A stretch of 64,000 nucleotides of DNA, taken from the IMG/VR virus record IMGVR_UViG_3300023202_000061. One strand, written 5' to 3'. Under the pieces are notes generated by a model, which saw only the letters and a list, made by a program, of their open reading frames with translations, had not been told where the DNA came from and did not search any database. Shown one piece after another: positions 1-64,000 of the stretch. Numbering within the stretch: the first letter of the stretch is position 1; each line of letters begins with the position of its first letter. A program made the translations under genes and the position numbers. Origin of the DNA: a virus. Taxonomy: Duplodnaviria > Heunggongvirae > Uroviricota > Caudoviricetes.

Positions 1-63
1 GACGGAGCACGGCGTGACCCTGCTCTGGGGAGAGAAGCTCAAGAAACAAATTCAAGACCTTAA
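1..63 (+). CDS. 3' end of an upstream gene (partial, enters window in frame, stop TAA 61-63)
   Basis: open frame from window start to TAA. Confidence 0.3.
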   Translation, partial: DGARRDPALGREAQETNSRP

Positions 64-65
64 AA

Positions 66-659
66 GTGAAGCTTATCAGCTCAAGAAAAAACTCAAATCA
101 AATGGAAAATGATCTGAGAAAAGAACTAGAGCATATGGTCGCCGAGATAAACAAGACCATGTTTGATCGTTTCTATGAAAAACCTCTAGGCAAAACATAT
201 CCTTTAAAAATGTCAGAATCCGAACCAAAAGAATTAGACAACTTCACTGCTGACCAAAAAAACGTCTTGTTACGGGCTCAAAATGGCGGTGTTGTATCCA
301 AATCATATGGCTTGGCTGGCCTTGGTTTGATGCAGGCTACAGAAAACGGATGGATACTTACAGAGGCGGGTGAGAAAACATCCTCTGCTGTTGAGTCCAT
401 GATAAAGTTTAGAAAAGCTGCCAAAGAAGGCTCCGAAGAGGTTCTGAACTATAGACAACAATCTGATAATTGGAAAACAAGATACGAATCAGCAGAAGAT
501 TTAAGACAAAAAAATTGGGATAGGATGCAACTTGCTCATGCCATCTTTGAAGATATCCAGTGGTGTAAAGATGGTTACTGTCCCGATTGCGGAAATTTAG
601 AAGACGAAGGTCACAGCGACAACTGTCGTATACAACAATATTTCAACGAGTACGGATGA
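66..659 (+). CDS. hypothetical protein (GTG start; alternative ATG at 102)
   Basis: 197-aa ORF in track, no recognisable motif. Confidence 0.45.
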   Translation: MKLISSRKNSNQMENDLRKELEHMVAEINKTMFDRFYEKPLGKTYPLKMSESEPKELDNFTADQKNVLLRAQNGGVVSKSYGLAGLGLMQATENGWILTEAGEKTSSAVESMIKFRKAAKEGSEEVLNYRQQSDNWKTRYESAEDLRQKNWDRMQLAHAIFEDIQWCKDGYCPDCGNLEDEGHSDNCRIQQYFNEYG

Positions 660-919
660 ATCTAAAGAAAATCGTAGGTGCTAACCTAAACAAACCGCCC
701 ATCAAAGTAAAACACGCAGACCTGGAAAAGCTGCACGAAGACTCTAGATTTAAAGTTGTTTGTCCAAAATGCGAGGCGGGGCTGCTGGGCGTTCATAGAA
801 ACAAAGACTTCACACTTTCGCGACATGATCGCTGCGTGATGTGTGCGCAAACTTTCACATACATCGATGATAAGATTGATGGAGAGAAACTGGAAGAAAT
901 GAAAGAGGATACCAAATGA
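656..919 (+). CDS. hypothetical small Zn-ribbon protein (CPKC...CVMC)
   Basis: ATGA overlap with upstream stop; two CxxC pairs. Confidence 0.45.
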   Translation: MNLKKIVGANLNKPPIKVKHADLEKLHEDSRFKVVCPKCEAGLLGVHRNKDFTLSRHDRCVMCAQTFTYIDDKIDGEKLEEMKEDTK

Positions 920-1521
920 CAGATACTATGATTGGCGGGGCAAAAGTACATGTTACAGAGGTAACTTCCGTACCCTGCCCTTGGGACTTGAGAACGAAAG
1001 AGGGCGCTGTCTCTTTCTCTGAGGCTATTCTTCAAGGAGCAAGAATGACTCTAGAGAAAGAGGGAAGAGTTACTATTGTGGCTTTTGTTATGGCAACCAC
1101 CGATCCTAATGGTAAGAAGTTTGATCAGCCGGTCCCTCTTCTCGTCCCTCAGTCGGCCTCTCCTGATGGATCTAAAGACGGACTCTCCTGGCTCGTCAAA
1201 ACTCTTGCAGAACAAACTAGGGCTGTTGGAGTGCTGTTTGTATCTGAAACTTGGATGCTTGAGATGAGCGGAAAGTCGCAAGCAGAGTACCATAGAGAAA
1301 GAGCTAAGTACGAAGACCTCGGAGATCATCCTGACTCAACAGAGTGGGTGTATGCTCATCTTGAACACACAGCTGTAAATGTACTTTGGCGTGGACCAAT
1401 CTCCCGCACAGAAGATGGAAAACCAGTCCTTGGTGAATATGAAAAACGAGATGGATATGAGATGTCTGGCCGATTTTCAGGACTTCATCACAACTTCGAC
1501 TCTGATCAAAGCTTGAACTAG
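916..1521 (+). CDS. hypothetical protein
   Basis: 201-aa ORF, ATGA overlap with upstream gene. Confidence 0.5.
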   Translation: MTDTMIGGAKVHVTEVTSVPCPWDLRTKEGAVSFSEAILQGARMTLEKEGRVTIVAFVMATTDPNGKKFDQPVPLLVPQSASPDGSKDGLSWLVKTLAEQTRAVGVLFVSETWMLEMSGKSQAEYHRERAKYEDLGDHPDSTEWVYAHLEHTAVNVLWRGPISRTEDGKPVLGEYEKRDGYEMSGRFSGLHHNFDSDQSLN

Positions 1522-1528
1522 GTTCATT

Positions 1529-1855
1529 GTGCTTACAAGAGAACAAGCCGAAGAGCGCAGGCGTCAACTTATTTCAGAAGAAGAAGCAAATGGAGAGGTA
1601 TCTTGGTGGTGGCTCTCCTTTGCTACTGAAGATGGATTTCGTGGCGTAGCAATTGTTAAAGCCAAAGGTTTTGCATCTGCTCATCTTGCAACATCTGTTC
1701 TTGGAATCAATCCTGGTGGTCAGATACAGGGTTTAGAATTCAATCTTCCAGAGCACGTTAACACTTTCATTGAAAAATACTCAAATAGGCTTCTTAATAA
1801 AGAGGAATGTAAAGAGTTCGATGATGGCATGGATAAACTGATGAAGGCAAACTAA
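1529..1855 (+). CDS. hypothetical protein (GTG start)
   Basis: 108-aa ORF. Confidence 0.4.
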   Translation: MLTREQAEERRRQLISEEEANGEVSWWWLSFATEDGFRGVAIVKAKGFASAHLATSVLGINPGGQIQGLEFNLPEHVNTFIEKYSNRLLNKEECKEFDDGMDKLMKAN

Positions 1856-2049
1856 TGGAAAGTGTCACGGTTGTACAGGATAGTGTCGATCCTAAAGGCA
1901 CTATCAAAAGACTTCGTAAACGGATCTCTCAACAAAACGATAGAATCGAAGCCCTGAATAAGAAGAATGAAACCCTGAAGTTGGGACTGGTGGTTGTAAC
2001 AACAGTATTTGCTGTTCTGTGGATGCTTCTTGGTCATGAACTTTTCTGA
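1855..2049 (+). CDS. small hydrophobic-tail protein
   Basis: 64-aa ORF, C-terminal TM-like segment. Confidence 0.3.
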   Translation: MESVTVVQDSVDPKGTIKRLRKRISQQNDRIEALNKKNETLKLGLVVVTTVFAVLWMLLGHELF

Positions 2050-2647
2050 GCTAGATTCCAAGCTCGACCCCGAAAAAAGGTATCACTTCACTCATCAAGA
2101 TCTGATTCTTTCAGATGAGAGAAAACCAAAACATGGAGGGTTGGGAAAACCATTGGGTCTATGGTACTCTTTTGGTAACGCATGGTCTGAGTGGGTTATT
2201 GGTGAAGAGTACGGTCATGATGGTTACACTCAGCTGTACGAAATAGAGGTTGATGAATCCAGGGTTCTTCAGATCTCTAGTACAGAAGATATCATAAACA
2301 TCGTTAAGACCTACAAAGGAGTTTCAGAGTTTGAAGGAGTGAGTATTCTTCAACATGAGGTTTCCTGGGAGAAAGTTTCTAAAGACTACTCTGGTGTTGA
2401 AATCAATCCATTAAGAAGACATATATGGATGGACCTCAATTTAAGGAAAGCTCTAAATGAAGATAATGGGTGGGCACCTCCACCTATGTTCATCATGATA
2501 TGGGACGTTTCGTCTGGCTGTGTGTGGGATACCTCAATCATCAAGTACAAATTGGTGGCTGTAAATGACAATGATGGTTGGAGGTTCCTCGATGAAAATG
2601 ATGTTGTGGAGTTTGGACCTGGCCCGAATCTTGCTCTAAATGCCTAA
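2036..2647 (+). CDS. hypothetical protein (ATG at 2036 inside track ORF 2009..2647)
   Basis: ORF track; first ATG after the TTG. Confidence 0.5.
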   Translation: MNFSELDSKLDPEKRYHFTHQDLILSDERKPKHGGLGKPLGLWYSFGNAWSEWVIGEEYGHDGYTQLYEIEVDESRVLQISSTEDIINIVKTYKGVSEFEGVSILQHEVSWEKVSKDYSGVEINPLRRHIWMDLNLRKALNEDNGWAPPPMFIMIWDVSSGCVWDTSIIKYKLVAVNDNDGWRFLDENDVVEFGPGPNLALNA

Positions 2648-2730
2648 ATTAGATCAACATAGATCTGGGGTAGCTTTTACAATTTATTTATCGATTACGG
2701 AAAAGATATTCCGTTACCAAAGGAAATATA

Positions 2731-3204
2731 ATGGCTAGAATTGTCAGCATAGCTCCTGCCAGGTGGATTACCAAAGATGGCAGGACACTTTTACCATCTG
2801 ATTTTGATGATGCCCATTTATACAACACAGTTCGTAAGATACGAAGAGATGACTGGCGAAGAGAATGGTTGATTTTTTTAGAGTCAGAAATGATGAGACG
2901 AGGATTGAGAAAAGAACTTAAAATTCTCAAGATAACATATCCAATGATACAAATGAAAATTCTACAAATACCCAAAATACCAAAGAAACTTCTGAGATTA
3001 TTCCACAAGAGAAATCTAAAAGTAGTTGAGACATGTGAAATTCTCTATAACTACCACCTTTGTGAACCTTATTCTCAAACATCTTTATGTGGCAAGACAT
3101 GCTATACAACGGCCGTTCCCATCGAGGATTGGGGAGTGCTTACCAGACCAGAGGAAACCTGGTGCTCTAAATGTGATAGATTACTACAAGAGTCAGAAAG
3201 TTAA
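2731..3204 (+). CDS. hypothetical protein
   Basis: 157-aa ORF. Confidence 0.45.
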   Translation: MARIVSIAPARWITKDGRTLLPSDFDDAHLYNTVRKIRRDDWRREWLIFLESEMMRRGLRKELKILKITYPMIQMKILQIPKIPKKLLRLFHKRNLKVVETCEILYNYHLCEPYSQTSLCGKTCYTTAVPIEDWGVLTRPEETWCSKCDRLLQESES

Positions 3205-3206
3205 AT

Positions 3207-3428
3207 ATGTTCATCAAAGTCATAAGAGCATTTTTCATAATAGCAGGATCCTTTGTTTCAGGGTTCTGCTTTAGTGTATTGATATCTGCTGTTATGGCTT
3301 ACCTGCTCTGGCTGAGCGGACATTCCCTTGAAGATCCACATATAAAAGACATTTGTCAAATGGTTGCTTTGCATTTTGGTATTGCAATAGGAATGTTGTT
3401 CACATCTTTACAGTTTTGGGGAGATTAG
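3207..3428 (+). CDS. small membrane protein
   Basis: 73-aa hydrophobic ORF. Confidence 0.35.
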   Translation: MFIKVIRAFFIIAGSFVSGFCFSVLISAVMAYLLWLSGHSLEDPHIKDICQMVALHFGIAIGMLFTSLQFWGD

Positions 3429-3601
3429 TGTTTGATTCAAAAATAGAAACAATCACTGTTATTACATTTCTCCTCTCACTCATTGGAATGATGTATTGGG
3501 CCATTACAAAGGCAGGCATTGGTTTTTCTATTGGAGTGTTAGCATTTGCTGTGATAACTATTTTTACAGGAATAGTTGTTGAAAAAGAAAAAAGGAAATG
3601 A
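3428..3601 (+). CDS. small membrane protein (GTG start, 57 aa)
   Basis: hydrophobic ORF following the previous stop. Confidence 0.3.
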   Translation: MFDSKIETITVITFLLSLIGMMYWAITKAGIGFSIGVLAFAVITIFTGIVVEKEKRK

Positions 3602-3765
3602 ATATTCTCATAGGTCTTGCCTGGACATTAGCGGCTTGTATTTCTGGTAGTGCTTTCAGGAGGTCTAAAGACAGAACTTATACAATTTTATCTTTCATGT
3701 TGTGTGGGTTGAGCTGTATAGTTGCTTGTCTATATTTCCTAGGTTACATCATTCCGTTTTGACAT
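3598..3765 (+). CDS. small membrane peptide (55 aa, below track cutoff)
   Basis: ATGA overlap with upstream stop; TM-like sequence MNILIGLAWTLAAC... Confidence 0.25.
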
Positions 3766-3790
3766 TAACCGAAAATTGTGGTGATGAGTC

Positions 3791-4078
3791 ATGGAACTAG
3801 AAGATGTCATAAGAAATAAAGCGATTCAAATGCTTCAAGATGGCGCTGATTGGCATGATGTCATTCACTGTCTCATGCAAATTGTCGGACAATGCACCCC
3901 TTTTGATGTAGAGCCTCATTGTGTACGTTCATGTGCTGATCCAAGCAAATGTAGTAATCGGCACAGTTTGGGTCGTGGCAGTTGGCATGCAGGACCTATG
4001 TACGTATGTACGTATTTTGTCGAGGATCATAGGTTTTTAGAGTTTGTTCCCTGCAATGCAGGACTCAGACGAACTTGA
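3791..4078 (+). CDS. hypothetical protein
   Basis: 95-aa ORF. Confidence 0.4.
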   Translation: MELEDVIRNKAIQMLQDGADWHDVIHCLMQIVGQCTPFDVEPHCVRSCADPSKCSNRHSLGRGSWHAGPMYVCTYFVEDHRFLEFVPCNAGLRRT

Positions 4079-5030
4079 TCCAGATGAAGATCTAAGACAT
4101 GCTTGGGAGATTAATGCATTTAATGATCTTGGTTTCATTCTTCTGTATGGATATGTAGAGGAAACCTGTTTCGGTCATGAGAACGAAACAAGAGAAGCTA
4201 CCGGTATAGAGGAAAAACTCTGGTATAGATTCGAGATGTTCACACCAGAGATTGGAACATTACAAATTCCAGATGATATCAACATAGAAGACATTAAGCT
4301 TAGTGATGATAGTCCATTAGATGGTCTTTATGAAACCGCCGCTGATGGGATGTGTGTGTGGTTAAAGAACAGATGGCACCTAGCTTTGTTTGCGCGCCAT
4401 GATGGTAATTGGAAAAGATACTACACAGAAATTTTAGATTTACAGGTATCACTGATGACATTTAGACCAACAGTACTTATTGATTGTGATGGAGTTCTTG
4501 CAGATTTTGATACAATGGTTTTTGACCGTGTCAAATCACAGTACGGAATTAGCGTTGAAGATACCACTATGTGGGATATCTTGGACGATCCTAAATTAGC
4601 AGACCTCAAAGATGAAATCTGGGATTGGATGATTAACACAGAGGGTGTAATCCGTGGTTTGGGCAAATACGATTACGCGGACTCTCTCATTGGTGAGTTG
4701 AGAGAGTTCTGTCATGTAATTTGTGTTACATCAGCTGTGTTTACTGGGAACTTTCCATCTGAACGTGTGTCATGGCTCATGGAAGAGCTAAACTTTGGTC
4801 GTAAGGATATCATGTTGTGTTATCAAAAGGAGCGTATCATTGGAGATGTGCTTGTAGATGATAAACCAGCAAATGTTGAAGCATGGGCTGATGCACACCA
4901 TAAGAATGGCGGTATTCCTGTTTTGTGGCAAACACCAAAAAGACCCCACAAGAGTGAAGACAAACGACTTCTTCACACCGGAGATCCTGCTGTCCTAATC
5001 AGTACGATTAAGAAGCGCTTGGGTCTTTAG
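4056..5030 (+). CDS. HAD-superfamily 5'(3')-deoxyribonucleotidase-like protein
   Basis: motif LIDCDGVLADFD resembles the DMDGVLADF phosphoryl-acceptor motif of NT5C-type nucleotidases. Confidence 0.5.
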   Translation: MQDSDELDPDEDLRHAWEINAFNDLGFILLYGYVEETCFGHENETREATGIEEKLWYRFEMFTPEIGTLQIPDDINIEDIKLSDDSPLDGLYETAADGMCVWLKNRWHLALFARHDGNWKRYYTEILDLQVSLMTFRPTVLIDCDGVLADFDTMVFDRVKSQYGISVEDTTMWDILDDPKLADLKDEIWDWMINTEGVIRGLGKYDYADSLIGELREFCHVICVTSAVFTGNFPSERVSWLMEELNFGRKDIMLCYQKERIIGDVLVDDKPANVEAWADAHHKNGGIPVLWQTPKRPHKSEDKRLLHTGDPAVLISTIKKRLGL

Positions 5031-5223
5031 TTATTGGGAATCCAACTGGGGTTAGCCCTCTACCAACAGGCATAGAACATACCTCACAAATTAGTGGCGA
5101 GTATAACAATTCACAATCAGCCCACTTCACATGCTTTTCAGCATCGAAGCACTTAACGCAAACGTAAGCAAGTTTCTCTCCTCCAAGATCAATGATGATT
5201 GCTTTTTTCATGTCGCCCTCCAT
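5008..5223 (-). CDS. possible small Cys-containing protein on minus strand
   Basis: 71-aa ORF filling a 250-bp gap between + genes. Confidence 0.2.
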   Translation of the reverse strand: MEGDMKKAIIIDLGGEKLAYVCVKCFDAEKHVKWADCELLYSPLICEVCSMPVGRGLTPVGFPITKDPSAS

Positions 5224-5284
5224 CTAAACATATTGGAATATGCATCATGATCTTTTTACATAACCACTCGACTAAAGGGAAACT

Positions 5285-5485
5285 ATGAAAGTTAGATTCT
5301 ATGTAGATGTACCTGAGTACAACCCCAATCCTGAATATCTTGTTGCATACTCTACACCCACTGGTGACCCGTTAAATGGTGATACTAGGTATTCATTTGA
5401 TGTAGACATTCCATTGCATGATTCAATACATCTTGGAGAAACCGAGATGGCGATTAAAGCTGGTACAGAGGACGATACAAACTGA
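5285..5485 (+). CDS. hypothetical protein
   Basis: 66-aa ORF. Confidence 0.35.
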   Translation: MKVRFYVDVPEYNPNPEYLVAYSTPTGDPLNGDTRYSFDVDIPLHDSIHLGETEMAIKAGTEDDTN

Positions 5486-5793
5486 TGTCAAAGAGCAGAA
5501 TCATTGCAATCTTCAGTGGTCAGAACGTACTGCCCGAGCACATCCACGACGACATCCTCTCCATTAAGAAACCAAAAGACTTGACTTTTGTGCGAAAAGA
5601 TGCAATCGTCGCTCTTTGGATGGTCACCATGTCCTTCGGCATTGCTTTAATCCTGTGGTACGGGATTGCACTGTCGAACTCACCGTGGCTATCAATATTG
5701 TCATTAGCAACTGCATTTTACATTTCATTTGTAACGGTTGTTCGCATCATAAGAAAAGAGATACAGGATGGGCTTGAGAAGAACAGTTCATGA
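5485..5793 (+). CDS. membrane protein
   Basis: 102-aa ORF with two TM-like segments. Confidence 0.45.
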   Translation: MSKSRIIAIFSGQNVLPEHIHDDILSIKKPKDLTFVRKDAIVALWMVTMSFGIALILWYGIALSNSPWLSILSLATAFYISFVTVVRIIRKEIQDGLEKNSS

Positions 5794-6088
5794 GTGGGGA
5801 CCAGCAGAAAAACTAACTGACAAATGGTTAGAAGAACATAAACCTCACGGACTTTTACCTTCATATAGACGAACTATTTTTGATGGACGTAAAGGTAAGG
5901 TTTATGAAGAGCATAGGTGCTATCAGTGTAGGGCGGTTGCAAGGAAGTTCATTGAAAATGCCCCCGATGCAAAGACCCTTCCCCCACCACCTAAGAAAAA
6001 GAAGTTTGAAAAGGGAAGCGTAATAAGACAGATAATGGATTTACCGACTTCTACGCTCCAGCAGAATGAAACTTTGGAAATGGATTGA
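5768..6088 (+). CDS. hypothetical protein
   Basis: 106-aa ORF. Confidence 0.4.
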   Translation: MGLRRTVHEWGPAEKLTDKWLEEHKPHGLLPSYRRTIFDGRKGKVYEEHRCYQCRAVARKFIENAPDAKTLPPPPKKKKFEKGSVIRQIMDLPTSTLQQNETLEMD

Positions 6089-6437
6089 GGGTCGTCAAGG
6101 TTCTGGGTACTTCAAACTACCACTTGCATACCTAAACCCATTTTTTGATCTGTACCTAATTAAGTTTCCTAAAGGTTCAGAGATTGGTCTTCACACAGAC
6201 CCTGTTCCTGGCAGAAAGCATTACAGGTTCAATATTGAATTGAAAAAAGCGCGAGGTGGATATTTCAGTGCCGATTACTCTAAGGGAGTTTTCTGGCGCT
6301 TTTGGAATTACGAACCAGAACGATGGCGCTTCGTACTTTTCAGACCAGACATTCAAGTCCACCAAGTATCACTCGTTGGAAGCGGCACAAGATGGGTCCT
6401 TTCCTTCGGATTTACACTAAGTGACCGAAATTGTTGA
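6066..6437 (+). CDS. hypothetical protein
   Basis: 123-aa ORF. Confidence 0.45.
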   Translation: MKLWKWIEGRQGSGYFKLPLAYLNPFFDLYLIKFPKGSEIGLHTDPVPGRKHYRFNIELKKARGGYFSADYSKGVFWRFWNYEPERWRFVLFRPDIQVHQVSLVGSGTRWVLSFGFTLSDRNC

Positions 6438-6563
6438 GAAAGAAAATCCTTGACTTATTGTTGTTTTCACACTAACCTACTAATACTTCATCAAAGAAGT
6501 GTAGGACATGAAGTGTTTCTCTTGTCGAGGGATGCTACCTGACCAAAACCTTTCACAGTGACA

Positions 6564-6608
6564 ACATTCCCAGCGAGGGAATCGTCACAACAACCACGGA
6601 GAGTGATT
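6564..6608 (+). promoter_or_regulatory. conserved 45-nt leader (hairpin TTCCCagcgaGGGAA, then GGAGAG RBS) upstream of the NMNAT-Nudix gene
   Basis: near-identical copy at 8700-8744 upstream of the NAMPT gene. Confidence 0.6.
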
Positions 6609-7703
6609 ATGAGTGATAAACCCAAAGTGGGTGTCTTTATCGGACGCCTTCAACCTGTACATAATGCACATCTCGCCGTCATTCGTTTGGCGTTATCGGA
6701 GATGGATAAATTGGTCATCATTCTTGGCTCTGATTGCCAAGCTAAGACCGTAAAGAACCCATGGACCTCTGCTGAGAGGATGGCGATGTTGAATCGTTGT
6801 CTGACTCCAGAGGAGAGGGAGCGAGTAGCAGTAGTTCCTGCAAAGGATTACCTCTACAATAATAACCTATGGCTTTCTGCTTTGCAGAGTTCACTGTCTC
6901 GCGTCTACTTTATAAGTAGAGCTAGAGGACAAGCAGAGGTTGTATACAAAGAGGACAATACTCGTGATGAGTGGATTGATCTCGATGACTGTGATGTAAC
7001 TCTTTACGGACATGACAAGGATCGTTCAACATTCTACTTGCACCTTTTCCCACAATGGACTTTGAAGGAAACGGGAGAGATTGGAGGGAACATCTCTGCA
7101 ACGCAAGTTCGCGGTATGTTTTTCCATAAAGACTCTCTCGATATTCGTCGTCATGTTCCAGAGCCTGTTTTCGAACAGCTTCACGGAGAGATTGGTACTG
7201 AAGAATATGAGCGTCTTTACCAAGAATATCGTCACATTTCTGAGTACAAGCAGATGTGGTCGAACACTCCGTACCCTGTTTCATTCATTACTACCGACGC
7301 TGTGGTTATCAAGAGCGGTCACGTTCTTGTAGTTAAGCGTCGGGGGTATCCTGGAAAGGGGTTGCTTGCACTTCCTGGCGGGTTCTTGAATCCAAAGGAG
7401 CAAGTAATCAACGGATGTATCCGTGAGCTGAAAGAAGAGACTTGCATTCAGATCCCTAAGGATGAGCTTCAAAAGAGAATTATTGATGAAAAAGTATTCG
7501 ACCACCCTGAAAGATCTCTTCGTGGCCGTACCATTACCCATGCTTTCTGTATTGATTTAGGTTCTGGTACACTGCCTAAAGTAAAGGGTGACGACGATGC
7601 AGAGCATGCTTTCTGGATGCCTATTCGTGATGTTCTGCGTAACGAAGAGCAGTTCTTTGAGGACCACTTTCACATCATCAATTACTTTTGCGTGAGGAGA
7701 TGA
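6609..7703 (+). CDS. nadM: bifunctional NMN adenylyltransferase / Nudix ADP-ribose pyrophosphatase (NadM-Nudix, NatV-like)
   Basis: N-terminal nucleotidyltransferase motif GRLQPVHNAHL; C-terminal Nudix box GGFLNPKEQVINGCIRELKEETCI; ATG at 6609 with GGAGAG RBS. Confidence 0.88.
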   Translation: MSDKPKVGVFIGRLQPVHNAHLAVIRLALSEMDKLVIILGSDCQAKTVKNPWTSAERMAMLNRCLTPEERERVAVVPAKDYLYNNNLWLSALQSSLSRVYFISRARGQAEVVYKEDNTRDEWIDLDDCDVTLYGHDKDRSTFYLHLFPQWTLKETGEIGGNISATQVRGMFFHKDSLDIRRHVPEPVFEQLHGEIGTEEYERLYQEYRHISEYKQMWSNTPYPVSFITTDAVVIKSGHVLVVKRRGYPGKGLLALPGGFLNPKEQVINGCIRELKEETCIQIPKDELQKRIIDEKVFDHPERSLRGRTITHAFCIDLGSGTLPKVKGDDDAEHAFWMPIRDVLRNEEQFFEDHFHIINYFCVRR

Positions 7704-7704
7704 T

Positions 7705-8250
7705 ATGAAAGATGTAAAGTATACATTCTTTTGGGCTGAGCCCACATGTCGTTCCTGTCCATTCTCGCAATGGATGGAGTCTGAATTCATCGTTGATGAT
7801 ATTGCTTACAATGGTGCCGAGCAATACATGATGGCAGGCAAAGCAAGACTTTTTGGTGATGAAGAAACACTTGCTAAGATCATGGGTGCCAAACACCCCG
7901 GACAACAAAAGAAACTTGGCCGTGAGGTCAAGGGTTTTGATCCTGTAAAGTGGGATAAGCACTGTCGTCAAATCGTTCTGAAGGGTAACCTTGCTAAGTT
8001 CACACAGAACAGAGTTCTGAAGAACGCCCTCAAGGATACTATTGGAACCTTTCTGGTAGAATCATCACCCTATGACAAGGTGTGGGGAATTGGAATTGGT
8101 ACATGTGACCCGGATCGTTTGGATCCATCTAAATGGAAAGGTACCAACTATCTCGGTGAGGTACTGACTGTTATTCGAAGGGATCTTTTCAAGGACCCTG
8201 AAGATGAGCAATTCAAGTTTGGTTGGGAGGAGATTGACAATGTGGAGTGA
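7705..8250 (+). CDS. NADAR-family (YbiA-like, DUF1768) protein
   Basis: FFWAEP...AEQYMMAGKARLF...WGIGIG pattern typical of NADAR domains. Confidence 0.7.
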   Translation: MKDVKYTFFWAEPTCRSCPFSQWMESEFIVDDIAYNGAEQYMMAGKARLFGDEETLAKIMGAKHPGQQKKLGREVKGFDPVKWDKHCRQIVLKGNLAKFTQNRVLKNALKDTIGTFLVESSPYDKVWGIGIGTCDPDRLDPSKWKGTNYLGEVLTVIRRDLFKDPEDEQFKFGWEEIDNVE

Positions 8251-8351
8251 TGTAAAAGCGGTGGAGTCATCTAACAAAGATGTTCTCAAGTATGTCTTTG
8301 AAAAGGACAATGCTGTAGCTGAGTCGGTACTTTACAAGTATCCAACCTCAT

Positions 8352-8747
8352 AATAGAACTGGCCATGGAAAAGTTGGGGTACAATCTTTTATCACATTAA
8401 AAACAATGCAAAAAGAAGAGGTATACCATTTGAAATAACAGCTGAACAGATTAGTGATCTTTTTGAAAAGCAAATGGAAAGTGCTTAATATCTGGAGTTG
8501 ATATTGTTTTAGTTAAAAACTATAGAGACAATAACAAAAACAATACAGCGTCTTTAGATAGAATCGATAATTCAAAAGGATACACAATTGACAATATTCA
8601 ATGGGTTCATAAAGTGGTAAACATCATGAAAAACAAATTAACCGCTGAAGAACTTCTGACATGGTGTCAGAAAATAGTTAAAAACCAAAACAAGTCTCAA
8701 CATTCCCAGGGAGGGAATCGAGACAACAACACGGAGAGTGTAACATG
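8352..8747 (+). pseudogene. degraded HNH homing endonuclease (frameshifted fragments)
   Basis: frame A ...NNAKRRGIPFEITAEQISDLFEKQ stops at 8476; a second frame gives NGKCLISGVDIVLVKNYRDNNKNNTASLDRIDNSKGYTIDNIQWVHKVVNIMKNK, the HNH_3 C-terminus also seen in the 61294 gene. Confidence 0.55.
8700..8744 (+). promoter_or_regulatory. second copy of the conserved 45-nt leader, upstream of NAMPT
   Basis: ACATTCCCAGGGAGGGAATCGAGACAACAACACGGAGAGTGTAAC matches 6564-6608 at about 39 of 45 positions. Confidence 0.6.
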
Positions 8748-10187
8748 AGAAACGTAATTAATAGAATCGAGGATATTCCTAACAACCACTGTCTGAGAAC
8801 AGACAGCTACAAACTATCTCACTGGGTTCAGTACCCAGAAGGAACCACCAGAATGATGAGCTACTTCGAATCCAGAGGCGGCCCATTCAAAGAGTGCACG
8901 CTCTTTGGTCTACAATACCTCTTACATAAGTACCTTGCTATTCCTGTTACCAAGGAAAGTGTAGATTACACAGAGAGGTTTGCACAAGCTCATGGAGAGC
9001 CTTTCAATCGTGCTGGCTGGGATCACATCCTTAATAAGTACAATGGTAGGCTTCCTGTAAAGATCAGAGCTATCAAAGAGGGAACTATTGTTCCTGTTCA
9101 GAATGTTCTGCTTACCATCGAATGTGATGATCCTGAGTGCTTCTGGATTGTGAGTTATCTAGAGACTATGCTTGTTCGTCTGTGGTACTCTAGCACGATT
9201 GCTACCACATCTCGTGAAAGCAAGAAGATTATCACGAAGTACTGGAAGATGACATCGGACGAACCTATCGAGAGCTTGCTGTTCAAGTTGCACGACTTTG
9301 GTGCTCGTGGCGTTACATCGGAAGAGCAGGCTCGCCTCGGCGGCGCAGCTCACCTTTTGAGCTTCCTTGGCTCTGACACCATGGAAGGTATCGAGATGGC
9401 TAATCATTACTACCGCTGTGCAATGGCTGGGTTTTCTATCCCGGCCAGTGAACACAGCACGGTTAGCATGTGGGGACGTTATGGTGAATTCAAGATGTAC
9501 GACAACTATGTTGATCAGTACCTCACCAAGCGTGAAGTACCAGAAGGTGTACCTAAGCTTGCAGCTTGTGTAAGTGATACATACAACATCTACGAGGCTG
9601 TGAAGTACTGGTGCAGCCCAGAGGTGGTGAAAAAACTCAAGGAAAGCGGAGGAACGCTTGTTATCAGGCCTGACTCTGGTGACCCGCTTGAGGTTCTTCC
9701 TAAGATTTTCCGCATCTTGGAGAAGGCTCTGGCTGATGAGGTAAAGGTGAACTCTAAAGGTTTCAAGGTACTACCTCCTTACATCAGAGTCATCCAGGGT
9801 GACGGAATCGATATGCAATCAATGGAAGAGATCATCAAGACTCTTACTGGATTGAAATGGAGTATTGATAACATCGCGTTTGGTAGTGGTGGCGGATTGC
9901 TTCAGAAGGTCAATCGAGACACTCAGAAATGGGCGTTCAAATGCTGTGCAGCAATGGTTGATGGTAAGTGGGTTGATGTCCGTAAGGACCCAATCACCGA
10001 TCCTGGTAAGCAAAGCAAAGCTGGTCGTTTGGATCTCATCTGTGAAAGTGATGTCTTTAGAACTGTCGCTCTTGAAGAAGGTCAAGATGAGCACCCCGAC
10101 AGCGTGCTTGTGACTGTTTTTGAAAACGGAGACATCCTATTCGACACCACTTTTGACGAATGCAGAGCACGAATGGAGGCAGCATGA
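8745..10187 (+). CDS. nadV: nicotinamide phosphoribosyltransferase (NAMPT/NadV)
   Basis: 480 aa; DSYKLSHWVQYPEGTT and NAMPT-like architecture throughout. Confidence 0.9.
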   Translation: MRNVINRIEDIPNNHCLRTDSYKLSHWVQYPEGTTRMMSYFESRGGPFKECTLFGLQYLLHKYLAIPVTKESVDYTERFAQAHGEPFNRAGWDHILNKYNGRLPVKIRAIKEGTIVPVQNVLLTIECDDPECFWIVSYLETMLVRLWYSSTIATTSRESKKIITKYWKMTSDEPIESLLFKLHDFGARGVTSEEQARLGGAAHLLSFLGSDTMEGIEMANHYYRCAMAGFSIPASEHSTVSMWGRYGEFKMYDNYVDQYLTKREVPEGVPKLAACVSDTYNIYEAVKYWCSPEVVKKLKESGGTLVIRPDSGDPLEVLPKIFRILEKALADEVKVNSKGFKVLPPYIRVIQGDGIDMQSMEEIIKTLTGLKWSIDNIAFGSGGGLLQKVNRDTQKWAFKCCAAMVDGKWVDVRKDPITDPGKQSKAGRLDLICESDVFRTVALEEGQDEHPDSVLVTVFENGDILFDTTFDECRARMEAA

Positions 10188-10543
10188 AACTCTATAGAAT
10201 TGAACACTCACAATCTGGTGACGGAATGTGGACAAAGAAGTTCGATGGTGATAAGTTGGTGCTTCATCACCTGAGCGATCCGCGTCTGGTTCAGCTCCCC
10301 ATGCCCAAATCGGAAACTTTTAGGCTTAACGGTAAGATTTGGAAGACATCTGTATCTTCCATTGAAGACCTCGGCTCTTGGTTTTCAAAGCAAGATATCA
10401 TTGAAATGGTTGATTTTGGATTTCGGCTAAAGGAGTTCCAATCAGGAGAGGTTCAGGTACAAGAGATGCAAGTACTATTCGTTGAATCTTCGATGAAGGA
10501 TATCCAAGATATTACAGATGACTTTTTAAAGTCAAAAGGATAA
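10160..10543 (+). CDS. hypothetical protein
   Basis: 127-aa ORF. Confidence 0.45.
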   Translation: MQSTNGGSMKLYRIEHSQSGDGMWTKKFDGDKLVLHHLSDPRLVQLPMPKSETFRLNGKIWKTSVSSIEDLGSWFSKQDIIEMVDFGFRLKEFQSGEVQVQEMQVLFVESSMKDIQDITDDFLKSKG

Positions 10544-10809
10544 TGATGAAAACAATAGCTAAGATAGTTGTAAAGGCCAGTGAACTTCATGAGAATGGGT
10601 TTCTCAAGCCTAAGCTCGAATGTCTTAGCAAACACATGGTACTGGGCTCTTGGTTTGGCTGGAATGTGTGCATCACACGAGCTGTACCGGAGCCCAGACC
10701 GGCACCTTCCGAAGAAGAACAAGATGAGATGGAAGAGTTGGCGGTTGCCAATGGAATTCCTCTTACCAAGGAAGACAGAGAATGGCTGAAGGTTCCAAAG
10801 GAAAGCTGA
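10543..10809 (+). CDS. hypothetical acidic protein
   Basis: 88-aa ORF, ATGA overlap with upstream gene. Confidence 0.4.
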   Translation: MMKTIAKIVVKASELHENGFLKPKLECLSKHMVLGSWFGWNVCITRAVPEPRPAPSEEEQDEMEELAVANGIPLTKEDREWLKVPKES

Positions 10810-12059
10810 GTAGAGTAGCTCAGCTTAAGGATAAATATCCTGACCAAGCTGATAGCGCATTAGATATTGCCGATCCAAAGCACAAGAACAAATATCTTCT
10901 TTGGATTGGTAAACAGCTTCATAATGGCCACAACAGGCCAGATATCACTGCTACGATCAGGGAGTTTCACAAACAACCATCAAAGTTTGAACACTCTGAT
11001 ATTTACAGATATGAAGATCTGAAAACTCTTGAGGATGAAATCAAGAATCTTGACAAATCCAGGCGTCAAAAAGAAAAAGACATCAAGGATATCTTCACCA
11101 AGGTCATTCATGATAATGATGATTATCTTTTGATTCGTGTAGATTCAAAAGACGCCATTCTATATTATGGGAAGGGCTCTCAGTGGTGTATTACAATGAA
11201 TGACTCTACCTACTGGGAAGATTATCATTGGGATGGAAATATATTCTATGTTCTTATACACAAGAAAAGTAACTCCAAACATGCAATTCAAAGAACATCA
11301 GCTTTGGGTGCGGTTATGTGGGATGTGCACGATAGGAGCCAAGATCTTCATAAGTGGGTAACTCAATCTACGTCTCGCAAAAACGGTTTGGAACATATTG
11401 TTTTGAAGCTTTATCAAGATGATATGCCAACAACCTGGACTGATATTAGGACTGGTAAAAGTAAGAGAGTTGATGTTGTTGAGTGGTTGAAAACCCAACA
11501 CAAAAGCACAAGACAGTTCATTTACAAAAAACACCCGTATCTAACCATTGATACCTCAAACGCAAACCCTCTCAAGAACATGTCAAATCTGAAAGAGAAG
11601 GAGTTGAGAGATCTAAATGATGAAGACCCTTCATTTCTTCCAAGGGTCATTGAGGCCCTTAAGGAGAATAAGAGAGAGTATTCAAAGCTTCGCATTGAGG
11701 TTGGGAATGTTTTTCCAGATGCAAGAAAAGATATCTATACTGAGCTTCAGCTGTTTGATCTTAAAGCATCTGAAAATCCTGACATGTGGGTTTCACTCAT
11801 CTTTAGTGATGATCAGCAAAAATGGCAGAAAGCTGTTCGAAAAGCTCCCCTAGATGTGCTGCTTTTATCTCTTGGTCGAGTTCGCGATATATCGAAAGTT
11901 ATCCGTATCAAAGAACGAATCTTTGCCGAGGTGAATCAGACCGAACTTCTCAAATGGGTTGGGAAGATTTGCGGAGATCACGACATCAAGATTCCAAGTG
12001 AATTATGGGAGAATAAGTATGAAAATCGTAAAGGAAGGAGAGCCAGAACTCGTAGATAA
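10782..12059 (+). CDS. hypothetical protein
   Basis: 425-aa ORF. Confidence 0.5.
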   Translation: MAEGSKGKLSRVAQLKDKYPDQADSALDIADPKHKNKYLLWIGKQLHNGHNRPDITATIREFHKQPSKFEHSDIYRYEDLKTLEDEIKNLDKSRRQKEKDIKDIFTKVIHDNDDYLLIRVDSKDAILYYGKGSQWCITMNDSTYWEDYHWDGNIFYVLIHKKSNSKHAIQRTSALGAVMWDVHDRSQDLHKWVTQSTSRKNGLEHIVLKLYQDDMPTTWTDIRTGKSKRVDVVEWLKTQHKSTRQFIYKKHPYLTIDTSNANPLKNMSNLKEKELRDLNDEDPSFLPRVIEALKENKREYSKLRIEVGNVFPDARKDIYTELQLFDLKASENPDMWVSLIFSDDQQKWQKAVRKAPLDVLLLSLGRVRDISKVIRIKERIFAEVNQTELLKWVGKICGDHDIKIPSELWENKYENRKGRRARTRR

Positions 12060-12420
12060 GATTAAGACTGAACGCCAAGAGCAGCTAGAGCCCCTCATTA
12101 AGTGTGAGGGTTGCGACGCTGAGTTTCGCATAATAGCTGGAGACTGTAGGTCTTGGTCAAAGTTTAGTCCATATCAAAGCACTACAACCTCTACAATTCT
12201 TCCCACAATTGCGTATGTAGATTGTCCGTGTTGTGAATCTGAGCTTTCTATCTCTGGAAGTCAGATTCCATCTGATTTTGTTACTTACCCAATAATTACT
12301 ATCAATGGTGACAATAAAAAACCTTTTCAACCTTTTCAACCACTGGATAATCAATGGGCACCTCCCTACACAATTACAACAACCACATCAAATGGTGTAA
12401 CTGACAGATTTACCAAGTGA
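12019..12420 (+). CDS. hypothetical Zn-ribbon protein (CEGC...CPCC)
   Basis: ATG at 12019 inside track ORF 11959..12420. Confidence 0.4.
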   Translation: MKIVKEGEPELVDKIKTERQEQLEPLIKCEGCDAEFRIIAGDCRSWSKFSPYQSTTTSTILPTIAYVDCPCCESELSISGSQIPSDFVTYPIITINGDNKKPFQPFQPLDNQWAPPYTITTTTSNGVTDRFTK

Positions 12421-12743
12421 TCATTCCCAGACATCCTAAAAGATCTCCCACACAAAAAGAGCTTTTTATTATGATGCTAGCAGAGAAGGAGATTAAAGAA
12501 GAACTTCTTCCCATGCCTCTTTTTGTATGGTCGCCGGGAGATATTCAGAAAAAGAACTACGAGCGAATTGATTCTTTGAAAAGAATCATAGTTCGACCAG
12601 TTGCTTTGTATGATATTACAATGGCAAATTACCTTTGGGATGCTCCGGCATCAACAGCCTTAATTGGGCGTGGATTTGCTCTGCGTTTGCAGTGGTTGTT
12701 ACAGGTAATAGCAATCATCGTAATTTTGAAGGTACTAATGTGA
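12417..12743 (+). CDS. hypothetical protein
   Basis: 108-aa ORF. Confidence 0.4.
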   Translation: MIIPRHPKRSPTQKELFIMMLAEKEIKEELLPMPLFVWSPGDIQKKNYERIDSLKRIIVRPVALYDITMANYLWDAPASTALIGRGFALRLQWLLQVIAIIVILKVLM

Positions 12744-12834
12744 TGGATAAGTTTTCAGATGTTTTGAAGCAGGTCAAGGAACGTCCTGGCATGTTTGGGA
12801 TGAAGCCATTTTGCCATTAAGATAGTAGAGGAAA

Positions 12835-13464
12835 GTGAAAGAAATGGCGATTGAACCAAACCCATATGATTCAGATGCTTTAGTGGCTGCTAGAGCCTCT
12901 CAAGATGACCCAATCAAACAATACATCATTGTAAGGCGTGATGTTGGTATGTCCTGGCCTAAGGCGCTGGCCCAGGTTGGACATGGTATTGCTATGTTTG
13001 ATGAGGGGTATAACAAACTCCGTGAAAGGTTCAAATCATTCGGACCTCATGGTGGAGATCGTTTTTTAAAGAAAGAGATCACTGACAAGTGGAGAGAAGA
13101 ATCTTTTCGTAAAATTACTTTAGCTGGTAAGACGAAAGATTTCGAGAAGATCAAGAACGATCCTAATCTTAGTGTATTCCTTGTTGTTGATGCTGGCCTT
13201 ACAGAGCTGGAGCCTGGCACTGAAACTGTCATGGTTACTTGGCCAATGCGTGAGTCTAATACGCCCAAAGTAATCAAAAGATTACGAGCGCTTCAAACAG
13301 AACACTTGCTGAAAAAAGAAGAAAAACGTCAAGAGTTCATAAATCTGGTGTCCAACACAGAGCCGACTGATGAGTCAAATATACTTCCTCCTATAGATTT
13401 TAAGAAATCAGATGACAGCACACACGATACCGAAACTGAACCTGGTAAAAAAGAAGAAAAGTAA
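12835..13464 (+). CDS. peptidyl-tRNA hydrolase, PTH2 family
   Basis: QYIIVRRDVGMSWPKALAQVGHGIAMF and VFLVVDAGLTELEPGTETVMV match the PTH2 core motifs. Confidence 0.75.
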   Translation: MKEMAIEPNPYDSDALVAARASQDDPIKQYIIVRRDVGMSWPKALAQVGHGIAMFDEGYNKLRERFKSFGPHGGDRFLKKEITDKWREESFRKITLAGKTKDFEKIKNDPNLSVFLVVDAGLTELEPGTETVMVTWPMRESNTPKVIKRLRALQTEHLLKKEEKRQEFINLVSNTEPTDESNILPPIDFKKSDDSTHDTETEPGKKEEK

Positions 13465-13474
13465 TATCGGACCT

Positions 13475-14347
13475 ATGATGGCAATTGCCATCAAGATTGG
13501 ATCTTCATTACTTAAGGTTTCTAAAAGCTTGAAGTTCCTTCTGGCTGCGGGATCTTTTGCGTCTTATTCTTTCCTGTTTACCTGGAAGTTTGCCATTCTT
13601 TTAATGTTTGGTGTAGGCATTCATGAAATGGGTCATGTATATGCAATGAGAAGGTGTGGAATGAAAACCAAAGGGTTTTATTTCATTCCTCTATTCGGTG
13701 GAGCAGCTGTTTCTGATGAGGAGTTTAGAACAGGAAAAGAGGAGATTTACATCGCACTGATGGGACCTGTGTTTGGTATTCTAACGATAGCCCTACCGCT
13801 CTTTATTTTTATGTTCACTGGTTCGCCGTTCTTTGCTGCAGCCGCATCCTGGCTGGCCATGGTAAATCTATTCAACCTCTTTCCGGTAAATCCACTAGAT
13901 GGAGGTCGTGTTGTAAAGTCACTTGCGTTTTCTCTACATAGCAATGTTGGTTACCTAATTATGCTTCTAGGTTTCTTTTTAGTACTTGCACTCTCTGTTC
14001 GGTTTGGATTTTCACTTCTTACTTTCATAGCCATTGTTGGACTTATAGAGGTTGGACCACTTGCTGTTTGGTGTTTGGCGTTTCCAACGTACCTAATAGC
14101 CGCTGCCCTTTCTAGACCTTTTACCAAAAACAACCCGCCCATAATGGAGGCCTGGTTTACTTGGGCTAACGAGATGATTACTAAATACCACGAAAAAACA
14201 GATAGTGAAAAATGGGATCTTAGTACTTTAGATAAAGCAAAATATAGTGTTTGGTATTTGGGAATGATTGCGCTTTTCATTACAATAATAGTGCTTTTGT
14301 CTCATATTCCTGGAGCAGATATATCTGAACAGTTTCTTAAGTCTTAG
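13475..14347 (+). CDS. M50-family (site-2 protease-like) membrane zinc metalloprotease
   Basis: HEMGH zinc motif and NLFPVNPLDGG second motif, multiple TM segments. Confidence 0.72.
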   Translation: MMAIAIKIGSSLLKVSKSLKFLLAAGSFASYSFLFTWKFAILLMFGVGIHEMGHVYAMRRCGMKTKGFYFIPLFGGAAVSDEEFRTGKEEIYIALMGPVFGILTIALPLFIFMFTGSPFFAAAASWLAMVNLFNLFPVNPLDGGRVVKSLAFSLHSNVGYLIMLLGFFLVLALSVRFGFSLLTFIAIVGLIEVGPLAVWCLAFPTYLIAAALSRPFTKNNPPIMEAWFTWANEMITKYHEKTDSEKWDLSTLDKAKYSVWYLGMIALFITIIVLLSHIPGADISEQFLKS

Positions 14348-14378
14348 TGTAATAGTTTCGCATACTTCCTGAGGTACT

Positions 14379-15683
14379 ATGCGGAAAAACTATGTACTTG
14401 ATACTAACGTTCTTATACACGATCCACAATCTATCTTCCAGTTCGATGACAATGACTTGTTCATTCCCATCTACGTACTAGAAGAGTTAGATAAGCTCAA
14501 AAACGAGCAATCCCTTCGAGGAAGGAACTCCCGAGAAGCCTGCCGCATCATTGATGACTTCAGGTCCGGAGGGTCCATTTGCGAGGGTGTCCAGGTAGGC
14601 GAAGGCACACTTAGAATATTCGTTCCCAAAGAACGCAAACGCCTAAGCGTTGCCCTTGATATGAACTCTATGGATAACGCCATTCTGCAAAGCGCTGTAG
14701 ATGTACGTGATACTTTCCCCGAGGTACGTACCATCCTTGTTACAATGGATGTGAACCTTCGTATTCGTGCGGAGTCCGTGGGCGTTCAAACGGCTGTTTA
14801 CGAGTCCTTATCAGTGGACCCGTCGCGCATGCCTTCTGGACAAACATCTATTGCAGTTGAAGGCGGGAGCATTGATCAAATGTTCAAGGTAGGTTTTGTT
14901 CACAGACCTGATGATGCTGAATTGTATGATAATCAGTGCGTTACTCTTGAAGAGGGAAACAAAACTGGTCTTGGAAGGTATAATAAAAAGTCCGACAAGA
15001 TTTGCAAACTGAACGTACCAAGGGAGGGTATCATGGGTATCCGTCCTCGAAACAAGGAGCAGCAGTTTGCACTGGACATGCTCCTGGATGACTCTGTAAA
15101 GCTTGTAACTTTGGTTGGTATGGCGGGTACCGGTAAAACACTGCTTGCTGTAGCTGCTGGAATTCAGAAAGCAGTTCATGAAGGCGAGTACTCACGCATT
15201 CTTATTTCACGTCCAGTTGTACCAATGGGTAAGGACTTAGGTTTCTTACCAGGAACATTAGAAGAAAAAATGGATCCATGGATGCAGCCCATCTATGACA
15301 ACCTAGACTTTCTCATGATGACTGGTGGTAAGAAGCGAACCAACGGCATGAACGTGGAACAGCTCTTTGACGAAGACTTGATTCGCGTTGAGCCTTTGAC
15401 CTATATTAGGGGCAGAACTTTACCGAACCAGTTTGTTATTATTGACGAATCCCAGAACCTATCTCCTCACGAGATTAAGACAATCATCACCCGATGTGGT
15501 GAAGGTTCCAAAATCGTCCTCACTGGTGATCCAGACCAAATCGACAACCCGTACATGGACAAGGGCTCTTCTGGCCTTTCCCTTGCAGTAGAGAAGCTAC
15601 GGGGGGATCCGCTTGTAGGACATCTGACTCTCTCCAAAGGAGAGCGTTCAGCATTGGCAAATTTGGCTGCAACTTGCCTCTAG
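14379..15683 (+). CDS. phoH: PhoH-like ATPase with N-terminal PIN domain
   Basis: PIN LDTNVLIHDP; Walker A GMAGTGKTLLAV; Walker B VIIDESQN. Confidence 0.88.
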   Translation: MRKNYVLDTNVLIHDPQSIFQFDDNDLFIPIYVLEELDKLKNEQSLRGRNSREACRIIDDFRSGGSICEGVQVGEGTLRIFVPKERKRLSVALDMNSMDNAILQSAVDVRDTFPEVRTILVTMDVNLRIRAESVGVQTAVYESLSVDPSRMPSGQTSIAVEGGSIDQMFKVGFVHRPDDAELYDNQCVTLEEGNKTGLGRYNKKSDKICKLNVPREGIMGIRPRNKEQQFALDMLLDDSVKLVTLVGMAGTGKTLLAVAAGIQKAVHEGEYSRILISRPVVPMGKDLGFLPGTLEEKMDPWMQPIYDNLDFLMMTGGKKRTNGMNVEQLFDEDLIRVEPLTYIRGRTLPNQFVIIDESQNLSPHEIKTIITRCGEGSKIVLTGDPDQIDNPYMDKGSSGLSLAVEKLRGDPLVGHLTLSKGERSALANLAATCL

Positions 15684-15716
15684 AGGGGGTTGTGAAAATT
15701 CTGCCAGTATGGTAGC

Positions 15717-15920
15717 GTGCACAAGGATATAGTGGGTCACATGACTTACGAATATAGTTGTAAAAGCTGTGATCATAAATGGGAGGAATCCCAAAAGATC
15801 ACTGAAGATCCAACCACAACATGTCCTGAGTGCAAAAAAGAAACAGCACAAAGGTTAATCTCCGGGGGAACTGGCCACATCTGCAAAGGACAGGGATGGT
15901 TCAATTCTGGCGGATACTGA
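15717..15920 (+). CDS. FmdB-like zinc-ribbon protein
   Basis: CKSCDHKW...CPECKK. Confidence 0.5.
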   Translation: MHKDIVGHMTYEYSCKSCDHKWEESQKITEDPTTTCPECKKETAQRLISGGTGHICKGQGWFNSGGY

Positions 15921-15931
15921 AAGACAAATAC

Positions 15932-16531
15932 ATGAAGATCAATCCCATCGAAGACAACCTCTCCAAAACCAACGCCCGCGCACTTCGAAAAGAGATCAAG
16001 GACATCACAGCAAAAAAGATCGAGATTGATCTTGACTTTTGCAAAAACATGTTCTACTCAAAAGTCTCTTATGTGGAGGTGGGCGGCGAAGCCATCCCCT
16101 TCTACGAATACTGCGATGCGAACTCTTGGAAAGAGTATGTCGAGCAAGAAGTCGGGATTACAATTGGAGCAGCACGTAAATATGCAAATGTGTACTCCAA
16201 GTACTGTGTGGAGCTGGAGTCTTTCAGTCCTAAAAAGCATGGTATCGATATCGAGAAGTTACACTTCTTGATTCGAATTGTTGACGACTCAAATCTGGAC
16301 TCACTCATCGAAACGGCTCGCACTGCAGACCTTGAAACTTTGCAGATGCTACTTGGTCCGGGAAGGAAGACCCCGATTATGTCGAGGACATTCCGGTTCG
16401 GAACTAAAAAAGAGGACAAAATCGTCAACAGAGCAATGAAGACTGCGAGCAAAGAATTCGGCAATGACCTCACGGATTCGCAACTCTTTGTTGCAATTTG
16501 CACAGAGTACCTAGAACATGCCCAAAACTAA
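15932..16531 (+). CDS. hypothetical protein
   Basis: ATG at 15932 inside track ORF 15830..16531. Confidence 0.5.
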   Translation: MKINPIEDNLSKTNARALRKEIKDITAKKIEIDLDFCKNMFYSKVSYVEVGGEAIPFYEYCDANSWKEYVEQEVGITIGAARKYANVYSKYCVELESFSPKKHGIDIEKLHFLIRIVDDSNLDSLIETARTADLETLQMLLGPGRKTPIMSRTFRFGTKKEDKIVNRAMKTASKEFGNDLTDSQLFVAICTEYLEHAQN

Positions 16532-17336
16532 GAAGGATTCGCTAGAGTCAATTTTTGGTATTATCTATGCGCTTCGTGGCCTTATGGGTCCGTGGCGCAA
16601 GATGGTAGCAAAGTCTTCATTTCTCAGTGATGATGAAGATATCCCCATGCACATTGCCAAGGCTCAGTTCATTCATTTGATGGACAATGATGAGTCGTTT
16701 CGCTCACATGTCGTTGAGTGGTGTTCCAAGATTTCCATTGATCTAATGGAGTCTGCAAAGTCTGTGGCAACCAGCCCAGTAAAGACACATGGCAAGATTC
16801 TTTTGTCTCAAGACCAGGCAAAATCTGTAAGATCTGGAACCGTCAAGAGCAGAGTACTTGAGGTGCTCGATTCTGCACCAAAGCCTTTGACTGTAGCTCA
16901 GATCATTAAAGAGGTTGGCTCCTCATACAAAACCGTTTATTCTTGTTTGACCATTCTTCATTCTGAAAAAGAAGCGAAGAAGGAAAAGAAAGATGGAAAT
17001 GTTATATGGAGAAAACGACGCAAGCCCGGTCGTAAGCCACAGTCAAAAGCTTTGGCAAAAGATCATCCCAATGTTCGCAGAAGGAAGAGGTCTGTCTCTG
17101 GCCCTCATACTGAGATTAGCGGTCACATCATGAACATCTTGTCCAACGGACCAATGACGATTGCTGACCTCCAGTCTTCGCTCAAAGGCAGAGACCAAAT
17201 TCGAACGCAGAACCCTTACCAAGAAATTTATGATCAAATGAATCGTCTGAAATCTTCTGGTAAAGTGCGCAAGTTCAAGAAAATCATCAACGAAAAAGAG
17301 CGAGTTGTTTGGGAGGCCATTTCACCGGCCAACTAA
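16518..17336 (+). CDS. hypothetical basic protein
   Basis: 272-aa ORF. Confidence 0.5.
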   Translation: MPKTKKDSLESIFGIIYALRGLMGPWRKMVAKSSFLSDDEDIPMHIAKAQFIHLMDNDESFRSHVVEWCSKISIDLMESAKSVATSPVKTHGKILLSQDQAKSVRSGTVKSRVLEVLDSAPKPLTVAQIIKEVGSSYKTVYSCLTILHSEKEAKKEKKDGNVIWRKRRKPGRKPQSKALAKDHPNVRRRKRSVSGPHTEISGHIMNILSNGPMTIADLQSSLKGRDQIRTQNPYQEIYDQMNRLKSSGKVRKFKKIINEKERVVWEAISPAN

Positions 17337-17379
17337 TCGATCCAATCTGATCCATAGATCCTCTCTTTCATCTATGGTT

Positions 17380-17420
17380 GATCGGGCTTGCTCTTCTCGG
17401 GCAAGCCCGATTGCATTTGT
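17380..17420 (+). terminator. hairpin GATCGGGCTTGC...GCAAGCCCGAT then TTGCATTTGT
   Basis: 11-bp perfect stem after gene end; weak U-tract. Confidence 0.4.
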
Positions 17421-17665
17421 AGTGCAACAAAAGCTTGTTCAAAGCTCACCCTCGGCTTCTGATGCATGTTCTGCGCAGATAATCTCTAGTGTATCAATAG
17501 CTGCAGGATGCCAACTTCTGGTAATAAGCGTTGTCATCTCACTCTCTAAAGAAGGATCATCACAACACCTAAGAACTGCGAGACAAGCCCTGAAGATAGA
17601 GCCATTTCCTGAGGCCTCTGCGTTTCTCTCAAGGATTTCAACAATTCCTGGTCTAAACAGAATAT

Positions 17666-18259
17666 TTGACTTCTTGTGGAACATACTCAATAATGCAACA
17701 TTATTGTATGCGCCGCCTAAGTGTTCTCGATGCTGCAAATGCTTTCTATAAAGCAGCTGTAGACCCAGTATCAACAGATGATAAGTACAATCAAATTGTA
17801 CATTTTGCAGGAGTTCTTGCAAACCCAAGACCTATTACTGCCTTTTCTGGTAACCTGAATTCTCTCAATGGTGGCCTTGCCAAGACATTAGAGGACAGAG
17901 TCAAATCTTGGTATACAGCGGAAGGGTCTAGAGAGTGGCCAATTGCTAGCGCTGATGCAAAACAAAAAGCAACAGCATTCTTTGAAGACTCAAAGCTTTT
18001 CTATTCTTCTTTAGCTCAGAAGAAAGATTATGCATCTATTCTGAATGACTTTACCAGAGTAAGACAGCATTGGGATAACTTCAAAAGAGATTACTTTACC
18101 AGGGAATTTTTGGATATTGAACTTCAACAGAAGAACAACCCTAATTACAATTTCTGGAGGGACTTGCGAAAGTATCTAGATGATGCTATTGGCTCGCTTG
18201 AGGCATTGATCAAGCAAGGACAAGCTGCTGCAAATGATCCTACTCAACAAGGGAATTAG
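17666..18259 (+). CDS. hypothetical protein
   Basis: 197-aa ORF. Confidence 0.45.
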   Translation: MTSCGTYSIMQHYCMRRLSVLDAANAFYKAAVDPVSTDDKYNQIVHFAGVLANPRPITAFSGNLNSLNGGLAKTLEDRVKSWYTAEGSREWPIASADAKQKATAFFEDSKLFYSSLAQKKDYASILNDFTRVRQHWDNFKRDYFTREFLDIELQQKNNPNYNFWRDLRKYLDDAIGSLEALIKQGQAAANDPTQQGN

Positions 18260-18264
18260 TCAGG

Positions 18265-18921
18265 TTAAGCTCTAACAGGTCTGCAATCTAAAAGAGGTAT
18301 ACAACCATCCTCGTCACATTGGTAAGAACCGCATAGAGAGTGTTCAGATGTTGGTCCGCAATTAGATCCACACCCAATACAGCCTCCAGAATTGTACTGA
18401 TTGTACGGATGATTTTCTGCAGGGAAGTTTGGGTCGTAAGTGGCTGGATAGTACGGAGAGGTTCCACAGTATCCATCATTAGGTGTATGGCAAGAGCAAC
18501 CGCAGGAAGGGCCACAGGCAGTTCTACAAGACCTGTCTAGTACTGTGTGGTAGATGCAGAGTGCTCCCCAGTAGATGTCTTTCATAAGATACGTCTGACC
18601 TGGAGGTCCAAAACAATTCTTTGTCACAGAGATCATTCCGCTTTTGAGGAAGGTTATGATGTCCATCTCCTCTCTATTGGTACTATCTCTATGATCTCTC
18701 ACCACTAGTATTCTACGTCTTTGGGCCCGAATTGTAATAGGGTAATCAGGATCTGCAGCAAACCTGAGATCAAAGGTTTCACCTGAAATCACTTCATCTA
18801 TGTGTAGTTGAATGACCAACTGATTCTGAGTATTCTCAGTCAGGTCATTGTTGATCATGATGAGTGCACCTGGTAGAGCAATAGATCCGATAGCCATACT
18901 AGTATGGACGATGATGCCCAT
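18265..18921 (-). CDS. hypothetical protein with Cys-rich C-terminal region
   Basis: 218-aa minus-strand ORF; about 15 Cys in the last 80 aa. Confidence 0.45.
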   Translation of the reverse strand: MGIIVHTSMAIGSIALPGALIMINNDLTENTQNQLVIQLHIDEVISGETFDLRFAADPDYPITIRAQRRRILVVRDHRDSTNREEMDIITFLKSGMISVTKNCFGPPGQTYLMKDIYWGALCIYHTVLDRSCRTACGPSCGCSCHTPNDGYCGTSPYYPATYDPNFPAENHPYNQYNSGGCIGCGSNCGPTSEHSLCGSYQCDEDGCIPLLDCRPVRA

Positions 18922-19344
18922 AGATTCGCATTTCGCAGCTGTTTTTAGCTGTATCTTTAGTTTTTAACAGAAAAATAGATTTTGTCCTTGACGACCTGAG
19001 CGTTTTACCTCACCCTTATGAACATCATCTTTGACTCGTTTCTGAACATATAAAGTGTTCGTTACTAAAAGAAAAACATAAAAATTCATGTCCTGATTAC
19101 TTTTCGGGTCGAGAACTGGGCATATCCCAACAATACTTTTAACCGGCAGAAAAAACTGCCCTTCAACTGATAGAAAACAATGTCTTCATTTACCCTGACA
19201 CGCCAAGAGATTACCAAGCCGTTGAATAACGGTCTGGCACTCGTATGCGCTCAGAATTGGGGACATGCGGATTTTTATCAGCCAGAAGGTAGCACCTGCC
19301 GGAGTACACAGTTGATCTAAGTACACACAAAGATCATCTCGATG

Positions 19345-19377
19345 AACCGGCAGGGAAAAATCCCTAGCCGGTTTTTC
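19345..19377 (+). terminator. rho-independent terminator-like hairpin AACCGGCAGGGAaaaaTCCCTAGCCGGTT then TTTTT
   Basis: long GC-rich stem followed by T-run, just upstream of the tRNA array. Confidence 0.55.
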
Positions 19378-19417
19378 ATATCTACATTCTTTATTCAATA
19401 ACAACATAAATACCTAA

Positions 19418-19489
19418 TGGGGTATCGTCCAACGGTTAGGACAGCAGGCTTTGACCCTGTCAATGTGAGTTCGAATCTCGCTACCCCAT
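19418..19489 (+). tRNA. tRNA-Gln(TTG)
   Basis: acceptor TGGGGTA/TACCCCA, anticodon loop CTTTGAC, T-arm GTGAGTTCGAATCTCGC. Confidence 0.7.
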
Positions 19490-19586
19490 CTACCGACGAC
19501 AAGTTGGTTTGGACTCTGCAACAGTCAGGGTTCTTATCGAGGGATATGCATTTACCTCTCGGTCATTGACAACTGAATACCTTTTA

Positions 19587-19672
19587 TGCATCAGCGACAG
19601 AGTTGGAGAGCTGTGGCAGTCTGTAAAACTGTTCCCTTCGGGGTGAATAGGTTCGAATCCTATATGATGCAC
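19587..19672 (+). tRNA. tRNA-Tyr(GTA), long variable arm
   Basis: acceptor TGCATCA/TGATGCA, anticodon loop CTGTAAA, extra arm TCCCTTCGGGGTGAA. Confidence 0.55.
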
Positions 19673-19740
19673 ACCTTGAACTTTTTGTTTGGTAGGGTTA
19701 TGAACTCTAACATTCGAATGGTCAAACATTAAGTTCACCT

Positions 19741-19811
19741 AGGTCCATAGTGTAACGGTAGCACGAGAGCCTCCAAAACTCTTTGTCCGGGTTCAAATCC
19801 TGGTGGACCTG
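19741..19811 (+). tRNA. tRNA-Trp(CCA)
   Basis: acceptor AGGTCCA/TGGACCT, loop CTCCAAA, T-arm CCGGGTTCAAATCCTGG. Confidence 0.65.
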
Positions 19812-19815
19812 CTAA

Positions 19816-19883
19816 GTAACGCGCATCGAGATCATTCATCAAACTTGAAAATTGAAAACGAGGGTCTCCACTTTTTTCGTTAC
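19816..19883 (+). repeat. A/B cassette 1 (motif A 19816-19840, motif B 19862-19883), empty
   Basis: GTAACGCGCATCGAGATCATTCATC ... GGGTCTCCACTTTTTTCGTTAC; outer ends GTAACG/CGTTAC are inverted repeats. Confidence 0.6.
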
Positions 19884-19890
19884 TATTTAT

Positions 19891-19963
19891 CCTTCGGTAG
19901 CTGAGGTGGCTTTAGCGCTTGTCTGAAGAACAGGAGATGTCGGTTCGACTCCGACCCGAAGGG
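19891..19963 (+). tRNA. tRNA-Phe(GAA)-like
   Basis: acceptor CCTTCGG/CCGAAGG, loop CTGAAGA, T-arm GTCGGTTCGACTCCGAC. Confidence 0.6.
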
Positions 19964-19980
19964 CTTATATGATAACACAT

Positions 19981-20063
19981 GCTGATGTGGTGGAACGGTA
20001 GACACGGTAGGTTGAGGGCCTGCTGCTCGAAAGGGCGTGAGAGTTCGACTCTCTCCATCAGCA
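19981..20063 (+). tRNA. tRNA-Leu(GAG), type II
   Basis: acceptor GCTGATG/CATCAGC, loop TTGAGGG, long variable arm. Confidence 0.6.
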
Positions 20064-20065
20064 CT

Positions 20066-20146
20066 GCGAGAATGTAGAGCAAAGGCGGCTCAGGGGTCTC
20101 ATAAGCCCTTCCATTCGGCACGACAGGTTCGATTCCTGCTCTCGCA
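20066..20146 (+). tRNA. tRNA with CAT anticodon (Met/Ile), atypical
   Basis: acceptor GCGAGA/TCTCGC, loop CTCATAA, T-loop TTCGATT; extra nucleotides. Confidence 0.35.
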
Positions 20147-20190
20147 ACCATCCCGAAATCTAGTTTAACGGAGAGAACGCTGGTTTACAT

Positions 20191-20262
20191 TGTAGGATAG
20201 GCAATCGGTACGCCGGCTGCTGTTAACCAGTGACGATGGGGGTTCGAGTCCCTCTCCTACAG
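20191..20262 (+). tRNA. tRNA (anticodon region GCTGTTAACCAG, probably Asn GTT)
   Basis: acceptor TGTAGGA/TCCTACA, T-arm GGGGGTTCGAGTCCCTC; anticodon stem ambiguous. Confidence 0.4.
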
Positions 20263-20354
20263 CGAGAGAAGATATTCGTAGGTTCGAATCCTACCATGGC
20301 ACGACTCGGGAGGGTACGGTCATGTGGCTGGAGGAAACAAGTACTTCTCGTTAT

Positions 20355-20435
20355 TTCAGGGTGGCCGAGCGGTAAGGCAGCTGGCTGTTAACCAGTCGCA
20401 GAAATGCATCGCGGGTTCGAATCCTGCCCCTGGAG
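20355..20435 (+). tRNA. type-II-like tRNA, anticodon loop CTGTTAA (GTT?)
   Basis: acceptor TTCAGGG/CCCTGGA, D-arm GCCGAGCGGTAAGGC, extra hairpin GCAGAAATGC. Confidence 0.35.
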
Positions 20436-20436
20436 C

Positions 20437-20543
20437 AGAGTGATGGCGGAATGTGTAGTTGTAAGACTACCGGTAGACGCTAGGTTAGGCAAAAGCTGAA
20501 GTCGAGACAATTTGTCGTGGAGGTTCGAACCCTTCTCACTCTA
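20437..20543 (+). ncRNA. unusual 106-nt tRNA-like gene (canonical acceptor and T-arm, expanded interior)
   Basis: acceptor AGAGTGA/TCACTCT, T-arm GGAGGTTCGAACCCTTC; interior does not fold as a standard tRNA. Confidence 0.35.
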
Positions 20544-20547
20544 CTTA

Positions 20548-20722
20548 GATAACGCGCTTTAGAGGATCTTTCATCGGTAAAGCAAATGTATCATAAACAT
20601 TAGATTGTTGGTTCAAGTCCAACCCTCGCCACCAAACCTGTAAGGAATAAAGGAATACTTACAAGTTCAAATTTCGGCGAGGTAGCTAAATTAAACTCGG
20701 GTCTTCGCCCCTTTTCGTTATC
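20548..20722 (+). repeat. A/B cassette 2 (A 20548-20575, B 20699-20722) enclosing permuted tRNA-like halves
   Basis: 3' portion 20576-20634 (anticodon arm CAT, T-arm, acceptor-3' CCTCGCC-A-CCA), then 5' portion 20676-20698 (acceptor-5' GGCGAGG TA GCT...); the two acceptor strands are perfectly complementary. Confidence 0.55.
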
Positions 20723-20741
20723 TTATTGGTTCCATAGTTTA

Positions 20742-21023
20742 ATGGTAAAGAGAAGAGTAAAAAATACTAAACTAACTAGAGAACGTCATAGGGAGAAGAT
20801 AGCGGATATTAAAAACAATCATCCATGTGTTGATTGTGGTAAGAAGTACCCGCATTATGTTTTACAATTTGATCATTTAAAAGACAAATCATGTAATGTC
20901 TCTAATATGCCGGGTAATGTTTCATGGAAAAAAATTCAGAAAGAAATAGATAAATGTTAAATTGTATGTTCTAACTGTCATCAAATTAGAACATGGGAAC
21001 GAAGACAATCAGGGTATAGCTGA
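20742..21023 (+). pseudogene. HNH endonuclease, interrupted by in-frame TAA at 20958-20960
   Basis: HPCVDCGKKYPHYVLQFDH...KC [TAA] IVCSNCHQIRTWER: the canonical C..CH half of the HNH motif lies after the stop, and the frame runs into tRNA-Pro. Confidence 0.5.
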
Positions 21024-21082
21024 GCTTGGTTTAGCGCCACGTTTGGGACGTGGAGACGGGGGTTCGAATCCCTCTTCCCTGA
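21010..21082 (+). tRNA. tRNA-Pro(TGG)
   Basis: acceptor CAGGGTA/TTCCCTG (one mismatch), anticodon stem CCACG/CGTGG, loop TTTGGGA, encoded CCA. Confidence 0.65.
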
Positions 21083-21158
21083 CCAGAGTGTAATGTCAAT
21101 TTGGTAGACGGCCTGCCTTGGACGCAGGAGGTTGCGAGTTCGAATCCCGCCACTCTGA
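21083..21158 (+). tRNA. tRNA, loop CTTGGAC (anticodon TGG?), abuts previous tRNA
   Basis: acceptor CAGAGTG/CACTCTG, anticodon stem CCTGC/GCAGG; T-stem has a mismatch. Confidence 0.4.
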
Positions 21159-21238
21159 CCGAGTTCTTCTAATGAGGTGAAGATTAAATTTGATGACCGA
21201 GACAGATTAACTTCTGCGAATTTTCAAGCTCCCACAAT

Positions 21239-21318
21239 GCTGATGTGATGAAACTGGTAAACATAGCACGCTTAGAACGTGCCGCTTCGGCTTGGGGGTT
21301 CGAGTCCCTCCATCAGCA
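21239..21318 (+). tRNA. tRNA-Leu(TAG), type II
   Basis: acceptor GCTGATG/CATCAGC, anticodon stem GCACG/CGTGC, loop CTTAGAA, variable hairpin GCTTCGGC. Confidence 0.65.
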
Positions 21319-21501
21319 CAAACTCTTATCAAAGGAGATAATCATGAAGTCAATCGTTACACTCGTCATCTGCGTATGATCTTGCATACGCAGAGAGTAC
21401 AAGGTCATACGCGCCTCAGTAAACCATTCTGGTAACTGGGACAGACCGCTCCCTAGTTCACCTATCTCTGCACCCATCCAAGCGGTGTAAGGTGAACACA
21501 A

Positions 21502-21762
21502 ATGAGTAAGCTAGGAAAGCTCAGAGCATCTGAGCAACGTAAAGCAGCCAAGAGGGCACGTAAAGATTCCAGAAGAAGGTTCTGGGAAAATCTAATGGCT
21601 CAAGGGCTAAATCGTAAAGTCAAGAATTATGAACTTGAGAAGATGCATGGACATGATCATCCGAGAGGTCCTTGCGGAAACATAGGTTGTAAAAAATGTA
21701 ACCCACAAGAGTATAATCTCTTGACCCCACGATTGCTTCATGCAAAGAACAAACAGTCTTAA
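21502..21762 (+). CDS. hypothetical basic protein
   Basis: 86-aa ORF inside the tRNA array. Confidence 0.45.
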   Translation: MSKLGKLRASEQRKAAKRARKDSRRRFWENLMAQGLNRKVKNYELEKMHGHDHPRGPCGNIGCKKCNPQEYNLLTPRLLHAKNKQS

Positions 21763-21793
21763 TTGACCACGACGCCTGGAAGGGCGTCACCTT

Positions 21794-21866
21794 GGAAAGG
21801 TAGCTCAGCTGGTAGAGCATTTGGTTGAAGCCCAGAGTGTCGTTGGTTCGAATCCAACTCTTTCCA
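21794..21866 (+). tRNA. tRNA-Phe(GAA)
   Basis: acceptor GGAAAGG/TCTTTCC, D-arm GCTCAGCTGGTAGAGC, loop TTGAAGC. Confidence 0.7.
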
Positions 21867-21871
21867 CCGTG

Positions 21872-22051
21872 TAACGCGCACTAGAGATCTTTCATCGGTA
21901 TGTAAACCCCTGTGTCGTTAGTTCGAATCTAACCTGGGCCACAAGATCATTGCGATCCTAGACTCCTATCCCAGATAGGGACGGAGTTGCCTGGCCCGGT
22001 AGCTCAGTTGGTAGAGCAAGGAAAAAGCTTGGTCTCACCTCTTTTCGTTAC
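21872..22051 (+). repeat. A/B cassette 3 (A 21872-21896, B 22031-22051) enclosing permuted tRNA-like halves
   Basis: 3' portion ends GTTAGTTCGAATCTAAC CTGGGCC A (21917-21941); 5' portion GGCCCGG TA GCTCAGTTGGTAGAGCA (21993-22018); acceptor strands pair 7/7 with one G-U. Confidence 0.55.
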
Positions 22052-22058
22052 ACAATTT

Positions 22059-22131
22059 GTCCCCATAGATTAGCGGTTAAATCGCTTGGTTTTCACCCAG
22101 GAGATCGTCGGTTCGAATCCGACTGGGGATG
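22059..22131 (+). tRNA. tRNA-Glu(TTC)
   Basis: acceptor GTCCCCA/TGGGGAT, anticodon stem CTTGG/CCAGG, loop TTTTCAC. Confidence 0.65.
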
Positions 22132-22236
22132 CAAGGTTTAGAAGCAGGTTAGCAAATCGCGCGAATAGTGGTTCGAGTCCACACCTAAACTTAGTAGGAA
22201 AAGTGAAGTCTGCAGCTGAACAATTCCTGCGTCTAT

Positions 22237-22308
22237 GGGAGTAGATGGTCCGGTAGACCTGCTTCGCCTGATAAGCGAAGTGGCTAAGTTCAACTCTTAG
22301 TATTCCCA
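22237..22308 (+). tRNA. tRNA-Ile(GAT)
   Basis: acceptor GGGAGTA/TATTCCC, anticodon stem CTTCGC/GCGAAG, loop CTGATAA. Confidence 0.6.
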
Positions 22309-22309
22309 C

Positions 22310-22383
22310 TGGGGTAGACGATCCGGTAGATCTATTACGTCTGATAAATGTGATGCGCTTGAGTTCGACTCTCAGTACCCCAA
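22310..22383 (+). tRNA. tRNA-Ile(GAT), diverged second copy
   Basis: acceptor TGGGGTA/TACCCCA, loop CTGATAA, T-arm TTGAGTTCGACTCTCAG. Confidence 0.5.
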
Positions 22384-22424
22384 CTACGAAACCAAAGGTT
22401 TCTAAAGAAGCTTTGTCTTCATAT

Positions 22425-22492
22425 GGTGTGGTAGTTTTGGAAACAAACTTGGTTGTGACCCAGGTTAAGGGGTTCGATTCCCCGCTACACCC
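22425..22492 (+). tRNA. tRNA-His(GTG)
   Basis: acceptor GGTGTGG/CTACACC, anticodon stem CTTGG/CCAGG, loop TTGTGAC. Confidence 0.6.
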
Positions 22493-22497
22493 CACAT

Positions 22498-22582
22498 GGT
22501 AGGTCAAATCGATTGGCGACGAAAACTGTTTTGAAAACAGCCGAGCGTAACAGCCTTGGGGGTTCGATTCCCTCACCTACCG
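22498..22582 (+). tRNA. tRNA-Ser(TGA), type II
   Basis: acceptor GGTAGGT/ACCTACC, loop TTTGAAA, long variable arm. Confidence 0.55.
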
Positions 22583-22584
22583 CT

Positions 22585-22709
22585 AGACGCGCATCGAGGA
22601 GTGTTCATCGTTATGGGTGGTGAAACTGAGCATCACGCCGGACCCTAGCGGGTCCGTAGTTCTGGGTTCGAATCCCAGCCTATAACCTACTCTTTGAGTT
22701 TTTCGTCTA
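22585..22709 (+). repeat. A/B cassette 4 (A 22585-22609, B 22691-22709) enclosing a closed tRNA-like element
   Basis: interior 22610-22687 has 8-bp acceptor GTTATGGG/CCTATAAC, two hairpins and T-arm CTGGGTTCGAATCCCAG. Confidence 0.5.
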
Positions 22710-22711
22710 AT

Positions 22712-22786
22712 GGACCCTAAGCTAGATTGGAACAGCATCCGGTTCTTACCCGGAAGATATCCTCGGTTCGATTCCGAGAGGGTTCA
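22712..22786 (+). tRNA. tRNA-Lys(CTT)
   Basis: acceptor GGACCCT/AGGGTTC, anticodon stem TCCGG/CCGGA, loop TTCTTAC. Confidence 0.6.
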
Positions 22787-22815
22787 CTAAAATAATTTCG
22801 AACTATCTACTAATA

Positions 22816-23517
22816 TTGTCTCATACAGATATGATAGATAATGGTTCGATATGGTCTGAACAGAATTTCAGAAAAGCTGTTCAAAAAAGTAAAAATATTT
22901 CAGAAACATTAACAAGATTGGGATTAAATCCTCGTGGTAACTATAGAACGTTTCACAAGTATAAGAAAATCTATAGTATAGATACCTCTCATTTTCTTGG
23001 TAAAGATGAAAGATTAAAAATAGCCAGAGAGCAAAGAAAGATAACTAATCTTGATGAAATTTTAGTAAAAGATTCATTCTTTGCACCAAAGGGTCTAAAA
23101 AAGAGATTGATAGAAGAGGGGCATTTTGAATACAAGTGCTCAAGCTGTGAGATATCAGAATGGAAAGGTAAACCACTATCATTACAGATGGATCATATCA
23201 ACGGTGACAAATTTGATAACAGGATTGAAAACTTAAGGCTACTGTGTCCCAACTGTCATTCCCAAACTCCTACATTCTGTGGCAAGTCAAATAAATCAAA
23301 GCATGTTAAGTGTAAGTGCGGAAAGGAGATGTATTACAGTTCAACTCTTTGTAAAGAGTGCATTCTAAAGAATAGAAAAACCAAAATATCCTGGCCTAGA
23401 ATAGAATGGTTACAAGCAGAGGTTAAGAAGAGGGGGTTTGTAGCTGTAGGAAAAGAGTTAGGCGTTTCTGATAACGCCATCAGAAAACGAATACAAAAAA
23501 TTCGTAAGTCTGATTAG
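22816..23517 (+). CDS. HNH homing endonuclease
   Basis: HINGDKFDNRIENLRLLCPNCHSQT. Confidence 0.8.
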   Translation: MSHTDMIDNGSIWSEQNFRKAVQKSKNISETLTRLGLNPRGNYRTFHKYKKIYSIDTSHFLGKDERLKIAREQRKITNLDEILVKDSFFAPKGLKKRLIEEGHFEYKCSSCEISEWKGKPLSLQMDHINGDKFDNRIENLRLLCPNCHSQTPTFCGKSNKSKHVKCKCGKEMYYSSTLCKECILKNRKTKISWPRIEWLQAEVKKRGFVAVGKELGVSDNAIRKRIQKIRKSD

Positions 23518-23524
23518 GACTATT

Positions 23525-23549
23525 GGGGTTCGACTCCCTGGTAGCCCAC
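23525..23549 (+). other. orphan tRNA 3' fragment (T-arm GGGGTTCGACTCCC plus acceptor-3' TGGTAGCC-A) immediately after the HNH gene
   Basis: no matching 5' half nearby. Confidence 0.4.
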
Positions 23550-23550
23550 T

Positions 23551-23664
23551 GGAACGCGCCTTGTTGAGGTTTCATCTGGTGAAATGGAAAACACAATTGA
23601 CAACAAATCAATCAACTGCGGGTTCGACTCCCGCGATGGTTATACTCCTCTTCGCTCTTTCGTT
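23551..23664 (+). repeat. A/B cassette 5 (A 23551-23576, divergent B 23645-23664) with a degenerate tRNA-like interior
   Basis: interior TGGTGAAATGGAAAACAC...GCGGGTTCGACTCCCGC GATGGTTAT; the D-region resembles tRNA-Leu(CAA) at 31324. Confidence 0.45.
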
Positions 23665-23672
23665 CCAAATCT

Positions 23673-23753
23673 TGGGGTGTCATCTAACGGTAGGATGACA
23701 GGTTCTGATTCTGTTCATGCGGGTTCGATTCCTGCCACCCCAGCCCAAAACGT
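23673..23753 (+). tRNA. tRNA-Gln(CTG)
   Basis: acceptor TGGGGTG/CACCCCA, anticodon stem ACAGG/TCTGT, loop TTCTGAT. Confidence 0.6.
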
Positions 23754-23827
23754 ATTCATTCTGTCCGTGGTAACCAAAGGAGTGAATGGAACAAGGAGCC
23801 TGTACTTGGAAACTAATTCAGGTATAT

Positions 23828-23893
23828 TGAGGTATCGTCTAACGGTAGGACAACAGTCTCTGACATGTGGGAGTTCGAATCTCTCTACCTCAA
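23828..23893 (+). tRNA. tRNA, anticodon undetermined
   Basis: acceptor TGAGGTA/TACCTCA, D-arm GTCTAACGGTAGGAC, T-arm GGGAGTTCGAATCTCTC; anticodon stem does not pair cleanly. Confidence 0.4.
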
Positions 23894-23975
23894 CCATCGT
23901 CCCAGTGAGGGTTGAACTCCTTCCTGGTTGGGCTCATGAGCCCATAGCTTGCGCTTCAAGCTGGGACGTTTTCAT

Positions 23976-24048
23976 GCTAACGTGGTATAATGGCTATTAC
24001 GCTACTCTTGTAAAGTAGATGATGCAGGTTCGAGTCCTGTCGTTAGCT
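23976..24048 (+). tRNA. tRNA-Thr(TGT)
   Basis: acceptor GCTAACG/CGTTAGC, anticodon stem CTACT/AGTAG, loop CTTGTAA, encoded CCA. Confidence 0.65.
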
Positions 24049-24091
24049 CCAAATAAGTCGAGAAACTCTGGTAATACTGGAACAATTCATT

Positions 24092-24352
24092 ATGAGAATA
24101 TTTTATCTTTCATTAGTTTTCGTTTTAATTGGTTGTGGTAGTTACATGAATCCAACAACAGATGTAACACGTCCCACAGAACAACAGTTGCAGTCTTACC
24201 AAAATGTTTGGGTTTGTGAAGATGATCAGGGTGTTACTCTTTCTTGTGAGTACGACGCTGATTGTTGTGAAGATTTTTCCTGTGTAAAGGATCCTGCAGG
24301 AGGGCGTAAAGCAAAGCACTGCATTTACGATCCTAATGCGCCTAAAGAGTAA
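24092..24352 (+). CDS. small secreted lipoprotein with 6-Cys knottin-like spacing
   Basis: signal peptide with lipobox LIGC; Cys pattern C-x10-C-x6-CC-x4-C-x11-C. Confidence 0.5.
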   Translation: MRIFYLSLVFVLIGCGSYMNPTTDVTRPTEQQLQSYQNVWVCEDDQGVTLSCEYDADCCEDFSCVKDPAGGRKAKHCIYDPNAPKE

Positions 24353-24380
24353 AGGTTCGCAAGCACCTTGAGCTTGTAAA

Positions 24381-24451
24381 GGTCCCATAGTTTAATGGTA
24401 AAACAAGAGCTTGTCACGTTCTAGTTAGGAGTTCAATTCTCCTTGGGACCG
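24381..24451 (+). tRNA. tRNA-Asp(GTC)
   Basis: acceptor GGTCCCA/TGGGACC, loop TTGTCAC, T-arm AGGAGTTCAATTCTCCT. Confidence 0.7.
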
Positions 24452-24453
24452 CA

Positions 24454-24524
24454 GCGGGTTGGAGCAGTCTGGTAGCTCGGTAGGCTCATAACCTACAGGC
24501 CGCAAGTTCAAATCTTGCACCCGC
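24454..24524 (+). tRNA. tRNA-Met(CAT), elongator-type
   Basis: acceptor GCGGGTT/ACCCGC, anticodon stem GTAGG/CCTAC, loop CTCATAA. Confidence 0.6.
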
Positions 24525-24530
24525 AACTAA

Positions 24531-24633
24531 AGCAACGCGCATCGAGATCATTCATCATTAGTTCGATTCTAATATCCTCCTCCAAGTATGGGGGATAGCC
24601 CATGGGGGCTGTTGGTCTTGCCTCTTTCGTTGT
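24531..24633 (+). repeat. A/B cassette 6 (A 24531-24555, B 24613-24633) enclosing permuted tRNA-like halves
   Basis: 3' portion ATTAGTTCGATTCTAAT ATCCTCC (24556-24579); 5' portion GGGGGAT AG CCCATGGGGGCTG (24590-24612); acceptor strands pair 7/7 with one G-U. Confidence 0.5.
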
Positions 24634-24675
24634 TTAACAATCTAAGATTGTCTGGAGGCCTTAGGGCCTCTAATT

Positions 24676-24749
24676 TGGCCTCATAGTGTAACGGATTAGC
24701 ACGAGACGCTTCGAACGTTTTAGTCCGGGTTCGAATCCTGGTGGGGCTG
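24676..24749 (+). tRNA. tRNA with loop CTTCGAA (anticodon TCG, Arg?) on a Trp-like scaffold
   Basis: acceptor GGCCTCA/TGGGGCT; overall about 80% identical to tRNA-Trp at 19741. Confidence 0.5.
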
Positions 24750-24768
24750 CATAACAGGGCATACAGAT

Positions 24769-25161
24769 ATGCTCACTATTGTGGATGTTAAGAGAGAATT
24801 TGATCAAGAATACAAGAAGTCTGGTATTCAGCACTTTCTCAATGATCTTTATCATGGTACAGATAGGTTGAACTGTGATGTTCGACCAGTAGCTGGCTCT
24901 GATGCATTCTTCGGATCTTATGATTACTTCGGATCTAATATTGATCAGACTGAAACTAATCCACCAGCTGGTCCATATTGGAGAATGCAACACCTTGACT
25001 CCATGAAAGAATTTCTTGATAACAACAGAGAATACAGAACTAAGAAGATCAAGGAAATGAATAAAAAGAACCCTGGTGTTAATCAAGAAAGGGTAGCGTC
25101 TAAAAGTGATGAGATTTTAAAGATGGCTTCTATCTTTGAAGAAGCAACTATGGTCCCGTAG
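24769..25161 (+). CDS. hypothetical protein
   Basis: 130-aa ORF. Confidence 0.5.
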   Translation: MLTIVDVKREFDQEYKKSGIQHFLNDLYHGTDRLNCDVRPVAGSDAFFGSYDYFGSNIDQTETNPPAGPYWRMQHLDSMKEFLDNNREYRTKKIKEMNKKNPGVNQERVASKSDEILKMASIFEEATMVP

Positions 25162-25225
25162 CATAACTGGATAATGCACCAGTCTACGAAACTGACGATT
25201 GCAGGTTCGAATCCTGCCGGGACTG
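25152..25225 (+). tRNA. tRNA-Arg(ACG)
   Basis: acceptor GGTCCCG/CGGGACT, D-arm GCATAACTGGATAATGC, loop CTACGAA. Confidence 0.65.
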
Positions 25226-25306
25226 CCGGGAGACGGTTGTGTGTCCGTCTGAGATAAAAACCAAAACACTCCGAAGTGTCGTGACACATTGTGGCACTTC
25301 GTTCAT

Positions 25307-25375
25307 GGGCTTGTGTGACGGGTCACAGGTTTCCCTTGCACGGAAACTTTGCGGGTTCAACTCCCGACAGGTCCA
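25307..25375 (+). tRNA. possible tRNA-Ala(TGC), atypical short D-arm
   Basis: anticodon stem GTTTCC/GGAAAC, loop CTTGCAC, T-arm CGGGTTCAACTCCCG; acceptor GGGCTTG/CAGGTCC with G-U pairs. Confidence 0.3.
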
Positions 25376-25444
25376 CCGGGTTTTCATATGATAGTATTGC
25401 AGTAAGAGCGCTATATCGATACGTTTATGTGAGAACCCACCAAT

Positions 25445-25516
25445 GCTGCCATAGTACAGCGGCTAGTACGCTAAGTTGGTATCTTAGTAACCCCAGTTCG
25501 ACTCTGGGTGGCAGCT
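25445..25516 (+). tRNA. tRNA-Thr(GGT)
   Basis: acceptor GCTGCCA/TGGCAGC, anticodon stem CTAAG/CTTAG, loop TTGGTAT, encoded CCA. Confidence 0.65.
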
Positions 25517-25521
25517 CCAAT

Positions 25522-25593
25522 GCAGGATTAACTCAGCGGCAGAGTGCCCTCTTGACTAGTGGGTGGCCAGAGGTTCGAGTCCTCTATCCTGCA
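25522..25593 (+). tRNA. tRNA-Val(GAC)
   Basis: acceptor GCAGGAT/ATCCTGC, D-arm ACTCAGCGGCAGAGT, loop TTGACTA. Confidence 0.55.
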
Positions 25594-25746
25594 CTGCGTA
25601 GTATCAAATGATGTGATGTTAGACGTAACAGATCATTCAGGGTACTTCGTGTTTGGCCAAAACAACGGAACGTTCTGTAGCTTAGTTGGCAGAGCAGCGG
25701 TTCACCCCGTGTACGAGTGGTTCGAATCCCTCCAGAATGTTCAAAT

Positions 25747-25826
25747 CCGGGTGATGTCCTAATGGCAGGACGCCAGTCTTCCAAACTGGAGCGAAAGCAT
25801 AGCGGGTTCGATTCCCGTCACCTGGT
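25747..25826 (+). tRNA. tRNA-Gly(TCC), extended variable region
   Basis: acceptor CCGGGTG/CACCTGG, anticodon stem CCAGT/ACTGG, loop CTTCCAA. Confidence 0.55.
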
Positions 25827-25854
25827 CTATTCAGACATACTCTTATGAGGAAGC

Positions 25855-26034
25855 TATTCTTTGTAGTTGTATTGTTTGGTATTCTGGCTCCAGGACCCTG
25901 CAGCCCTTCTCCTCGCCCTCCTTTCGGAACCGGGATGGGTGGAGGAGGATCTTTTCATCCGTACCATCTTGGTGGATACGGTGGAGAATGTGGAGGCTTC
26001 GGAGGGTTGCCAGATGAATAATGGTCCAGTCGTC
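25855..26034 (+). CDS. small Gly-rich secreted peptide (59 aa, below track cutoff)
   Basis: MRKLFFVVVLFGILAPGPC... signal-like N-terminus then GGGGSFHPYHLGGYGGECGGFGG. Confidence 0.3.
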
Positions 26035-26104
26035 AAGTGGTAAGACGCCTCTTTTACAAGGAGGTTATCGGGGGTTCGATTCCCTCCTGGACTACTACCA
26101 ATAC
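26034..26104 (+). tRNA. tRNA-Val(TAC)
   Basis: acceptor GGTCCAG/CTGGACT, anticodon stem CCTCT/GGAGG, loop TTTACAA. Confidence 0.6.
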
Positions 26105-26106
26105 CA

Positions 26107-26802
26107 ATGCATTTAGTCATGAACTATGATAAGTTACTGAAACTCGCTGGTATTTATGAGCAGGATACTGGTTCTGCAACTACTGGAGCAGAAGCCCTTG
26201 AGACGGCTCAACGTGATCCTTCTAGGGTTGAAGAGATGCAGCGCATCATTCAGTACTCTTTAGGAGTTCATGACTCTCAATTGGCTTACAAGGCTCTTCA
26301 AAAGGGTATTCAGTTTGCCAATACTATCGAGGGTGCAGATAAGGAAGCCCTGTACAAAGCGGTTCTTGAAACAAGAAAGCCTGATTTTGTAACCTCCTTT
26401 GCTTCTCGTGTTTCTGGACTGGATAACTCCAATCCGAATATTTACAGTGTACTTTCTAGAAACCCTCAATACCTTTACCAATTTGCTAAGGGTGTGAAGG
26501 GTGCTGACACTGATAGGATCTACAAAACCCTTCTTAATATCTACAAGAAGGATCCGAACAATCGATACCTTGTTTGGGCCGATCAAGTAAAGAATATTGC
26601 AGATAAGAGATTGCTACAAGAGCAATACCCAGCTTCAAACCCCGCAGAGCTTTTCCCATTCAAACCAAAAGAAGAGCCAGAAGATGCAGCCCAGGAGGGT
26701 CCGGTTCCACAGGATGAAGAGGTTGCTGAAAAGAAAGAAATAACAGCATCTCTTTTTCAAAAACTGTTATCTCTTGGTATTGTAAATAAGTCGAGAGTGT
26801 AA
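26107..26802 (+). CDS. hypothetical protein
   Basis: 231-aa ORF. Confidence 0.5.
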   Translation: MHLVMNYDKLLKLAGIYEQDTGSATTGAEALETAQRDPSRVEEMQRIIQYSLGVHDSQLAYKALQKGIQFANTIEGADKEALYKAVLETRKPDFVTSFASRVSGLDNSNPNIYSVLSRNPQYLYQFAKGVKGADTDRIYKTLLNIYKKDPNNRYLVWADQVKNIADKRLLQEQYPASNPAELFPFKPKEEPEDAAQEGPVPQDEEVAEKKEITASLFQKLLSLGIVNKSRV

Positions 26803-26811
26803 AGTCATTGT

Positions 26812-27447
26812 TTGTCAATACAAATGGATGGCAAAACTAAACTCTTTGTATCTACTTGTTTAGATCTGCTTCTTACCAAAGGAATAGAGGTTAGACTTAT
26901 TCCTTCAGACAGGGTTGTTGGTGATGACGGAGTTAAGTGTGCTGGTTGGTTTGACAACGAGAAGAAAGAACTTGTTATTGCAACTGCCAGGGATGATTGG
27001 ATTGAAACATTCGTCCATGAATACTGCCACTTTGAACAATACCTAGACGGAATGTTCAAGGGGTTTGACGATTCTCGTCTTTGGAATTGGCTCGGCGGAA
27101 AAATTGAGCTAGAACAGGAAGAGATTAATAGGCTGTGCGTTCAATCCAGGGAGCTTGAGGCTGACTGTGAGCGCAGAGCAATGAGGAAGATAAAGCAATA
27201 TGAACTACCAATTGACACCCGTTACTATGCACGGAAAGGCAATGCGTACATCATGGTCTACAATGCGATTAGTAGATACCATTCAGTCCCGCAAAAAGTT
27301 GCACCATACAGAATCGCAGACATCTGTAACCTCTTTTCAGAAGACATTCTTGAGTCTTTTGATAGTACTCCATCTGAGTACTTTGAACTCTTGAAGAAGT
27401 ACTGTTATGAAAAAAATCAGATAAAGTCTTTTCCTGTTGAGACTTGA
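26812..27447 (+). CDS. hypothetical protein
   Basis: 211-aa ORF. Confidence 0.5.
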   Translation: MSIQMDGKTKLFVSTCLDLLLTKGIEVRLIPSDRVVGDDGVKCAGWFDNEKKELVIATARDDWIETFVHEYCHFEQYLDGMFKGFDDSRLWNWLGGKIELEQEEINRLCVQSRELEADCERRAMRKIKQYELPIDTRYYARKGNAYIMVYNAISRYHSVPQKVAPYRIADICNLFSEDILESFDSTPSEYFELLKKYCYEKNQIKSFPVET

Positions 27448-27815
27448 TCTACGAAGTAATCGAAATTGTCGGCCAACTCTTCGTATAGCGGCCAAGCGCC
27501 ATTGAGGCGCTTGTAGCAGCGGTAGTAGCTGGCCCTTCCAATTCCACTGTAGAAGGAAATGTCACAGGGGATTGACTCCGGGAACATGACTCTGGTAAAG
27601 AAGACCCAGTCCCCTATGTCCTGAAAGAGTTGGAAATTGTGTTTCTGCTTTGCATCAAACCAAAGAAGAACAACTGATTTATCAGAGAGATCCTTTTCGC
27701 CTTTCAAGTACTTTCGCAAAGTAGACTTGATGTATGCGGACGTTTCCCAATGTTCGCTCTTAAGGTCTACCCAACGGTCTAAAACTGACTCGAAACTCTC
27801 TGTGCACAATTTCAT
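27417..27815 (-). CDS. hypothetical protein (minus strand)
   Basis: 132-aa ORF in a region with no competing + ORF. Confidence 0.4.
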   Translation of the reverse strand: MKLCTESFESVLDRWVDLKSEHWETSAYIKSTLRKYLKGEKDLSDKSVVLLWFDAKQKHNFQLFQDIGDWVFFTRVMFPESIPCDISFYSGIGRASYYRCYKRLNGAWPLYEELADNFDYFVDQVSTGKDFI

Positions 27816-28084
27816 GTAATAATGCCGCAGAAGTGATATAGGGGATAGGTACCTACATGTAGGTAAGTTTCAATCGGATTTGTTTCCGGTCGAGATACGA
27901 AGGACTCATGACAAGAGTCGAACGTTGAAGAAGCGTTGACAGCAGGAAAGACTGCCACCTCGATAGAGGATAGCTAAATCACATATAGACTAAAGCACAG
28001 GGAGCTGTGCCACTCTAAGCCATGATTTGGCTGTCTTCAATAGTTGACAGTTCTCTCTGTGCTTGGGGTTTAGTATGGAGAAAC

Positions 28085-28828
28085 ATGAATACATTACTTA
28101 ACAAACTCAGATACCTTGCAGTCGTAGTAACGGCGTTTGCTCTATTGGGAGCAACGGAACCAAAGAATGAGCAAGAGGTATCGCACACATCTGTAGAGAA
28201 AGTTTCTGCACATCTAGTTTCTCTTCCACTATGGTGGGAGGATGCAAGACTTGAGAAACCTGAAGATCGCAAAGAGAGGCTTGATATTGTAGCTGATACA
28301 CAGCTAGATGTTGCTTATGAACTCACATGCACCGGAGTGTATGACACTCCTGAGTGTGAACCGCAGTTCCATTCAGATTACAGAAAGCTTGTTGGACTAA
28401 TCATTACAGCAGGTTTTTGGGAGACCCGATACGCTCGACGTATCCAGCTTGGAGATTGCAAGAAGAAGGGCGAGAAGATGCCTCTTGGAGGTGTAGCTTC
28501 TCGAAACGAATGTGATTCTGGTAGGGCTCGCTCAGTTTATCAGGTTCAAAAGAATGGTGCATACCCAGAGGAGCTTTGGGATAACGCATTAGGGCTTGAT
28601 TGGCAGTCTCATAGAGATGCGGCAATGGCAGCTGGTCTTACCTTCTCTCATGCTTGGAAGAAGTGTTACGGAAACCATGGTGACTATGGGGTATGGGGTG
28701 CTTATGCAATTGGTAAGTGCGCTACGGTTGAGAAGGGTGTTGCTCGCGCACGATCTTATCGAAAGAGAATGGTTATACTTTACAGGGTGTTGCCAGAGAT
28801 GAGGCGTCAAAACAGGAATCCTTCCTGA
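28085..28828 (+). CDS. hypothetical exported protein
   Basis: ATG at 28085 inside track ORF 28022..28828; N-terminal hydrophobic segment. Confidence 0.45.
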   Translation: MNTLLNKLRYLAVVVTAFALLGATEPKNEQEVSHTSVEKVSAHLVSLPLWWEDARLEKPEDRKERLDIVADTQLDVAYELTCTGVYDTPECEPQFHSDYRKLVGLIITAGFWETRYARRIQLGDCKKKGEKMPLGGVASRNECDSGRARSVYQVQKNGAYPEELWDNALGLDWQSHRDAAMAAGLTFSHAWKKCYGNHGDYGVWGAYAIGKCATVEKGVARARSYRKRMVILYRVLPEMRRQNRNPS

Positions 28829-28857
28829 TATAAAAGAGGGTGGAAACACCCTCGCAT

Positions 28858-28929
28858 TCCTGGGTAGCTCAATGGCAGAGCTTTCGGCTGTTAACCGGAT
28901 GGTTGTAGGTTCGACCCCTACCCCAGGAG
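28858..28929 (+). tRNA. tRNA-Asn(GTT)
   Basis: acceptor TCCTGGG/CCCAGGA, D-arm GCTCAATGGCAGAGC, loop CTGTTAA. Confidence 0.7.
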
Positions 28930-29027
28930 CTAGATTACCAGGGAGTTGCACGCTGACCTTTTGCGGTAGATCTAAGTCACAGCGGTAGCCCCTCCCATTT
29001 ACGATCAATCAATACTGAGCCATTTCT

Positions 29028-29405
29028 TTGATGGCTCTGGTTGATCAAATATTGAAAGCTGCGTCCGAATTCCAAGATGCAGCTTACAAAGAACGCAGGC
29101 GTATAGACCTGACAACGGTTCTTCCAACATTGAAGGGCTGGGATGCAATCAAAAGCCTCCTAGCTCAATATGGAATGGATGTAGGCGCAGAATTCGCAAA
29201 GAACAAGCACTACATAAAGAAAGGATCTGGCATCCTTACCAAGATGTATCTTCTTGGTAACTATGATGGGTGTAGAATAATACCAGACTCACCACCACCT
29301 CCATCTTCTCATGTCGAGATTAACCCTGCGATTTATTACAGTGAATCTGCAAAGTACGATAGAGAAGAAGATGAAAGGGAAAACAACCAATACAACGACA
29401 TATGA
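29028..29405 (+). CDS. hypothetical protein
   Basis: 125-aa ORF. Confidence 0.45.
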   Translation: MMALVDQILKAASEFQDAAYKERRRIDLTTVLPTLKGWDAIKSLLAQYGMDVGAEFAKNKHYIKKGSGILTKMYLLGNYDGCRIIPDSPPPPSSHVEINPAIYYSESAKYDREEDERENNQYNDI

Positions 29406-29688
29406 TTGTCCTCTCTGTGGTCGAGAAGTCCCAAAGGTCAGTGACCATCACTTAGTTCCTAAGTCAAGAGGTGGAAGAGAAACACTTCCAATTTGCTTGG
29501 ACTGCCACAAATCAGTACATGCATTCTTCACTAACAAAGAACTAGAGACCACATACAATACGGTCGAGTCCCTCTTGGCGGACGAGAGTTTTGGTAAGCA
29601 CATAAAGTGGCTTTCGAAACAAGATTCCAACAGGCGGTATAAAACCAAGAGACGCAACGACAAGAAGCGTCGAGGAAGAAGTGGTTAA
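29371..29688 (+). CDS. small HNH endonuclease
   Basis: CPLCGREVPKVSDHHLVPKSRGGRETLPICLDCHKSVH. Confidence 0.7.
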   Translation: MKGKTTNTTTYDCPLCGREVPKVSDHHLVPKSRGGRETLPICLDCHKSVHAFFTNKELETTYNTVESLLADESFGKHIKWLSKQDSNRRYKTKRRNDKKRRGRSG

Positions 29689-29925
29689 GTGTCGAATGTT
29701 GTTTACATACAAGATTATCTAAGGAATAAAGACATGATAACAGATACACAAGCTCACGCTGAGTGGGAAAGAGTAGGACTCCGCACACTGCTGCAGAAAC
29801 TCTGCAACTCTCTTTACGAGACAGCGCATGGATTTGTAGTTTCTTTCTTGCCCGACTCAGAAATTGAGGCAGAGAAAGAGTTAGTCAGAGTTTTCGGCGC
29901 TGACTGGCGTACCAGAAAAGGCTGA
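29689..29925 (+). CDS. hypothetical protein
   Basis: 78-aa ORF. Confidence 0.4.
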   Translation: MSNVVYIQDYLRNKDMITDTQAHAEWERVGLRTLLQKLCNSLYETAHGFVVSFLPDSEIEAEKELVRVFGADWRTRKG

Positions 29926-29957
29926 TTCCAAGACCTCTGTAAAGTTAGAGGTCACAT

Positions 29958-30029
29958 GCTCCTTTAGCTCAATGGATAGAGCAACCGGCTTCTACCCGGT
30001 CGATGAGGGTTCGAGTCCTTCAAGGAGTG
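29958..30029 (+). tRNA. tRNA-Arg(TCT)
   Basis: acceptor GCTCCTT/AAGGAGT, anticodon stem ACCGG/CCGGT, loop CTTCTAC, encoded CCA. Confidence 0.65.
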
Positions 30030-30032
30030 CCA

Positions 30033-30257
30033 ATGGAAAAGTATGAATACAGTGTGATTGATGTAGTGAATAGAATTCACTGTACAGTCCGAGGAACCTG
30101 GCAAGATTACTCTGATCTTGAGTACATGAAGAAAGCATCTGAATGGCTCTCTTGGAGGGTTAGAGAAGGCTGGGATGACTCAGATGATACACAGTACGCA
30201 TCATTGCTTAGGTGTATGGCTCTCATCACTTTAGATGAAGCAAAAAAAAATGGTTAG
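30033..30257 (+). CDS. hypothetical protein (start moved downstream of the tRNA)
   Basis: ATG after tRNA-Arg; the track ORF 30003.. overlaps the tRNA. Confidence 0.4.
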   Translation: MEKYEYSVIDVVNRIHCTVRGTWQDYSDLEYMKKASEWLSWRVREGWDDSDDTQYASLLRCMALITLDEAKKNG

Positions 30258-30311
30258 AGATATATACTCCTAAGGAACAATCAATACAACAGTATAATAT
30301 AATGATATACT

Positions 30312-30384
30312 GGGCCTATAGCACAACGGTTAGTGCAAGCCGCTCATAACGGATAGGTTGGGGGTTCGAATCCCTCTAGGCCCA
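30312..30384 (+). tRNA. tRNA-Met(CAT)
   Basis: acceptor GGGCCTA/TAGGCCC, loop CTCATAA, T-arm GGGGGTTCGAATCCCTC. Confidence 0.6.
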
Positions 30385-30397
30385 CTAAGCTAACTAT

Positions 30398-30479
30398 GGT
30401 GAATTAACACGGCTGGGCCGTGAGTCCTCTTTCTTCGGAGACTGGTCAAGTTAGCGAGTTCGATTCTCGTAATTCACCC
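30398..30479 (+). ncRNA. tRNA-like gene with 8-bp acceptor and 6-bp D-stem (Sec-like fold), anticodon uncertain
   Basis: acceptor GGTGAATT/AATTCACC, D hairpin CACGGC-TGG-GCCGTG, anticodon region GTCCTC-TTTCTTC-GGAGAC, T-arm GCGAGTTCGATTCTCGT. Confidence 0.35.
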
Positions 30480-30482
30480 TAA

Positions 30483-30601
30483 GTAACGCGCTTGAGAGAT
30501 CGTTCATCTTTTATTTGCAACATAAAACCAGCCTGTTCGATTCAGGCAATACTGCTCATGGTGGTCTAGGAGAGCAACTCGGTCTTTCTTCTTTTCGTTA
30601 C
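30483..30601 (+). repeat. A/B cassette 7 (A 30483-30507, B 30581-30601) enclosing a tRNA 3' portion
   Basis: interior has anticodon-like hairpin TTTTAT-TTGCAAC-ATAAAA (GCA), T-arm GCCTGTTCGATTCAGGC, acceptor-3' AATACTG, then D-arm-like GCTCATGGTGGTCTAGGAGAGC. Confidence 0.45.
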
Positions 30602-30606
30602 TTTAT

Positions 30607-30679
30607 GTCCCCATCTTACTAACGGTTAGGTGGTCTGATTCTCAGTCAGAAGGTCTCGGTTCGAATCCGGGTGGGGATG
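30607..30679 (+). tRNA. tRNA-Glu(CTC)
   Basis: acceptor GTCCCCA/TGGGGAT, anticodon stem TCTGA/TCAGA, loop TTCTCAG, encoded CCA. Confidence 0.6.
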
Positions 30680-30681
30680 CC

Positions 30682-30984
30682 ATGAAGGTACCTGGTGAAT
30701 ACTTAGTAATTCTTGGTGATGAGTTTTCAAAACTAAAAATACCAAAAACCCCAGGTGAATTCTGGGAGTGCCTGAATGAAGAGTTTTTGCACAAAAAGGT
30801 TGATCTTAATAAACTTAAGCACTGGGTTCGTCATAGACTAGAATTATTTTTACAAGTAGGTTCAATAGATAAAATACCAGATCTCGATGTACACCAAAAT
30901 CAGAGTGATGCTTGCGAAGTATTTATTCTTGCAGATGGAAAAGATTTAGAGATTTGGTTAGTAGAAAATTTCAAGGCCATATGA
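30682..30984 (+). CDS. hypothetical protein
   Basis: 100-aa ORF. Confidence 0.45.
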   Translation: MKVPGEYLVILGDEFSKLKIPKTPGEFWECLNEEFLHKKVDLNKLKHWVRHRLELFLQVGSIDKIPDLDVHQNQSDACEVFILADGKDLEIWLVENFKAI

Positions 30985-31077
30985 AATATTTATGGTGCTC
31001 ACCGCAATGAGATTATCTCTTTAGCTTATACAACATTAACTCTAACACTAGGGATTGCGGGTGTTGTATAAGTGTCT

Positions 31078-31148
31078 GTCGAGGATCCAAATGGCCAGGG
31101 GGCTGTCTGCAAAACAGTTATTAGCGGGTTCGATTCCCGCCCTCGACT
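31078..31148 (+). tRNA. tRNA-Cys(GCA)
   Basis: acceptor GTCGAGG/CCTCGAC, anticodon stem GCTGT/ACAGT, loop CTGCAAA. Confidence 0.6.
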
Positions 31149-31152
31149 CTAA

Positions 31153-31319
31153 GTAACGCGCTTTGAGATCATTCATCGCCTGTTAAGCCGGATATGGAGG
31201 TTCGATTCCTTCTTCTCGCGCTAAAAGCTAGTTAGTGTACGCACTAAAAGCTAATAAGTGTACGCGAGAATCGTCTAATGGTAGGACGCCGTAAAATGAG
31301 GTCTCGCATCTTTCGTTAC
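31153..31319 (+). repeat. A/B cassette 8 (A 31153-31177, B 31300-31319) enclosing permuted tRNA-like halves
   Basis: 3' portion ...GGAGGTTCGATTCCTTC TTCTCGC G (31196-31220); 5' portion GCGAGAA TC GTCTAATGGTAGGACG (31264-31288); acceptor strands perfectly complementary. Confidence 0.55.
31220..31264 (+). repeat. tandem direct repeat, 2 x about 23 nt (GCTAAAAGCTAGTTAGTGTACG / CACTAAAAGCTAATAAGTGTACG)
   Basis: forms the linker between the permuted halves of cassette 8. Confidence 0.6.
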
Positions 31320-31323
31320 TTTT

Positions 31324-31403
31324 GCTCATGTGGTGAAACAGGAAAACACGACAAGTTCAAACCTTGTTGCTTCGGCTTGGGGGTTCGAGTCCCTCCATGA
31401 GCA
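31324..31403 (+). tRNA. tRNA-Leu(CAA), type II
   Basis: acceptor GCTCATG/CATGAGC, anticodon stem ACAAG/CTTGT, loop TTCAAAC, variable hairpin GCTTCGGC. Confidence 0.65.
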
Positions 31404-31424
31404 CTCTTCAAAAGTAGAAAATAA

Positions 31425-31757
31425 ATGAGCACCAAAACACCCTCTGAAAAGTTTCTGGAAGAATACAAAGCTCTGTGTGAAAAACATAGTTACCACATCT
31501 GTCAAACATACCCAGTCATTTATGGTAACGATCCGGATGAAGAAGAGTACTACAGCACATTCTCCGTACTTCCCTTTGAAACCAAGTCAGGTAAAATCAT
31601 AGGTATCAATCCGATAACTCATGAACAACATGCTGAGCTTGTTAAGAAGGTTTCTCAAGATGAAGAAGAATCATTGGAAGCAATGAAAGCATCTTATGAA
31701 AGATGTGGTGGCAAGTTTGATGAAGAGGGTAATCCAATAGGATTTGAAGATGAGTGA
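31425..31757 (+). CDS. hypothetical acidic protein
   Basis: 110-aa ORF. Confidence 0.5.
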   Translation: MSTKTPSEKFLEEYKALCEKHSYHICQTYPVIYGNDPDEEEYYSTFSVLPFETKSGKIIGINPITHEQHAELVKKVSQDEEESLEAMKASYERCGGKFDEEGNPIGFEDE

Positions 31758-31980
31758 AAGAGTAGACATACCACAATTTGAACTCATCGGAACTAAGTGT
31801 AAGCATGAAGATTGTGATGGGGTTCTGACTCCTTACTGGCACCTAAAGAAAGCCGAGACAGGACATCAATGCTCAGTTTGTAATGATAAGTTCGATGTTA
31901 TAAAAAGGGATAAGGAATCTCATAAGAAGGAACTCCGACTACTCTTTCCTCAAATGATAGACAAAATAGATATAAAGTAA
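31744..31980 (+). CDS. hypothetical Zn-ribbon protein
   Basis: CKHEDCDG...CSVCND. Confidence 0.45.
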   Translation: MKMSERVDIPQFELIGTKCKHEDCDGVLTPYWHLKKAETGHQCSVCNDKFDVIKRDKESHKKELRLLFPQMIDKIDIK

Positions 31981-32062
31981 CCGTGCGTGGTGGAACTGGC
32001 ATACACACTTGGTTTAAGCCCAAGCGCCTTCGGGATTGGGGGTTCGACTCCCTCCGCACGGA
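31981..32062 (+). tRNA. tRNA-Leu(TAA), type II
   Basis: acceptor CCGTGCG/CGCACGG, anticodon stem CTTGG/CCAAG, loop TTTAAGC, long variable arm. Confidence 0.65.
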
Positions 32063-32067
32063 CTACT

Positions 32068-32262
32068 ATGAGTTTAGAAATAAGTAGATATGGATGGTAC
32101 TTGCGGCTAGGACGTTTTTCTTTACATTGGTTAGCGCCCTGGGCTTGGTACGAATTCCATCTAAAAAGTTATATTTGGTCTTATCTACCAGATGATGAAC
32201 ATTTCTGGGGAAGAATATTAGGATTAGAATACTGTTGGTACAAAGGAAATTTTGATAGTTAA
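32068..32262 (+). CDS. hypothetical Trp/Tyr-rich small protein (start moved downstream of the tRNA)
   Basis: the track ORF 31987.. overlaps tRNA-Leu; ATG at 32068. Confidence 0.3.
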   Translation: MSLEISRYGWYLRLGRFSLHWLAPWAWYEFHLKSYIWSYLPDDEHFWGRILGLEYCWYKGNFDS

Positions 32263-32519
32263 TGGGATACAAAATTTGGAGAAAAGACAAGCATGGTTGG
32301 GACTTAGCCTTTGACACTGTGTACGATACGAAAGATAAGGCTGATGAATACATAGCCTCTTTGAACGCTCAGTATGCTGAGATGGTAAAGTACGGTGAGC
32401 TATCTTTTTATCCCTACCGAGAAGACATAAAGCTTGACAAAAACGGGGAAATCATCGATACTGAACTGCATAGAAGGATACGAAAACCCCGCCGTCCACA
32501 CAGACGCAAAAAGCGATAA
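32262..32519 (+). CDS. hypothetical protein
   Basis: 85-aa ORF. Confidence 0.45.
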   Translation: MGYKIWRKDKHGWDLAFDTVYDTKDKADEYIASLNAQYAEMVKYGELSFYPYREDIKLDKNGEIIDTELHRRIRKPRRPHRRKKR

Positions 32520-32552
32520 AAGGTATTCAGTTGCCAATGAAAGGGCAGACTC

Positions 32553-32783
32553 ATGTTGGATGTAAAAATGATCGCTCAAGATCCAGAGATGGTGAAAGAG
32601 AGATTGAAAACAAGAGTTACCAAAGAGGAAGATAAACAGAAGATTGAAGATGACATAGATGGCATCTGTCTTCTTTACCACGAGATCAAGCTCACCAGGA
32701 AAGCCCTGGATGATGCAAAGCATCTGCAAAAACTGCTACAGCAGGATATGATGGAAATGGCAAAGCCAAAGAACAAGAAGTAA
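32553..32783 (+). CDS. hypothetical protein
   Basis: 76-aa ORF. Confidence 0.4.
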   Translation: MLDVKMIAQDPEMVKERLKTRVTKEEDKQKIEDDIDGICLLYHEIKLTRKALDDAKHLQKLLQQDMMEMAKPKNKK

Positions 32784-32856
32784 AGACTTTGGATCATAAG
32801 TGATCCTTAGATGGGGATCACCACATGAAAGATCTCCATTCAATATTGGAGCTAAA

Positions 32857-34029
32857 ATGACACAAACACACGTAAATATCGGAACCATTGGACACGTTGA
32901 CCACGGAAAGACAACCCTTACCGCTGCGCTAACAAAGGTTCTATCGTCACTGTATGGTGGTAGCTCCATTGATTTTGATCAGATCGATAAGGCTCCTGAA
33001 GAGAAGGAGCGAGGCATTACGATCAATACATCGCATGTTGAGTACAACACTGCCAATCGGCATTATGCTCACATCGATTGTCCTGGTCATGCCGACTACG
33101 TGAAGAACATGATCACTGGAGCATCACAAATGGACGGCGCTATCCTACTAGTTGATGCTTCACAGGGAGCACAGCAGCAGACCCGTGAGCATATCCTTCT
33201 TGCTAAGCAGGTTGGAGTTGAGCAGATGGTAGTCTTCCTTAACAAGATTGATGTTTCTGATGAGGAACTCATCGAGCTTGTAGAGATGGAAGTTACTGAG
33301 ATGCTTGAGTCTCAGGGTTTTGAAGGTACACCAATGGTTAGAGGGAGTGCTCTCAAGGCACTTCAAGCTGATTCTGATGGCCCTGAGTGGCAGTGCATCA
33401 AGGATTTGGCCCAGGCTTTGGACGAACATCTCACAGAGCCTACTCGTGATTATGACTCACCATTCCTCATGCCTATTGAGGATGTTCACTCTATCCCTGG
33501 TAGAGGAACTGTTGTTACCGGACGTGTATCTCGCGGTAAGATAAAGGTAGGAGATAAGATCGAAATCATTGGTTTGAGCAAGGTTGATGACAAGCCTAGA
33601 GAGGTTGTTGTCACTGGAACTCAGGCTTTCCACAAGGACATTCCTGAAGCTGTAGCTGGTCTTAATGTTGGATTGCTCCTTCGTGGTGTAGATAAGGATG
33701 AGGTTGTCCGTGGACAAGTCATCACTGCACCAGGATCCATCAAGCCACACACCAAGGGTAAGGCTGAGATTTATGTTCTCTCTAAGGATGAGGGTGGTCG
33801 TCACACACCATTTTTCAGTGGTTACAAGCCACAGTTCTTCTTTGGTACAACATCTGTAACTGGAGAGGTTTTCCTTGATGGAGAGGGTGCAATGGTTGCT
33901 CCCGGTGGACGTTCGGAGATCAACTTTGGTCTTGATAAGCCAGTTGGTGTCGAGAACGGTATGCGTTTTGCCATTCGTGAGGGTGGTAAGACTGTTGGTG
34001 CTGGAATTGTAACTGATATCTCTGCATAA
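32857..34029 (+). CDS. tuf: translation elongation factor Tu (bacterial type, short N-terminus)
   Basis: [26 protein letters not shown]-motifs; 390 aa; GGAG RBS upstream of ATG at 32857. Confidence 0.9.
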
Positions 34030-34144
34030 TACCAATTGTTAGGAGAGGCTTTCGTCTCTCCTAACAATCCAGCTCTAAAGAGTTCGCTATGATTTGCCGA
34101 TTAAAACACAAACCGACTAAACAGAAACCCAAGTACAACACTTT

Positions 34145-34217
34145 GGGCCAGTCGGTTAATTGTGCAAACCAGCAGGCTTTTACCCTGTGACTGTGAGTTC
34201 GACTCTCACCTGGCCCA
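34145..34217 (+). tRNA. tRNA-Lys(TTT)
   Basis: acceptor GGGCCAG/CTGGCCC, loop CTTTTAC, T-arm GTGAGTTCGACTCTCAC, encoded CCA. Confidence 0.6.
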
Positions 34218-34235
34218 CCACCACGAATGTGGTTT

Positions 34236-34308
34236 GGGCCTATAGCTAAATGGTAAAGCAGCGGACTTTTAATCCGAAGATTTCTCAGTTCAAGTCTGGG
34301 TGGGCCTA
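34236..34308 (+). tRNA. tRNA-Lys(TTT), second copy
   Basis: acceptor GGGCCTA/TGGGCCT, loop CTTTTAA, encoded CCA. Confidence 0.5.
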
Positions 34309-34413
34309 CCAAAGGAGGATATGGGATGTTATGTAGTAAACGTATGCTCTTGGTGCACCAAGGAATTTGAACCCCATACATTCCTTTGATAGTTTCTAGA
34401 CTAAAAAGGAGGG

Positions 34414-34761
34414 ATGATGGAGGTGAAAGTGACAAAGTTGATAAAGAACGTTCTCCCAAAGGGATGGAGAAGGGCACCCAACATAGCTCATAGAGTCTTA
34501 GTTGATAAGACCAACAAGATGAAGCATGACTTTCTTATCGAAAGGGAAGGTCTGAAAGAATGGGCTGCTATTTACATTGAGAAGGATGTTTGGGCTTATG
34601 GAGACACTCCCAAAGAAGCCATGGACAACCTGATTGATATGGACCTAAATCCAGAAGGTCGAGCAACTTCTAGCCATAGGGTTGTTGCTAGGTTTAACGA
34701 GGCCGCAGTGGGTATTGGTCTTGAAGAGTTTGAAGTACGTATAGGTAAAAGAGAGATTTGA
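34414..34761 (+). CDS. hypothetical protein
   Basis: 115-aa ORF. Confidence 0.5.
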   Translation: MMEVKVTKLIKNVLPKGWRRAPNIAHRVLVDKTNKMKHDFLIEREGLKEWAAIYIEKDVWAYGDTPKEAMDNLIDMDLNPEGRATSSHRVVARFNEAAVGIGLEEFEVRIGKREI

Positions 34762-34762
34762 C

Positions 34763-35239
34763 ATGAAGGAGCCAGTAAAGCCAAGGAAGCCTGCCAGGCC
34801 ATCTAAGCCAAAGGCTCCAAAAGAGGTTGTTGAGTACGATATGACTCTTTTCGAAATTCACTCTTATGAGCAGAATATCTCTCTTCCAAAGATATTGGAA
34901 AGGGCCAGAGAATGTGCCAAGTCTCGTGGAGTTAAAAGCGAAATCAACCTTGAAAATTTCAATGTAAGAATTCAAGCTGAAGATTATGATGATTGTGCTT
35001 ACGTTGATTTTTACACAAAAGTTGTAATAGACAATCCTCATTACGAGTCTGAGAAGAAGAAGTACCCAGCTAAGCTAAAGGCGTATGAAAAGAAGTACGC
35101 TAAGTACAAAATCAAGCTCGAACAGTATTGGAAGGAACTACAAATCTTTGATACTGATTTGAAAAAATACAATGCTCTTATCAAGAAGAAGGAAATTAGA
35201 GAGCTTGAAACTAAACTGAAGCAGCTAAAGAGCGCATAG
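34763..35239 (+). CDS. hypothetical protein with basic N-terminus and coiled-coil C-terminus
   Basis: 158-aa ORF. Confidence 0.5.
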   Translation: MKEPVKPRKPARPSKPKAPKEVVEYDMTLFEIHSYEQNISLPKILERARECAKSRGVKSEINLENFNVRIQAEDYDDCAYVDFYTKVVIDNPHYESEKKKYPAKLKAYEKKYAKYKIKLEQYWKELQIFDTDLKKYNALIKKKEIRELETKLKQLKSA

Positions 35240-35270
35240 GAAGACAATGAGTAAAGATTGAGGTGTAGCT

Positions 35271-35717
35271 ATGGCTACAAAAAAGAAGAAAACTGAAAAG
35301 GTAGAACCACCACGATTGTACTTGGTGTATGATCAGCATGAAAGTGGTGGAGAGATTTGTAAAGGGGATGAGGATTCCGCTTGGCCTAGCCACGAAGACG
35401 CCCACATTGATGTGCGTTTCAAGGCGCTGTATCGCAACCCTCCCACCGACCGATTCTTCTATGATTCATTCGAAGTATCAGAGGACATCTACAAGGAGCC
35501 ACATCTCCACATGGGAGTTATTCGATACGCAGATGGAGGAACCTTCGGAAGAACCTGCGGGTATTTCCATGTTGTAGGTTTCTACAAGACATCCACAGAA
35601 GCTGCAGAGGCTATTCAAAAGGCTTTGAAAGCAGAAGGCACATATAAGCCATGGGAAGGTTACTTCGCTTCGTTTGAAGATGACCAGATTGAAATCATGG
35701 CTGTATTGGAACAGTGA
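35271..35717 (+). CDS. hypothetical protein
   Basis: 148-aa ORF. Confidence 0.5.
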   Translation: MATKKKKTEKVEPPRLYLVYDQHESGGEICKGDEDSAWPSHEDAHIDVRFKALYRNPPTDRFFYDSFEVSEDIYKEPHLHMGVIRYADGGTFGRTCGYFHVVGFYKTSTEAAEAIQKALKAEGTYKPWEGYFASFEDDQIEIMAVLEQ

Positions 35718-36037
35718 TGGAAATCGGAGGATACGACATGGTTGTTGAGGGATCCTTTTCGGAGGATCTTCTCATCAACACCATCAAAGAATTTTGGCCC
35801 AAGGCTGTGGTTGATAATGTTCAAGATGAACTTAGCTCCCATAAACACGAAATTTTTGGATACTCTACAAATGATTCAAAGATGGTATGGGATGAGCATG
35901 GGCTAACGGATGAGTTTGCAGATGAAATGATTTACATCATACTTGAAAAAGACCACATCTGTTTAGTTGTAAATTCTCCAGAATCAAAAATAGGTAAGCA
36001 CATTGTTGCTACATTAGGTAAAGAAAATGGCAAATGA
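35714..36037 (+). CDS. hypothetical protein
   Basis: 107-aa ORF. Confidence 0.45.
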   Translation: MMEIGGYDMVVEGSFSEDLLINTIKEFWPKAVVDNVQDELSSHKHEIFGYSTNDSKMVWDEHGLTDEFADEMIYIILEKDHICLVVNSPESKIGKHIVATLGKENGK

Positions 36038-38231
36038 TTATTCAGAAATGAACACGTATCGTCATGATAACGTACACATCACAACAGGTGGAAAGGTTCC
36101 AATCAAGGAGTGGACCGTTGGTGTTGATGTAGAGGATGGTGCTCGTAAGCAGCTTGTTAACACAGCTCAGATGCCATTTATTTTCAGACACATTGCGGCC
36201 ATGCCAGACGTACATTCTGGTAAGGGCTCAACAGTTGGTTCGGTTATCCCAACACACAAGGCTATCGTGCCTGCTTGTGTAGGTGTGGATATTGGATGTG
36301 GAATGATGGCCGTGCAAACAACTATCAAGGGTTCTCAGCTACCAGACAACCTCGCAGATGTTCGTTCTGCTATTGAAGCTGCGGTTCCACATGGTCGTAC
36401 TGCTAACGGTGGTCCAAACGATAGAGGTTCTTGGTCCGATCCACCAAGCACTGTAGAAATCGCTTGGATGGGTCTTGAGCCAAAGTACAAGAAGATTGTA
36501 GAGAAGAATAAGGGTATTGAGTCCAGACATGGCCGAGTTCCTCATTCTCATCTTGGTACTCTTGGAACAGGTAACCACTTTATTGAGATGTGTATTGATG
36601 AATCTGATTCTGTTTGGATCATGCTTCACTCTGGGTCTCGTGGAGTAGGTAACCGTATTGGTTCCTTCTTCATTGATAAGGCTAAGCAAGAGATGGATCG
36701 ATGGTTCATTTCTGGACGTTTGCCAGATATCAATCTAGCATTCCTGCCAGAGGGATCTGATCTCTTCAAGGACTATGTTGAGGCGGTCGGATGGGCTCAG
36801 GACTTTGCTCGTACTAATCGTGAGCAAATGATGAATGCTGTCCTTAAGGCTCTTAAGAAGTGCAAAAAGATTCCTAAGTTTGAGACAACTGAGGTTGCTG
36901 TGAACTGCTTTCGAGGAGATACTAAGTTCATTACATCTACTGGAGTAAAGTCATTAAGTGAAGTTTCAGGATCAACTGTAAAGCTTTTAACAAGCACTGG
37001 TGAGTGGGTATCCGCCCCCATTAAGAGCTTTGGAGATCAAAGCATTGTAAAGCTAACACTAGGCCGTTATGATGTAACAAAAACAATTTATACTACTGCC
37101 GAACATAGATGGTTTGTAGATCCACTTCAAAGGAAGAGGGTTGAAAAACTAACAATGGATCTTGAGCCTGGGGATCGTCTAGCATTTCAACGTGCAAATA
37201 AATCTTTTGATGGTTTTGATCCGCTATTTGAGTATCGAGGTTTTACTTTCGGTGACGGTTCTACTTGTAGCGTAAACACATCTTTAGCTAATTTTTGTGG
37301 GCCAAAAATTCCATTGCTAGATCGATTTAAAAAACTAGGAGTTGGTAATGAGCCACGATCATATGGTGATACAATTCGTGTAACAGGCTTGAGAGGGCAC
37401 TGGAAAAAAACATTTGATGATCTATTTAATGCCTCTCCCAATAAGATTGCAGGCTGGCTAGCTGGGTATTTTGCTGCTGATGGTGATATCGATAAAACAG
37501 GCCGCCCCACTATTACTTCTGCTAGAAAAGAGCACTTAGAAGTTTATAGAGATTTGTGTTGGTTAATTGGAATAGCTACCTATCCCATCAGGGTAACATA
37601 TCGCACAGGATATGGAGAGGAAGAAACCCCTATTTACTTGATGGGTCTAAGTAGAAATGATTTACCAAATGATTTCTTTTTGCGCGAAGATCATCGTGTA
37701 CGTTTGCGAAGCGTTGATGAACGGTTAAATTGGAAAGTTTTATCAGTAGAAACAACAGATTGCATTGATGAAGTGTTCTGTGCTGAGGTTGATGGTACAC
37801 ACTCATTTGTATTGGAAGATGGAATCCTTACTTCGAACTGTCACCACAACTATGTGGAGAAGGAATTCCATTTCGGTAAGTCCGTATGGGTAACTCGTAA
37901 GGGCGCTATTCGTGCTCGCAAGGGTGACCTTGGAATTATCCCAGGATCAATGGGGGCTAAGTCTTTCATCGTTCGTGGACTTGGATGTGAGGATTCTTTC
38001 TGTTCAGCTTCTCACGGAGCAGGGCGTAAGATGAGCCGTACTGAGGCTAAGAAGAGATTTACACTCAAAGATCACCGAGAGGCAACTGAGGGTGTTGAGT
38101 GTAAGAAAGATGCTTCTGTACTCGATGAGACACCACAAGCTTATAAGGACATTGATACCGTCATGGAAGCTCAGAAGGATCTCGTTGAAGTTGTTCATAC
38201 GCTCAAGCAAGTTGTTTGTGTGAAGGGGTAA
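36027..38231 (+). CDS. rtcB: RtcB RNA 3'-phosphate/5'-OH ligase, interrupted by an intein
   Basis: RtcB conserved blocks (MPDVHSGKG, GTGNHF, CHHNY, HGAGR); 734 aa versus about 420 aa expected, excess explained by the intein. Confidence 0.85.
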   Translation: MANDYSEMNTYRHDNVHITTGGKVPIKEWTVGVDVEDGARKQLVNTAQMPFIFRHIAAMPDVHSGKGSTVGSVIPTHKAIVPACVGVDIGCGMMAVQTTIKGSQLPDNLADVRSAIEAAVPHGRTANGGPNDRGSWSDPPSTVEIAWMGLEPKYKKIVEKNKGIESRHGRVPHSHLGTLGTGNHFIEMCIDESDSVWIMLHSGSRGVGNRIGSFFIDKAKQEMDRWFISGRLPDINLAFLPEGSDLFKDYVEAVGWAQDFARTNREQMMNAVLKALKKCKKIPKFETTEVAVNCFRGDTKFITSTGVKSLSEVSGSTVKLLTSTGEWVSAPIKSFGDQSIVKLTLGRYDVTKTIYTTAEHRWFVDPLQRKRVEKLTMDLEPGDRLAFQRANKSFDGFDPLFEYRGFTFGDGSTCSVNTSLANFCGPKIPLLDRFKKLGVGNEPRSYGDTIRVTGLRGHWKKTFDDLFNASPNKIAGWLAGYFAADGDIDKTGRPTITSARKEHLEVYRDLCWLIGIATYPIRVTYRTGYGEEETPIYLMGLSRNDLPNDFFLREDHRVRLRSVDERLNWKVLSVETTDCIDEVFCAEVDGTHSFVLEDGILTSNCHHNYVEKEFHFGKSVWVTRKGAIRARKGDLGIIPGSMGAKSFIVRGLGCEDSFCSASHGAGRKMSRTEAKKRFTLKDHREATEGVECKKDASVLDETPQAYKDIDTVMEAQKDLVEVVHTLKQVVCVKG
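36906..37838 (+). mobile_element. intein (311 aa) with LAGLIDADG homing-endonuclease domain inside rtcB
   Basis: begins CFRGDTKFITSTG, contains LAGYFAADGDI, ends ...ILTSN with +1 Cys of extein motif CHHNY. Confidence 0.75.
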
Positions 38232-38235
38232 TCAG

Positions 38236-38775
38236 TTGTCACAATTAAAGATTGAAGATCACATATCCGTTGTTCCAGACTTTCCTAAGCCTGGTATTGT
38301 CTTTCGAGACATTACCCCTCTTCTGGCGATAGAAGGAGGGCTTAGGAAAGTTTCTGGGGACATCTTCAAAACCTTCGTAGATCTGAATCCAAAAGAGCCT
38401 CTTGATTACATTGCTGGGCTCGATGCCAGAGGATTCATAATAGGTGGAGCAATGTCTGTTGATTTCAACACTCCACTCATCACTGTTCGTAAAGCTGGTA
38501 AACTTCCTCCTCCAGTAATCTCTGTTGAATATGAAAAAGAATACGGCACTGATAAGGTTGAGGTATCTGCCAATCTTAACATTGAGCCTGGCTCTACTGT
38601 TGCTATCGTAGATGATCTTTTAGCCACTGGTGGTACTGCGATTGCTGCGATTCAGCTTTTGAGAAAGCTCAAGCTCAATGTAATGTGTGCTTCATTTGTT
38701 GTCGAGCTAGATATTGGTGGTCGTAACCGAATAGAGGAGCAAGGTGTTGTAGTAACATCATTGTTAAAGTATTGA
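38236..38775 (+). CDS. apt: adenine phosphoribosyltransferase (type I PRTase)
   Basis: PRPP-binding motif VAIVDDLLATGGT. Confidence 0.8.
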   Translation: MSQLKIEDHISVVPDFPKPGIVFRDITPLLAIEGGLRKVSGDIFKTFVDLNPKEPLDYIAGLDARGFIIGGAMSVDFNTPLITVRKAGKLPPPVISVEYEKEYGTDKVEVSANLNIEPGSTVAIVDDLLATGGTAIAAIQLLRKLKLNVMCASFVVELDIGGRNRIEEQGVVVTSLLKY

Positions 38776-39134
38776 TGAAAGGCTCTGGGTTATTGACGGT
38801 ATACGATGAGAAAATCGTTGTAGAGATAGACCCGGACCTTGGTTACTTTTATCGCTCACTGATACCAAAAGCGAAGGGTGTCCATGGAACACGATACCCG
38901 CCACACATAACTGTTGTACGCAAAGAGGCTTTCCCGAAGTTTGTACAGGGCTTTGAGGTATCTTTTGAGTACTCAGTAGATATTCAGCACAATGATGTTT
39001 ACTGGTGGCTACCAGTTCGGTGTCGAGAGCTGAATGAGTTTAGGATTTCTTTAGGTCTACCATGGTGGTCTGAACTTTGCCGTCCACCCGATGGATCAGA
39101 TAATTTTCATATCACAATAGGTAATACCAAATGA
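38772..39134 (+). CDS. 2H-phosphoesterase superfamily protein (LigT / cyclic phosphodiesterase-like)
   Basis: two H-x-T-x motifs (PHITVV and FHITIG) about 80 aa apart. Confidence 0.6.
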   Translation: MMKGSGLLTVYDEKIVVEIDPDLGYFYRSLIPKAKGVHGTRYPPHITVVRKEAFPKFVQGFEVSFEYSVDIQHNDVYWWLPVRCRELNEFRISLGLPWWSELCRPPDGSDNFHITIGNTK

Positions 39135-39352
39135 TAGACTTCACCACTCATATTGGCTGTGATAAGTGTTCTGAAAAACATGACACTCGCCGTTATTATG
39201 ATGACGAGATGAACAGCACATGGCAACATATAAAATCAGATATTGAAAAGTATGAGTACAAAACTGTCAATACAAAAAAGAAGTCATACCTGCTATGTAA
39301 GAAATGTCATAAAGAGTATGAGGATTCAGTAGAAGAAATTCTTTCAAAATGA
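39131..39352 (+). CDS. hypothetical Zn-ribbon protein
   Basis: CDKC...CKKCH. Confidence 0.4.
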   Translation: MIDFTTHIGCDKCSEKHDTRRYYDDEMNSTWQHIKSDIEKYEYKTVNTKKKSYLLCKKCHKEYEDSVEEILSK

Positions 39353-39609
39353 AAGAAAAGGAGCGAGAAATGAGCGTACTATCATGTAACAGAAAAGACT
39401 GCGAGAACGTCATGTGCGACAGGTATAGTGATGCTCATGGTTACATTTGTGATGAATGTTTCGCAGAGCTGCTTCTTGTGTTTCCAGATGTAACTATTGC
39501 TAGTTTTATGGACTCTCCAAAGAGTGGCGAGAAGAAGTTAGATTACACATCTGTTCTTGAGCAGGAATTTAGATCTAGGTGGGATGAAGATGAAGAATCT
39601 ACATCTTGA
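39349..39609 (+). CDS. hypothetical Zn-binding protein
   Basis: 86-aa ORF with CxxC pairs. Confidence 0.4.
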   Translation: MKEKEREMSVLSCNRKDCENVMCDRYSDAHGYICDECFAELLLVFPDVTIASFMDSPKSGEKKLDYTSVLEQEFRSRWDEDEESTS

Positions 39610-40465
39610 TATAGAGACGGGCGATCCAGACGATCTCTGGACGTTAGCTCTCGTAGCTACACATCCCAAACTAAACCTCAAGACTGTCAGTGTTTACCCT
39701 GGTCGTCCAGATCAGATTGGTTTAGTGCGCAAGGTGCTAAGGCTTGTAGGTCGTGAAGATGTAATCATCGGAGCTAACCTTCTCAAGGATGACAAGAAGT
39801 CCGTAGGCCAGTACTACTACAATTGGCTTGGAGACATTCCCGAAGAAGAGCCTGATTGGGATCTTGTAAACCTCAAGAATGAAATTGAGTATGGAACAGA
39901 TCTTATCACTGGCGGGCCACTAAAAAATATCGGTGACCTAGTGGCTTATCAAGCAGGAGAGCAAAACGACAAGAAGCTCTTTAGTAACTGGACCGCTCAG
40001 GGTGGTTTCGTTGGGTGTAACATTATCCCTGACTCTGAAGCTCTGGAGAAATTCAGAAGTAAAGAGTTCATGGCTACTTACAATCTGGGTGGTCACAAAA
40101 AGTCTGCTCTGTATTTGATGAGTGAGGGATCAAATAGATTTGATTCTATTCATATGGTAGGAAAAAATGTATGTCACGGATTTGTCTTCACTGGAGATGA
40201 TGTGGCTTCTTTACCAAAGGGCAAACACGATGGGCTGGATGTGATGATTCAAGGCATGGAGAAATATTGCAAAAAGAAACCTCAGGGAAAAGCTATGCAT
40301 GATATCCTAGCCGCTCTGCTTCATATCAATCCTGATCATGGAAAGTGGATAATGGGTGAAGCTATTCGTGAAAAGGGTAAGTGGGGATTTTGGTGGAAAC
40401 AGTACTCTAAAATCCAGGCCCTTACCTCTGTAGACAAAGAGGCCGTAATACAGGAGCTTTGGTAA
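39584..40465 (+). CDS. nucleoside hydrolase-like protein (IUNH family)
   Basis: N-terminal LDIETGDPDDLWTLAL resembles the DxDxxxDD metal-binding motif of IU-nucleoside hydrolases. Confidence 0.45.
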   Translation: MKMKNLHLDIETGDPDDLWTLALVATHPKLNLKTVSVYPGRPDQIGLVRKVLRLVGREDVIIGANLLKDDKKSVGQYYYNWLGDIPEEEPDWDLVNLKNEIEYGTDLITGGPLKNIGDLVAYQAGEQNDKKLFSNWTAQGGFVGCNIIPDSEALEKFRSKEFMATYNLGGHKKSALYLMSEGSNRFDSIHMVGKNVCHGFVFTGDDVASLPKGKHDGLDVMIQGMEKYCKKKPQGKAMHDILAALLHINPDHGKWIMGEAIREKGKWGFWWKQYSKIQALTSVDKEAVIQELW

Positions 40466-40701
40466 TGTTTTATGGCAGAGAACTTCTAATCATCCATGGA
40501 ATATCACTTGAGTATTGGGCCAAAAAGTATGGCGTAGAGCCTTTTGAAGTCGAATGTGATAATTGTGGTAAGATTAAGAAAGCTAACCTTCCTGCACGCT
40601 CCAAGACCCATGTTGGTCTTCGCTCTGCTCCGTGCCCTTGTGGTGATGATTCCGTTGCTCCTTATGCAATAGTCATGAATGATTCAGACTGGGGAAGGTA
40701 G
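40459..40701 (+). CDS. hypothetical Zn-ribbon protein
   Basis: 80-aa ORF, CDNCG...CPCG. Confidence 0.4.
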   Translation: MVMFYGRELLIIHGISLEYWAKKYGVEPFEVECDNCGKIKKANLPARSKTHVGLRSAPCPCGDDSVAPYAIVMNDSDWGR

Positions 40702-41078
40702 TGTTCAAGATAACCGGAAAGACAACTGATGGAAAGATCGTAGTCAAAGGTGTGTACAAAATGTACGAAACTGATGGTCTTCCTTTAGATGTTATCTTCG
40801 GTTTCCTAAATGAGAACAATGCCATTCCTGATTGGCTTTGGTTTTTCATTGAGGCTACTGAGGCAGGGATGAAACCAGAACGTATCCTCTCTAAGTTGGA
40901 ACATCCCATTGCGGACTCCTATGGACCAGAGATGAGAGATGTTGTTATCAAGAAGCTCAGGTGTTTCTACACCCTTCATGATAAGCGAATGAAGATCAGA
41001 GAAGAAGCATTAGACAAGCTAGCAAAACTAGGACAAGAATTCGATGCAGACGATGGGAAACAAAGTCCTGATAGTTGA
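40701..41078 (+). CDS. hypothetical protein
   Basis: 125-aa ORF. Confidence 0.45.
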   Translation: MFKITGKTTDGKIVVKGVYKMYETDGLPLDVIFGFLNENNAIPDWLWFFIEATEAGMKPERILSKLEHPIADSYGPEMRDVVIKKLRCFYTLHDKRMKIREEALDKLAKLGQEFDADDGKQSPDS

Positions 41079-41520
41079 TGATATGACAGAGAGGCATGAT
41101 GGTTTGTCCAGAGAGTATTCTGGACAAGATATACATCATGCTTACTCTTACAGCGAAGCTGTATCCTATCTTGATAACAATGTTTATGATCTGGTTTGTT
41201 TTGATCATGACCTAAATGACTTTTCTGATGGATCAGAGAAGACAGGTGCATCTGTAGCAAAGTATATGGCCTATGGTGGAATGATTTGTAAGGGTGCGAG
41301 AGTTCATTCTCACAACCCCATTGGAGCCCAAAACATAATATCTATACTTAGATCTGGAGACGTTAGCTCCAATATTTGGTATGAACCATTTGCCATATTT
41401 CCTGGGGCGAATATGGTTGGCCTTAAAGAAAAAGCCTTACAAGAACTTGTAGAAATTACCGAAGAAATGGGCCTTTACGATGATTTGGAAAATCCACTTA
41501 TCAAAAAGGATAAGGAATAA
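41044..41520 (+). CDS. hypothetical protein
   Basis: 158-aa ORF. Confidence 0.45.
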   Translation: MQTMGNKVLIVDDMTERHDGLSREYSGQDIHHAYSYSEAVSYLDNNVYDLVCFDHDLNDFSDGSEKTGASVAKYMAYGGMICKGARVHSHNPIGAQNIISILRSGDVSSNIWYEPFAIFPGANMVGLKEKALQELVEITEEMGLYDDLENPLIKKDKE

Positions 41521-41534
41521 CTTAGCATGAGAGT

Positions 41535-42329
41535 ATGCAAAAAGTATTGGATTTTGCCACAATATTTAGCAAGGAAGCTTCAATGAAGGGCGCTGCATTG
41601 CCAATGGATTTTTGGGTTGGTTTTGTACAGATGGCTCGTAGATTGCAGGTTGATCCTTATGAGCTGGCAGCTGTTATCAATCTTGAGTCTGCGGGATTCA
41701 ATCCACATGCTCAGAACAAGCAGGGTGGTAGAGTTGTTGCTCAGGGCTTGAATCAACTCATCAAATCTACTGCTACCAAGGCTCTCGGAATGTCTGAAGA
41801 ACTATGGGAGAACTTCTCCAAACTCTCTCCAATGGAACACTTGAAGTGGACAGAGAAGTACTTCCGAATGTTTGGAACACGAGCACGGGGAAAAGATGCG
41901 GGTGAGTTATACCTGCTGAATTTCGGTGGGTACAATAATCCTGACGGATCTTTGTACGCTGGCAAGGAAGCACAAGAACAATACAAAAAATTACATCCTG
42001 ATGCAGTATTTAAGAACCCTGAATATCAGCAGAAGGCAATTGAACAAAACAAAGGGTTCGTAACAAACGACAGGATCATGCCTGAGACTGTCAAGAAGAG
42101 TGTGGCAAAAGGACCACCCTCAGCAATTAGAGCTAGAATTGATGAAGCACTCCGGGCGGTTGGAAACTCGCCACTCCCTGGATACCAAGAACCAAATCCA
42201 AATTGGACAGGACCAAGCACGATGCAGGCCCCGCGAGCACCTGGAAACACCAGGCCACCGCAATATGAACAACCTGTACTCCAAGCTCCTGAACAACTAA
42301 CGAGTATTGAACAAAAACTTTGGTTCTGA
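41535..42329 (+). CDS. lytic transglycosylase (SLT domain)-like protein
   Basis: LESAGFNPHAQ...AQGLNQL resembles the SLT catalytic region ESGFNPNA...GLMQ. Confidence 0.55.
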   Translation: MQKVLDFATIFSKEASMKGAALPMDFWVGFVQMARRLQVDPYELAAVINLESAGFNPHAQNKQGGRVVAQGLNQLIKSTATKALGMSEELWENFSKLSPMEHLKWTEKYFRMFGTRARGKDAGELYLLNFGGYNNPDGSLYAGKEAQEQYKKLHPDAVFKNPEYQQKAIEQNKGFVTNDRIMPETVKKSVAKGPPSAIRARIDEALRAVGNSPLPGYQEPNPNWTGPSTMQAPRAPGNTRPPQYEQPVLQAPEQLTSIEQKLWF

Positions 42330-42379
42330 GTCTTCACCTGTCTAGCTCGCAATATTTTTAGTTAGATAGGAAAGACAAT

Positions 42380-43021
42380 ATGATTTACTTTACTTCAGAC
42401 CTACATTTTGGTCACGACAACATTATCAAATATTCCAACCGCCCGTTTAGGGATGTTCATGAAATGAACAGACAGATTACTCTGAACTGGAACTCAGTAG
42501 TTGGAAAGAACGATACAATTTATTGTATCGGTGACTTTGCTTTTGGCAAAGGCAAAAACAAGCCACATGAGTATTTCAAGAAACTCAATGGTAAGAAACA
42601 CCTGATTCGTGGCAATCACGATGCAGACAAAACAGCAGACATGGACTGGGAATCAGTACATGACCTACTTGAGATCAACGTTGGTAAGCAACGGATCGTT
42701 ATGTGTCACTACTCCATGCGTGTGTGGCACCACTCCTACAAAGGAACGTGGCAGCTGTACGGACACTCACACGGCACCCTGCCCGAGCAGGAGACGCTCT
42801 CCTGTGATGTTGGAACGGATGTATGGAATTACACACCAGTTTCGCTTGAAACGCTCAAACGAAAAATGACCTGGAAGAAAGAAAACCCAGGTCACTTTAA
42901 TAAGATTCACAAACCTTCTGAGGATGTGAAGCATCATAAGACTTCAGAAGTTAGGTCTAATGATGATATGGAGAAATGCAGAAAGGAGATTGCGGAGTTC
43001 AATCTTCGTTTTGCTCGTTAA
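42380..43021 (+). CDS. calcineurin-like metallophosphoesterase
   Basis: DLHFGHDN, GDFAFGKG, GNHD motifs. Confidence 0.7.
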   Translation: MIYFTSDLHFGHDNIIKYSNRPFRDVHEMNRQITLNWNSVVGKNDTIYCIGDFAFGKGKNKPHEYFKKLNGKKHLIRGNHDADKTADMDWESVHDLLEINVGKQRIVMCHYSMRVWHHSYKGTWQLYGHSHGTLPEQETLSCDVGTDVWNYTPVSLETLKRKMTWKKENPGHFNKIHKPSEDVKHHKTSEVRSNDDMEKCRKEIAEFNLRFAR

Positions 43022-43235
43022 GCATCCTGGCAAGCATCTCAAAAAGAGTAGCGGCATCCAGTGCTTCCTGACCTGGTCCAGCTAGGTCAGACTTATCCTT
43101 CTTCTTCTTTTTCTTCTTGGAAGCTTTTTCAGGAAGTTTAGAAAAGTCAGTCTCATCGGACCACTTCTCTACGTCAACGCCCTTAGGACGGACTGCGAAC
43201 ATGAAGCGCTGTTGTTTCTTTGAACGAAATGGCAT
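42999..43235 (-). CDS. small Lys-rich protein (minus strand)
   Basis: 78-aa ORF convergent with upstream + gene. Confidence 0.3.
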   Translation of the reverse strand: MPFRSKKQQRFMFAVRPKGVDVEKWSDETDFSKLPEKASKKKKKKKDKSDLAGPGQEALDAATLFEMLARMLNEQNED

Positions 43236-43265
43236 GAATTCCTCCGGTAAAATAATGCGGAGATA

Positions 43266-44066
43266 TTACATCCCCAGATCTTTCATCATCTCTTTGACGT
43301 TGATGTAGTCTGGGATTTTGTATTTACTGCGCTTTACGCCTAAATCTAGAGCCGGATGCCATCTTCCATGAACACCTTTATCAGGGATGTCCTTGGGATT
43401 GAATGATTTCCACACCTTATTGTACCAACCTTTTTTTTCATAGATACCCATCTTAAATCGCATTCTCTTGTCCCCAACAAAGGCGAAGTGGTGGAGAACC
43501 TGATGTTTTAGAACATGGACAGGAGTGTGTTTCTGTAGGGTACAATGACCATAGATTCTTCCAGGTACGTGACGTGTAATGCGAGCAAAGGGAAATGGGT
43601 GAGTATCAATGCCTTTTGGATTGGCCAAGATGAAATGGTGATCGTAGAAGTAAATTACATGAGGAATTACGATAGTATTTACTTTCTTTTCTTTGTCATT
43701 GAATGAAGCCTCAACTTTTCTGATAATGCCCTCATCGAAAAACTCATCCATATCAGTGCACCAAAAAACATCCATGTCATTTCGCACAAGTTTTGAGCCC
43801 GCCGCAAACATCTTACATTTTTCTTCGAAGCTCTGACCTTCAAACTTTTTGATTTCAGAAAGATCAGTTTGTTCAATGAGGGTTATCTTATTCTCTGGAT
43901 CTGGAAAGTTTTTAATATATTCATGTCCACCATCGGTAGAAAACTTGAAAGTCTTAATATTTAGATCAAAGAATATGATTTGATCAAAATGCTTATACAA
44001 GAATGGTAGTTTTTGTTTCAAGAATGGTAATTCATTCCACAATATAGAAAAATGGCAATGCTTCAT
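43266..44066 (-). CDS. hypothetical protein (minus strand)
   Basis: 266-aa ORF, the largest minus-strand gene in the window. Confidence 0.5.
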   Translation of the reverse strand: MKHCHFSILWNELPFLKQKLPFLYKHFDQIIFFDLNIKTFKFSTDGGHEYIKNFPDPENKITLIEQTDLSEIKKFEGQSFEEKCKMFAAGSKLVRNDMDVFWCTDMDEFFDEGIIRKVEASFNDKEKKVNTIVIPHVIYFYDHHFILANPKGIDTHPFPFARITRHVPGRIYGHCTLQKHTPVHVLKHQVLHHFAFVGDKRMRFKMGIYEKKGWYNKVWKSFNPKDIPDKGVHGRWHPALDLGVKRSKYKIPDYINVKEMMKDLGM

Positions 44067-44286
44067 AGGTCACCCATTGTATGCTAAGTTATTCAAACAA
44101 CTCTCGACCTCTGTTATTATCAACGCATATTTAGGCAAAGATCTATGGGCAAACGGCTATCAGTAGCCGCCTTTTAACTCTACCAGTAAGGAGGTGAGTA
44201 ACTACTACAATTAGAGACAATTTCATGAAAGAAGTGTCTCTTGCGTTTGTCCCAATTAACATAAGTAGCTTCGTAAGAAGCTTACT

Positions 44287-44472
44287 ATGGATTACTATTG
44301 CTGTGACTTAGTCACGAAGAGGTATAGAATGGTTGAAATCAAAGATATGAAAGAGAACTCTAAGTGTGTTGCGACTTTTACTATGAGGGTTATCAGGCCA
44401 ACATCTGGTATGAGAGTTGGTAATAAAGTATACAAGATTTCAAGAATTCTACACATACCGACTTCACAATAA
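44287..44472 (+). CDS. hypothetical small protein
   Basis: 61-aa ORF. Confidence 0.3.
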   Translation: MDYYCCDLVTKRYRMVEIKDMKENSKCVATFTMRVIRPTSGMRVGNKVYKISRILHIPTSQ

Positions 44473-44483
44473 CAAATGTTACA

Positions 44484-44867
44484 TTGAAAATCTGGATTAT
44501 CCGACATGTAAGTATGGAGGAAATTAAGGCTGCAGAAATCAGAGTGTTAATCGCTGCAGATCATTGGGCTCGTGAGACAATGAGGGAAGACAGATCTCTC
44601 AAAAATGTCGAGACGAAGCTACTTGATGCGGTATTGTATTACCTAAAAATTGTTAAAGAGGCTCGTGAAAAACCAATAGATATACCGAGACCTGCTCATG
44701 TTCCTAGTGATTTGGCAAAGTCTATTTCGCACTCTGAATTACCTACAGCAAGGTATTCAGACAAACCCACAGTACCTACACCAGCTGGTGGGTTTGAGGC
44801 GGTTCGCGTTATAGAGTTAAGGGATAGCGATTACAGTGATTACATAAATAATGAGGATGACGAATGA
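44484..44867 (+). CDS. hypothetical protein
   Basis: 127-aa ORF. Confidence 0.45.
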   Translation: MKIWIIRHVSMEEIKAAEIRVLIAADHWARETMREDRSLKNVETKLLDAVLYYLKIVKEAREKPIDIPRPAHVPSDLAKSISHSELPTARYSDKPTVPTPAGGFEAVRVIELRDSDYSDYINNEDDE

Positions 44868-45850
44868 AGTGGCAAGTAAAAGCAGGAATTATTGGTGGAG
44901 TGCTTCTCCTCATTATGGGCTTGGCTTTTGTTGTAAAGTATCAGTACGACAAAATTCAAGAGCTGAAAGCAACAACGACCAAGGTAGTTGAGCAGAAAGA
45001 TATTGGTAATGGGATTACTCGTTCTGAGTCCAAACAACTGACCCGTAAGGAACTTGAAAAACTCATCAAAGAGAAGTATCCTGACTTGGCTCTTATCAAA
45101 AAAGATATGAGAGAAAATGGAGCCAAAATGAAGGGGTTTCATACTGTAAGTATTGTTACTCCTGGTCTTGAGGAAACCAACCTCCCCTCAACCGATAGCA
45201 CTCCCTCTACAGATCCGAAGGCTCCTAAGCCTGGAGACTCTGTAATTGATAGATATGGGTATTTTGGAAGTACTCAATGGATTGAACTGAAGGAGCCTTT
45301 TTCTGATGGTACCAAGGTTCCTTATGGAAGAGCTGGTTTCTCAGCCGCACAAGAAAACCCTTGGTCTCTTGAGGTAACATCAAGAGAGTATTCTGCAACT
45401 ACGGTTATTGGAGAAGACAAGGAGGGAAGGCGTATTGCGTACTCTCGCGTTACCATCACAGCAGATGGAGAAACATACACAGTTCCGATCAGTGAGAATA
45501 AGCTGGTCGAGGAGTACCCAAAAGCAAAGTTTCGTTTCAATCCAAAGTTGAATCTTGGAGTTCAGTTCGGAGCTGTTGCAAACCCTCCAGCACATGCAGA
45601 GGTTACTCCAAATGTTGATATCACACTCTTCTCATTTGGAAAATCAAAAGAAAATCCCAGTTGGACATTTTTGGGTGTCGGTGCTGGATATGCAACTCAA
45701 ACTCAGGCTCCGGTTTTAACTGTTGCCCCTGTAAGATACAATGTGGGTGAACCTTTGCCATTAATGAACAACCTTCATCTAGGACCTTCTGTGTCTCTGG
45801 ATGTTGACGGAAATATCGGAATTTACATAGGAATTGCAGTTGGGCTCTAA
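44864..45850 (+). CDS. hypothetical membrane-anchored protein
   Basis: 328 aa, N-terminal TM helix. Confidence 0.5.
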   Translation: MKWQVKAGIIGGVLLLIMGLAFVVKYQYDKIQELKATTTKVVEQKDIGNGITRSESKQLTRKELEKLIKEKYPDLALIKKDMRENGAKMKGFHTVSIVTPGLEETNLPSTDSTPSTDPKAPKPGDSVIDRYGYFGSTQWIELKEPFSDGTKVPYGRAGFSAAQENPWSLEVTSREYSATTVIGEDKEGRRIAYSRVTITADGETYTVPISENKLVEEYPKAKFRFNPKLNLGVQFGAVANPPAHAEVTPNVDITLFSFGKSKENPSWTFLGVGAGYATQTQAPVLTVAPVRYNVGEPLPLMNNLHLGPSVSLDVDGNIGIYIGIAVGL

Positions 45851-46037
45851 AGGATTACGTTCAGTTGAAGACTTTATTTTGTTCCTTGTTAGAAACGGCA
45901 GAGCGAACACTAAAAATGAGGTATTGAAAAAACTAGGCATTTTTGGGTTTGAAGTAAAGGAAATAAAACAGGCACAGTTGATGCTTATCGCAAATGGTAA
46001 GCTAAAGTGCAAAGGTAACACTATCAGTATTGCCTGA
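45834..46037 (+). CDS. hypothetical small protein
   Basis: 67-aa ORF. Confidence 0.35.
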   Translation: MQLGSKGLRSVEDFILFLVRNGRANTKNEVLKKLGIFGFEVKEIKQAQLMLIANGKLKCKGNTISIA

Positions 46038-46041
46038 GTAC

Positions 46042-46124
46042 GGTAGGTCAAGCAGATTGGCGACTGCACCCGGTTCGAATCCGGACGAGCGCAAGCCTTG
46101 GGAGTTCGATTCTCTCACCTACCG
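46042..46124 (+). tRNA. tRNA-Ser(CGA), type II
   Basis: acceptor GGTAGGT/ACCTACC, anticodon stem CCGG/CCGG, loop TTCGAAT, long variable arm, T-arm GGGAGTTCGATTCTCTC. Confidence 0.6.
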
Positions 46125-46169
46125 CGAATAACACTGTGCCGCTTAATCTCAAACCAATGAGGTGATCAA

Positions 46170-46484
46170 ATGGCAACATTGTTGATGATTCTTGGAATTG
46201 TTTCGCTCGCAGGGTTTCTCTGCTTGTTAGCAAATGGCACTCTTTTCAAACCAGAAGACTTAGAGACCATAAGGAAAACCTGGAGGCTTTTACATGCAGA
46301 GAGATGTGAGGCCAATTCATGTTTTGCAATACTTACAGTCGAGACTCCAAACGGGATTCGAAGATTTCACGGACGCTGTCATTACCGTGACGCAGAAACA
46401 TCTGCTGCTTGTTCTACACAGCAGATGAAAGTACTAGAAGAATTTTGGCAAAAAGCTGATTCAGAAGGAAAATTTGATGAGTAA
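46170..46484 (+). CDS. hypothetical protein with N-terminal TM segment
   Basis: 104-aa ORF. Confidence 0.45.
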   Translation: MATLLMILGIVSLAGFLCLLANGTLFKPEDLETIRKTWRLLHAERCEANSCFAILTVETPNGIRRFHGRCHYRDAETSAACSTQQMKVLEEFWQKADSEGKFDE

Positions 46485-46881
46485 AAGAGCAATTGTAAAC
46501 TCTGGTTCTAGAAAGATTATTGGAGACGTTGAGGAGTTTGGTGACGGACCTCTGCCAGGACCTGGAAATATCACGACAATCAAGAATGCATGGGAACTTC
46601 GCTGTGACATGTTTCTTGTTCCAACCCCTCAGGGTCCAATTGCAATGAACAAGACTTCATGTGTTCCAATTGATGCAGAAGAGGAAGAGACAGAAATCAC
46701 TGTGATGATTGATAACATCCGATATTACGATGATATGAAAGATCGTGGGAGGAAGTACGAACTTCTTATTGACGAAATCAAGGAAGTCATGCTACAGACT
46801 CGGGCCAATAGGGCTGGAATTCAGACAGCCTCTCAGGCTCCCCAGGCACCACAAAAGAGTGATTCGGGGATCATACTTTGA
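46474..46881 (+). CDS. hypothetical protein
   Basis: 135-aa ORF. Confidence 0.45.
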   Translation: MMSKRAIVNSGSRKIIGDVEEFGDGPLPGPGNITTIKNAWELRCDMFLVPTPQGPIAMNKTSCVPIDAEEEETEITVMIDNIRYYDDMKDRGRKYELLIDEIKEVMLQTRANRAGIQTASQAPQAPQKSDSGIIL

Positions 46882-47525
46882 TGGATAGGAGGAGATTCTT
46901 TCAATCTCTAGGCGTTGTAGCTGGAGCCACGGCTGTGGTTCCGGCTGTCGTAGCTTCTTCTCCTGTTGCTGCGACTGTTGAGCGTTCAATGCAATCTGTT
47001 GATAAGATGATTGCTGCTCTTGAAAATGTACAGTGGTCAGTTTGGACTAAAAGCAAGAAGTATGGAAATCCTCATTGGGTACACACTCTTGGAGTAAGAA
47101 AAGCTATAGTTTATGAATCAAAAGAGAAGATTAAAGAATACAAGAATATTCTTGATGATTTGAAACAAGACTTGTTTGTTTCAACAGGAATATGTAATGA
47201 CTACATATCTAAATTTTCTGATGAGCAAACAAAACAGTTTGAAAAAATTGTTTACCATATAAATGATGAGGTTTTACATCTTCAAGATGAAGCAAATGAA
47301 GTTCTTGCTGTTGTCGATAAATACAATAACGCCGTAGGTAAGAGAGATTCTAAAGAGCTTATCAATATTCAACAAAATTTGGTTCAACACTATGGACCAA
47401 AAACGGTGGTTCATGTTCATACACTAAAACCAATAACCACCAAAGAATATATAGCCAATAAAGACACTGGTCCTTACAAAGATGACGTTAAACAATACGT
47501 AGAGAAATTAAGGAAGAAATCATGA
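46878..47525 (+). CDS. hypothetical protein with twin-arginine (Tat)-like signal peptide
   Basis: MMDRRRFFQSLGVVAGATAVVPAVVAS. Confidence 0.5.
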   Translation: MMDRRRFFQSLGVVAGATAVVPAVVASSPVAATVERSMQSVDKMIAALENVQWSVWTKSKKYGNPHWVHTLGVRKAIVYESKEKIKEYKNILDDLKQDLFVSTGICNDYISKFSDEQTKQFEKIVYHINDEVLHLQDEANEVLAVVDKYNNAVGKRDSKELINIQQNLVQHYGPKTVVHVHTLKPITTKEYIANKDTGPYKDDVKQYVEKLRKKS

Positions 47526-47627
47526 AGACATCTCAAGAGTGGTGGGAAGAAGTTAAGAACGATGATGCTAAGTTACCAAAAATGCACATGAGAAAGGAAG
47601 AGAGATTCTAGGTCTCTCTGCATAAGC

Positions 47628-48032
47628 ATGTCTCAAACATTTGCAATGATAAAGCCGGACGCTGTTGCCAAGGGCGTGGCGCTTGGATGTATTCTTACTC
47701 ACATCTCATTAGAAGGTTTCGAGATTTCACAAATGCGTCTGGTCAATATGACACTAGAACAGGCTCGGCAATTTTATGAAGTCCATTCTGATAAGCCATT
47801 CTATGATTCTCTTTGTGAGTTCATGTCTTCGGGACCAAGTGTTGTAATGGTTCTCTCAAGAGATGATGCGGTCAAATACTGGCGAAAGGTTATTGGTGCA
47901 ACCAATCCTAAAGAGGCTGGGTTCAATACGATCAGGCAAAACTGGGGTGATTCCATTGATCGTAATGCTGTTCACGGATCTGATTCTGATGAAAATGCGG
48001 AAAAGGAAATTGCATTCTGGTTTGGCAAATAA
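47628..48032 (+). CDS. ndk: nucleoside diphosphate kinase
   Basis: FAMIKPDAV, NAVHGSDS motifs. Confidence 0.85.
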   Translation: MSQTFAMIKPDAVAKGVALGCILTHISLEGFEISQMRLVNMTLEQARQFYEVHSDKPFYDSLCEFMSSGPSVVMVLSRDDAVKYWRKVIGATNPKEAGFNTIRQNWGDSIDRNAVHGSDSDENAEKEIAFWFGK

Positions 48033-48294
48033 TTCTAAACCGAAAATATACTTACGAGGATTGCTTAAATCCCCCGATCAATACAAAGTAGTAGAAGGCG
48101 CGACCTTACCCAATTTCATTGTTAAGGTAAATAAAGGTGATGTCGTAGCCGTCGAGAACTCTGACGGGATCAGATACTTTAAAGCCAAAGAAAAGGTTAG
48201 AACAACCTATGATGGTAAGAAGTGGCACCTATCCAATAAAGATGATAAGTTCACTGATATAACCCCTTAATGGGTATAAATCCAAAAGGAAAAA

Positions 48295-49017
48295 ATGACT
48301 GATAAAAATCTAACAGAAATTGTTGCTATCATCGACCGATCTGGTTCGATGCAGAACTTATCCTCTGATACTATTGGAGGGTTCAACAGCTTTATTGAAT
48401 CTCAGAAAAACACTGAAGGTAGAGCACTCATTACTCGTGTCCAGTTTGATGACGAGTATCAAATCGACTATCAGGGTGTTGATGTAAATGAAGCCCCTCT
48501 TCTTGACGAATCATCATACACCCCTCGCGGCACCACTGCATTGTTTGATGCAGTTGGCAGGACAGTAAATACAATTGGTCAGCGTCTTGCTGCAACTCCC
48601 GAGCATGAACGTCCTGGACAGGTAATTTTTGTAATCATCACTGATGGTTTAGAAAATGCCTCTAAAGAATTTGGCTCTCGTGCTGATGGAGGATCAAAAC
48701 TTCGTGATATGGTAAACCATCAGATTGAAAAGTACTCATGGCAGTTCATCTATCTTGGTGGTGGAGATCTTGAATCTCAGAAAAAGCAGGGCGCATCTCT
48801 TGGTATTCGCACCTCCAATGTTTATGGTTATTCCAATAACTCTGGCGGAACTAAGGCTTTGTACACAAATGTAGGTGCTGCACTTTCTCGTAGGAGAATG
48901 GGAGCTGCTGCGGGAGCTGTTTATTCAGCTGACGCATCTGTTCTTAATAAACAGGAAGCAGAATCTCTCATTGTTGATGATAATAAGGCACCATCTGTCA
49001 AGCTAACCTCTGAATAA
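48295..49017 (+). CDS. von Willebrand factor A (vWA) domain protein
   Basis: MIDAS motif IVAIIDRSGSM, later TDG motif. Confidence 0.7.
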   Translation: MTDKNLTEIVAIIDRSGSMQNLSSDTIGGFNSFIESQKNTEGRALITRVQFDDEYQIDYQGVDVNEAPLLDESSYTPRGTTALFDAVGRTVNTIGQRLAATPEHERPGQVIFVIITDGLENASKEFGSRADGGSKLRDMVNHQIEKYSWQFIYLGGGDLESQKKQGASLGIRTSNVYGYSNNSGGTKALYTNVGAALSRRRMGAAAGAVYSADASVLNKQEAESLIVDDNKAPSVKLTSE

Positions 49018-49031
49018 AGTAGCATGTTGAT

Positions 49032-49310
49032 ATGAAGATCCTGAATGATGAAGGTCAAATAATAGGCGAATGTGAAATTGTAGATCAAACTAAAGATGTA
49101 ATTTGCTGCAAAAGCGTAGTGTTAGAACTCACAGCCTCTTGTCCTGAAGTCAAAAAAATGTCATTCGCCTTTGATGAGGCTGATGGAGAATACAGGATCA
49201 CGAATGTGCCAGTGTTCTTTTCCAACAAAGAAAAGACCATCATGGCAACGTACAATATCTCCTCTGGAAATACTCCTGCCGGAGGGTACGTTCTCTTCGA
49301 AAAGGCTTGA
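49032..49310 (+). CDS. hypothetical protein
   Basis: 92-aa ORF. Confidence 0.45.
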   Translation: MKILNDEGQIIGECEIVDQTKDVICCKSVVLELTASCPEVKKMSFAFDEADGEYRITNVPVFFSNKEKTIMATYNISSGNTPAGGYVLFEKA

Positions 49311-49395
49311 CTTTTTCGTCTGTACATGGGACCTTTTGAGGGTCGAGTTGCTGCTCGATTTGCGGTCCTTTCTGGTTCGTTTTGTGGTTGAAGGT

Positions 49396-49431
49396 GAGAA
49401 GCCCCTGGAGAAATCTGGGGGCTTCTTTTTG
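49396..49431 (+). terminator. rho-independent terminator GAGAAGCCCC...GGGGCTTCTTTTT
   Basis: 9-bp GC-rich stem followed by T5. Confidence 0.7.
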
Positions 49432-49739
49432 TCTTGACTTCTGTGCAGTACTATGCTAGTGCTGCTGGAGCCGAGTAGAACGAAAAGGCACGAAAAGATC
49501 GAGTATATCGAAAACCTAGTACATTTCTCCCCGTGCATTTGCACCCGGAGTGATCGAAGTGCCAGTAAATGAAAAGTCAATTAGTTGTACGAAGTAGTTC
49601 GAAAGGCTCTAATTTTCCACAGACCCCCTTGTCAGTTCTTGGGGTGTGGTTATAGTACAAAGCATGGAACACTAGAACCTCAAATCTATCCGTTGGCCCC
49701 GTGGCCCTCCTGTAGCTCAAACCTTTCAGTACAAATCGT

Positions 49740-50246
49740 TTGAACCGTTTGAAGAACAATATTAACTACAGGAGAATTACAATGAACATTAACGGAAAAA
49801 CTAGAAAAGACCTTATCAAGGCATACCGTAAAAAGGTAGAAAATGGAAAATGTGCAGGCCGATGGGAGTTGCTTGCATATGCATTCTTGCGTGATGTGCC
49901 ATACATCAATCTGGAACGTATTACCAATGAAGACAAATTTCCTGATGATGGAGCTTTGACTTTTATTCAAACTCTAGCGATGTGGGTCGCTGGTGATATC
50001 ATCTGTACTGCATATGGCAAATCTAAGTGGAGTATGCATAATGAATTTCGAGAAGCAGAATGGGCGCTAGAACATCCTCCAACTCTTCTCAGGAAATTCA
50101 AGACCATGTTTGTAGATAAAGATGGACATCTTGCAGAGATCAGAGAGAAAAAGAAAGAACTCTCTGATGTCATCATGCAGATCGAAACTGAGATCCATGA
50201 GTGGATGAAAGAGAAGTACAAAAAGGAGGAACAGAAAGTTGCATAG
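49740..50246 (+). CDS. hypothetical protein
   Basis: 168-aa ORF after a 430-bp intergenic region. Confidence 0.5.
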   Translation: MNRLKNNINYRRITMNINGKTRKDLIKAYRKKVENGKCAGRWELLAYAFLRDVPYINLERITNEDKFPDDGALTFIQTLAMWVAGDIICTAYGKSKWSMHNEFREAEWALEHPPTLLRKFKTMFVDKDGHLAEIREKKKELSDVIMQIETEIHEWMKEKYKKEEQKVA

Positions 50247-50309
50247 GGTGACAAGCTCTATATAATTACCAGGAGAGATATCGATCCTGGGTACCAAGGT
50301 GTACAGTCC

Positions 50310-50570
50310 ATGCATGCTCTCCGAGAGTTCGTCAGTGACCATCCTGAAGTCGATCAGTGCTGGTACAAGAATTCGAACTACCTCGGCTGGCTCTCGACTT
50401 CGGATGAATCCGCACTGATTTCTTTGTTGACAAAAGCTGCTGAGCAGGGTATTCGTCACAGCTCCTTCAGAGAACCAGATATTGGGAATAAGGTTACTGC
50501 CATCGCTTTGGAGCCGGGAGAGAAGACACGCAGGTTGTGCGCAAACCTGCAGCTAGCATTACGCTCTTGA
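50310..50570 (+). CDS. hypothetical protein
   Basis: 86-aa ORF. Confidence 0.4.
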   Translation: MHALREFVSDHPEVDQCWYKNSNYLGWLSTSDESALISLLTKAAEQGIRHSSFREPDIGNKVTAIALEPGEKTRRLCANLQLALRS

Positions 50571-50604
50571 AAAAACAGGGGTGAGCTGGCAAAGCCACCC
50601 CTCC

Positions 50605-50676
50605 GGACCTATAGCTCAGTGGTAGAGCAGAGAGTTCTAAACTCTTTGGTCCAGGGTTCAATTCCCTGTGGGTCCT
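50605..50676 (+). tRNA. suppressor tRNA, anticodon CTA (reads UAG amber)
   Basis: acceptor GGACCTA/TGGGTCC, D-arm GCTCAGTGGTAGAGC, anticodon stem GAGAG/CTCTT, loop TTCTAAA (U33, C34 U35 A36, A37), T-arm CAGGGTTCAATTCCCTG. Confidence 0.65.
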
Positions 50677-50759
50677 CAAATACAATGACCAACATCAAGA
50701 TTCACACCGAAAAGATTAAGGTTTTTATTTCCAAAATCATTTCGGTTTGATATACCTTT

Positions 50760-50844
50760 GGTCCCTTGGCGGAACTGGCGAGACGCGGGGGATTTAAAAT
50801 CCCCTGATCACTTGATCATCCCGGTTCGAATCCGGGAGGGACTA
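50760..50844 (+). tRNA. tRNA-Leu(TAA), type II, second copy
   Basis: acceptor GGTCCCT/AGGGACT, anticodon stem GGGGA/TCCCC, loop TTTAAAA, palindromic variable arm, encoded CCA. Confidence 0.6.
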
Positions 50845-50897
50845 CCATATCAACATTGCCAAGCACATAGTGCAAATAAACCAGAGAAGAAAACAAG

Positions 50898-52391
50898 ATG
50901 AATAAAAAAGAACGTCAGGAATATGAAGAGAAGATTCTCAAAGATCTTTCAGTGGAGCGTCAGGGAAAGAAGCTCATCGTACCAGAGGGTGTTGAGCTAA
51001 GCATTGCAGTCAAAGCTTTGCAGCTCAAACAAGAAGAAGAGGAAGAATTCAACGCTGTTTCCTGGGACTTTGAATATGGAGTTGCAGAAGGTATGGTGGC
51101 ATTCCTTCGTACTCTTGAGAAGCAGTTCGGTTTCGTATCTGCTCGCCCCACGCCTACCTTCTTTGGTAATCGCCCTCCTCAGTTCCTTGGAATTGAGACT
51201 GCACCAGGTCATCAAGAGTCTGTTCCTTTCGGACGACTCAATGTTCCTGGTATTAATGGATGGCTGGAACCCACTTACAACATCAAGAAGGGCAAAGTTG
51301 TCTTTAAGATTCATGGTGAGATCAAAGGCAAACACCGTGTAAAGGCAGATGTCATCATTGAGGCTGTGAGAAGGGAGTGCAAAGATAACTCCATCTATAA
51401 AGGTCAGGCAATTGAGACTTCATTCCCCGAGATTGAAGATCTCAACTCTTTGGGAGATACTTTCCCCACCTTTGCTAAGCTCAACAAGATTGATTTGGAT
51501 GACATCATTTTCAGCAAGGTTGTTTCTGACAAGATTATGGTTTCTCTGTTCATGCCTATCATGCACAGTGAACGTTGTCGCAAGCATGAAGTTCCGCTCA
51601 AGCGCGGCATTCTTCTTGAAGGCCCTTACGGTGTTGGTAAGACCCTCACCGCAGCTGCTACGGCAGCCCTTTGTAAGGAAAACAACTGGACTTTCATCTA
51701 TCTAAAGGATGTGACTAAGCTTGCACAGGCGTACTCTTTCGCTGAACAGTATCAGCCTGCCGTCATCTTTGCAGAGGACATCGATCAGATTGTCAAAAAC
51801 AAAGATCCTGAACATCGAGATGATGAAATCAACAACGTGCTCAACGCACTTGATGGAATTGACTCTAAGGGCATTGAGGTTATCACTGTTCTGACCACGA
51901 ACAATGTTCAGAACCTCACCAAGGCAATGCTTCGTCCCGGTCGTTTGGATACCGTTGTTTCGGTTCGTCCCCCAGATGCAGACGCAGCTCAACAATTGGT
52001 TCGTCTATTCGGTGGCGATCTTATTGCAGCGGACGAAGATCTCTCATCTGTTGGAGATATTCTTAAGGGAGAGATTCCCGCTCTCATCAGAGAGGTTGTG
52101 GAGCGCTCCAAGCTTGCAGCAATGCGTCGTGAGCAGGAAGATGAAAACCTCAGAATTGTCGCTGAGGACATCAAGGTTACGGCAGAGGGTATGAAGGATC
52201 ACATGAATCTTCTCAAGAAGAAGGATCCGGATAACCGCTCCGAGCGCGAGAAGGCTGCTGGCGTCATTGCTTCGGCAACAGTTGCTGCTGAGCAGATCAA
52301 GCAAGGCAAGGACATCAAGGAAGTTCTTGAGGATCTTCCCGATCTCAAGAGAGCAACTCAGAAGCCAGACGAGCTGCCTTTCGCTAACTAA
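50898..52391 (+). CDS. AAA+ ATPase (classic AAA family)
   Basis: Walker A GPYGVGKT, Walker B IFAEDID, second region of homology TTNNVQNLTKAMLRPGRLD. Confidence 0.75.
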   Translation: MNKKERQEYEEKILKDLSVERQGKKLIVPEGVELSIAVKALQLKQEEEEEFNAVSWDFEYGVAEGMVAFLRTLEKQFGFVSARPTPTFFGNRPPQFLGIETAPGHQESVPFGRLNVPGINGWLEPTYNIKKGKVVFKIHGEIKGKHRVKADVIIEAVRRECKDNSIYKGQAIETSFPEIEDLNSLGDTFPTFAKLNKIDLDDIIFSKVVSDKIMVSLFMPIMHSERCRKHEVPLKRGILLEGPYGVGKTLTAAATAALCKENNWTFIYLKDVTKLAQAYSFAEQYQPAVIFAEDIDQIVKNKDPEHRDDEINNVLNALDGIDSKGIEVITVLTTNNVQNLTKAMLRPGRLDTVVSVRPPDADAAQQLVRLFGGDLIAADEDLSSVGDILKGEIPALIREVVERSKLAAMRREQEDENLRIVAEDIKVTAEGMKDHMNLLKKKDPDNRSEREKAAGVIASATVAAEQIKQGKDIKEVLEDLPDLKRATQKPDELPFAN

Positions 52392-52403
52392 GCAAACCAG
52401 TGA

Positions 52404-52438
52404 AGAAGCCCACATGATAATTCATGTGGGCTTTTTTG
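52404..52438 (+). terminator. rho-independent terminator AAGCCCACATGA...TCATGTGGGCTTTTTTG
   Basis: 12-bp stem followed by T6. Confidence 0.7.
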
Positions 52439-52525
52439 CGTCTTTTTATAGCTATCAAAAAGGTTCATTTGTAATTTCTTATGCAGGTCGAGCCCTGAGA
52501 CCATGCCCCTGTTCCCATCAGGAGC

Positions 52526-53872
52526 ATGGCTAAAAAATACAGGATTCAATCATCAACCCCTTGGGGAACGAACCCCAATGAAGAAGAGGGCAATGTGGGG
52601 TTCAACCCCAAAAAGATAACTGATAATAAATCTATCTTTTACTCTATAGCCTCAATTGGTTCTATCTCTAGATATGTCGGCATGATTGGAGATCGTCTTC
52701 ACATGTTACCAAAACCAGGAGAGAAGGACTTTCTGAAGAAGTTGAAACTATTTACATTCTTCTGGCAAATATTTCAAAATGCAATCATCTCTTCTCCAAA
52801 GCTATTTGAAAGAAGAGGGATCAGGAAAATAACATTTGGAGCTTCCGACAGTATCATCTACGATCTTATGAGTGAGATTCTAGAACCTGATGAAGTATAC
52901 AGACCAAAGGGAGCTAACTATCCAGGCTCAGCACTTGCCAACCTTTACCGATTTGATCTTGGTGAAGAAAAATATGTTTATTGGTCAATCTATACTCATG
53001 ACCAAAACATCAAATCTGTTCATGTCACATCTGGCGTAAACAAGGATATTATCATTTCATTTTTATGGAAAAGGCTTGGAAAGGTTATTCAGCTTGATAC
53101 ATCAAATGATGATATTGGATATGTTAGAACTGAGCTGCACCAGAAAAAGATATATGGCTCATCCACTGAGATGATTTCTAAGCTCAAGAAGGATTACGAT
53201 CATTTCTATGATAATAAAATGTCTAGAGGGTATCTTCTAATTGGAAAGCCTGGTACTGGTAAAACTGGTATTGTCAATGCTATTGTATCTGAGGCAAAGG
53301 GAAGAGTGTTTGTCATATCTGGTCTTGGCTCTGTGAGTATGATCGAATCTATTGAAAGTCTTTCCACACACATGGAGCCAGACTTCATCATCTTTGATGA
53401 CTGTGATCGTTCTGCCAGCACCTCTCCATATGTTCGTGCGATTCTTAAGCTAATTGAGTCTGTAAAGGAAAAGAACCCTCATACTATGTTCTTGTTTACA
53501 GCCAATACATTCGATGGAATCTTAAGTGATGATGCTGTTACCAGGAAGGGGAGGATTGACCAGATTTATGAAATTCCTGAGCCCGGTCTAGAAGACCGCA
53601 AAGAAATCATTACCAGATATGCCGAGGAGTTTGGTGTTAAACTTTCAGATGAGGATCTGGATAAATGCATTCAAGAGTCTGATGGAATGACCGGCGCAGA
53701 CTTGAAAGAGCTTTGCATCCAGCTACAACGCGCAAGCATTGATGAGTGTTTTGAACAGAATCAGCTAATCGAGACGCTGAAAGAAAAGTACAAACCAGAT
53801 TTGTTTGGTAAGCTCAATGCTTACAACGATGATGATATCATGGATATCGGAACTACAAGAAGGAGAATGTAG
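52526..53872 (+). CDS. AAA+ ATPase (classic AAA family), second paralog
   Basis: Walker A GKPGTGKT, Walker B IIFDDCD, second region of homology with RKGRID. Confidence 0.7.
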   Translation: MAKKYRIQSSTPWGTNPNEEEGNVGFNPKKITDNKSIFYSIASIGSISRYVGMIGDRLHMLPKPGEKDFLKKLKLFTFFWQIFQNAIISSPKLFERRGIRKITFGASDSIIYDLMSEILEPDEVYRPKGANYPGSALANLYRFDLGEEKYVYWSIYTHDQNIKSVHVTSGVNKDIIISFLWKRLGKVIQLDTSNDDIGYVRTELHQKKIYGSSTEMISKLKKDYDHFYDNKMSRGYLLIGKPGTGKTGIVNAIVSEAKGRVFVISGLGSVSMIESIESLSTHMEPDFIIFDDCDRSASTSPYVRAILKLIESVKEKNPHTMFLFTANTFDGILSDDAVTRKGRIDQIYEIPEPGLEDRKEIITRYAEEFGVKLSDEDLDKCIQESDGMTGADLKELCIQLQRASIDECFEQNQLIETLKEKYKPDLFGKLNAYNDDDIMDIGTTRRRM

Positions 53873-54114
53873 TGGAGTTCTGCATTGGAATACTTGGAGT
53901 TGTTCTGCTCATCTTCATAGGCACTCTCAAGAAACCTAAAGGTGATAAATGAGATACAGAGGGCAGCTTCTGTTTTGCCTAGTTGGTATTCAGCTATGTA
54001 TCATTCTAAATGTGGGAGCTGTACATGTTGAAGCAGGGTTTATGCTTTTACTATTACTTTTACTTGCGGGTATCACCGGAATACATACAAGTAAGTATAT
54101 AGAAGAGAGGAAAA

Positions 54115-54339
54115 ATGATACCTAATAATGTACATGATCTGTTCTTGAACAGAAAGAACATTTCTGAAGATCAAAAGAAAAAACTATACGAGACACATAT
54201 CAATATGTTGTACAAAACAGCTTGTGACTTAGAGGTAAAGAGCAGTAAGCTAGAAAAAGAAGCTAAGCGCTTGCTTAACGAGAATCAAGACTGGGAAAGA
54301 AGATACTATGAGCTTAATACTAGGAATAACAGGACATAG
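54115..54339 (+). CDS. hypothetical coiled-coil protein
   Basis: 74-aa ORF. Confidence 0.4.
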   Translation: MIPNNVHDLFLNRKNISEDQKKKLYETHINMLYKTACDLEVKSSKLEKEAKRLLNENQDWERRYYELNTRNNRT

Positions 54340-54372
54340 ACCTCCTTCTTAGGCATACCTTGACATCATGGT

Positions 54373-55083
54373 ATGGGTCGTAAAAAAATTAATGATTGGG
54401 ATTTGGTTCTTCAAAAATATTACGAACTTGGTAGTTATAGAAAAACTGCCGAAGTTCTTTCTATGTCAAAAACAGGCGTTGAGTATATTGTAAAAAAGGT
54501 CGGCGATCCATTACCTCAACATAGAACAGGTAATCAGAATTCAATTAGAAAAGCTATAGCTAACAATCCTAATTCTCCATCTTCTAAGATCAGAGATCCT
54601 CAACTGATGGAAGAGTTATATCTAAACCAAAAACTGTCTTGTAAAGACATAGGTATACGATTAGGGATAGACCCATCAAGAGTTAAGGTTGGGTTAGAGC
54701 AGTGTGGAATAAAGCAAAGAACTTTAAGTGAGGAACTTAAAGGTAGACCAAGGCCTAATTCACAAGGATCTAAAAATCACAACTGGAAAGGCGGCCTAAC
54801 AGGATGGAGAAAATTATCCAGAGGAAGATTAAATGAACACTTCGTTAGGCCGATAATGGAAAGAGACAATTTTGCATGCCAATGGTGTGGTTCTAAAAAG
54901 AAAATCGTTGTTCATCATGATAAAAGGACATTCATGGAAATAGTTAGAAAAGTAGAGAGCAAAATAAGCAGAGAAGACGTAGAGGAATTTGTCAGTGGTA
55001 TAGTTGATGAACACGATTTATCAGATGGAATTACTTTGTGTAAGAAGTGTCATGACAGTCATCACAAGGATAACGGAAAGTGA
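54373..55083 (+). CDS. HNH homing endonuclease with N-terminal DNA-binding region
   Basis: CQWCGSKKKIVVHHD...CKKCHDSHH. Confidence 0.75.
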   Translation: MGRKKINDWDLVLQKYYELGSYRKTAEVLSMSKTGVEYIVKKVGDPLPQHRTGNQNSIRKAIANNPNSPSSKIRDPQLMEELYLNQKLSCKDIGIRLGIDPSRVKVGLEQCGIKQRTLSEELKGRPRPNSQGSKNHNWKGGLTGWRKLSRGRLNEHFVRPIMERDNFACQWCGSKKKIVVHHDKRTFMEIVRKVESKISREDVEEFVSGIVDEHDLSDGITLCKKCHDSHHKDNGK

Positions 55084-55574
55084 TTCTTGGCATTACTGGT
55101 CATCGCCCTAGCTCACCATCAATGGGTGGTTACACCATTCCTAATCCGACATATGAAAAAGTCTACGCAGCTCTTAAAGAGAAGTTTGAGCTGTTAAAGC
55201 CTAACAAAATCATTTCTGGTATGGCCCTTGGCACAGACCAGTGGGCCGTTTCAGTTGCACTAGAACTGGAAATTCCATTTGTGGCTGCCGTGCCTTGTGA
55301 TGGACAAGACAGGATGTGGCCAGATGATTCTAAAGCCAAATACAAGGAGTATCTTGACTTGGCAGAAGAGGTTGTGATAGTGTCGCCCGGACCATACGCG
55401 CCTGAAAAAATGCATTTCAGGGACAAATGGATAGTGGATAATTCAGACTGCCTTCTTGGTGTCTGGAGTGGAATTCGCAAGGGAGGAACCTTTGCAACAA
55501 TACGATATGCAGAGAAGTCCATCAACAGAGGGAGGGATTATGACATCTATTTGATCAATCCAGATCTGTTGTAG
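55080..55574 (+). CDS. SLOG-superfamily YpsA-like (DUF1273-like) protein
   Basis: N-terminal ILGITGHRP motif. Confidence 0.45.
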   Translation: MILGITGHRPSSPSMGGYTIPNPTYEKVYAALKEKFELLKPNKIISGMALGTDQWAVSVALELEIPFVAAVPCDGQDRMWPDDSKAKYKEYLDLAEEVVIVSPGPYAPEKMHFRDKWIVDNSDCLLGVWSGIRKGGTFATIRYAEKSINRGRDYDIYLINPDLL

Positions 55575-55581
55575 AGGTCAT

Positions 55582-55767
55582 ATGAACAATGGTGGTGGTG
55601 CTCATTTTGAGCCAAAAATGAAAGAGCTAAGACTTTGTTCACGAGAAAGTCTGTTGCGTCTAGCAAAATATTTGCATCTAAGAAGAGGTTTGGATCAGAT
55701 GTCAAATGAACAGCTGGCCAAGCTCATCAAATGGAGAACATCTAGACATAGGAGAGAACGTGGCTAA
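55582..55767 (+). CDS. hypothetical small protein
   Basis: 61-aa ORF. Confidence 0.3.
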   Translation: MNNGGGAHFEPKMKELRLCSRESLLRLAKYLHLRRGLDQMSNEQLAKLIKWRTSRHRRERG

Positions 55768-55790
55768 CAAAAAGAAAAAGGGTAACAAGA

Positions 55791-56138
55791 ATGTTATCCT
55801 GGCGATTGTGCAGAAAGAAGATCCGCACAGATATAGAGACAGAGTGGTCAGGCCCGAGAAGGGCATGGGTAGAAAAGACAGACCACGCAACAAGGACTAT
55901 TCTGACTTTTTTGATTGTGCTGCCTAAGAAGTTAGACATCAGAATCAAGGAAGTCATGATAGTAACAAGAGCGACAAGACCTGTAGAACTATGTTCACAA
56001 TGTCTTGGTGTTGGAAGGGTTCCGTGCTGGCACTTTTGTAACCCATCAGAAAAGACATGTGATAACTGTAAAGGTTCTGGATATGTTTCTGAACTCTCTG
56101 CTCAAGAGAGATTATGCTCCCGTAGCTCAGCTGGATAG
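55791..56138 (+). CDS. hypothetical Cys-rich protein (3' end overlaps tRNA-Arg)
   Basis: 115-aa ORF; CSQC...CNPSEKTCDNCKGSG. Confidence 0.35.
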   Translation: MLSWRLCRKKIRTDIETEWSGPRRAWVEKTDHATRTILTFLIVLPKKLDIRIKEVMIVTRATRPVELCSQCLGVGRVPCWHFCNPSEKTCDNCKGSGYVSELSAQERLCSRSSAG

Positions 56139-56189
56139 AGCAGCGCTTTCCTAAAGCGAAGATCATAGGTTCGAATCCTATCGGGAGTG
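56116..56189 (+). tRNA. tRNA-Arg(CCT)
   Basis: acceptor GCTCCCG/CGGGAGT, D-arm GCTCAGCTGGATAGAGC, loop TTCCTAA, T-arm ATAGGTTCGAATCCTAT. Confidence 0.65.
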
Positions 56190-57182
56190 CAAGGCAGTAT
56201 AGTGGTAAAGAAACGTTCAAAGCGTTATAACTTCATTGATGAGTTTGACTTTCATGATGGTTATAATTTGTTAGATCATAATCTCCTTGAGTCTTTCAGT
56301 CATGATATGGAAAGATTTAATCGTGATATGGCAGATTATAGTCGAAAAGTTGTGTTCGGTCCCATTCCTAATCTACCTCCTATACCACCAAAACCTCCTG
56401 TCCCTCATTTTTCTCCAGCAAATCCAAATGCTAAAATTGTAAAGAAAGAAGAAAGAATGTCCCATAACCTTTGGATCTGTACTCCGAAAGATACAGAGAT
56501 CATTGATCATATCTGTGCAAAAATCGTTGGAATGGGAGTGAAGATCTCGGCCCTGGCACAAAACGGAAACATATACCAGGATAAGCAAAGCTCTCCGACA
56601 ACCATAATTGCTATTAAAATTCATAACTTCAATAGCAAGCTCGGCATTGGTGATGTTCTTTCAAGGATCAAAAACAAGATCAAAGACCATCCATACTATG
56701 GAATCGTCTTAGTAAATACCAGAACCAACAAATGTATCTGGGGAGCTGGTAATGTTGAAGACTGGGATATGCACGCCCCTGATGACAGATGGGAAGTCGG
56801 ATTGGATATTCCTCCTGCAAAGGCTGAGGTGGAGAAATCTGAGCCCGAGCCACAAAAAAATGAACCAAAGAAAGATCCGGTAGGAGACATTGACATGTCC
56901 CTTCTTTTGCGCGTGCTCAAAGCAAGCACCGCCATCTCAGATGTATTTTTTGATAATGTATCTCAGAATGAACGAAGAAAGCTTTACGAAAAAGTCGAGA
57001 CTCTCGCTACTGGGCCGAACCATTCTCTAGGAAATATTGTCCCAAAAGTACAAACGCCTGAATCAGGCGCTGCCGTGAAAAACAAGTACAAGGTACTTGA
57101 AGAGGAAAAGAAAAAGGTGATTGAAGTGCCTTTACAAACTCCTCATACATCGATGTTCGGGACTTTTAGACGAACAGAATGA
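56187..57182 (+). CDS. hypothetical Pro-rich protein (start uncertain, GTG overlaps the tRNA)
   Basis: 331-aa ORF. Confidence 0.45.
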   Translation: MQGSIVVKKRSKRYNFIDEFDFHDGYNLLDHNLLESFSHDMERFNRDMADYSRKVVFGPIPNLPPIPPKPPVPHFSPANPNAKIVKKEERMSHNLWICTPKDTEIIDHICAKIVGMGVKISALAQNGNIYQDKQSSPTTIIAIKIHNFNSKLGIGDVLSRIKNKIKDHPYYGIVLVNTRTNKCIWGAGNVEDWDMHAPDDRWEVGLDIPPAKAEVEKSEPEPQKNEPKKDPVGDIDMSLLLRVLKASTAISDVFFDNVSQNERRKLYEKVETLATGPNHSLGNIVPKVQTPESGAAVKNKYKVLEEEKKKVIEVPLQTPHTSMFGTFRRTE

Positions 57183-57676
57183 AAAAGCTAGATAGAAACC
57201 TTGTTGACGCATTAGCAAAGGCAAGGTTTCATTCCAAGAGATCAGCAGGAATATCAGATACAAGATATGACGGATCTAAATGTTCCGTTGATAATGATTT
57301 GAATGCAACTGGTGCCGAATATTTTGCGGCCCAGGAGTACGGACAACCTTTCAATGCAACTATTGGAAAGAGAGGTGATGGAGGTGCAGATTTCCATTTA
57401 CCTTTGTCGGTAGAGGTGGTATGGTTGGGCGTTCAAAAAGACGGGAAACCGAGGGATACAGGACACCTAATAGTTAATCCTGATGAGCCACAAAGATGGG
57501 CTGACATATACATTGTAATCAAAGGCTCTGTAGACGAAGGCTTCGAAGAGGTCGGATGGGTGTCTCATAAGATGCTCACATCATTGCCGAAGAAAGACTT
57601 TGGTTATGGAAAGAAGTTTGCCTGTCATATTTCTGATTTGAAAAAACCACATCTGTTGAAGAACTTGATGAAATGA
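57179..57676 (+). CDS. hypothetical protein
   Basis: 165-aa ORF. Confidence 0.5.
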   Translation: MKKLDRNLVDALAKARFHSKRSAGISDTRYDGSKCSVDNDLNATGAEYFAAQEYGQPFNATIGKRGDGGADFHLPLSVEVVWLGVQKDGKPRDTGHLIVNPDEPQRWADIYIVIKGSVDEGFEEVGWVSHKMLTSLPKKDFGYGKKFACHISDLKKPHLLKNLMK

Positions 57677-58275
57677 ATGAATTTTTCGCCTGGCACAATT
57701 TGATTTTCTATATCTCATTGTTAATCGGCATCTTGCTGATCTTTGTATCAACAATGGGTGTTGGTGATGCTGACGCAGATGTCGATCATGACATAGGTGT
57801 TAATACTGATACGGATTTGTTCATCAGAGTTCTCTCTGTTCTTGGTGTTGGTAAGTGCCCTCTTAGTATCATCATGTTCTCGTTTTTTCTCATCTTTGGA
57901 GGTGCTGGGATCATGTTGAACGTGATCATTCCTCCTGCTATTGCTCTGGTGTCTGTTGCTGGAGCTGGATTTGCAGCACTTACTCTTATCAAAATCGTTG
58001 CCACTACGGTAGCTAAACTGATGCCCAATACAGAATCTTACAATGTCGATAAAGAAAGTTTGAAAGGTTCTTATGCAGAGGTTACCATGAAGGTAAGTTC
58101 TGACTTTGGTATCTGCCATGTCAAAGATAAGTATGGCAGCTTACACAAGATCAACGCCCGTTCTTATCAGAAGGATGGCGAAGAAGAAAAGACATTCCCC
58201 GTTGGAATGGAAGTTCTCATCATTGACCGCAAAGATGACGTATACTACGTCGAAGACCCACAGGAGATGAAGTAA
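57673..58275 (+). CDS. NfeD-like membrane protein (partner of SPFH proteins)
   Basis: N-terminal TM helices plus C-terminal beta-rich soluble domain, immediately upstream of the flotillin-like gene. Confidence 0.55.
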   Translation: MNEFFAWHNLIFYISLLIGILLIFVSTMGVGDADADVDHDIGVNTDTDLFIRVLSVLGVGKCPLSIIMFSFFLIFGGAGIMLNVIIPPAIALVSVAGAGFAALTLIKIVATTVAKLMPNTESYNVDKESLKGSYAEVTMKVSSDFGICHVKDKYGSLHKINARSYQKDGEEEKTFPVGMEVLIIDRKDDVYYVEDPQEMK

Positions 58276-60063
58276 ATGGTAGTGTTATTGTTTCTGGCTG
58301 CAATCGTGTTGATTGGAGCCCCTATCGCAATGAACGCGATTGGTATGGAGATCTCTTCGGTCTCTCAGATCCTCATGACTGGTGCGGGAATTTTCCTGCT
58401 ATTGGTTGGCTCAATCATTGTTGTTGTTACGAAACTCTATCAGCGTGCCCGTGCTAACGAAGCTTTCGTTCGTACCGGTATGGGTGGTGTGCGTATCATC
58501 CGTGATGGCGGTGCTCTGGTTATTCCAGTCATCCATGAGTTTCTCAAGATTTCTCTTCAAACATTGAAGCTTGAGGTTGTTCGTGAGCATTCTGAAGCTC
58601 TCATTACACAAGATAATCTTCGTGCAGATATCGGAGCTGAATTCTTCGTTCGTGTTGAGCCTAATGATGAATCAATTCTTCAGGCAGCACGATCTCTTGG
58701 TGACAAGATGATGGATGTTGTTCAGGTTCGAACAGCAGTTGAAGACAAGCTCATCTCAGCACTTCGTGCAGTTGCAGCTACAAAGACTCTGACTCAGCTT
58801 CACACTGATCGTGAAGGGTTTGTGGAAGAAGTTACCAAAGCTGTAAACAACGATCTCAAAGAGAATGGTCTTACTCTTGAATCTGTTACGATTTCAAAGC
58901 TTGACCAGACAAGTGTTTCATCCTTGAAGGATGACAACGTCTTCGACGCTCAGGGTAAGCGAACCATCGCAGAAATCACTCAGAAGAATATGACTGAGAC
59001 GAACCGCCTTCAGCGTGCTGGTGAGCAAGCTCGTAAGGAGCAAGATGTTGAAACTGAAAAGGCTGTTCTTACTCTTGATCAAGAGAAAAAGAATGCCGAA
59101 GCACGCCAGCGAGCGGAGATTGCTAAGGTAGAGGCTGAGCAGCAGAGAGAGGCTACTGAGAAGTCCATCGAGGCACAGAAGGCAATCGAACTTGCAGAGG
59201 TTGAGAAACAACAGCGAGTTGCAGTTGCTGGCATCGAAAAGGATAAGGCAGCAAACATTGCTAACGAAGCTAAGCTTACAGCAATTGCTCTTGCATCTTC
59301 CGAGAAGGCAACTCAAGAAGCTGAGCTTGCTAAGGCTCAGGCGATGCGAGAGTCTGAGATGCAGAAGATCAAGACTGTCGAGATCGAAGCTGCAGCAAAT
59401 CGTGATAAGGCTAAGTCTGTGATTGAAGCTCAGGCACAGGCAGAGCAAAACTATGTTGTTGCTCAGCGCCAGGCTGACGCTCAGGCTTATCAGGTACAAA
59501 AGGATGCTGAGGCTCGTAAGGCAGCAGCTGATGCAGATGCAGAGGCAACAACCAAGAAAGCAGCTGCAGAAGCTTCTGCTCTCAAGGCTAGGGCAGATGG
59601 CGATCAGGCGGTCCAAATGGTTCCTGTTCAGGTTGAACGTGAACGAGTCAAGATTGACCAAGATCGCATTGAGCATGTTGTGAAGCCTGAACTTGAGGCT
59701 CGTGAGAAGTCAGGTAAGGTTGCTCAGGATTTCGAAATTGCGAAGCTCAAAGTTGAGGCCGAGATGCAGGTCCAAATCGAAACTGCCCGAGCAATGGCAT
59801 CTATTGGTTCCAAGGTTCAGATGAACCTCTATGGTACTCCCGAAAATGCTGCAGATATGCTCAATGGCATTGTGAAGGGTCAGAACTGGGCAGAGTCTAT
59901 CAATGCCTTCAAGAACACTATTGATCCTTCTATCATTGAAGCTGCTAGAGATGCGGCTGAAGGAGCCGCATCAATGTTGGGAGGGTCACCTCGCAAGATT
60001 GATGACGAAGGCTCTGAGAGGCCCTCAGAGGGCTCTGACAAGAAGAGTGAAGATAAGAAGTAA
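58276..60063 (+). CDS. SPFH/Band-7 flotillin-like protein (YqiK/FloA-like)
   Basis: N-terminal TM, SPFH core (ANEAFVRTGMGG...), very long EA-rich coiled coil, acidic tail. Confidence 0.7.
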   Translation: MVVLLFLAAIVLIGAPIAMNAIGMEISSVSQILMTGAGIFLLLVGSIIVVVTKLYQRARANEAFVRTGMGGVRIIRDGGALVIPVIHEFLKISLQTLKLEVVREHSEALITQDNLRADIGAEFFVRVEPNDESILQAARSLGDKMMDVVQVRTAVEDKLISALRAVAATKTLTQLHTDREGFVEEVTKAVNNDLKENGLTLESVTISKLDQTSVSSLKDDNVFDAQGKRTIAEITQKNMTETNRLQRAGEQARKEQDVETEKAVLTLDQEKKNAEARQRAEIAKVEAEQQREATEKSIEAQKAIELAEVEKQQRVAVAGIEKDKAANIANEAKLTAIALASSEKATQEAELAKAQAMRESEMQKIKTVEIEAAANRDKAKSVIEAQAQAEQNYVVAQRQADAQAYQVQKDAEARKAAADADAEATTKKAAAEASALKARADGDQAVQMVPVQVERERVKIDQDRIEHVVKPELEAREKSGKVAQDFEIAKLKVEAEMQVQIETARAMASIGSKVQMNLYGTPENAADMLNGIVKGQNWAESINAFKNTIDPSIIEAARDAAEGAASMLGGSPRKIDDEGSERPSEGSDKKSEDKK

Positions 60064-60085
60064 TTATTGTTGAACTTGTAGAGTG

Positions 60086-60118
60086 AAAGCCCAGTCTTCG
60101 GACTGGGCTTTCTTTTTA
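60086..60118 (+). terminator. rho-independent terminator AAAGCCCAGTC-TTCG-GACTGGGCTTT then CTTTTT
   Basis: 11-bp stem plus T-run directly after the flotillin gene. Confidence 0.65.
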
Positions 60119-60139
60119 CGCATACTGCAATATCATGAC

Positions 60140-60406
60140 ATGAAAGGTAAGATTGATTTTATTGTGTGTGAAAAGGACGGAGCCTGGTACACAGAATCCA
60201 TCCAAATTCCTCCAGAAATAGCTACCCAACCAGACCAAGTTCTGGTAGATTGGGCGAAGCGCGAACGGTTCAATGATGAGCCGGATATAGTATTCATTGG
60301 CGTGTATTGGAGAGATCAAGTTCTAGATGAACTAGGTCTCACCACAGAGGCAGCTGTCGCGGCTGCGTACTCCAAGATCAATAAGGTAGCCAATGCGGGA
60401 AATTGA
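60140..60406 (+). CDS. hypothetical protein (ATG at 60140, downstream of terminator)
   Basis: the track ORF 60083.. begins inside the terminator hairpin. Confidence 0.4.
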   Translation: MKGKIDFIVCEKDGAWYTESIQIPPEIATQPDQVLVDWAKRERFNDEPDIVFIGVYWRDQVLDELGLTTEAAVAAAYSKINKVANAGN

Positions 60407-60680
60407 TACTGAATTTGAACTCTTCAAGTCTTTGGTAACAGGTTTGGATAGATCTTTGTTTCCAACAAAGATCAAGAATGAAGCCTCAGATGTTGAGGTC
60501 GCAGACAAGTTGTTGAACAATCCGGATATCGGAAAGTTCTTGACAGCAGAGTTTGTTGATGCAATGAAAGAAAAGCTAAATAGAAAAGCTCAAGGCCTCA
60601 TAAAACAGGCAGAGATTGAAAGTCAAGGACTCAACAAGTTCGCAACAGCAGAGTTCGAACCTGAAGAAGAAAACTCTTGA
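60393..60680 (+). CDS. hypothetical acidic protein
   Basis: 95-aa ORF. Confidence 0.45.
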   Translation: MREIDTEFELFKSLVTGLDRSLFPTKIKNEASDVEVADKLLNNPDIGKFLTAEFVDAMKEKLNRKAQGLIKQAEIESQGLNKFATAEFEPEEENS

Positions 60681-60716
60681 CTTCAAGTACAGGTCTGATA
60701 CAAGTCATGGTCGATT

Positions 60717-60789
60717 GCCGCTTTAGCTCAATTGGTAGAGCACCGGTTTTGTAAACCGAAGGTTGTGGGTTCAAGTCCCTCATGCGGCT
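60717..60789 (+). tRNA. tRNA-Thr(TGT), second copy
   Basis: acceptor GCCGCTT/ATGCGGC (one mismatch), D-arm GCTCAATTGGTAGAGC, loop TTTGTAA. Confidence 0.6.
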
Positions 60790-60877
60790 CCCTTTCCACT
60801 GTGAAAGGTGGTGGAGGGCAAAGGTGAAAAGCCTAGCCCCTAGTAGTTCCAAGTCTGCTCTATCAAAACTTGGATAC

Positions 60878-61255
60878 GGGGATGAAATGGATTCGACATG
60901 GAGAAAGAAACAAACTTGATCATGTAGGCAGAGTTAGAGCTGGCTTAATCAATTCTAGCAACGTTAATTGCAAACGATAACGCATTCGCTCCTGCCGCTC
61001 TCGCAGCGTAAGGCGCTGTCTCTTGAAGAGGGTGTTTGAGTATTCAAGAGGCATTAACCACACAAACTGGACTACTGGACTTCGGTCACAGATCGCCTCG
61101 AAAAGGTAGTTGAGATAATTAGAGGGTGACATTCCAAGAATAGATTGGATGACGGTTACCAAAGGTAACAACCTGCTGGTAGGTATCCAGATAAACATGT
61201 GAGCGAGAGTTTGATAGACATCTTCGTGGACCCGGCTTCGATGCCGGCATCTCCA
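60878..61255 (+). ncRNA. ssrA: tmRNA (ssrA), tag peptide ANDNAFAPAALAA
   Basis: 5' GGGGATGAAATGGATTCGACATGG matches the tmRNA consensus GGGGNUGAUUCUGGAUUCGAC; internal GCAAACGATAACGCATTCGCTCCTGCCGCTCTCGCAGCGTAA; 3' T-arm CCGGCTTCGATGCCGG and acceptor CATCTCC-A pairing with the 5' GGGGATG. Confidence 0.75.
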
Positions 61256-61293
61256 CAAAAACTCTCAACATCTCCATACCTGTTGATATATCA

Positions 61294-61899
61294 GTGGGTA
61301 TGGTTATGTTGAGATGTACTAATTGCGCCTCCCCTTTTGAAAAGAACAACTCAGAATATAAAAGGCAAATTAAGAAAGGTAGAGAAAACTTTTTCTGTTC
61401 AAGATCGTGTTCTATGAAGTTCACAAATACACGAAGAGAAAAAGAAGCAATTCTAAATGGTAAAGACCCATACGAACAGGCTAAAAAAAATATTGTTGAT
61501 TGGATGGGTAACAAAAAAGGACAACGAAAGAAAGACTCCTTAACACCGTTTAGATGGTTTGTACTCAGAGCAAAATTCAGAAGTAAACAATGCAAGAGAA
61601 AAAATTGTGGTGTAACTCCTGAGTTTTTGAAGCAATTATTTGATAGTCAAAATGGTATTTGCCCAATTACGGGATGGAATCTTGTATTACCAGATAGTAC
61701 TAGTAAGGGTTGGTCAAATGGACCCTCTCCACAAAACGCGAGTCTTGACAGGATTGATCCATCTATGGGATACATAGAAACTAACGTTAGATTTGTAAGC
61801 CTGATGGCCAATCATGCTAGAAATTCATTTGATGACAATACACTAATTGATTTTTGTGAATCAGTTGTGAAAAACAAGAAAGAAAGACATACAATATGA
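61294..61899 (+). CDS. HNH homing endonuclease (HNH_3-type)
   Basis: C-terminal SLDRIDPSMGYIETNVRFV...N..K; directly downstream of ssrA. Confidence 0.7.
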   Translation: MGMVMLRCTNCASPFEKNNSEYKRQIKKGRENFFCSRSCSMKFTNTRREKEAILNGKDPYEQAKKNIVDWMGNKKGQRKKDSLTPFRWFVLRAKFRSKQCKRKNCGVTPEFLKQLFDSQNGICPITGWNLVLPDSTSKGWSNGPSPQNASLDRIDPSMGYIETNVRFVSLMANHARNSFDDNTLIDFCESVVKNKKERHTI

Positions 61900-63557
61900 A
61901 TTGGGGATTTGCTAAGCCAGCAACTAAACCAGAACCTACATCAAGAAATGAGAGCGATGGAACTCTCATTGATATGCTCAAGAGTGCTCGCGGCAGAATC
62001 GCAGAGCTTGAAGGGTTCTTCACGAAGATGGAGAACTCATCCCTCTCTATCCATGGATATGTTATCAAAGTTGATGGAGACAAGGTTCTTGTTGGATCCT
62101 CTCAAGGTGTCTTTGAGGGTGTAAGAAACCCAATGGCAAAGGACAAGAAAGAGCTGAACTTAGAGTTGGGTCAAGCTGTCCGAGCCAATCGTGAAAATGG
62201 AATTGTCATCTCAAACTCTTTAGAGATTGATGCTGGTAAGGTTTACATTGTCCAATCATGTGACATGGAACAAGGATGGGTTGAGATTGATGCTGAGGGA
62301 TCTCCTCATCGCCTCAGTACATGCAGCCTTGAAAAGGTTGAAGATGGAGACAGGATTCTTGTTGATCCATCTCTCACCATTGCTCTGAGGAACTACGGCA
62401 AAGACCGTAAGCGCTTTGCATTCAAAGGTGAGACCGGTGTTTCCTGGGATGACATTGGTGGTCTTCATATTGCAAAGGAAGCTCTTCGTGAAGCAATTGA
62501 GCTTCCCGCAAAGCACGCTCAGATCTTCAAAGCATATGGGAAGAAGATCTCTAAAGGTGTTATGATGTATGGTCCCACTGGTTGTGGTAAGACCATGCTT
62601 GCAAAAGCAGCTGCAACTTCATTGGCTGACACTTTCGGTGCAGAAGCCAAAGAGACAGGGTTCATCTACGTCAAGGGACCAGAGCTTCTTGACAAATGGG
62701 TGGGCAACACCGAGGCAATGATTCGTGGTCTGTTCGCACAGGCACGAGATCACCACAAGAAGAATGGATACCCAGCTATCCTTTTCATTGATGAGGCTGA
62801 TGCTCTTCTTGGTAAGAGAGGTGGCGCAAAGGGTGAGCGTGCGACCTCTCTATCAAGCACCATTGTGCCTCAATTCCTGAGTGAAATGGATGGCCTTGAA
62901 GAGTCCGGTGCGTTTGTTCTTCTTGCAACGAATCGCCCTGACATCTTGGATCCTGCGGTGGTTCGTGATGGGCGTATTGATCGTAAGGTTCATGTAACAC
63001 GTCCTGATCAATCATCTGTCCGAGACATCCTCAAGATCAATCTCAAGAACAAGCCAATCTGTGGTGAGCTTGATCAATTGGTAGAGTATGCTGCCTCTGA
63101 GATTTGTAGCACTGAGCATAAGCTGTATGATGTCCAGTACACAAAGAGTGGTAAGACAGAAGTTGCTGAGATGTTCTACCGAGACTTGGTCAATGGTGCT
63201 ATGATTGCCGGTATTATTGAGCAGGCAACTGGTGAGGCAATGAATCGAGACATTGCAAGTGGTAATCCCCATCCAACTGGCATCAAAGAAGAAGACCTTC
63301 GTGAAGCTATCATGAAGTCACTTCGTGAGAACTCAGATACCAACCATGATATTGCTTTGGAAGAGTTTGAGATCTCTATTGATGGTAAGATCAAGGGTAT
63401 TAGGAAAGCTACCGAAGATGTAAAGGAAGCAGTTCCAGATCTTCCTCCCAAAATCGAAACACAACAGAAGACATCAGATATTAAGGAGATACAGGATGAG
63501 CAATTGGTGGGGGCTTCTCAAGAAGCCGCAGAAGCAGTCCAAGCCTGGGGTGGTTGA
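61896..63557 (+). CDS. AAA+ ATPase (classic AAA, CDC48/proteasomal-ATPase-like), third paralog
   Basis: Walker A GPTGCGKT, Walker B ILFIDEAD, second region of homology ATNRPDILDPAVVRDGRIDRK. Confidence 0.75.
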   Translation: MNWGFAKPATKPEPTSRNESDGTLIDMLKSARGRIAELEGFFTKMENSSLSIHGYVIKVDGDKVLVGSSQGVFEGVRNPMAKDKKELNLELGQAVRANRENGIVISNSLEIDAGKVYIVQSCDMEQGWVEIDAEGSPHRLSTCSLEKVEDGDRILVDPSLTIALRNYGKDRKRFAFKGETGVSWDDIGGLHIAKEALREAIELPAKHAQIFKAYGKKISKGVMMYGPTGCGKTMLAKAAATSLADTFGAEAKETGFIYVKGPELLDKWVGNTEAMIRGLFAQARDHHKKNGYPAILFIDEADALLGKRGGAKGERATSLSSTIVPQFLSEMDGLEESGAFVLLATNRPDILDPAVVRDGRIDRKVHVTRPDQSSVRDILKINLKNKPICGELDQLVEYAASEICSTEHKLYDVQYTKSGKTEVAEMFYRDLVNGAMIAGIIEQATGEAMNRDIASGNPHPTGIKEEDLREAIMKSLRENSDTNHDIALEEFEISIDGKIKGIRKATEDVKEAVPDLPPKIETQQKTSDIKEIQDEQLVGASQEAAEAVQAWGG

Positions 63558-63762
63558 TGGAAAAGTTAAACTTCCAAAACTTGCCGGAACAGGTGACATT
63601 GACAGTGTCATTGATGAACATGAAGCTGCTGCAGCTGCGGCAGAAGCAGAGGCAGAAGCAGAACGACAAGCCTATCGAGAGGCTATGGAAGACGAACGGG
63701 CAGCAGAGCGAGCCCAACGTCATGAAGAAGAGCGGTACATCGGTGACTACTGTGGTTGTTAA
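63496..63762 (+). CDS. hypothetical EA-rich small protein
   Basis: 88-aa ORF overlapping the 3' end of the upstream gene. Confidence 0.35.
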   Translation: MSNWWGLLKKPQKQSKPGVVDGKVKLPKLAGTGDIDSVIDEHEAAAAAAEAEAEAERQAYREAMEDERAAERAQRHEEERYIGDYCGC

Positions 63763-64000
63763 TGCTTGAAGCTATCATCGCATTTGTGTTTCTTGGTCTT
63801 GCCAATGGCATGATCTCATTCACAATATCCAAGGGAATTATCTTCCGAAGCTTTCGTGACTTTTTCTTCTTCAGATCGCAGAAGAGCAAGTTCATGGGCT
63901 GGATGTATGACTTAGTGACATGTCCTTATTGTACATCTCACTGGGTCGCGTTTGCGATGATCGGCATCTGGCAACCAACATTCACAAATTGTGGTGTGAA
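63762..64000 (+). CDS. hypothetical membrane protein (3' truncated by window end)
   Basis: ATG at 63762, open to the end of the window, hydrophobic. Confidence 0.35.
   Translation, partial: MLEAIIAFVFLGLANGMISFTISKGIIFRSFRDFFFFRSQKSKFMGWMYDLVTCPYCTSHWVAFAMIGIWQPTFTNCGV

What the first reader, a model, noticed from the sequence alone, without database searches (positions are those of the whole stretch)
20742..23549. HNH endonuclease genes interleaved with tRNAs, including a TAA-interrupted copy and tRNA fragments
Inside the first tRNA array, an HNH gene (20742-) has an in-frame TAA exactly between the two halves of its HNH motif (...DKC [TAA] IVCSNCH...). Its frame continues 21 codons into tRNA-Pro. 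Its first 30 nt (GGTTCCATAGTTTAATGGTAAAG) resemble the 5' end of tRNA-Asp at 24381. A second intact HNH (22816-23517) is followed immediately by an orphan tRNA 3' fragment (GGGGTTCGACTCCC TGGTAGCC). Another orphan T-arm fragment lies at 20270-20292. With the dead HNH at 8352-8747, the LAGLIDADG intein in rtcB, and further HNH genes at 29371, 54373 and 61294, the window holds at least seven homing-endonuclease-type elements. They appear to have fragmented tRNA genes on insertion.
Basis: seen in the sequence. Interest (0 to 1): 0.5.

Follow-up and report, generated by a model that had tools for sequence, protein, structure and literature searches.

The report
Phage Y-RNA-like tRNA mimics, plus HNH genes
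Two homing-endonuclease genes (one dead, one intact) do sit in this phage's tRNA array, but most of the "orphan tRNA fragments" belong to a conserved family of rearranged tRNA-like RNA genes that look like partners of a phage Ro60 protein.

Summary
The sequence facts hold. An HNH gene at 20742 is cut by TAA (20958-20960) where all ten aligned homologues have Glu or Asp. It also lacks its N-terminus, so it is a pseudogene. A second HNH gene (22816-23517) is intact. tRNA pieces flank both genes.

The idea that endonucleases shattered tRNA genes explains only those two flanking pieces. The other "fragments" are parts of eight copies of a repeated module, all on the + strand and all between tRNA genes. 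Each module has a conserved 5' motif (AACGCGC..GAGATC.TTCATC) and a 3' motif (GGTCTC..CTTTTCGTTAC). The two motifs pair into a stem, internal loop, stem core with strong covariation.

The tip of the core usually carries a tRNA-like domain. Most often it is circularly permuted: T arm, then acceptor 3' strand, spacer, perfectly complementary acceptor 5' strand, then D arm.

The same modules fill the tRNA arrays of related large phage contigs. In five of seven Ro60-like loci examined, 2-3 cores lie 0.8-2.2 kb downstream of the Ro60-like gene, on the same strand.

Best reading: a new variant of Y-RNA-like (YrlA-type) tRNA mimics, released by tRNA-processing enzymes. No Ro60 gene lies in this window, so the link rests on relatives. 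A minority reading is that some modules are true permuted tRNA genes.

The parts
20729..20750 (+). 5' fragment of a tRNA-Asp-like gene (acceptor 5' strand plus D arm). The ATG of the HNH pseudogene lies in its D-loop sequence.
   Evidence: Exact 18-nt match to 24385-24402. 21 of 22 positions match 24381-24402.
20742..21023 (+). HNH homing-endonuclease pseudogene. It is N-terminally truncated, has TAA at 20958-20960, and ends at TGA 21021-21023, overlapping tRNA-Pro by 14 nt.
   Evidence: E/D in the TAA column in 10 of 10 homologues. Intact orthologue in L001 with the same tRNA-Pro overlap.
22816..23517 (+). Intact free-standing HNH endonuclease gene (233 aa) with a C-terminal helix-turn-helix-like tail.
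   Evidence: Pfam HNH_3 and HNH above cutoff. phrog_10822, E 5e-50, covering residues 10-227. Paralogues in the tRNA arrays of L001, L002, L005 and L006.
23519..23549 (+). 5'-truncated tRNA remnant (T arm plus acceptor 3' strand). It sits in the usual 'upstream tRNA' position before motif A of module 5.
   Evidence: ARAGORN calls a tRNA here only with a 37-nt 'intron' reaching into the HNH ORF, which is spurious because that stretch is homologous HNH coding sequence.
19814..19885 (+). Module 1: 'empty' A/B core (P1, internal loop, P2, TTCATC) between tRNA-Trp and tRNA-Phe.
20264..20354 (+). Decayed module. It holds the finder's 'orphan T arm' (20278-20294), acceptor 3' strand CATGGCA, a downstream 5' strand GGTCATG (6 of 7 pairs) and a B-like end CTTCTCGTTAT. 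The 5' part of motif A is missing.
   Evidence: Read. B-like motif listed.
20547..20723 (+). Module 2: permuted tRNA-like domain broken in the D loop. Order: D-arm 3' part, anticodon arm (CAT), T arm, CCTCGCC-ACCA, 45-nt spacer with hairpin, GGCGAGG-TA-GCT.
   Evidence: (7 of 7 acceptor pairs).
21869..22053 (+). Module 3: permuted tRNA-like domain (Phe-type body, GTA in an irregular anticodon loop). Acceptor strands are CTGGGCC and GGCCCGG.
   Evidence: Rfam YrlA match at 21909-22023, 35.8 bits, model positions 23-87.
22582..22711 (+). Module 4: A/B core whose tip carries a tRNA-like element in normal (unpermuted) order, with an odd anticodon loop (ARAGORN 'tagc').
23549..23668 (+). Module 5: A/B core with a tRNA-like element lacking its own 5' acceptor strand. 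TTCATC partly pairs with GATGG. ARAGORN and Rfam call it 'tRNA-Cys(aca)' at 23570-23642.
24530..24635 (+). Module 6: permuted tRNA-like domain without an anticodon arm (T arm, ATCCTCC, 9-nt loop, GGGGGAT, short D arm).
30481..30603 (+). Module 7: core with an anticodon-type hairpin (GCA), T arm and D arm but no acceptor stem. Orthologous to L517_2040.
31151..31321 (+). Module 8: permuted tRNA-like domain broken at anticodon-stem position 29/30 (GTT loop). Acceptor strands are TTCTCGC and GCGAGAA. Orthologue L005_1801 has the same stem but a TCC loop.
8461..8706 (+). Decayed paralogue of endonuclease ORF 61294-61899.
   Evidence: tblastn 35% over 86 aa, E 2e-10. Stops occur in all three frames.
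36027..38231 (+). RtcB RNA ligase gene interrupted by a LAGLIDADG intein. It is followed by PRTase (38236-38775), 2H-SAK (38772-39134) and cREC (41044-41520) genes.

Best explanation
Two separate things overlap in this tRNA array.

(1) Free-standing HNH homing-endonuclease genes live in it.
- The gene at 22816-23517 is intact.
- The gene at 20742-21023 is a dying copy. A deletion fused an Asp-like tRNA 5' piece to its interior, and a GAA/GAT-to-TAA change cut the HNH motif.
- Its position directly upstream of tRNA-Pro, overlapping it, is the normal layout for this HNH family.

(2) The remaining 'tRNA fragments' are parts of eight copies of an RNA gene family.
- Each copy is a conserved core formed by pairing motif A (5') with motif B (3'): P1 of 8 bp, an internal loop with conserved CGC and CUUUU, P2 of 7 bp, and an unpaired UUCAUC.
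- The tip of the core is empty or carries a tRNA-like domain. Usually that domain is circularly permuted, so its acceptor stem is closed by a spacer and its D loop or anticodon stem opens into the core.

Inferred mechanism:
- The modules are co-transcribed with the tRNAs.
- RNase Z or 3' trimming at the upstream tRNA, and RNase P at the downstream tRNA, set their ends. P1 starts 3-5 nt after one tRNA and ends 4-8 nt before the next.
- The core then binds the phage clade's Ro60-like protein, as Y RNAs do.
- The tRNA-like tip mimics a tRNA elbow and may itself be nicked by RNase P and receive CCA, as reported for M. smegmatis YrlA.

What is shown and what is inferred:
- Shown: sequence, pairing, covariation, conservation, and genomic linkage to Ro60-like genes in relatives.
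- Inferred: transcription, processing, Ro60 binding, and any role in RNA repair or decay.
For: HNH part:
-. TAA is the commonest ordinary stop (14 of 31 long ORFs, including EF-Tu and RtcB), and no tRNA has a UUA anticodon.

Modules in the window:
- The window holds exactly 8 cores, all on the + strand, all in tRNA arrays, none on the - strand.
- Motif A is enriched over chance: 5 matches against 0.25 expected.

Modules across relatives:
- 32 modules in the window and 10 related loci share P1 and P2.
- 95.2% of cells are paired against 74.5% in shuffles. The covariation score is 0.559 against 0.152. There are 90 double-change cells against 21.5. Slid controls score 0.08-0.10.
- The conserved U.G pair in P2 would be an A.C mismatch on the other strand.
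- 16 of 25 modules with a T arm have a 7/7 complementary acceptor 5' strand downstream, against 1.1 expected.
- MFE folds give the same architecture throughout.

Link to Y RNAs:
- Rfam's YrlA model matches the tRNA-like part of module 3 (E 1.2e-6 locally).
- Ro60-like genes (Pfam vWA_Ro60 above cutoff; full-length tblastn to a TROVE protein; named '60 kDa SS-A/Ro' by JGI) have 2-3 cores 0.8-2.2 kb downstream on the same strand in 5 of 7 loci examined.
- One of those loci is in contig 3300009095_001812, whose tRNA arrays hold at least 9 modules.
- That contig shares genes with the window at 55-78% amino-acid identity.

Literature:
- Stem-bulge-stem Ro60-binding module in a phage: PMC12135203.
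- A suggestion that some 'tRNA genes' next to a phage Ro60 are Y RNAs: PMC11482910.
Against: - No Ro60/TROVE gene lies in the 64-kb window or in the 9 kb upstream. None of the 93 Ro60-like clusters is listed on a contig of the window's length. The partner protein is therefore unproven for this genome.
- The core lacks the GNCGAA / GGUCCGA-type Ro-binding motif.
- The Rfam YrlA score is far below gathering (35.8 against 69), and only one of the eight modules matches at all.
- Eight or more copies per genome, with varied tRNA identities and break points, is unlike known Y RNAs, which number 1-4 near rsr.
- Some modules keep canonical 7-nt anticodon loops that a Y RNA would not need.
- My P2 alignment was chosen by complementarity, and modules were selected with a P1 pairing filter. 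The paired percentages therefore lean towards the structure.
Confidence: 0.6

Rival explanations
1. First reader's model. Homing endonucleases inserted into tRNA genes and broke them, so all orphan T arms and 5' pieces are debris from such events.
For: - tRNA remnants directly flank both HNH genes.
- The L001 orthologue has a tRNA-Pro 5' half just upstream.
- Homing-endonuclease genes in phage tRNA clusters are known, for example T4 SegB (PMC2330249).
Against: - Most fragments have no HNH gene beside them.
- They occur as matched 3' and 5' parts with 7/7 complementary acceptor strands (16 of 25 against 1.1 expected).
- They lie inside a conserved, covarying A/B core.
- The same modules recur in related phages.
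Confidence: 0.05
2. Some modules are genuine circularly permuted tRNA genes. The A:B helix presents the two junctions to an endonuclease. The phage RtcB ligase joins the 5' part to the 3' part. RNase P and 3' processing then open the spacer and yield a functional tRNA.
For: - 11 of 32 modules (4 of 8 in the window) can be rejoined, starting exactly after TTCATC, into a canonical cloverleaf with a 7-nt loop, U33 and a purine at 37.
- Orthologous modules keep canonical loops while stems change compensatorily or the anticodon changes: W20552 CAT against L001_784 GAA, and W31156 GTT against L005_1801 TCC.
- Module 2 encodes CCA.
- RtcB, 2H and cREC genes are in the window.
Against: - 21 of 32 modules cannot give a canonical tRNA. 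They are empty cores, lack an anticodon arm, lack an acceptor stem, or have irregular loops.
- The distance from the 5'-part junction to P2 varies from 6 to 15 nt, and there is no bulge-helix-bulge motif.
- No splicing endonuclease was found among the ORFs scanned.
- The anticodons duplicate canonical tRNAs already in the array.
- Phe-type bodies carry GTA anticodons.
- The cores sit next to Ro60-like genes in relatives.
Confidence: 0.12
3. The A/B hairpins are only structured spacers or processing signals between tRNAs (for example RNase III-type sites), or a DNA-level repeat. The tRNA-like tips are decaying pseudogenes produced by recombination within the array. There is no Ro60-related function.
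For: - The hairpins always lie exactly between two tRNAs.
- 'Empty' cores exist.
- Tip topology is heterogeneous: permuted, normal, or lacking an arm.
- No Ro60 gene lies in the window.
Against: - Unpaired segments (CGC, UUCAUC, CUUUU) are invariant or nearly so across phages with diverged genes. This suggests specific recognition rather than a generic hairpin.
- Cores also occur outside tRNA arrays, directly downstream of Ro60-like genes, in 5 of 7 loci.
- Acceptor stems and T arms are maintained by compensatory change.
- Sigma-70 promoter and intrinsic terminator scans show nothing at the modules.
Confidence: 0.2

Closest known systems
YrlA-type bacterial and phage Y RNAs (Rfam RF02553; PMC4201824)
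   Same: - The 5' and 3' ends pair into a stem, internal loop, stem module.
- The tip is a tRNA-like domain in the order T arm, closed acceptor stem, D arm.
- A 7-bp acceptor stem suits RNase P, as in M. smegmatis YrlA.
- In relatives the RNAs are encoded on the same strand within about 2 kb of a Ro60 homologue.
- The genomic setting includes RtcB-type RNA repair genes.
   Different: - The basal motif differs (AACGCGC..GAGAUC.UUCAUC / GGUCUC..CUUUUCGUUAC instead of GNCGAA).
- The Rfam score is below gathering.
- There are eight or more copies per genome, embedded in tRNA arrays.
- The break point varies (D loop, anticodon stem, or whole anticodon arm replaced).
- Some copies keep a full anticodon arm, and some are empty or in normal order.
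- The Ro60 homologue is divergent: Pfam detects only its vWA_Ro60 domain.
Circularly permuted tRNA genes of the red alga Cyanidioschyzon merolae (from my own knowledge, Soma et al. 2007; mentioned in PMC3400036)
   Same: - The 3' half lies upstream of the 5' half, joined by a short intervening sequence.
- The leader and trailer pair with each other.
- Break positions vary.
   Different: - There is no bulge-helix-bulge motif and no splicing endonuclease.
- The flanks are conserved in sequence.
- Most copies cannot be rejoined into a canonical tRNA.
- The host is a bacterial virus.
Two-piece tmRNA from permuted ssrA genes (from my own knowledge, Keiler et al. 2000)
   Same: A permuted tRNA-like gene whose acceptor-closing loop is excised, leaving two base-paired pieces without ligation.
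   Different: - There is no mRNA-like part.
- The window has an ordinary one-piece tmRNA at 60878-61258.
Free-standing homing endonuclease genes in phage tRNA clusters, e.g. T4 SegB (PMC2330249; PMC13096335)
   Same: - Endonuclease genes are interleaved with tRNA genes.
- Co-conversion of flanking DNA and local rearrangements are expected.
- There is a life cycle of invasion followed by decay.
   Different: - These are HNH genes, not GIY-YIG.
- The HNH family at 20742 consistently ends overlapping the next tRNA gene.

Membership tests
HNH (His-Me finger) homing endonuclease: gene at 20742 | Conserved CxxC...DH...N...CxxCH catalytic / zinc motif | tested here: met
   Invariant C29, C32, D44, H45, N78, C76, C79 and H80 in alignment A1. 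PHROG HNH families, E 1.8e-23. No Pfam hit.
HNH (His-Me finger) homing endonuclease: gene at 20742 | Uninterrupted full-length reading frame | tested here: not met
   TAA at 20958-20960 in a column that is E/D in 10 of 10 homologues. The N-terminal 25-60 aa are missing. The orthologue in L001 is intact.
HNH homing endonuclease: gene at 22816-23517 | HNH domain in an intact ORF | tested here: met
   Pfam HNH_3 27.4 bits (cutoff 24.8) and HNH 23.1 bits (cutoff 21.4). phrog_10822, E 5e-50.
HNH homing endonucleases (both genes) | Site-specific cleavage of an HNH-free allele and gene conversion (homing) | not testable with these tools
   This needs enzyme assays or co-infection crosses. No near-identical HNH-free relative was found.
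YrlA / Y RNA-like | tRNA-like domain in the order T arm, acceptor stem closed by a loop, D arm | tested here: met
   (alignment to RF02553 positions 23-87). (16 of 25 with 7/7 acceptor pairing).
YrlA / Y RNA-like | Score at or above the Rfam gathering threshold | tested here: not met
   35.8 bits against 69, for one module only.
YrlA / Y RNA-like | 5' and 3' ends pair into a stem, internal loop, stem module | tested here: met
   P1 and P2 covariation. Folds.
YrlA / Y RNA-like | GNCGAA(N)G / GGUCCGA-type Ro-binding motif in the 5' strand | tested here: not met
   The 5' strand is AACGCGC followed by a variable stretch (alignment A3). A classical GGGTCG-type phage Y RNA-like is seen for contrast in L578.
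YrlA / Y RNA-like | Encoded within a few kb of a Ro60 (TROVE) gene, on the same strand | tested here: inconclusive
   Met in relatives: 5 of 7 Ro60-like loci have 2-3 cores 0.8-2.2 kb downstream. Not met in the window or in the 9 kb upstream. The rest of the 138.6-kb contig was not available.
YrlA / Y RNA-like | Physical binding to Ro60 | not testable with these tools
   Needs pull-down or EMSA.
Circularly permuted tRNA genes | 3' half upstream of a 5' half with complementary acceptor strands | tested here: met
Circularly permuted tRNA genes | Rejoined halves give a canonical cloverleaf | tested here: inconclusive
   11 of 32 modules can be rejoined and 21 cannot.
Circularly permuted tRNA genes | Bulge-helix-bulge junction and a splicing endonuclease | tested here: not met
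   The junctions show a fixed UUCAUC on one side and a variable 6-15-nt A-rich stretch on the other. No tRNA-intron endonuclease family appears among the Pfam hits.
Circularly permuted tRNA genes | Circular intermediate and a mature, chargeable tRNA | not testable with these tools
   Needs RNA sequencing.

The most novel reading that the evidence does not exclude
A subset of the modules (window modules 2, 3 and 8 and their orthologues) are functional circularly permuted tRNA genes. These would be the first in a bacterial virus. Their halves would be cut out of the conserved A:B helix and sealed by the phage's own RtcB ligase, so that part of the phage tRNA supply depends on a phage-encoded RNA-ligation pathway.
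Probability: 0.1. Interest if true: 0.9.

Novelty: new variant of a known kind. Interest (0 to 1): 0.6.

Why it matters
- It changes how phage tRNA arrays should be annotated. Items scored as 'pseudo-tRNAs', odd tRNAs (for example 'tRNA-Cys(aca)' at 23570) or debris can be members of a structured RNA family.
- It extends Y-RNA-like tRNA mimics to a clade of large environmental phages. These copies have a new Ro60-binding-type core, a high copy number and tRNA-punctuated processing.
- It gives a defined sequence motif for finding more members.
- It offers a testable link between phage Ro60, tRNA mimicry and the RtcB / 2H / cREC RNA-repair genes.
- It shows permuted tRNA-like genes with several break points, which bears on how permuted and split tRNA genes arise.
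- The HNH part is ordinary. It is another example of the invasion-and-decay cycle of homing endonucleases in a phage tRNA cluster.

Tried and rejected
- Megablast of 19000-27000 against isolated phages found only short tRNA matches and no close relative.
- Stop-codon recoding for the TAA was rejected. TAA ends 14 of 31 long ORFs, and the only suppressor-type tRNA reads UAG.
This was rejected because that stretch is homologous HNH coding sequence.
- Sigma-70 promoter and intrinsic terminator scans show nothing at the modules.
- I considered a self-cleaving ribozyme, a bulge-helix-bulge intron, an integron attC-like or IS200/IS605-type DNA hairpin, and a MITE. None fits. There are no matching motifs and no Rfam hit. 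The G.U pairs are strand-specific. The tRNA lies inside the hairpin, not around it.
- I tested whether motif B of one module pairs with motif A of the next, enclosing tRNA cassettes. It does not: the halves do not match across cassettes, and shuffling partners lowers pairing.
Only filtering for A plus a complementary B recovered true members. The host taxon therefore stays unknown.
- The search for related loci with HNH 22816 gave only distant hits.
- Exact look-ups of P0001, the 553-aa AAA protein and P0073 found nothing.
- The 425-aa ORF 10782-12059 has no Pfam or PDB relative and is not a detectable Ro60.

Full report
**Context.** The window is part of a large phage genome.
- It carries 44 tRNA genes plus a tmRNA (ARAGORN). 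Rfam confirms 39 tRNAs and the tmRNA at gathering score.
- It encodes EF-Tu, PTH2, PhoH-PIN and an NAD salvage set (NAMPT, NMNAT-Nudix, NADAR).
- It encodes an RtcB ligase with a LAGLIDADG intein, followed by PRTase, 2H-SAK and cREC genes.
- No isolated phage is close to it.
- A 72-aa product of the window is on record on a 138,643-bp JGI contig.
- A Logan contig overlaps window 1-2697 at 100% identity and extends 9 kb upstream.

**The observation.** The sequence facts are mostly right.
- ORF 20742-20960 ends in TAA. The same frame continues for 20 codons to TGA at 21021-21023.
- The joined product matches PHROG HNH families (E 1.8e-23). It has homologues at 41-57% identity.
- In the alignment, all ten homologues have E or D where the window has TAA (EIDKC[E/D]LVCSNCH). 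They also carry 25-60 more N-terminal residues.
- TAA is the commonest ordinary stop in the window, and no UUA-anticodon tRNA exists. The gene is therefore a pseudogene, unless position 20958 is a sequencing error.
- Its first bases lie in a tRNA-Asp-like 5' fragment. 20732-20749 is an 18-nt exact match to 24385-24402.
- HNH 22816-23517 is intact. A T arm plus acceptor 3' strand follows it at 23519-23549.
- The other listed elements hold up. 8461-8706 is a broken paralogue of ORF 61294-61899. 29311-29688 and 54373-55083 are HNH genes. 61294-61899 matches endonuclease / endonuclease VII / HNH PHROGs. The RtcB intein is real.

**What the HNH genes tell us.**
- The related contig L001 has the intact orthologue of the dead gene (149 aa, EISKCELVCSNCH).
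- That orthologue is likewise placed directly upstream of tRNA-Pro and overlaps it by about 21 nt. A 5' half of another tRNA-Pro(TGG) lies just upstream of it.
- More distant homologues in L576 and L578 also abut or overlap a tRNA.
- The overlap with tRNA-Pro is therefore the family's normal layout.
- The Asp-like piece is fused to an internally truncated HNH gene. This indicates a later deletion, not the insertion scar.
- HNH 22816-like genes recur at several places in relatives' tRNA arrays.
- In L001 and L006, tRNA-Lys(CTT) is followed directly by motif A. In the window, the HNH gene plus the 3' tRNA remnant sit between them.
- This pattern fits ordinary free-standing homing endonucleases in a phage tRNA cluster, as known for T4 SegB (PMC2330249).

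**The unexpected part: a repeated module.**
- Laying out the gaps between tRNAs shows a repeated unit. The order is: upstream tRNA, 3-5 nt, motif A (AACGCGC, 3-6 nt, GAGATC, N, TTCATC), an insert, motif B (A-rich stretch, GGTCTC, about 7 nt ending CTTTT, CGTTAC), 4-8 nt, downstream tRNA.
- The window has exactly eight such units. All are on the + strand and in the two tRNA arrays.
- There is also one decayed copy at 20264-20354. It contains the finder's 'orphan T arm'.
- A and B are complementary.

**Covariation in the core.**
- Searching motif A in IMG/VR and metagenomes, then filtering for a complementary B, recovered the same units in related large contigs of 169-336 kb. That gave 32 modules in all.
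- On a structure-guided alignment, P1 (8 bp) and P2 (7 bp) are 95.2% paired, against 74.5% when partners are shuffled among modules.
- There are 90 double-change cells against 21.5, and the covariation score is 0.559 against 0.152. Controls with partners slid by 1-3 columns score 0.08-0.10.
- Caveat: the P2 register was chosen by complementarity, and a P1 pairing filter was used in collecting modules.
- The first collection used no pairing filter and already showed P1 in all 22 modules.
- The unpaired CGC, TTCATC and T-run before CGT are invariant or nearly so.
- A conserved U.G pair in P2 means the structure exists only on the tRNA-sense strand. This points to RNA.

**The inserts.**
- In 25 of 32 modules the insert has a T arm.
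- In 16 of those 25, the 7 nt after the T stem are perfectly complementary to a 7-mer downstream, against 1.1 expected from shuffles. The sequences differ from module to module.
- The usual order is T arm, acceptor 3' strand, spacer, acceptor 5' strand, U8-type dinucleotide, D arm. The spacer is 4-52 nt and often holds a small hairpin. This is a circularly permuted tRNA.
- The opening into the A:B core varies:
  - in the D loop (module 2; L001_784);
  - at anticodon-stem position 29/30 (module 8; L005_1801);
  - near the anticodon loop (module 3);
  - with the whole anticodon arm replaced (module 6; L002_259).
- Two window modules carry a tRNA-like element in normal order (modules 4 and 5). 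One lacks an acceptor stem (module 7, orthologous to L517_2040).
- Five of the 32 modules are empty cores, including module 1.
- The 'tRNA-Cys(aca)' called at 23570-23642 and the 'tRNA-???(tagc)' at 22611-22687 are the inserts of modules 5 and 4.

**What the modules are.**
- The topology is that of YrlA, the tRNA-mimicking bacterial Y RNA (PMC4201824): ends paired into a stem, internal loop, stem, and a tip made of T arm, closed acceptor stem and D arm.
- Rfam's YrlA model aligns to exactly that part of module 3 (35.8 bits, model positions 23-87). This is below the gathering score of 69, and the basal part does not align.
- The decisive clue came from relatives.
  - A tblastn with a TROVE/vWA_Ro60 protein, met by chance next to an HNH homologue in L578, found divergent Ro60-like genes in two module-bearing loci.
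  - Pfam detects their vWA_Ro60 domain above cutoff.
  - JGI names family members '60 kDa SS-A/Ro ribonucleoprotein'.
- I fetched seven loci around such genes. Five have 2-3 A/B cores 0.8-2.2 kb downstream on the same strand, and none on the other strand.
- One of the five is in contig 3300009095_001812. Its tRNA arrays carry at least nine modules, and it shares genes with the window at 55-78% amino-acid identity.
- Published phage Y RNA-likes show the same stem-bulge-stem logic (PMC12135203).
- A preprint has suggested that some 'tRNA genes' next to a phage Ro60 are Y RNAs (PMC11482910).

**Mechanism, with what is inferred marked.**
- Shown: the conserved, covarying core; the tRNA-like tips; the exact placement between tRNAs; the linkage to Ro60-like genes in relatives.
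- Inferred:
  - the modules are co-transcribed with the tRNAs and released by the enzymes that cut out the flanking tRNAs;
  - the core binds the phage Ro60;
  - the 7-bp acceptor stem makes the tip an RNase P and CCA-adding substrate, as in M. smegmatis YrlA;
  - the particle acts in RNA decay, repair or counter-defence alongside the RtcB / 2H / cREC genes.

**Weak points.**
- No Ro60 gene lies in the window or in the 9 kb upstream. No Ro60-like cluster is listed on a contig of the window's length.
- The Ro-binding consensus GNCGAA is absent.
- The copy number and the variety of tRNA identities are unlike known Y RNAs.

**The most interesting rival.**
- Eleven of 32 modules can be rejoined, starting exactly after TTCATC, into canonical cloverleaves.
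- Orthologous modules keep canonical 7-nt loops while anticodons or stems change (CAT against GAA; GTT against TCC).
- With an RtcB ligase in the window, true permuted tRNA genes cannot be excluded.
- Against this reading:
  - 21 of 32 modules cannot form a tRNA;
  - the 5'-side junction lies 6-15 nt from P2, with no bulge-helix-bulge motif;
  - no splicing endonuclease was found;
  - the anticodons duplicate canonical tRNAs already in the array;
  - Phe-type bodies carry GTA anticodons.
- I put this reading at about 0.1.

**Verdict.**
- The finding as written is an ordinary case of homing-endonuclease genes living and dying in a phage tRNA cluster. One detail, the overlap with tRNA-Pro, was misread as damage.
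- Its 'orphan fragments' led to something better: a conserved, multi-copy family of permuted tRNA-like RNAs with a new basal core. These are best read as a new variant of Y-RNA-like tRNA mimics tied to a divergent phage Ro60.

Noticed in passing
window 50605-50677: A tRNA with anticodon CTA, an amber-suppressor type that ARAGORN labels 'Pyl'. It is the best-scoring tRNA in the window (Rfam 69.5 bits). TAG ends only 5 of 31 long ORFs.
   Followed up: partly
window 32800-34029; 12835-13464; 60878-61258: The phage encodes EF-Tu, a PTH2 peptidyl-tRNA hydrolase and a one-piece tmRNA (tag ANDNAFAPAALAA). The endonuclease ORF 61294-61899 starts 36 nt after the tmRNA.
   Followed up: partly
window 38236-43021: An RNA-repair-type cluster lies after the intein-containing RtcB. 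It holds PRTase, a 2H-SAK phosphoesterase, a cREC domain protein and a calcineurin-like phosphoesterase.
   Followed up: partly
window 20437-20546 (and L568, downstream of its module): A tRNA-Ser-like gene with a hairpin inserted in the D-loop region. ARAGORN reports it as a 39-nt 'intron', and default ARAGORN and Rfam miss it. A similar sequence with the same insertion is present in L568.
   Followed up: no
window 20191-20263: A tRNA with an irregular anticodon loop (ARAGORN 'gtta', Rfam 39.7 bits). It sits where the 5' part of motif A of the decayed module would be.
   Followed up: no
window ~31220-31263: The spacer of module 8 contains a tandem duplication of about 21 nt (CTAAAAGCTAGTTAGTGTACGC / CTAAAAGCTAATAAGTGTACGC). 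It duplicates the leader and the first bases of the 5' part.
   Followed up: no
window 50898-52391, 52526-53872, 61896-63557: Three paralogous AAA+ ATPase genes, two of them in tandem.
   Followed up: no
window 6558-10187: An NAD+ salvage / ADP-ribose set: NMNAT-Nudix fusion, NADAR and NAMPT. The decayed endonuclease remnant (8461-8706) lies between NADAR and NAMPT.
   Followed up: no
window 21502-21762 and 24092-24352: Two 86-aa ORFs sit inside the tRNA array. One is very basic. The other has a lipoprotein-like N-terminus and is Cys-rich. Neither was examined.
   Followed up: no
L578 3384-3500, 3820-3960, 5378-5500, 6204-7838: An unrelated phage contig, found through the HNH homologue P0005, has classical YrlA-like RNAs with a GGGTCG 5' motif inside a tRNA array, next to a canonical TROVE/vWA_Ro60 gene. 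One matches Rfam YrlA at 38.3 bits.
   Followed up: partly
L586 915-4234; L587 1592-4053; L507 6824-7483: The Ro60-like genes of the relatives sit among RNase T-type exonuclease, PolyA_pol/HD (CCA-adding type), metallo-beta-lactamase and AAA_33 kinase genes. This is an RNA end-processing neighbourhood.
   Followed up: no

Follow-up and report, generated by a model that had tools for sequence, protein, structure and literature searches.

EF-Tu, which brings charged tRNAs to the ribosome, is commonly viewed as a highly conserved housekeeping factor of a single kind. In a survey of translational GTPases, Atkinson (2015; PMC4342817) recognized just one distinct EF-Tu-like subfamily, actEF-Tu (Streptomyces EF-Tu3), which is reported only from some Actinomycetales and for which a role under stress and during exposure to EF-Tu inhibitors is proposed. 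Other EF-Tu duplicates are devoted to particular tRNA sets, viz., SelB and the nematode mitochondrial EF-Tu1/EF-Tu2 (cited in PMC4342817), which possess extra domains or extensions and altered contacts with the tRNA body. On the viral side, the portion of the huge-phage study available to us (Al-Shayeb 2020, PMC7162821) lists, among others, elongation factors G, Tu, and Ts, tRNAs, and tmRNA, such that phage-encoded EF-Tu as such is already on record, and proposes that these genes sustain translation efficiency in infection; that portion contains no analysis of EF-Tu lineages, signature residues, linkage to tRNA arrays, or bacterial chromosomal counterparts. Finally, the bacterial L-arrays, as presented in the available part of Santamaria-Gomez et al. 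(2021; PMC8421152), are dense arrays of as many as 43 co-oriented tRNA genes, which are horizontally mobile, show linkage to an HNH endonuclease (their hallmark) and to rtcB, and are induced by translational stress; this part, concerned with cyanobacteria, does not name EF-Tu as an array-linked gene.

Here we describe an EF-Tu gene from a 64-kb stretch of a Caudoviricetes record (IMG/VR IMGVR_UViG_3300023202_000061; hereinafter the window), whose source contig of 138.6 kb falls under the 200-kb threshold for 'huge' phages. Its product is predicted to share with the housekeeping EF-Tu (TufA/TufB; TIGR00485) the three-domain fold, the G motifs, His84, and the contacts with the tRNA 5'-phosphate and T-stem and with EF-Ts, but it belongs to a family, which we term short-N, that lacks the N-terminal KFERTKP segment and is further distinguished by E259Q, V104L, F304G, and a deletion at G164. 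The short-N loci do not show the housekeeping contexts rpsL-rpsG-fusA-tuf-rpsJ or tRNA-tufB-secE-nusG, and the phage copies instead lie in tRNA arrays. Like actEF-Tu, the family comprises divergent accessory second EF-Tus encoded away from ribosomal operons; it is set apart by the description of actEF-Tu, for which no tRNA-array or phage association has been described, and there are no Actinomycetales among the named short-N carriers. In contrast to SelB and the nematode paralogs, it lacks any added domain, and its contacts with the T-stem and the 5'-phosphate are canonical. The short-N lineage and its tie to tRNA arrays appear to be undescribed so far.

The tRNA array and its gene neighborhood

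The EF-Tu gene (32857..34029, + strand; ATG start, TAA stop, 390 aa), recognized by Pfam, NCBIfam, a residue check, an AlphaFold model, and a tree, is preceded by a GGAG ribosome-binding site (32848..32851, + strand) read from the sequence 5 nt upstream of the ATG. It is embedded in the core of a co-directional array with 39 tRNA genes in 15 kb (19418..34311, + strand; ARAGORN), with a tRNA-Leu(taa) gene (31981-32063) and two tRNA-Lys(ttt) genes (34145-34220 and 34236-34311), all on the + strand, as its immediate neighbors. Across the window, ARAGORN detects 45 genes, comprising 44 tRNAs that cover all 20 amino acids and a tmRNA (60878..61256, + strand) with the tag ANDNAFAPAALAA. An HNH endonuclease gene lies within the array (22816..23517, + strand; Pfam HNH_3 and HNH), and an RtcB RNA ligase is encoded 2 kb downstream of the EF-Tu (36027..38231, + strand; Pfam RtcB, 1.5e-121 in two stretches; phrog_1075). 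The co-oriented tRNA genes, HNH, and RtcB are traits shared with the L-arrays, from which the window array differs in residing on a phage and in being interspersed with many small ORFs.

The RtcB reading frame has an insert with matches to LAGLIDADG_3 and, weakly, to Intein_splicing, and is probably interrupted by a LAGLIDADG intein. It is followed by + strand genes with Pfam matches to PRTase (38236-38775), an IU-nucleoside-hydrolase-like domain (39557-40465), cREC_REC (41044-41520), SLT (41535-42329), and metallophosphoesterase (42380-43021), which constitute a putative RNA-repair or nucleotide-processing cluster (38236..43021, + strand); judged by proximity only, this cluster might form one functional unit with the EF-Tu. 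Directly upstream of the EF-Tu, a 76-aa ORF (32553..32783, + strand) matches PF02403 with 27.2 bits, below the gathering score of 28.2, and its weak resemblance to the N-terminal arm of seryl-tRNA synthetase is uncertain. Farther away, a PTH2-type peptidyl-tRNA hydrolase is encoded at 12835..13464 (+ strand; PF01981, 4.2e-17).

A preliminary description of the window had reported about 45 tRNAs, a tmRNA, PTH2, RtcB, and a suppressor tRNA, all of which are recovered here, the last as a tRNA with the anticodon CTA (50605-50677; ARAGORN). Its view of these genes as an unusually complete translation set is not supported: a search of the window ORFs of at least 150 aa yielded no EF-Ts, aaRS, IF, or RF, so the toolkit is one centered on tRNAs, repair, and rescue. 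Genes for EF-G, S7, and S10 were likewise not found in the window. The 64 kb contain no phage structural genes, and it is the PHROG matches, the gene organization, and the IMG/VR relatives that mark the window as phage-like.

A complete EF-Tu with a short N-terminus

The earlier characterization of the product as a full-length, bacterial-type EF-Tu with all G-motifs is borne out. Pfam recovers GTP_EFTU (2e-60), D2 (4.5e-19), and D3 (2e-29), the EF-Tu equivalog model of NCBIfam (TIGR00485) scores 583.9 bits against a cut-off of 522.4, and the P-loop, switch I/II, His84, NKxD, and SAL are all present in the window protein, with GHVDHGKT, T61, DCPGH, NKxD, and SAL 100% conserved in its clade. The residues contacting the tRNA 5'-phosphate (K89/N90/R288), the T-stem (Q329/T338/E378), and EF-Ts are kept; among the tRNA contacts, which the preliminary description had singled out, the only change is that of E259 to Gln in the A76 pocket, where I220/V226/L277 are retained. 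Among solved structures, bacterial EF-Tus match best (E 1.9e-156); the alignment pairs residues 2-388 of the query with residues 9-392 of the chain, which indicates that about seven N-terminal residues are absent. The AlphaFold model (pLDDT 85.9) has TM scores of 0.86-0.87 to 1EXM, 1EFT, 1TTT, and 1OB2 (GTP-form EF-Tu and ternary-complex structures), and the protein is thus predicted to adopt the three-domain EF-Tu fold in its closed GTP form.

Ahead of the conserved His, the window EF-Tu has 4 residues versus 11 in the canonical copies, and the conserved N-terminal segment (S/A)KxKFxRxKPH is absent. An in-frame alternative GTG at 32800 would add 19 residues that bear no likeness to SKEKFERTKP; moreover, the reading frame upstream of the short-N homologs stays open for no more than 6-12 codons, which shows that the N-terminus is genuinely short. 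The homologs indicate that it is a trait of the whole short-N lineage. The preliminary description was hence right about the missing SKEKFERTKPH segment, but its truncation of the window gene gives way to a defining trait of a family also found in bacterial chromosomes. Along with the loss of KFERTKP, the family signature includes E259Q (96%), V104L (98%), and the deletion at G164 (99%), and the window protein displays it in full (3-8 residues before His11, Q259, L104, the G164 deletion, and S96). The changes R333G, Y160Q, F218H, and R262H were rejected as family-specific markers since these residues vary in canonical EF-Tu too, the canonical set being skewed to G333 because the genome-scan pattern selected for FGTT.

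Arg7 of the canonical N-terminus is said, in work by Mansilla from 1997, to be important for aminoacyl-tRNA binding. E259 (Thermus E271), for its part, has been placed in the A76 pocket, and the archaeal SelB/EF-Tu-like protein MM1309 has a Gln at the position of Thermus Glu271 (PMC4329189). E259Q and the N-terminal loss could lower, rather than preserve, general aminoacyl-tRNA binding.

A lineage shared by phages and bacteria

In a neighbor-joining tree (100 bootstraps, with the N-terminus left out of the alignment), the bipartition between the short-N family and canonical EF-Tu has a bootstrap support of 99% (98% with metagenome sequences added), and a phage-context clade holding the window EF-Tu is supported at 100%. 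The family is on average 57% identical to canonical EF-Tu (maximum 64%; 54-64% for the window EF-Tu), as against a mean of 70% and a minimum of 60% among the canonical EF-Tus of different phyla themselves. The window EF-Tu is under strong purifying selection along its whole length: dN/dS is ~0.08-0.10 within the phage clade, and the GTPase, tRNA-binding, and EF-Ts-contact residues are invariant. GC3 of the gene ranges from 0.14 to 0.92, tracking each resident genome. As far as sequence comparison goes, the short-N EF-Tu is a distinct accessory lineage, separate from housekeeping tuf; from the context and the identity gap we infer that the family-bearing bacteria also possess a canonical tuf.

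A second phage EF-Tu lineage (L021-L034) has a short N-terminus as well, with the switch-I sequence bearing the Lit site replaced. Its position relative to the short-N family is unstable (63% in one tree, not recovered in a larger tree), for which reason it is treated as a separate lineage, whose N-terminal shortening is apparently independent.

PLSDB plasmids gave canonical tuf only (at most 61% to the window EF-Tu), and tblastn against isolate phages gave only host tuf in mislabeled or contaminated records (at most 59%), with no near-identical match in that collection to the DNA of 30000-38000. PHROGs has no EF-Tu family, and the window EF-Tu gives only a G-domain match to phrog_6880; PADLOC models gave 0 matches for it and four bacterial short-N members.

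Genomic contexts of the family

All 18 phage-context loci include tRNAs at a distance of no more than 4 kb, with at least three in 16 of the loci, and tRNA-array embedding was seen in 20/24 loci of an independent metagenome scan; relatives of the window EF-Tu reside on phage contigs of 427-499 kb. The bacterial carriers include Myxococcota, Variovorax, and others (named cultured carriers: Variovorax, Pleionea, Hahella, and Acanthopleuribacter), in which the copies are stand-alone genes outside ribosomal operons. Most bacterial copies (58/66) have no tRNA neighbor, and outside the phages a strong array link is thus confined to a subset of the bacterial loci. Five bacterial copies are array-linked, with arrays of 37, 37, 10, 8, and 6 tRNAs and an HNH ORF accompanying each; the 37-tRNA arrays with HNH and short-N EF-Tu are found on Myxococcota chromosomes. 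RtcB is adjacent to the family EF-Tu in the window and in four further loci (L006, L098, L118, and L155), of which L118, from a Pleionea isolate, has the order rtcB-rtcA-EF-Tu. None of the 90 family loci has rpsG/rpsJ (S7/S10) neighbors, and an EF-G homolog occurs in one of the 90 (2.1 kb away) versus 15/35 canonical loci. The association with tRNA arrays could in part mirror a general clustering of translation genes in huge phages. Neighbor clustering in the high-GC bacterial loci, which is noisy owing to long shadow ORFs, brought out only HNH, RtcB, and within-genus synteny, while an 'ABC ATPase' neighbor cluster was discarded as generic.

Proposed role and alternative explanations

On balance, we lean toward the short-N EF-Tu being a functional accessory factor, which would add elongation capacity for the array tRNAs while translation is attacked. 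Its orientation suggests that the gene would be transcribed together with the phage's co-directional array of ~44 tRNAs. The product would be a GTP-dependent carrier of aminoacyl-tRNA, forming ternary complexes, and would work on the host ribosome with host EF-Ts, a reliance that we assume as no EF-Ts is encoded in the window. The added ternary-complex capacity for the array-encoded tRNAs, possibly shielded from attack, would operate alongside the RtcB repair cluster, PTH2, and tmRNA, allowing phage protein synthesis to go on while the translation apparatus suffers damage. In some bacterial chromosomes, the same module (accessory EF-Tu, tRNA array, HNH, and often RtcB) would constitute a horizontally moving island.

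Lit and type IV Thoeris are among the systems that target EF-Tu (PMC13581612), and several defense and toxin systems have it as their target or co-factor (PMC13581612; bioRxiv 10.64898/2026.09.18.752725). This lends some appeal to the idea, which we nevertheless consider rather unlikely, of a defense-resistant or orthogonal replacement (a replacement role was also raised in the preliminary description) that withstands Lit, the type IV Thoeris protease, Doc-type kinases, CdiA/Tse6-type toxins, or Avs7 co-option, or else prefers the array tRNAs, such that the phage translates after host EF-Tu is destroyed. The family changes at the acceptor-end pocket of domain 2 (E259Q; PMC4329189) and the N-terminus are consistent with it, as are the siting of the gene between tRNA-Lys(UUU) copies and the RtcB repair cluster, as is typical for genes that counter translation-directed defense, and the replaced Lit-site switch-I sequence of the second phage lineage. 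However, the Lit cleavage region R58-G59-I60-T61-I62 (RGITI), to which the preliminary description had drawn attention, and the Doc site T382 are unchanged in the window EF-Tu and its clade, so nothing in the sequence suggests Lit evasion. Beyond these sites, no resistance determinant is readable from the sequence, the canonical T-stem contacts predict no tRNA preference, and many bacterial copies lack an obvious conflict context. As a tentative and rather doubtful proposal, we mention an insulated elongation channel, in which the N-terminal loss and the remodeled acceptor-end pocket might evade EF-Tu-directed proteases, kinases, toxins, and sensors and/or favor the array tRNAs. Were it true, the module of tRNA array, accessory EF-Tu, and RtcB would sustain translation after the cell's tRNAs and EF-Tu are disabled, and the shortened N-terminus and lost Lit site in L021-L034 would be convergent evidence for such selection.

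We give considerably less credence to an antibiotic-insensitive spare comparable to Streptomyces EF-Tu3, which would have arisen in soil bacteria against elfamycin-type inhibitors and merely been picked up by phages. The window EF-Tu does carry Y160Q and R333G, at positions associated with kirromycin and pulvomycin resistance. Further, the family members are accessory second EF-Tus encoded outside operons, with an enrichment in soil-dwelling and predatory taxa (Myxococcota and Variovorax); actEF-Tu provides a precedent (PMC4342817). Yet G333 and a non-Tyr residue at 160 also occur in canonical EF-Tu lineages and are thus not family-specific, and the other kirromycin positions (L120, Q124, G316, A375, and E378) are canonical, as are the GE2270A positions; kirromycin residues in general had been put forward for inspection in the preliminary description. 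Such an origin also leaves the tRNA-array embedding and the purifying selection in phages unexplained.

It is more improbable still that the protein mainly soaks up EF-Tu-directed defense proteins and performs no translation work, the decoy role raised in the preliminary description. With the Lit recognition region kept, it would be recognizable as EF-Tu; but a decoy would not need the catalytic, tRNA-binding, and EF-Ts-contact residues, whose invariance, together with the whole-length purifying selection (dN/dS ~0.1), counts against it. Host EF-Tu is among the most abundant proteins, so very large amounts of a decoy would be required, and the family also resides in bacterial chromosomes. We see very little likelihood in a moonlighting function outside translation, e.g., one in which the protein assists phage replication or capsid assembly as a subunit or chaperone: the Qbeta replicase incorporates host EF-Tu, which also binds the major capsid protein of T4, and phages and defense systems repeatedly co-opt it, but the tRNA-binding and ribosome-activated GTPase residues are fully conserved here, and the gene consistently has tRNA genes, and not replication or structural genes, around it. 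Lastly, a host tuf fragment on a chimeric or contaminated contig, which the preliminary description had named as the outcome that would undo its reading, has a negligible chance of being the explanation despite every full-length match in the isolate-phage collection being contaminating host tuf and canonical tuf lying at the edges of many IMG/VR contigs, as it is refuted by phylogeny (the 100%-bootstrap clade, whose other members of known context lie within tRNA arrays of contigs as long as 427 kb, its low dN/dS, and the divergence from canonical EF-Tu noted above), composition (gene GC 0.47 and GC3 0.41, fitting the window, and the ameliorated GC3), and context (flanks of 32 kb and 30 kb of co-directional phage-like sequence).

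Implications for translation conflicts and annotation

The short-N family represents a second, widespread accessory EF-Tu lineage, which is common to bacteria and huge phages and physically linked to RNA-repair genes and mobile tRNA arrays. This suggests that elongation-factor supply belongs to the translation arms race, along with anticodon nucleases and the Lit and Thoeris IV systems, both of which cleave EF-Tu. This proposal lends itself to direct testing, since there are cultured and in part genetically tractable carriers, viz., the above-mentioned Variovorax, Pleionea, Hahella, and Acanthopleuribacter. In practical terms, the short-N genes all carry the plain label 'elongation factor Tu' at present, and can confound phylogenies that use tuf as a marker as well as the filters by which viromics removes host contamination. 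With its altered acceptor-end pocket, this naturally diverged EF-Tu could also be of interest to orthogonal translation engineers.

Other features of the window

TAG serves as the stop codon of 13/65 ORFs in the window, and a TAG recoding tied to the CTA-anticodon tRNA was therefore rejected. A promoter or terminator of its own was not found for the EF-Tu gene, in a scan whose counts did not exceed the shuffle expectation and which is thus uninformative. Just past the EF-Tu stop codon, and missed by the terminator scan, the sequence can be read as a 12-bp perfect hairpin without a U-tract (34036..34067, + strand), which is possibly a processing or stability element.

The short-N EF-Tu proteins form a distinct family

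The window EF-Tu is encoded by a 390-codon ORF (32857-34029, + strand) with a TAA stop and an ATG start preceded, at a distance of 5 nt, by GGAG. Its product displays the three EF-Tu domains in Pfam and scores 583.9 bits against TIGR00485, the NCBIfam EF-Tu equivalog model (cut-off 522.4), in agreement with the preliminary description. In alignments with solved bacterial EF-Tu structures (E about 1e-156), residues 2-388 of the query pair with residues 9-392 of the chain; hence, its N-terminus is about 7 residues shorter. The SKEKFERTKP segment is indeed absent, as the preliminary description had it, and an alternative in-frame GTG at 32800 would add 19 residues unrelated to that segment.

When the 105 top matches of this protein were aligned with E. 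coli TufA, essentially all 105 were found to share a short N-terminus and a common set of substitutions, and every one is 56-63% identical to E. coli EF-Tu. The short start earlier described as a truncation is real, but it is common to the whole family and reaches beyond phage-context sequences, with several members on bacterial contigs of megabase size. A DNA pattern specific to the family (PQF[FY]FGTTxVTG) recovered at least 120 stretches from bacterial genomes sampled at one genome per species. The ORFs extracted from the matches listed split cleanly: the canonical N-terminus (MAKxKFERTKPH) places 11 residues ahead of the His and the family 3-8. Since a stop codon often lies just 6-12 codons 5' of the start in family copies, the short start is no calling artefact. 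The canonical N-terminus was reportedly found by Mansilla and colleagues in 1997 to matter for aa-tRNA binding.

In a neighbour-joining tree that left out the N-terminus and used a modest, partly biased canonical sample, the short-N sequences formed one bipartition, with 99% bootstrap for the family core (167 unique sequences) and 100% for an 11-sequence clade with the window protein; upon addition of metagenome sequences these values were 98% and 100%, respectively. Family-to-canonical identity averages 57% (maximum 64%), and canonical EF-Tus across different phyla average 70% (minimum 60%). The near-fixed differences from the canonical lineage are E259Q (96% of the family), V104L (98%), the loss of one residue at G164 (99%), and F304G (81%), in addition to T71S, D109Q, M112Q, M260A, D266P, and the lost N-terminal segment. 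E259 corresponds to Thermus Glu271, which together with Ile231, Val237, and Leu289 makes up the tRNA A76 pocket (PMC4329189). One database protein, P0042, combines the family signature (Q259 and the rest) with a canonical-type N-terminus (MAKGKFERTKPH), which makes it an intermediate or else a recombinant.

Carriers include Myxococcota (at least 19 loci) and Variovorax (at least 13 loci; 12 of the 13 listed are cultured strains and the remaining one a MAG) and, among the matches listed, Hahella, Pleionea, Acanthopleuribacter pedis, Filomicrobium, Thiodiazotropha, Planctomycetota, and Acidobacteriota. NCBIfam, PHROGs, and PADLOC hold no family-specific model, and a 2015 survey of translational GTPases recognised the actinomycete actEF-Tu as the sole distinct EF-Tu-like subfamily (PMC4342817). 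Phage-encoded EF-Tu is itself already on record (PMC7162821). Relative to the searchable literature and libraries, what appears to be new is a widespread accessory family, separate from the canonical EF-Tus sampled, with defined signature residues, its presence in huge phages and bacterial chromosomes alike, and its close integration into tRNA arrays, where links to HNH and RtcB recur.

Viral relatives and selection

In a large protein database, a 138.6-kb JGI contig encodes the exact window protein, and its relatives form a gradient of 71-82% identity. The three retrievable contigs of these relatives (27, 91, and 429 kb) carry dense co-directional small ORFs lacking Pfam matches, alongside RtcB, RNA ligase, or Thg1, and IMG/VR viral genomes 427 and 38 kb long carry the same clade. 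Within the clade dN/dS is 0.08-0.10, and the GC3 of the EF-Tu gene (0.14-0.92 across relatives) follows that of each resident genome. Its place in a fully supported clade on viral genomes, the purifying dN/dS, and the genome-matched GC3 rule out the recent chimeric or contaminating host fragment that the preliminary description had named as its refutation. In the isolate-phage collection, every full-length EF-Tu match is a canonical host gene in a mislabelled record.

As no phage structural genes lie within the 64-kb window, its assignment to a phage rests on gene organisation, PHROG matches, and viral relatives. No isolate phage matched positions 30000-38000 of the window with near-identical DNA; the best isolate/GenBank relatives of one PHROG-matched ORF are about 39% identical, the top one being a 595-kb uncultured phage.

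Genomic associations of the family

The family appears to be accessory, standing outside ribosomal contexts: neither rpsG nor rpsJ lies beside it in any of 90 loci, an EF-G homologue is near it in 1/90 (canonical tuf is flanked by EF-G in 15/35), and in three bacterial chromosome contexts it stands alone amid unrelated genes. In the one exception (L126, on the Polyangiaceae chromosome OZ245328.1), the EF-G homologue lies 2.1 kb upstream in the same orientation without an accompanying S7 gene, is 47-48% identical to Firmicute EF-G query proteins, and may form a pair of accessory elongation factors with the EF-Tu.

tRNA genes occur within 4 kb of the EF-Tu at each of the 18 phage-context loci (about 14 once redundancy is removed), and 16 of these loci have at least three. 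Searching metagenomes independently with a pattern specific to the clade yielded 24 loci on contigs of up to 499 kb. In 20 of them tRNAs lie no more than 4 kb away; of the other four, two retain less than 800 bp of flank. Among the bacterial genome loci in the matches listed, 58/66 have no tRNA neighbour. Two myxococcotal loci, L046 (chromosome OZ245034.1, 9.4 Mb) and L133 (a 224-kb MAG contig), each have 37 tRNA genes in about 7 kb around the EF-Tu and an HNH ORF downstream; three further bacterial loci have 10, 8, and 6 tRNAs, and an adjoining HNH-type ORF is common to all five. RtcB adjoins the EF-Tu in the window, the 427-kb phage, and three bacterial loci (L098, L118, L155); in L118, from the cultured gammaproteobacterium Pleionea sp. 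CnH1-48, rtcB, rtcA, a gap, and the short-N EF-Tu follow one another on the minus strand (1901-7042). In L046 a Ro60/TROVE+vWA gene lies 5 kb from the EF-Tu.

These links match features described for bacterial long tRNA arrays, viz., horizontal transfer, linkage to an HNH endonuclease and rtcB, and induction by translational stress, in an account whose accessible portion does not name EF-Tu as an array gene (PMC8421152).

A high-GC 'Enhygromyxa-type' subgroup on metagenome contigs (L170, L174, L178, L183, L185, L189, L191; GC 0.56-0.64) comprises 383-aa proteins beginning MxKQHLNVG. These likewise sit in tRNA arrays, with 6-11 tRNAs within 4 kb in 6/7 loci and, in L189, 3 within 4 kb and 12 over the whole locus; their grouping with the phage clade is weak (23-43% bootstrap).

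The tRNA array and its neighbours in the window

ARAGORN identified one tmRNA and 44 tRNA genes that together serve all 20 amino acids, all on the + strand, bearing out the roughly 45 tRNAs reported earlier. PTH2 (12835-13464) and RtcB (36027-38231) are confirmed as well. The EF-Tu gene is embedded in the array, which holds 39 of the 44 tRNA genes (19418-34311, + strand), between tRNA-Leu(taa) (31981-32063) and two tRNA-Lys(ttt) (34145-34311). Strong PHROG matches among the larger ORFs are RtcB (phrog_1075), NAMPT (8745-10187; phrog_448), PhoH/PIN (phrog_2765), NMNAT-Nudix (6558-7703; phrog_395), and an AAA ATPase (phrog_10440), besides which ORFs encode NADAR (7705-8250), an M50 peptidase, and, within the tRNA array, an HNH protein. 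The NAD-salvage/ADP-ribose set (6558-10187) resembles phage NAD+-reconstitution counter-defence genes. RtcB is followed by a cluster (38236-43021) coding for PRTase, IU-nucleoside-hydrolase-like, cyclic-phosphate-processing cREC (cREC_REC), SLT, and metallophosphoesterase domains. None of the window ORFs of at least 150 aa encodes EF-Ts, an aminoacyl-tRNA synthetase, an initiation factor, or a release factor.

Several smaller features accompany these genes. In the relative L001 an IU_nuc_hydro gene (12330-13346) is likewise 3' of EF-Tu, which suggests conserved synteny. An insert encoding about 314 aa (about 36906-37847) splits the RtcB gene and is probably a homing-endonuclease intein, judging from matches to LAGLIDADG_3 (27.5 bits) and, weakly and under the gathering score, Intein_splicing (28.1 bits). 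Directly 5' of EF-Tu, a 76-aa ORF (32553-32783) matches the N-terminal tRNA-binding arm of seryl-tRNA synthetase (27.2 bits; gathering score 28.2), which could be a mere coiled coil. Two tRNA-like genes (20191-20263 and 22611-22687) with four-base anticodons (gtta and tagc), to which ARAGORN assigned no amino acid, could be frameshift-suppressor-like tRNAs, intron-containing genes, or miscalls. The suppressor tRNA noted earlier is present at 50605-50677 (anticodon CTA; called tRNA-Pyl, amber-suppressor-like), with a comparable tRNA(cta) in L029; as TAG still ends 13 of 65 + strand ORFs, recoding is not indicated in the window.

Proposed function

The window protein and its clade keep the P-loop, switch regions, His84, NKxD, and SAL, the aminoacyl-pocket residues His66, Glu215, and Asn273, the 5'-phosphate contacts K89/N90/R288, the T-stem contacts Q329/T338/E378, and all residues taken as EF-Ts contacts. 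Modelled with AlphaFold on an alignment of 59 family sequences (pLDDT 85.9), the window protein resembles GTP-form and ternary-complex EF-Tu structures (TM 0.86-0.87) more than open GDP forms (about 0.55). The best-supported reading is that the window EF-Tu would be a working aa-tRNA carrier of an accessory lineage co-travelling with supernumerary tRNA sets. EF-Tu works on aa-tRNA stoichiometrically; with about 44 tRNA genes added by the phage, carrier capacity of its own would therefore plausibly be beneficial, and we propose that the phage might supply it alongside them. The neighbours, viz., RtcB and the cyclic-phosphate-processing cluster, the extra tRNA-Lys(UUU), PTH2, and tmRNA, would all address damaged or stalled translation. 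tRNA-Lys(UUU), which PrrC and other anticodon nucleases classically target, lies immediately 3' of EF-Tu in two copies in the window and three in L005 (2843-3065), another locus.

An origin of the family in elfamycin resistance among soil bacteria is possible, but leaves the phage pattern unexplained. Y160Q and R333G in the window EF-Tu fall at elfamycin-resistance sites; we dropped them as diagnostic markers because the same positions vary among canonical lineages. EF-Tu is also a defence object, cleaved by Lit and type IV Thoeris and co-opted by Avs7 (PMC13581612), and there is some small chance that the family changes confer resistance or selectivity; the window EF-Tu and its clade retain both the Lit region (R58-G59-I60-T61-I62) and T382, the target of Doc, in unaltered form. 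A pure decoy, as suggested in the preliminary description, is unlikely because selection acts on the catalytic and tRNA-binding residues.

Huge phages also carry a second short-N lineage (L021-L034), located on IMG/VR contigs 49-533 kb long; it shares 59% identity with canonical EF-Tu and 54% with the family core. In its switch I, AKGGTVRD..K[TV]VTI stands in place of APEEKARGITI, so that the G59-I60 site of Lit is lost, and A/N-A-K replaces SAL. The flanks carry almost exclusively Leu, Ser, Tyr, and Phe tRNA genes; L021 and L022 are exceptions in retaining a long N-terminus.

Follow-up and report, generated by a model that had tools for sequence, protein, structure and literature searches.

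Flotillins and other SPFH proteins can be encoded beside an NfeD-type membrane protein. In E. coli the arrangement is represented by the yqiJ-yqiK genes (NfeD2a-SPFH2a, PMC2636767), and proteins of the SPFH2 and NfeD2 classes are known to co-evolve and to move together between genomes (Hinderhofer 2009, PMC2636767). Mutants of E. coli yqiK showed no clear phenotype under standard stresses (PMC2636767). The B. subtilis genes floA and floT are under the control of sigma-W, whose regulon is switched on by membrane stress, of which phage infection is one form; SPFH proteins have roles in membrane fluidity and in PspA recruitment (PMC8581546, PMC9239133). The cage architecture of SPFH proteins has also been described (PMC11260169, PMC13000311, PMC12478178). 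What bacterial flotillins and their NfeD partners do is poorly understood to this day, and SPFH proteins encoded by viruses have come up several times with no explanation offered.

We examined a pair of this kind in a stretch of viral DNA of 64,000 nucleotides, hereafter the window. The yqiJ-like gene (57673-58275, plus strand) codes for a 200-aa short NfeD-type membrane protein of the NfeD2 class, and the yqiK-like gene (58276-60063, plus strand) for a 595-aa prokaryotic flotillin of the SPFH2 class. Both open reading frames lie exactly where a preliminary description had placed them; the 1-nt gap it reported between them is in fact 0 nt, as the TAA of the first gene (58273-58275) is followed directly by the ATG at 58276. 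The ribosome-binding site of the flotillin-like gene, GGAG, is located within the 3' end of the yqiJ-like gene (58263-58266, plus strand), 9 nt 5' of the ATG, and the abutting stop and start codons are consistent with translational coupling of the two genes. The strong terminator previously proposed to follow the pair was found at 60085-60117 (plus strand), 22 nt past the stop codon: a stem-loop (60085-60112) with a 12-bp stem holding 7 G-C pairs and a UUCG loop, and then TTTTT. It ranks first among the terminator-like sites in 55500-61500.

Upstream, the stop of a 165-aa ORF (57179-57676, plus strand) overlaps the yqiJ-like start by ATGA. This ORF had no Pfam or PHROG match, is 70-75% identical in three related loci (L004, L010 and L011) and has 71 homologue clusters; judging by this distribution, it is a conserved marker gene of the phage group to which the window belongs. 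It was considered as a third component of the module and rejected, as its spread is wider than that of the pair and it occurs without the pair in two sister phages (L101 and L102).

We then focused our attention on the 595-aa protein. The Band_7 model (PF01145), proposed earlier as a check, matches residues 58-236 (58447-58983, plus strand) with 67.1 bits against a cutoff of 23.6, and this SPFH core forms an alpha/beta domain with pLDDT 80-92 in the AF2 model. The SPFH motif already quoted from this protein, IVVVTKLYQRARANEAFVRTGMGG, is present at residues 47-70 and falls in the best-conserved part of the family. Regarding the N-terminus, hydropathy, with hydrophobic segments at residues 1-27 and 26-58, and AF2 agree on a hydrophobic anchor, made of two helices (residues 2-21 and 28-58) and not of the single transmembrane helix first suggested. 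Composition and AF2 also define the expected long EA/KQ-rich coiled coil, a helical, coiled-coil-type segment at residues 222-510 (58939-59805, plus strand), with AF2 helices at 222-358 and 370-510; residues A, E, K, Q and R make up 56-72% of the sequence across residues 251-500, and Pro and Gly are almost absent. The tail (residues 564-595) is disordered and of mixed charge, with a net charge of -1 over the last 30 residues and -3 over the last 45, so that calling it acidic, as had been done, is not clearly warranted.

A Foldseek search with the AF2 model returned 62 PDB matches at E<=1e-3, all of them SPFH proteins or vault, the best being the flotillin complex 9bq2_B (E 1.2e-10), followed by 9l3g_A; PDB flotillin-1 matches the protein with E 6.6e-6. 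The model itself is a monomer with an overall pLDDT of 73 and a pTM of 0.38, and is uninformative on the oligomer state. With 44.9 bits against a cutoff of 700 for the FloT equivalog model (NF058507, NCBIfam), the protein is, on sequence grounds, a relative of FloT and no equivalog. The Flot C-terminal domain (PF15975) had no match at E<=1 in the window protein or in four relatives (L005, L011, L013 and L015), and the family profile stops aligning past residue ~440. The C-terminal ~155 residues of the window protein and its relatives are conserved and distinct from the Pfam Flot domain, and closure of a putative cage may differ from that in flotillin and YqiK. Among the PHROGs, the flotillin-like ORF weakly matches phrog_200, annotated as 'lipoprotein' (E 3.8e-5), and the YqiJ-like ORF has no match.

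The 200-aa partner has the architecture outlined in the preliminary description, namely N-terminal transmembrane helices and a C-terminal beta-rich domain. AF2 places helices at residues 7-27, 64-85 and 88-116, hydropathy agrees with three N-terminal hydrophobic helices, and the NfeD-type domain (residues 134-194; 58072-58254, plus strand) consists of five strands in an OB fold, as in solved NfeD domains. The proposed search with the classic NfeD model (PF01957) gave no match at E<=0.1. YqiJ_N (PF21001) scored 24.2 bits, just over its cutoff of 23, and YqiJ_OB (PF07290) 14.7 bits, under its cutoff of 25.4; the NfeD kinship of the protein is visible only through the YqiJ models, the similarity to E. 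coli YqiJ and the fold. No protease-family match was found in Pfam or NCBIfam, and a long NfeD protein (NfeD1b, with a fused ClpP-type protease) was ruled out, the protein being 200 aa long and having no N-terminal serine-protease domain. Between the first two helices, an Asp-rich alternating loop, GDADADVDHDIGVNTDTD (residues 33-50; 57769-57822, plus strand), contains invariant columns: D34, D36, D38 and D48 are invariant in the family alignment, and the enrichment in D and H is family-wide (median of 10 in 20 residues, against a background median of 4). The loop is a possible cation-binding element.

The reading of the two genes as a bacterial-type yqiJ-yqiK pair is borne out by the comparison with E. 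coli. YqiK is 37% identical to the window flotillin-like protein over 443 aa (E 4e-70), YqiJ is 28% identical to the partner across almost the whole protein (E 5e-12, hhalign 98%), and the folds match; E-values as low as that of YqiK exclude chance similarity. Moreover, of the 95 loci examined, 94 have a YqiJ-like gene as the immediate, co-directional 5' neighbour of the flotillin gene, so the two genes constitute one module, in agreement with the reported co-evolution of SPFH2 and NfeD2. The phage copies are all intact, and dN/dS in the closest phage pair is 0.07 for the flotillin and 0.17 for the partner; the values are approximate and limited to that pair, as dS is saturated in most others. 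Purifying selection on the phage copies is thus indicated by their sequences and, being intact and with low dN/dS, the genes are to all appearances functional in the phages. Overall, we are confident that a huge uncultured phage acquired a yqiJ-yqiK-type operon horizontally and carries it, in working form, in its accessory region.

The phage setting of the pair was evaluated from the remainder of the window, which carries 45 tRNAs and a tmRNA, and encodes NAMPT, PhoH, an intein-bearing RtcB, EF-Tu, HNH endonucleases and many families known only from PHROGs. Around the pair, the ORFs are dense, small, co-directional and without families. Capsid, terminase and other structural or packaging genes were absent among the ~40 window ORFs scanned (Pfam, PHROGs), and the nearest named homologues of the pair are bacterial, as would be expected if the pair were bacterial DNA brought in by a host fragment, a chimeric assembly or a mis-binned contig. 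That origin is highly improbable, however, given that the gene order is identical in an independent assembly (Logan, L103) and recurs in at least six related phage-like contigs, among them a 208-kb IMG/VR viral contig (IMGVR_UViG_3300009095_001812, L011/L099) with which the window is syntenic, the synteny extending to related contigs of up to 453 kb. At 46% GC, the pair fits the window (43%) and not the Polyangia loci (61-67%), and the small family-less ORFs, the HNH endonucleases and the tRNAs also speak against it. We give the same very low probability to the two genes being decaying passengers, which is opposed by the intact ORFs and the dN/dS values. The window is in all likelihood the accessory region of a huge uncultured phage.

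Regarding its relatives, 50,697 phage records were searched with the DNA of 56000-64000 for near-identical matches, and none was obtained; the YqiJ-like protein and the 165-aa marker likewise had no tblastn match among phages, which indicates that the phage has no cultured relative. In the IMG/VR scan a single protein retrieved nothing, and viral loci were recovered only with the clade alignment. A host call from the closest bacterial homologues (Polyangia) was rejected as unreliable, since the pair was transferred long ago and its GC content has ameliorated completely.

Phylogenetic analysis placed the phage copies related to the window in one clade (194 of 200 bootstrap replicates), sister to operons of Polyangia/Myxococcota. 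The pair is also carried by at least three further viral lineages (L012-14, L015 and the Sinorhizobium jumbo phage Phosso), monophyly of all viral copies was recovered in 0 of 200 replicates, and the Phosso pair branches outside the whole Myxococcota-plus-phage group (200/200); according to the tree, at least three viral lineages besides this clade acquired the pair in separate events. As for related phages, whose content had been suggested as a check, some have the pair and the sister phages L101 and L102 lack it, and the pair is therefore dispensable for this phage group. In a third sister phage (L100), the same locus holds another SPFH protein and a PspA/IM30-like gene, the latter matching at 27.1, below the Pfam cutoff of 33.9; a 221-aa protein of that phage was considered as a divergent NfeD partner and rejected (hhalign probability 0.06%). 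Downstream of the Phosso pair come XpaC-like and TelA genes. More broadly, BFVD contains 26 virus-encoded SPFH-fold matches at E<=1e-3.

Presence/absence polymorphism among sister phages within a variable accessory region, together with repeated acquisition by different large phages, is a pattern typical of conflict genes. The pair could accordingly shield the cell from membrane-depolarising abortive-infection effectors, or change the membrane where DNA enters and so keep superinfecting phages out. We consider this unlikely: neither protein matches any of the 5027 PADLOC defence models at E<=0.1, the literature searched holds no known defence or anti-defence system with an SPFH2/NfeD2 pair, and the bacterial homologues occupy ordinary chromosomal contexts beside a sigma-54 activator and not defence islands.

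The explanation we favor overall, with about even chances of being right, is that of an acquired operon whose products build a membrane cage for host-membrane maintenance. According to it, the pair would be co-transcribed with upstream phage genes and translationally coupled, with transcription ending at the strong terminator. The 595-aa protein would insert in the host inner membrane by its N-terminal hydrophobic hairpin, with the SPFH domain on the cytoplasmic leaflet, and the helical region of ~290 residues would drive a large ring- or dome-shaped homo-oligomer around a membrane patch. Three transmembrane helices would hold the 200-aa partner in that patch, with its OB-fold domain docked on the cage. 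Such a mechanism is likely by analogy with flotillin, HflK/C, QmcA-YbbJ, prohibitin, stomatin and erlin. The most likely purpose, at somewhat less than even odds, would be to preserve the integrity, fluidity and organisation of the host membrane while a very large phage goes through its long infection cycle; the phage would then bring its own copy of an envelope-stress function normally induced by the host. The theme of membrane stress comes from the XpaC-like and TelA neighbours in Phosso, the PspA/IM30-like gene in L100 and the sigma-W control of floA and floT.

A cage could also act on proteolysis. As HflK/C does with FtsH, it might regulate an AAA+ protease or unfoldase, corralling host FtsH or a phage AAA machine and so controlling the degradation of phage or host membrane proteins. 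Solved SPFH cages around FtsH (7wi3, 9cz2 and 7vhq) are among the Foldseek matches to the flotillin-like model, and in one viral contig (L013) the flotillin gene is directly followed by a gene for a soluble P-loop and Peptidase_M41 protein with an intact HEAGH motif. In addition, a classic-clade AAA ATPase (Mpa/ARC-like, TIGR03689, 287 bits) is encoded 1.8 kb downstream in the window, where it adjoins the tmRNA, and less than 1.5 kb downstream in L002 and L003. The linkage is inconsistent, however, as no AAA or protease gene adjoins the pair in five other loci (L004, L008, L009, L010 and L011), and with three AAA genes in the window alone, at 50898-52391, 52526-53872 and 61896-63557, chance adjacency is plausible. 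Moreover, the L013 protease and the window AAA protein are mutually non-homologous and both without transmembrane segments, the neighbouring AAA proteins have neither a transmembrane segment nor an HExxH motif, and HflK/C is a periplasmic heteropair, whereas the phage locus holds just one SPFH gene, partnered by an NfeD-type gene. Control of an AAA+ machine therefore seems to us a rather improbable main role.

More speculatively, and with a similarly small chance of being correct, several very large phage lineages might build a membrane compartment of their own, in which the cage sequesters or organises membrane proteins and so governs both the integrity of the membrane and the time of lysis; assembly would be gated by the partner, with its Asp/His-rich loop as a cation sensor. 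The clients of such a cage could be host FtsH, the tmRNA-linked phage AAA unfoldases or proteases, holins, or the targets of abortive-infection toxins.

Mass spectrometry is also reported to have detected SPFH-domain proteins in virion preparations of Eneladusvirus (RaK2-like) jumbo phages (PMC7760394), and a part in adsorption or entry has been suggested, as a speculation, by the authors describing phage GIB1 (PMC13239085). A virion-associated or DNA-injection function of the window protein is nonetheless very doubtful. The SPFH proteins of these phages belong to other, shorter subfamilies and are absent from the tblastn matches of the window protein, which retains the full bacterial inner-membrane architecture and an obligate membrane partner; furthermore, its gene is surrounded by accessory genes of metabolism and translation and not by structural genes.

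Returning to the acquired operon, a complete flotillin-NfeD pair is kept under purifying selection in a clade of huge phages. Its repeated capture, sometimes beside TelA, XpaC or PspA-like genes, suggests that large phages target membrane homeostasis time and again. Consisting of just two proteins and lying outside host regulation, the pair could also serve as a small model system for the assembly and action of SPFH-NfeD cages. The finding is only moderately surprising, as genes of similar membrane scaffolds have been annotated before in other large viruses, and it overturns no current view.

Among viruses, SPFH proteins are annotated in RaK2-like jumbo phages, Rhizobium phage Pasto, Streptomyces phage StarPlatinum and giant eukaryotic viruses, but most of these are short stomatin- or HflK-type proteins with 12-19% identity to the window protein and no reported NfeD partner, and the FloT-like genes of a crAss-like phage and of two other deposited phage records reach only 24-26%. 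Phosso gp491-492 form the same YqiJ-like and flotillin-like pair, with only 34% and 28% identity, and the Phosso flotillin has a Flot domain (77.6 bits), which the window protein lacks. Concerning cages of solved structure, QmcA-YbbJ (E. coli SPFH1-NfeD1, PDB 8z5g) is, judging by the title of the PDB entry and by citing papers, the only solved SPFH-NfeD complex. This complex, flotillin (9bq2/9l3g), HflK/C-FtsH (7wi3), prohibitin, stomatin and erlin share with the window protein the SPFH fold and the build of an SPFH domain and long helices, and their structures are the source of the model for the putative phage cage (PMC12478178, PMC11260169). Identity to these cages is 15-24%, they belong to other subfamilies, and some differ in stoichiometry and topology (HflK/C being periplasmic).

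Closer to the phage pair, the score of the window protein against FloT of the B. subtilis yuaF-floT (yuaG) pair is far under the model's cutoff, and FloT-type proteins bear the Flot domain. The E. coli operon has the same gene order and orientation as the phage pair; YqiK shares the transmembrane anchor, the SPFH domain and the long EA-rich helices, with the alignment reaching residue ~440, and YqiJ the three transmembrane helices and the OB fold. The differences are that YqiK has a Pfam Flot domain (139.8 bits), absent from the window protein, that the latter has one N-terminal hydrophobic helix more, that 26 nt separate yqiJ from yqiK as opposed to 0 nt in the window, and that the window pair is borne by a phage. 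The closest cellular relatives are the operons of Polyangia/Myxococcota (e.g., Polyangiaceae JAWKRG010000003, L005). These are chromosomal, lie beside a divergent sigma-54 activator and have an 88-nt intergenic gap, whereas the window genes abut; their flotillins are 49-53% identical to the window protein over the full length and their partners 36-38%, the gene order is the same, and the flotillins share the C-terminal region of the window protein, likewise without a Flot domain.

The two open reading frames proposed in the preliminary description at 57673-60063 were recovered at exactly these coordinates, both on the plus strand: a yqiJ-like gene of 200 aa (57673-58275) and a flotillin-like gene of 595 aa (58276-60063). 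The 1-nt gap thought to separate them does not exist, as the yqiJ-like stop codon TAA (58273-58275) directly abuts the flotillin-like ATG (gap of 0 nt), with a GGAG 9 nt 5' of that ATG, within the yqiJ-like gene. Upstream, the stop of a 165-aa ORF (57179-57676) overlaps the yqiJ-like start (ATGA), while the anticipated terminator was found 22 nt past the flotillin stop (60085-60117; 12-bp stem, UUCG loop and T-run), and is the best terminator-like site of the region. This layout suggests that the pair closes a co-directional transcription unit and is translationally coupled. Moreover, the four-gene order was reproduced in an independent short-read assembly, and thus the arrangement is not an assembly artefact.

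Relatives of the large protein were gathered at 95 loci, in bacterial genomes and metagenomes as well as in IMG/VR and GenBank phages. In 94 of these loci, the gene just 5' of it and on the same strand is a YqiJ-like ORF; the remaining one is truncated 50 bp ahead of the flotillin gene. The linkage is obligate and the pair is one module, in line with published work in which SPFH2 and NfeD2 co-evolve and travel together (PMC2636767). The suggested parallel with the bacterial yqiJ-yqiK operon also held, in the homology of both proteins to E. coli YqiJ and YqiK and in their neighbour arrangement. In one related locus (L010, 9107-9982 and 13067-14119), a radical-SAM gene is located between the yqiJ-like and flotillin genes, with a TnpB/Cas12f-like ORF 1.3 kb downstream.

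The large protein matches Pfam Band_7 with 67 bits, as the preliminary description had anticipated, and is 37% identical to E. coli YqiK across 443 residues (E 4e-70). Among solved structures, two entries of the human flotillin cage (9l3g and 9bq2) come closest both in sequence and in fold, ahead of prohibitin, stomatin, erlin, HflK/C and QmcA-YbbJ. In the model, two N-terminal hydrophobic helices, rather than the single membrane anchor described before, precede the SPFH core; the expected long helical region is present as two very long A/E/K/Q-rich helices (222-358 and 370-510), and the tail, described before as acidic, is disordered, of mixed charge and only weakly acidic. While E. coli YqiK has a strong Flot domain (139.8 bits), this Pfam C-terminal domain, which helps to define canonical flotillins, is absent from the window protein and from its phage and Myxococcota relatives. 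The family profile alignment with YqiK ends at about residue 440, and the C-terminal ~155 residues are conserved within the window subfamily; this segment is thus a trait of the subfamily, which bacteria share, and not a phage invention.

The layout of the small protein was obtained from hydropathy and an AlphaFold2 model (mean pLDDT 72.5). It comprises three membrane helices (about residues 7-27, 64-85 and 88-116), an Asp-rich loop (GDADADVDHDIGVNTDTD) and, in the model, a five-stranded C-terminal beta domain. The earlier NfeD-like assignment stands as regards the helices, the beta domain and the similarity to E. coli YqiJ (28% identity over almost the full length, E 5e-12; profile comparison 98%), but the classic Pfam NfeD model gave no match; YqiJ_N was barely over threshold (24.2 bits vs 23) and YqiJ_OB under it. 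It therefore belongs with the short NfeD-type proteins that Hinderhofer et al. (PMC2636767) defined as the "NfeD2" (YqiJ/YuaF) class. The loop that follows the first membrane helix of YqiJ-like proteins (57769-57822 in the window) carries an alternating Asp/His run (DxDxDxD or HxDxH). This run is a family-wide feature, seen across the window and its 94 related loci, with a median of 10 Asp/His in 20 residues vs a background median of 4, and may point to cation binding; in related locus L002, the loop is rich in His and falls on an assembly gap.

The window carries 45 tRNA genes, a tmRNA, NAMPT, an NMNAT-NUDIX protein, PhoH, an intein-bearing RtcB, an EF-Tu homologue, three AAA ATPases, several HNH endonucleases and many ORFs with PHROG-only or no match; capsid and terminase genes were not found in it. 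The gene order (AAA, SLOG, 331-aa ORF, 165-aa ORF, YqiJ-like, flotillin, two small ORFs) is syntenic with contigs that include a 208-kb IMG/VR viral contig and others of 134 kb and 453.6 kb. That the window belongs to a huge uncultured phage is well supported, although not proven from the window alone, and GenBank phage records hold no cultured relative. The NAD salvage pair (6558-10187) consists of the NMNAT-NUDIX fusion (6558-7703) and nicotinamide phosphoribosyltransferase (8745-10187); a PIN-PhoH protein (14379-15683), a complete EF-Tu homologue (32800-34029; GTP_EFTU plus domains 2 and 3) and RtcB RNA ligase, split by an intein with a LAGLIDADG endonuclease domain (36027-38231), were also located. 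The tRNA region (19418-60791) includes a CUA-anticodon suppressor-type tRNA (50605-50677; 69.5 bits with the Rfam tRNA model) and, at 20191-20263 and 22611-22687, two odd calls whose anticodons have four bases; these may reflect stop-codon reassignment or frameshift suppression in the phage. At 0.8 kb past the flotillin gene comes a full-length tmRNA (60878-61258; tag peptide ANDNAFAPAALAA), which scores 95.6 bits with RF00023; genes for an HNH endonuclease and an AAA ATPase (61896-63557) lie beyond it. The ATPase is a soluble protein of 553 aa, without TM segment or HExxH motif, with a full-length TIGR03689 Mpa/ARC match (286.8 bits vs a cutoff of 504.75); it is 54% identical to a gene in the same relative position in L002 and L003, and its Brevundimonas-phage relatives are annotated "proteasome-associated ATPase". 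The 165-aa ORF is highly conserved (70-80% identity; dN/dS about 0.11). Its homologues fall into 71 clusters, all of them metagenome proteins that lack annotation, on contigs as long as 446 kb; with no Pfam, PHROG or GenBank-phage match, it is a handy marker for this uncultured huge-phage group.

The 21 proteins nearest to the flotillin (54-100% identity) form one clade, and all six contexts examined therein are phage-like, each with the partner gene upstream (with a radical-SAM insertion in one). The closest cellular relatives, at 49-53% identity, are Polyangia/Myxococcota operons beside a sigma-54 activator. In bootstrapped neighbour-joining trees (200 replicates), the window clade had 194/200 support and a second viral group (L012-14) 200/200, both by itself and when joined with two Polyangiales-labelled contigs, while monophyly of all viral copies had 0/200; a 424-kb IMG/VR contig (L015) and the Sinorhizobium jumbo phage Phosso branch elsewhere. 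Large phages have therefore acquired the pair on at least four occasions, or have exchanged it among themselves. With a GC content of 46%, the pair is close to the window (43%) and remote from the Polyangia loci (61-67%), so that the transfer is old. Comparison of the two most similar phage loci gave a dN/dS of about 0.07 (flotillin) and 0.17 (partner), with dS near saturation, and every phage copy is intact: the pair is under purifying selection in phages. Non-phage or decaying DNA is contradicted by the GC content, by dN/dS together with the intact copies, and by the independent assembly. As for related phages, the pair is present in the window clade and other viral lineages but absent from the sister phages L101 and L102, found through the 165-aa marker; a third, L100, has a different SPFH protein and a sub-threshold PspA/IM30-like gene at that locus. 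Only 7 of 50,697 GenBank phage records match the flotillin, several being short unverified fragments. Among L037, L041, L042, L044 and L048-L050, two Polyangiales-binned contigs group with IMG/VR viral flotillins (200/200), and several flotillin pairs (43-47% identity) come from MAGs that bear the label Uhrbacteria or Magasanikbacteria; mis-binning of phage contigs may account for some of these. L009, basal within the phage clade, encodes a homologue of ribosomal protein bL12 (5081-5446) and also has PP2C phosphatase and protein kinase-like genes.

Phosso (PV764938, 5290-9470) has a four-gene envelope-stress-like cluster: a YqiJ-like protein (annotated hypothetical), an SPFH/Flot protein, an XpaC-like protein (PF10112) and TelA (PF05816, 312 bits). 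The equivalent locus of L100 (3209-8214) encodes a 782-aa protein with a C-terminal Band_7 (99 bits), the PspA/IM30-like protein (27.1 bits vs a cutoff of 33.9), then an OmpA-domain substrate-binding protein and ABC transporter genes. The crAss-like gut phage csAssE-Sib (OR575929, 3399-5626) has a FloT-type flotillin (Band_7 and Flot), preceded, in the NfeD-partner position, by a 164-aa "transmembrane protein" without Pfam match. Large phages appear to gather envelope-stress-type function alongside TelA and PspA-like genes.

Both proteins are homologous to a bacterial membrane-scaffold pair, and the identity of the module as such a pair is highly probable. By analogy with solved homologue cages (PMC11260169, PMC13000311, PMC12478178), the large protein would assemble, at the cytoplasmic side of the inner membrane of the host, into a ring or dome that fences in a membrane patch in which the partner would be anchored, binding the cage through its OB domain. 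As context and bacterial physiology hint (PMC8581546, PMC9239133), the favoured but tentative purpose would be maintenance of the integrity, fluidity and organisation of the membrane in infected cells, a function that hosts keep under envelope-stress control and that phages would supply themselves. Alternatively, the cage could regulate a protease or unfoldase. Immediately 3' of the flotillin in an 85-kb IMG/VR contig (L013, 12049-13977) is the gene for a soluble protein that joins an N-terminal P-loop (GLTGSGKT) to a Peptidase_M41 (FtsH-type) domain, whose HEAGH motif is intact, and AAA genes lie near the pair in the window and L002; this linkage is, however, inconsistent. A further rival is a conflict function, in anti-abortive infection or superinfection exclusion, which receives no support from PADLOC. 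An unlikely one is a virion role of the kind that SPFH proteins of other subfamilies are reported to have in RaK2-like phages (PMC7760394).

In the literature, we found no description of a phage flotillin-NfeD pair, of its conservation in a huge-phage clade or of its repeated acquisition, and SPFH function in phages has repeatedly been called unknown (PMC7760394, PMC13239085, PMC13384950). The membrane-scaffold pair offers a testable handle on the old question of what SPFH-NfeD pairs do. Viral SPFH genes are already widely annotated, and BFVD holds 26 structures of virus-encoded SPFH proteins with E<=1e-3, which come from several phages and from giant eukaryotic viruses; the pair adds to this known class and is not a new kind of system.
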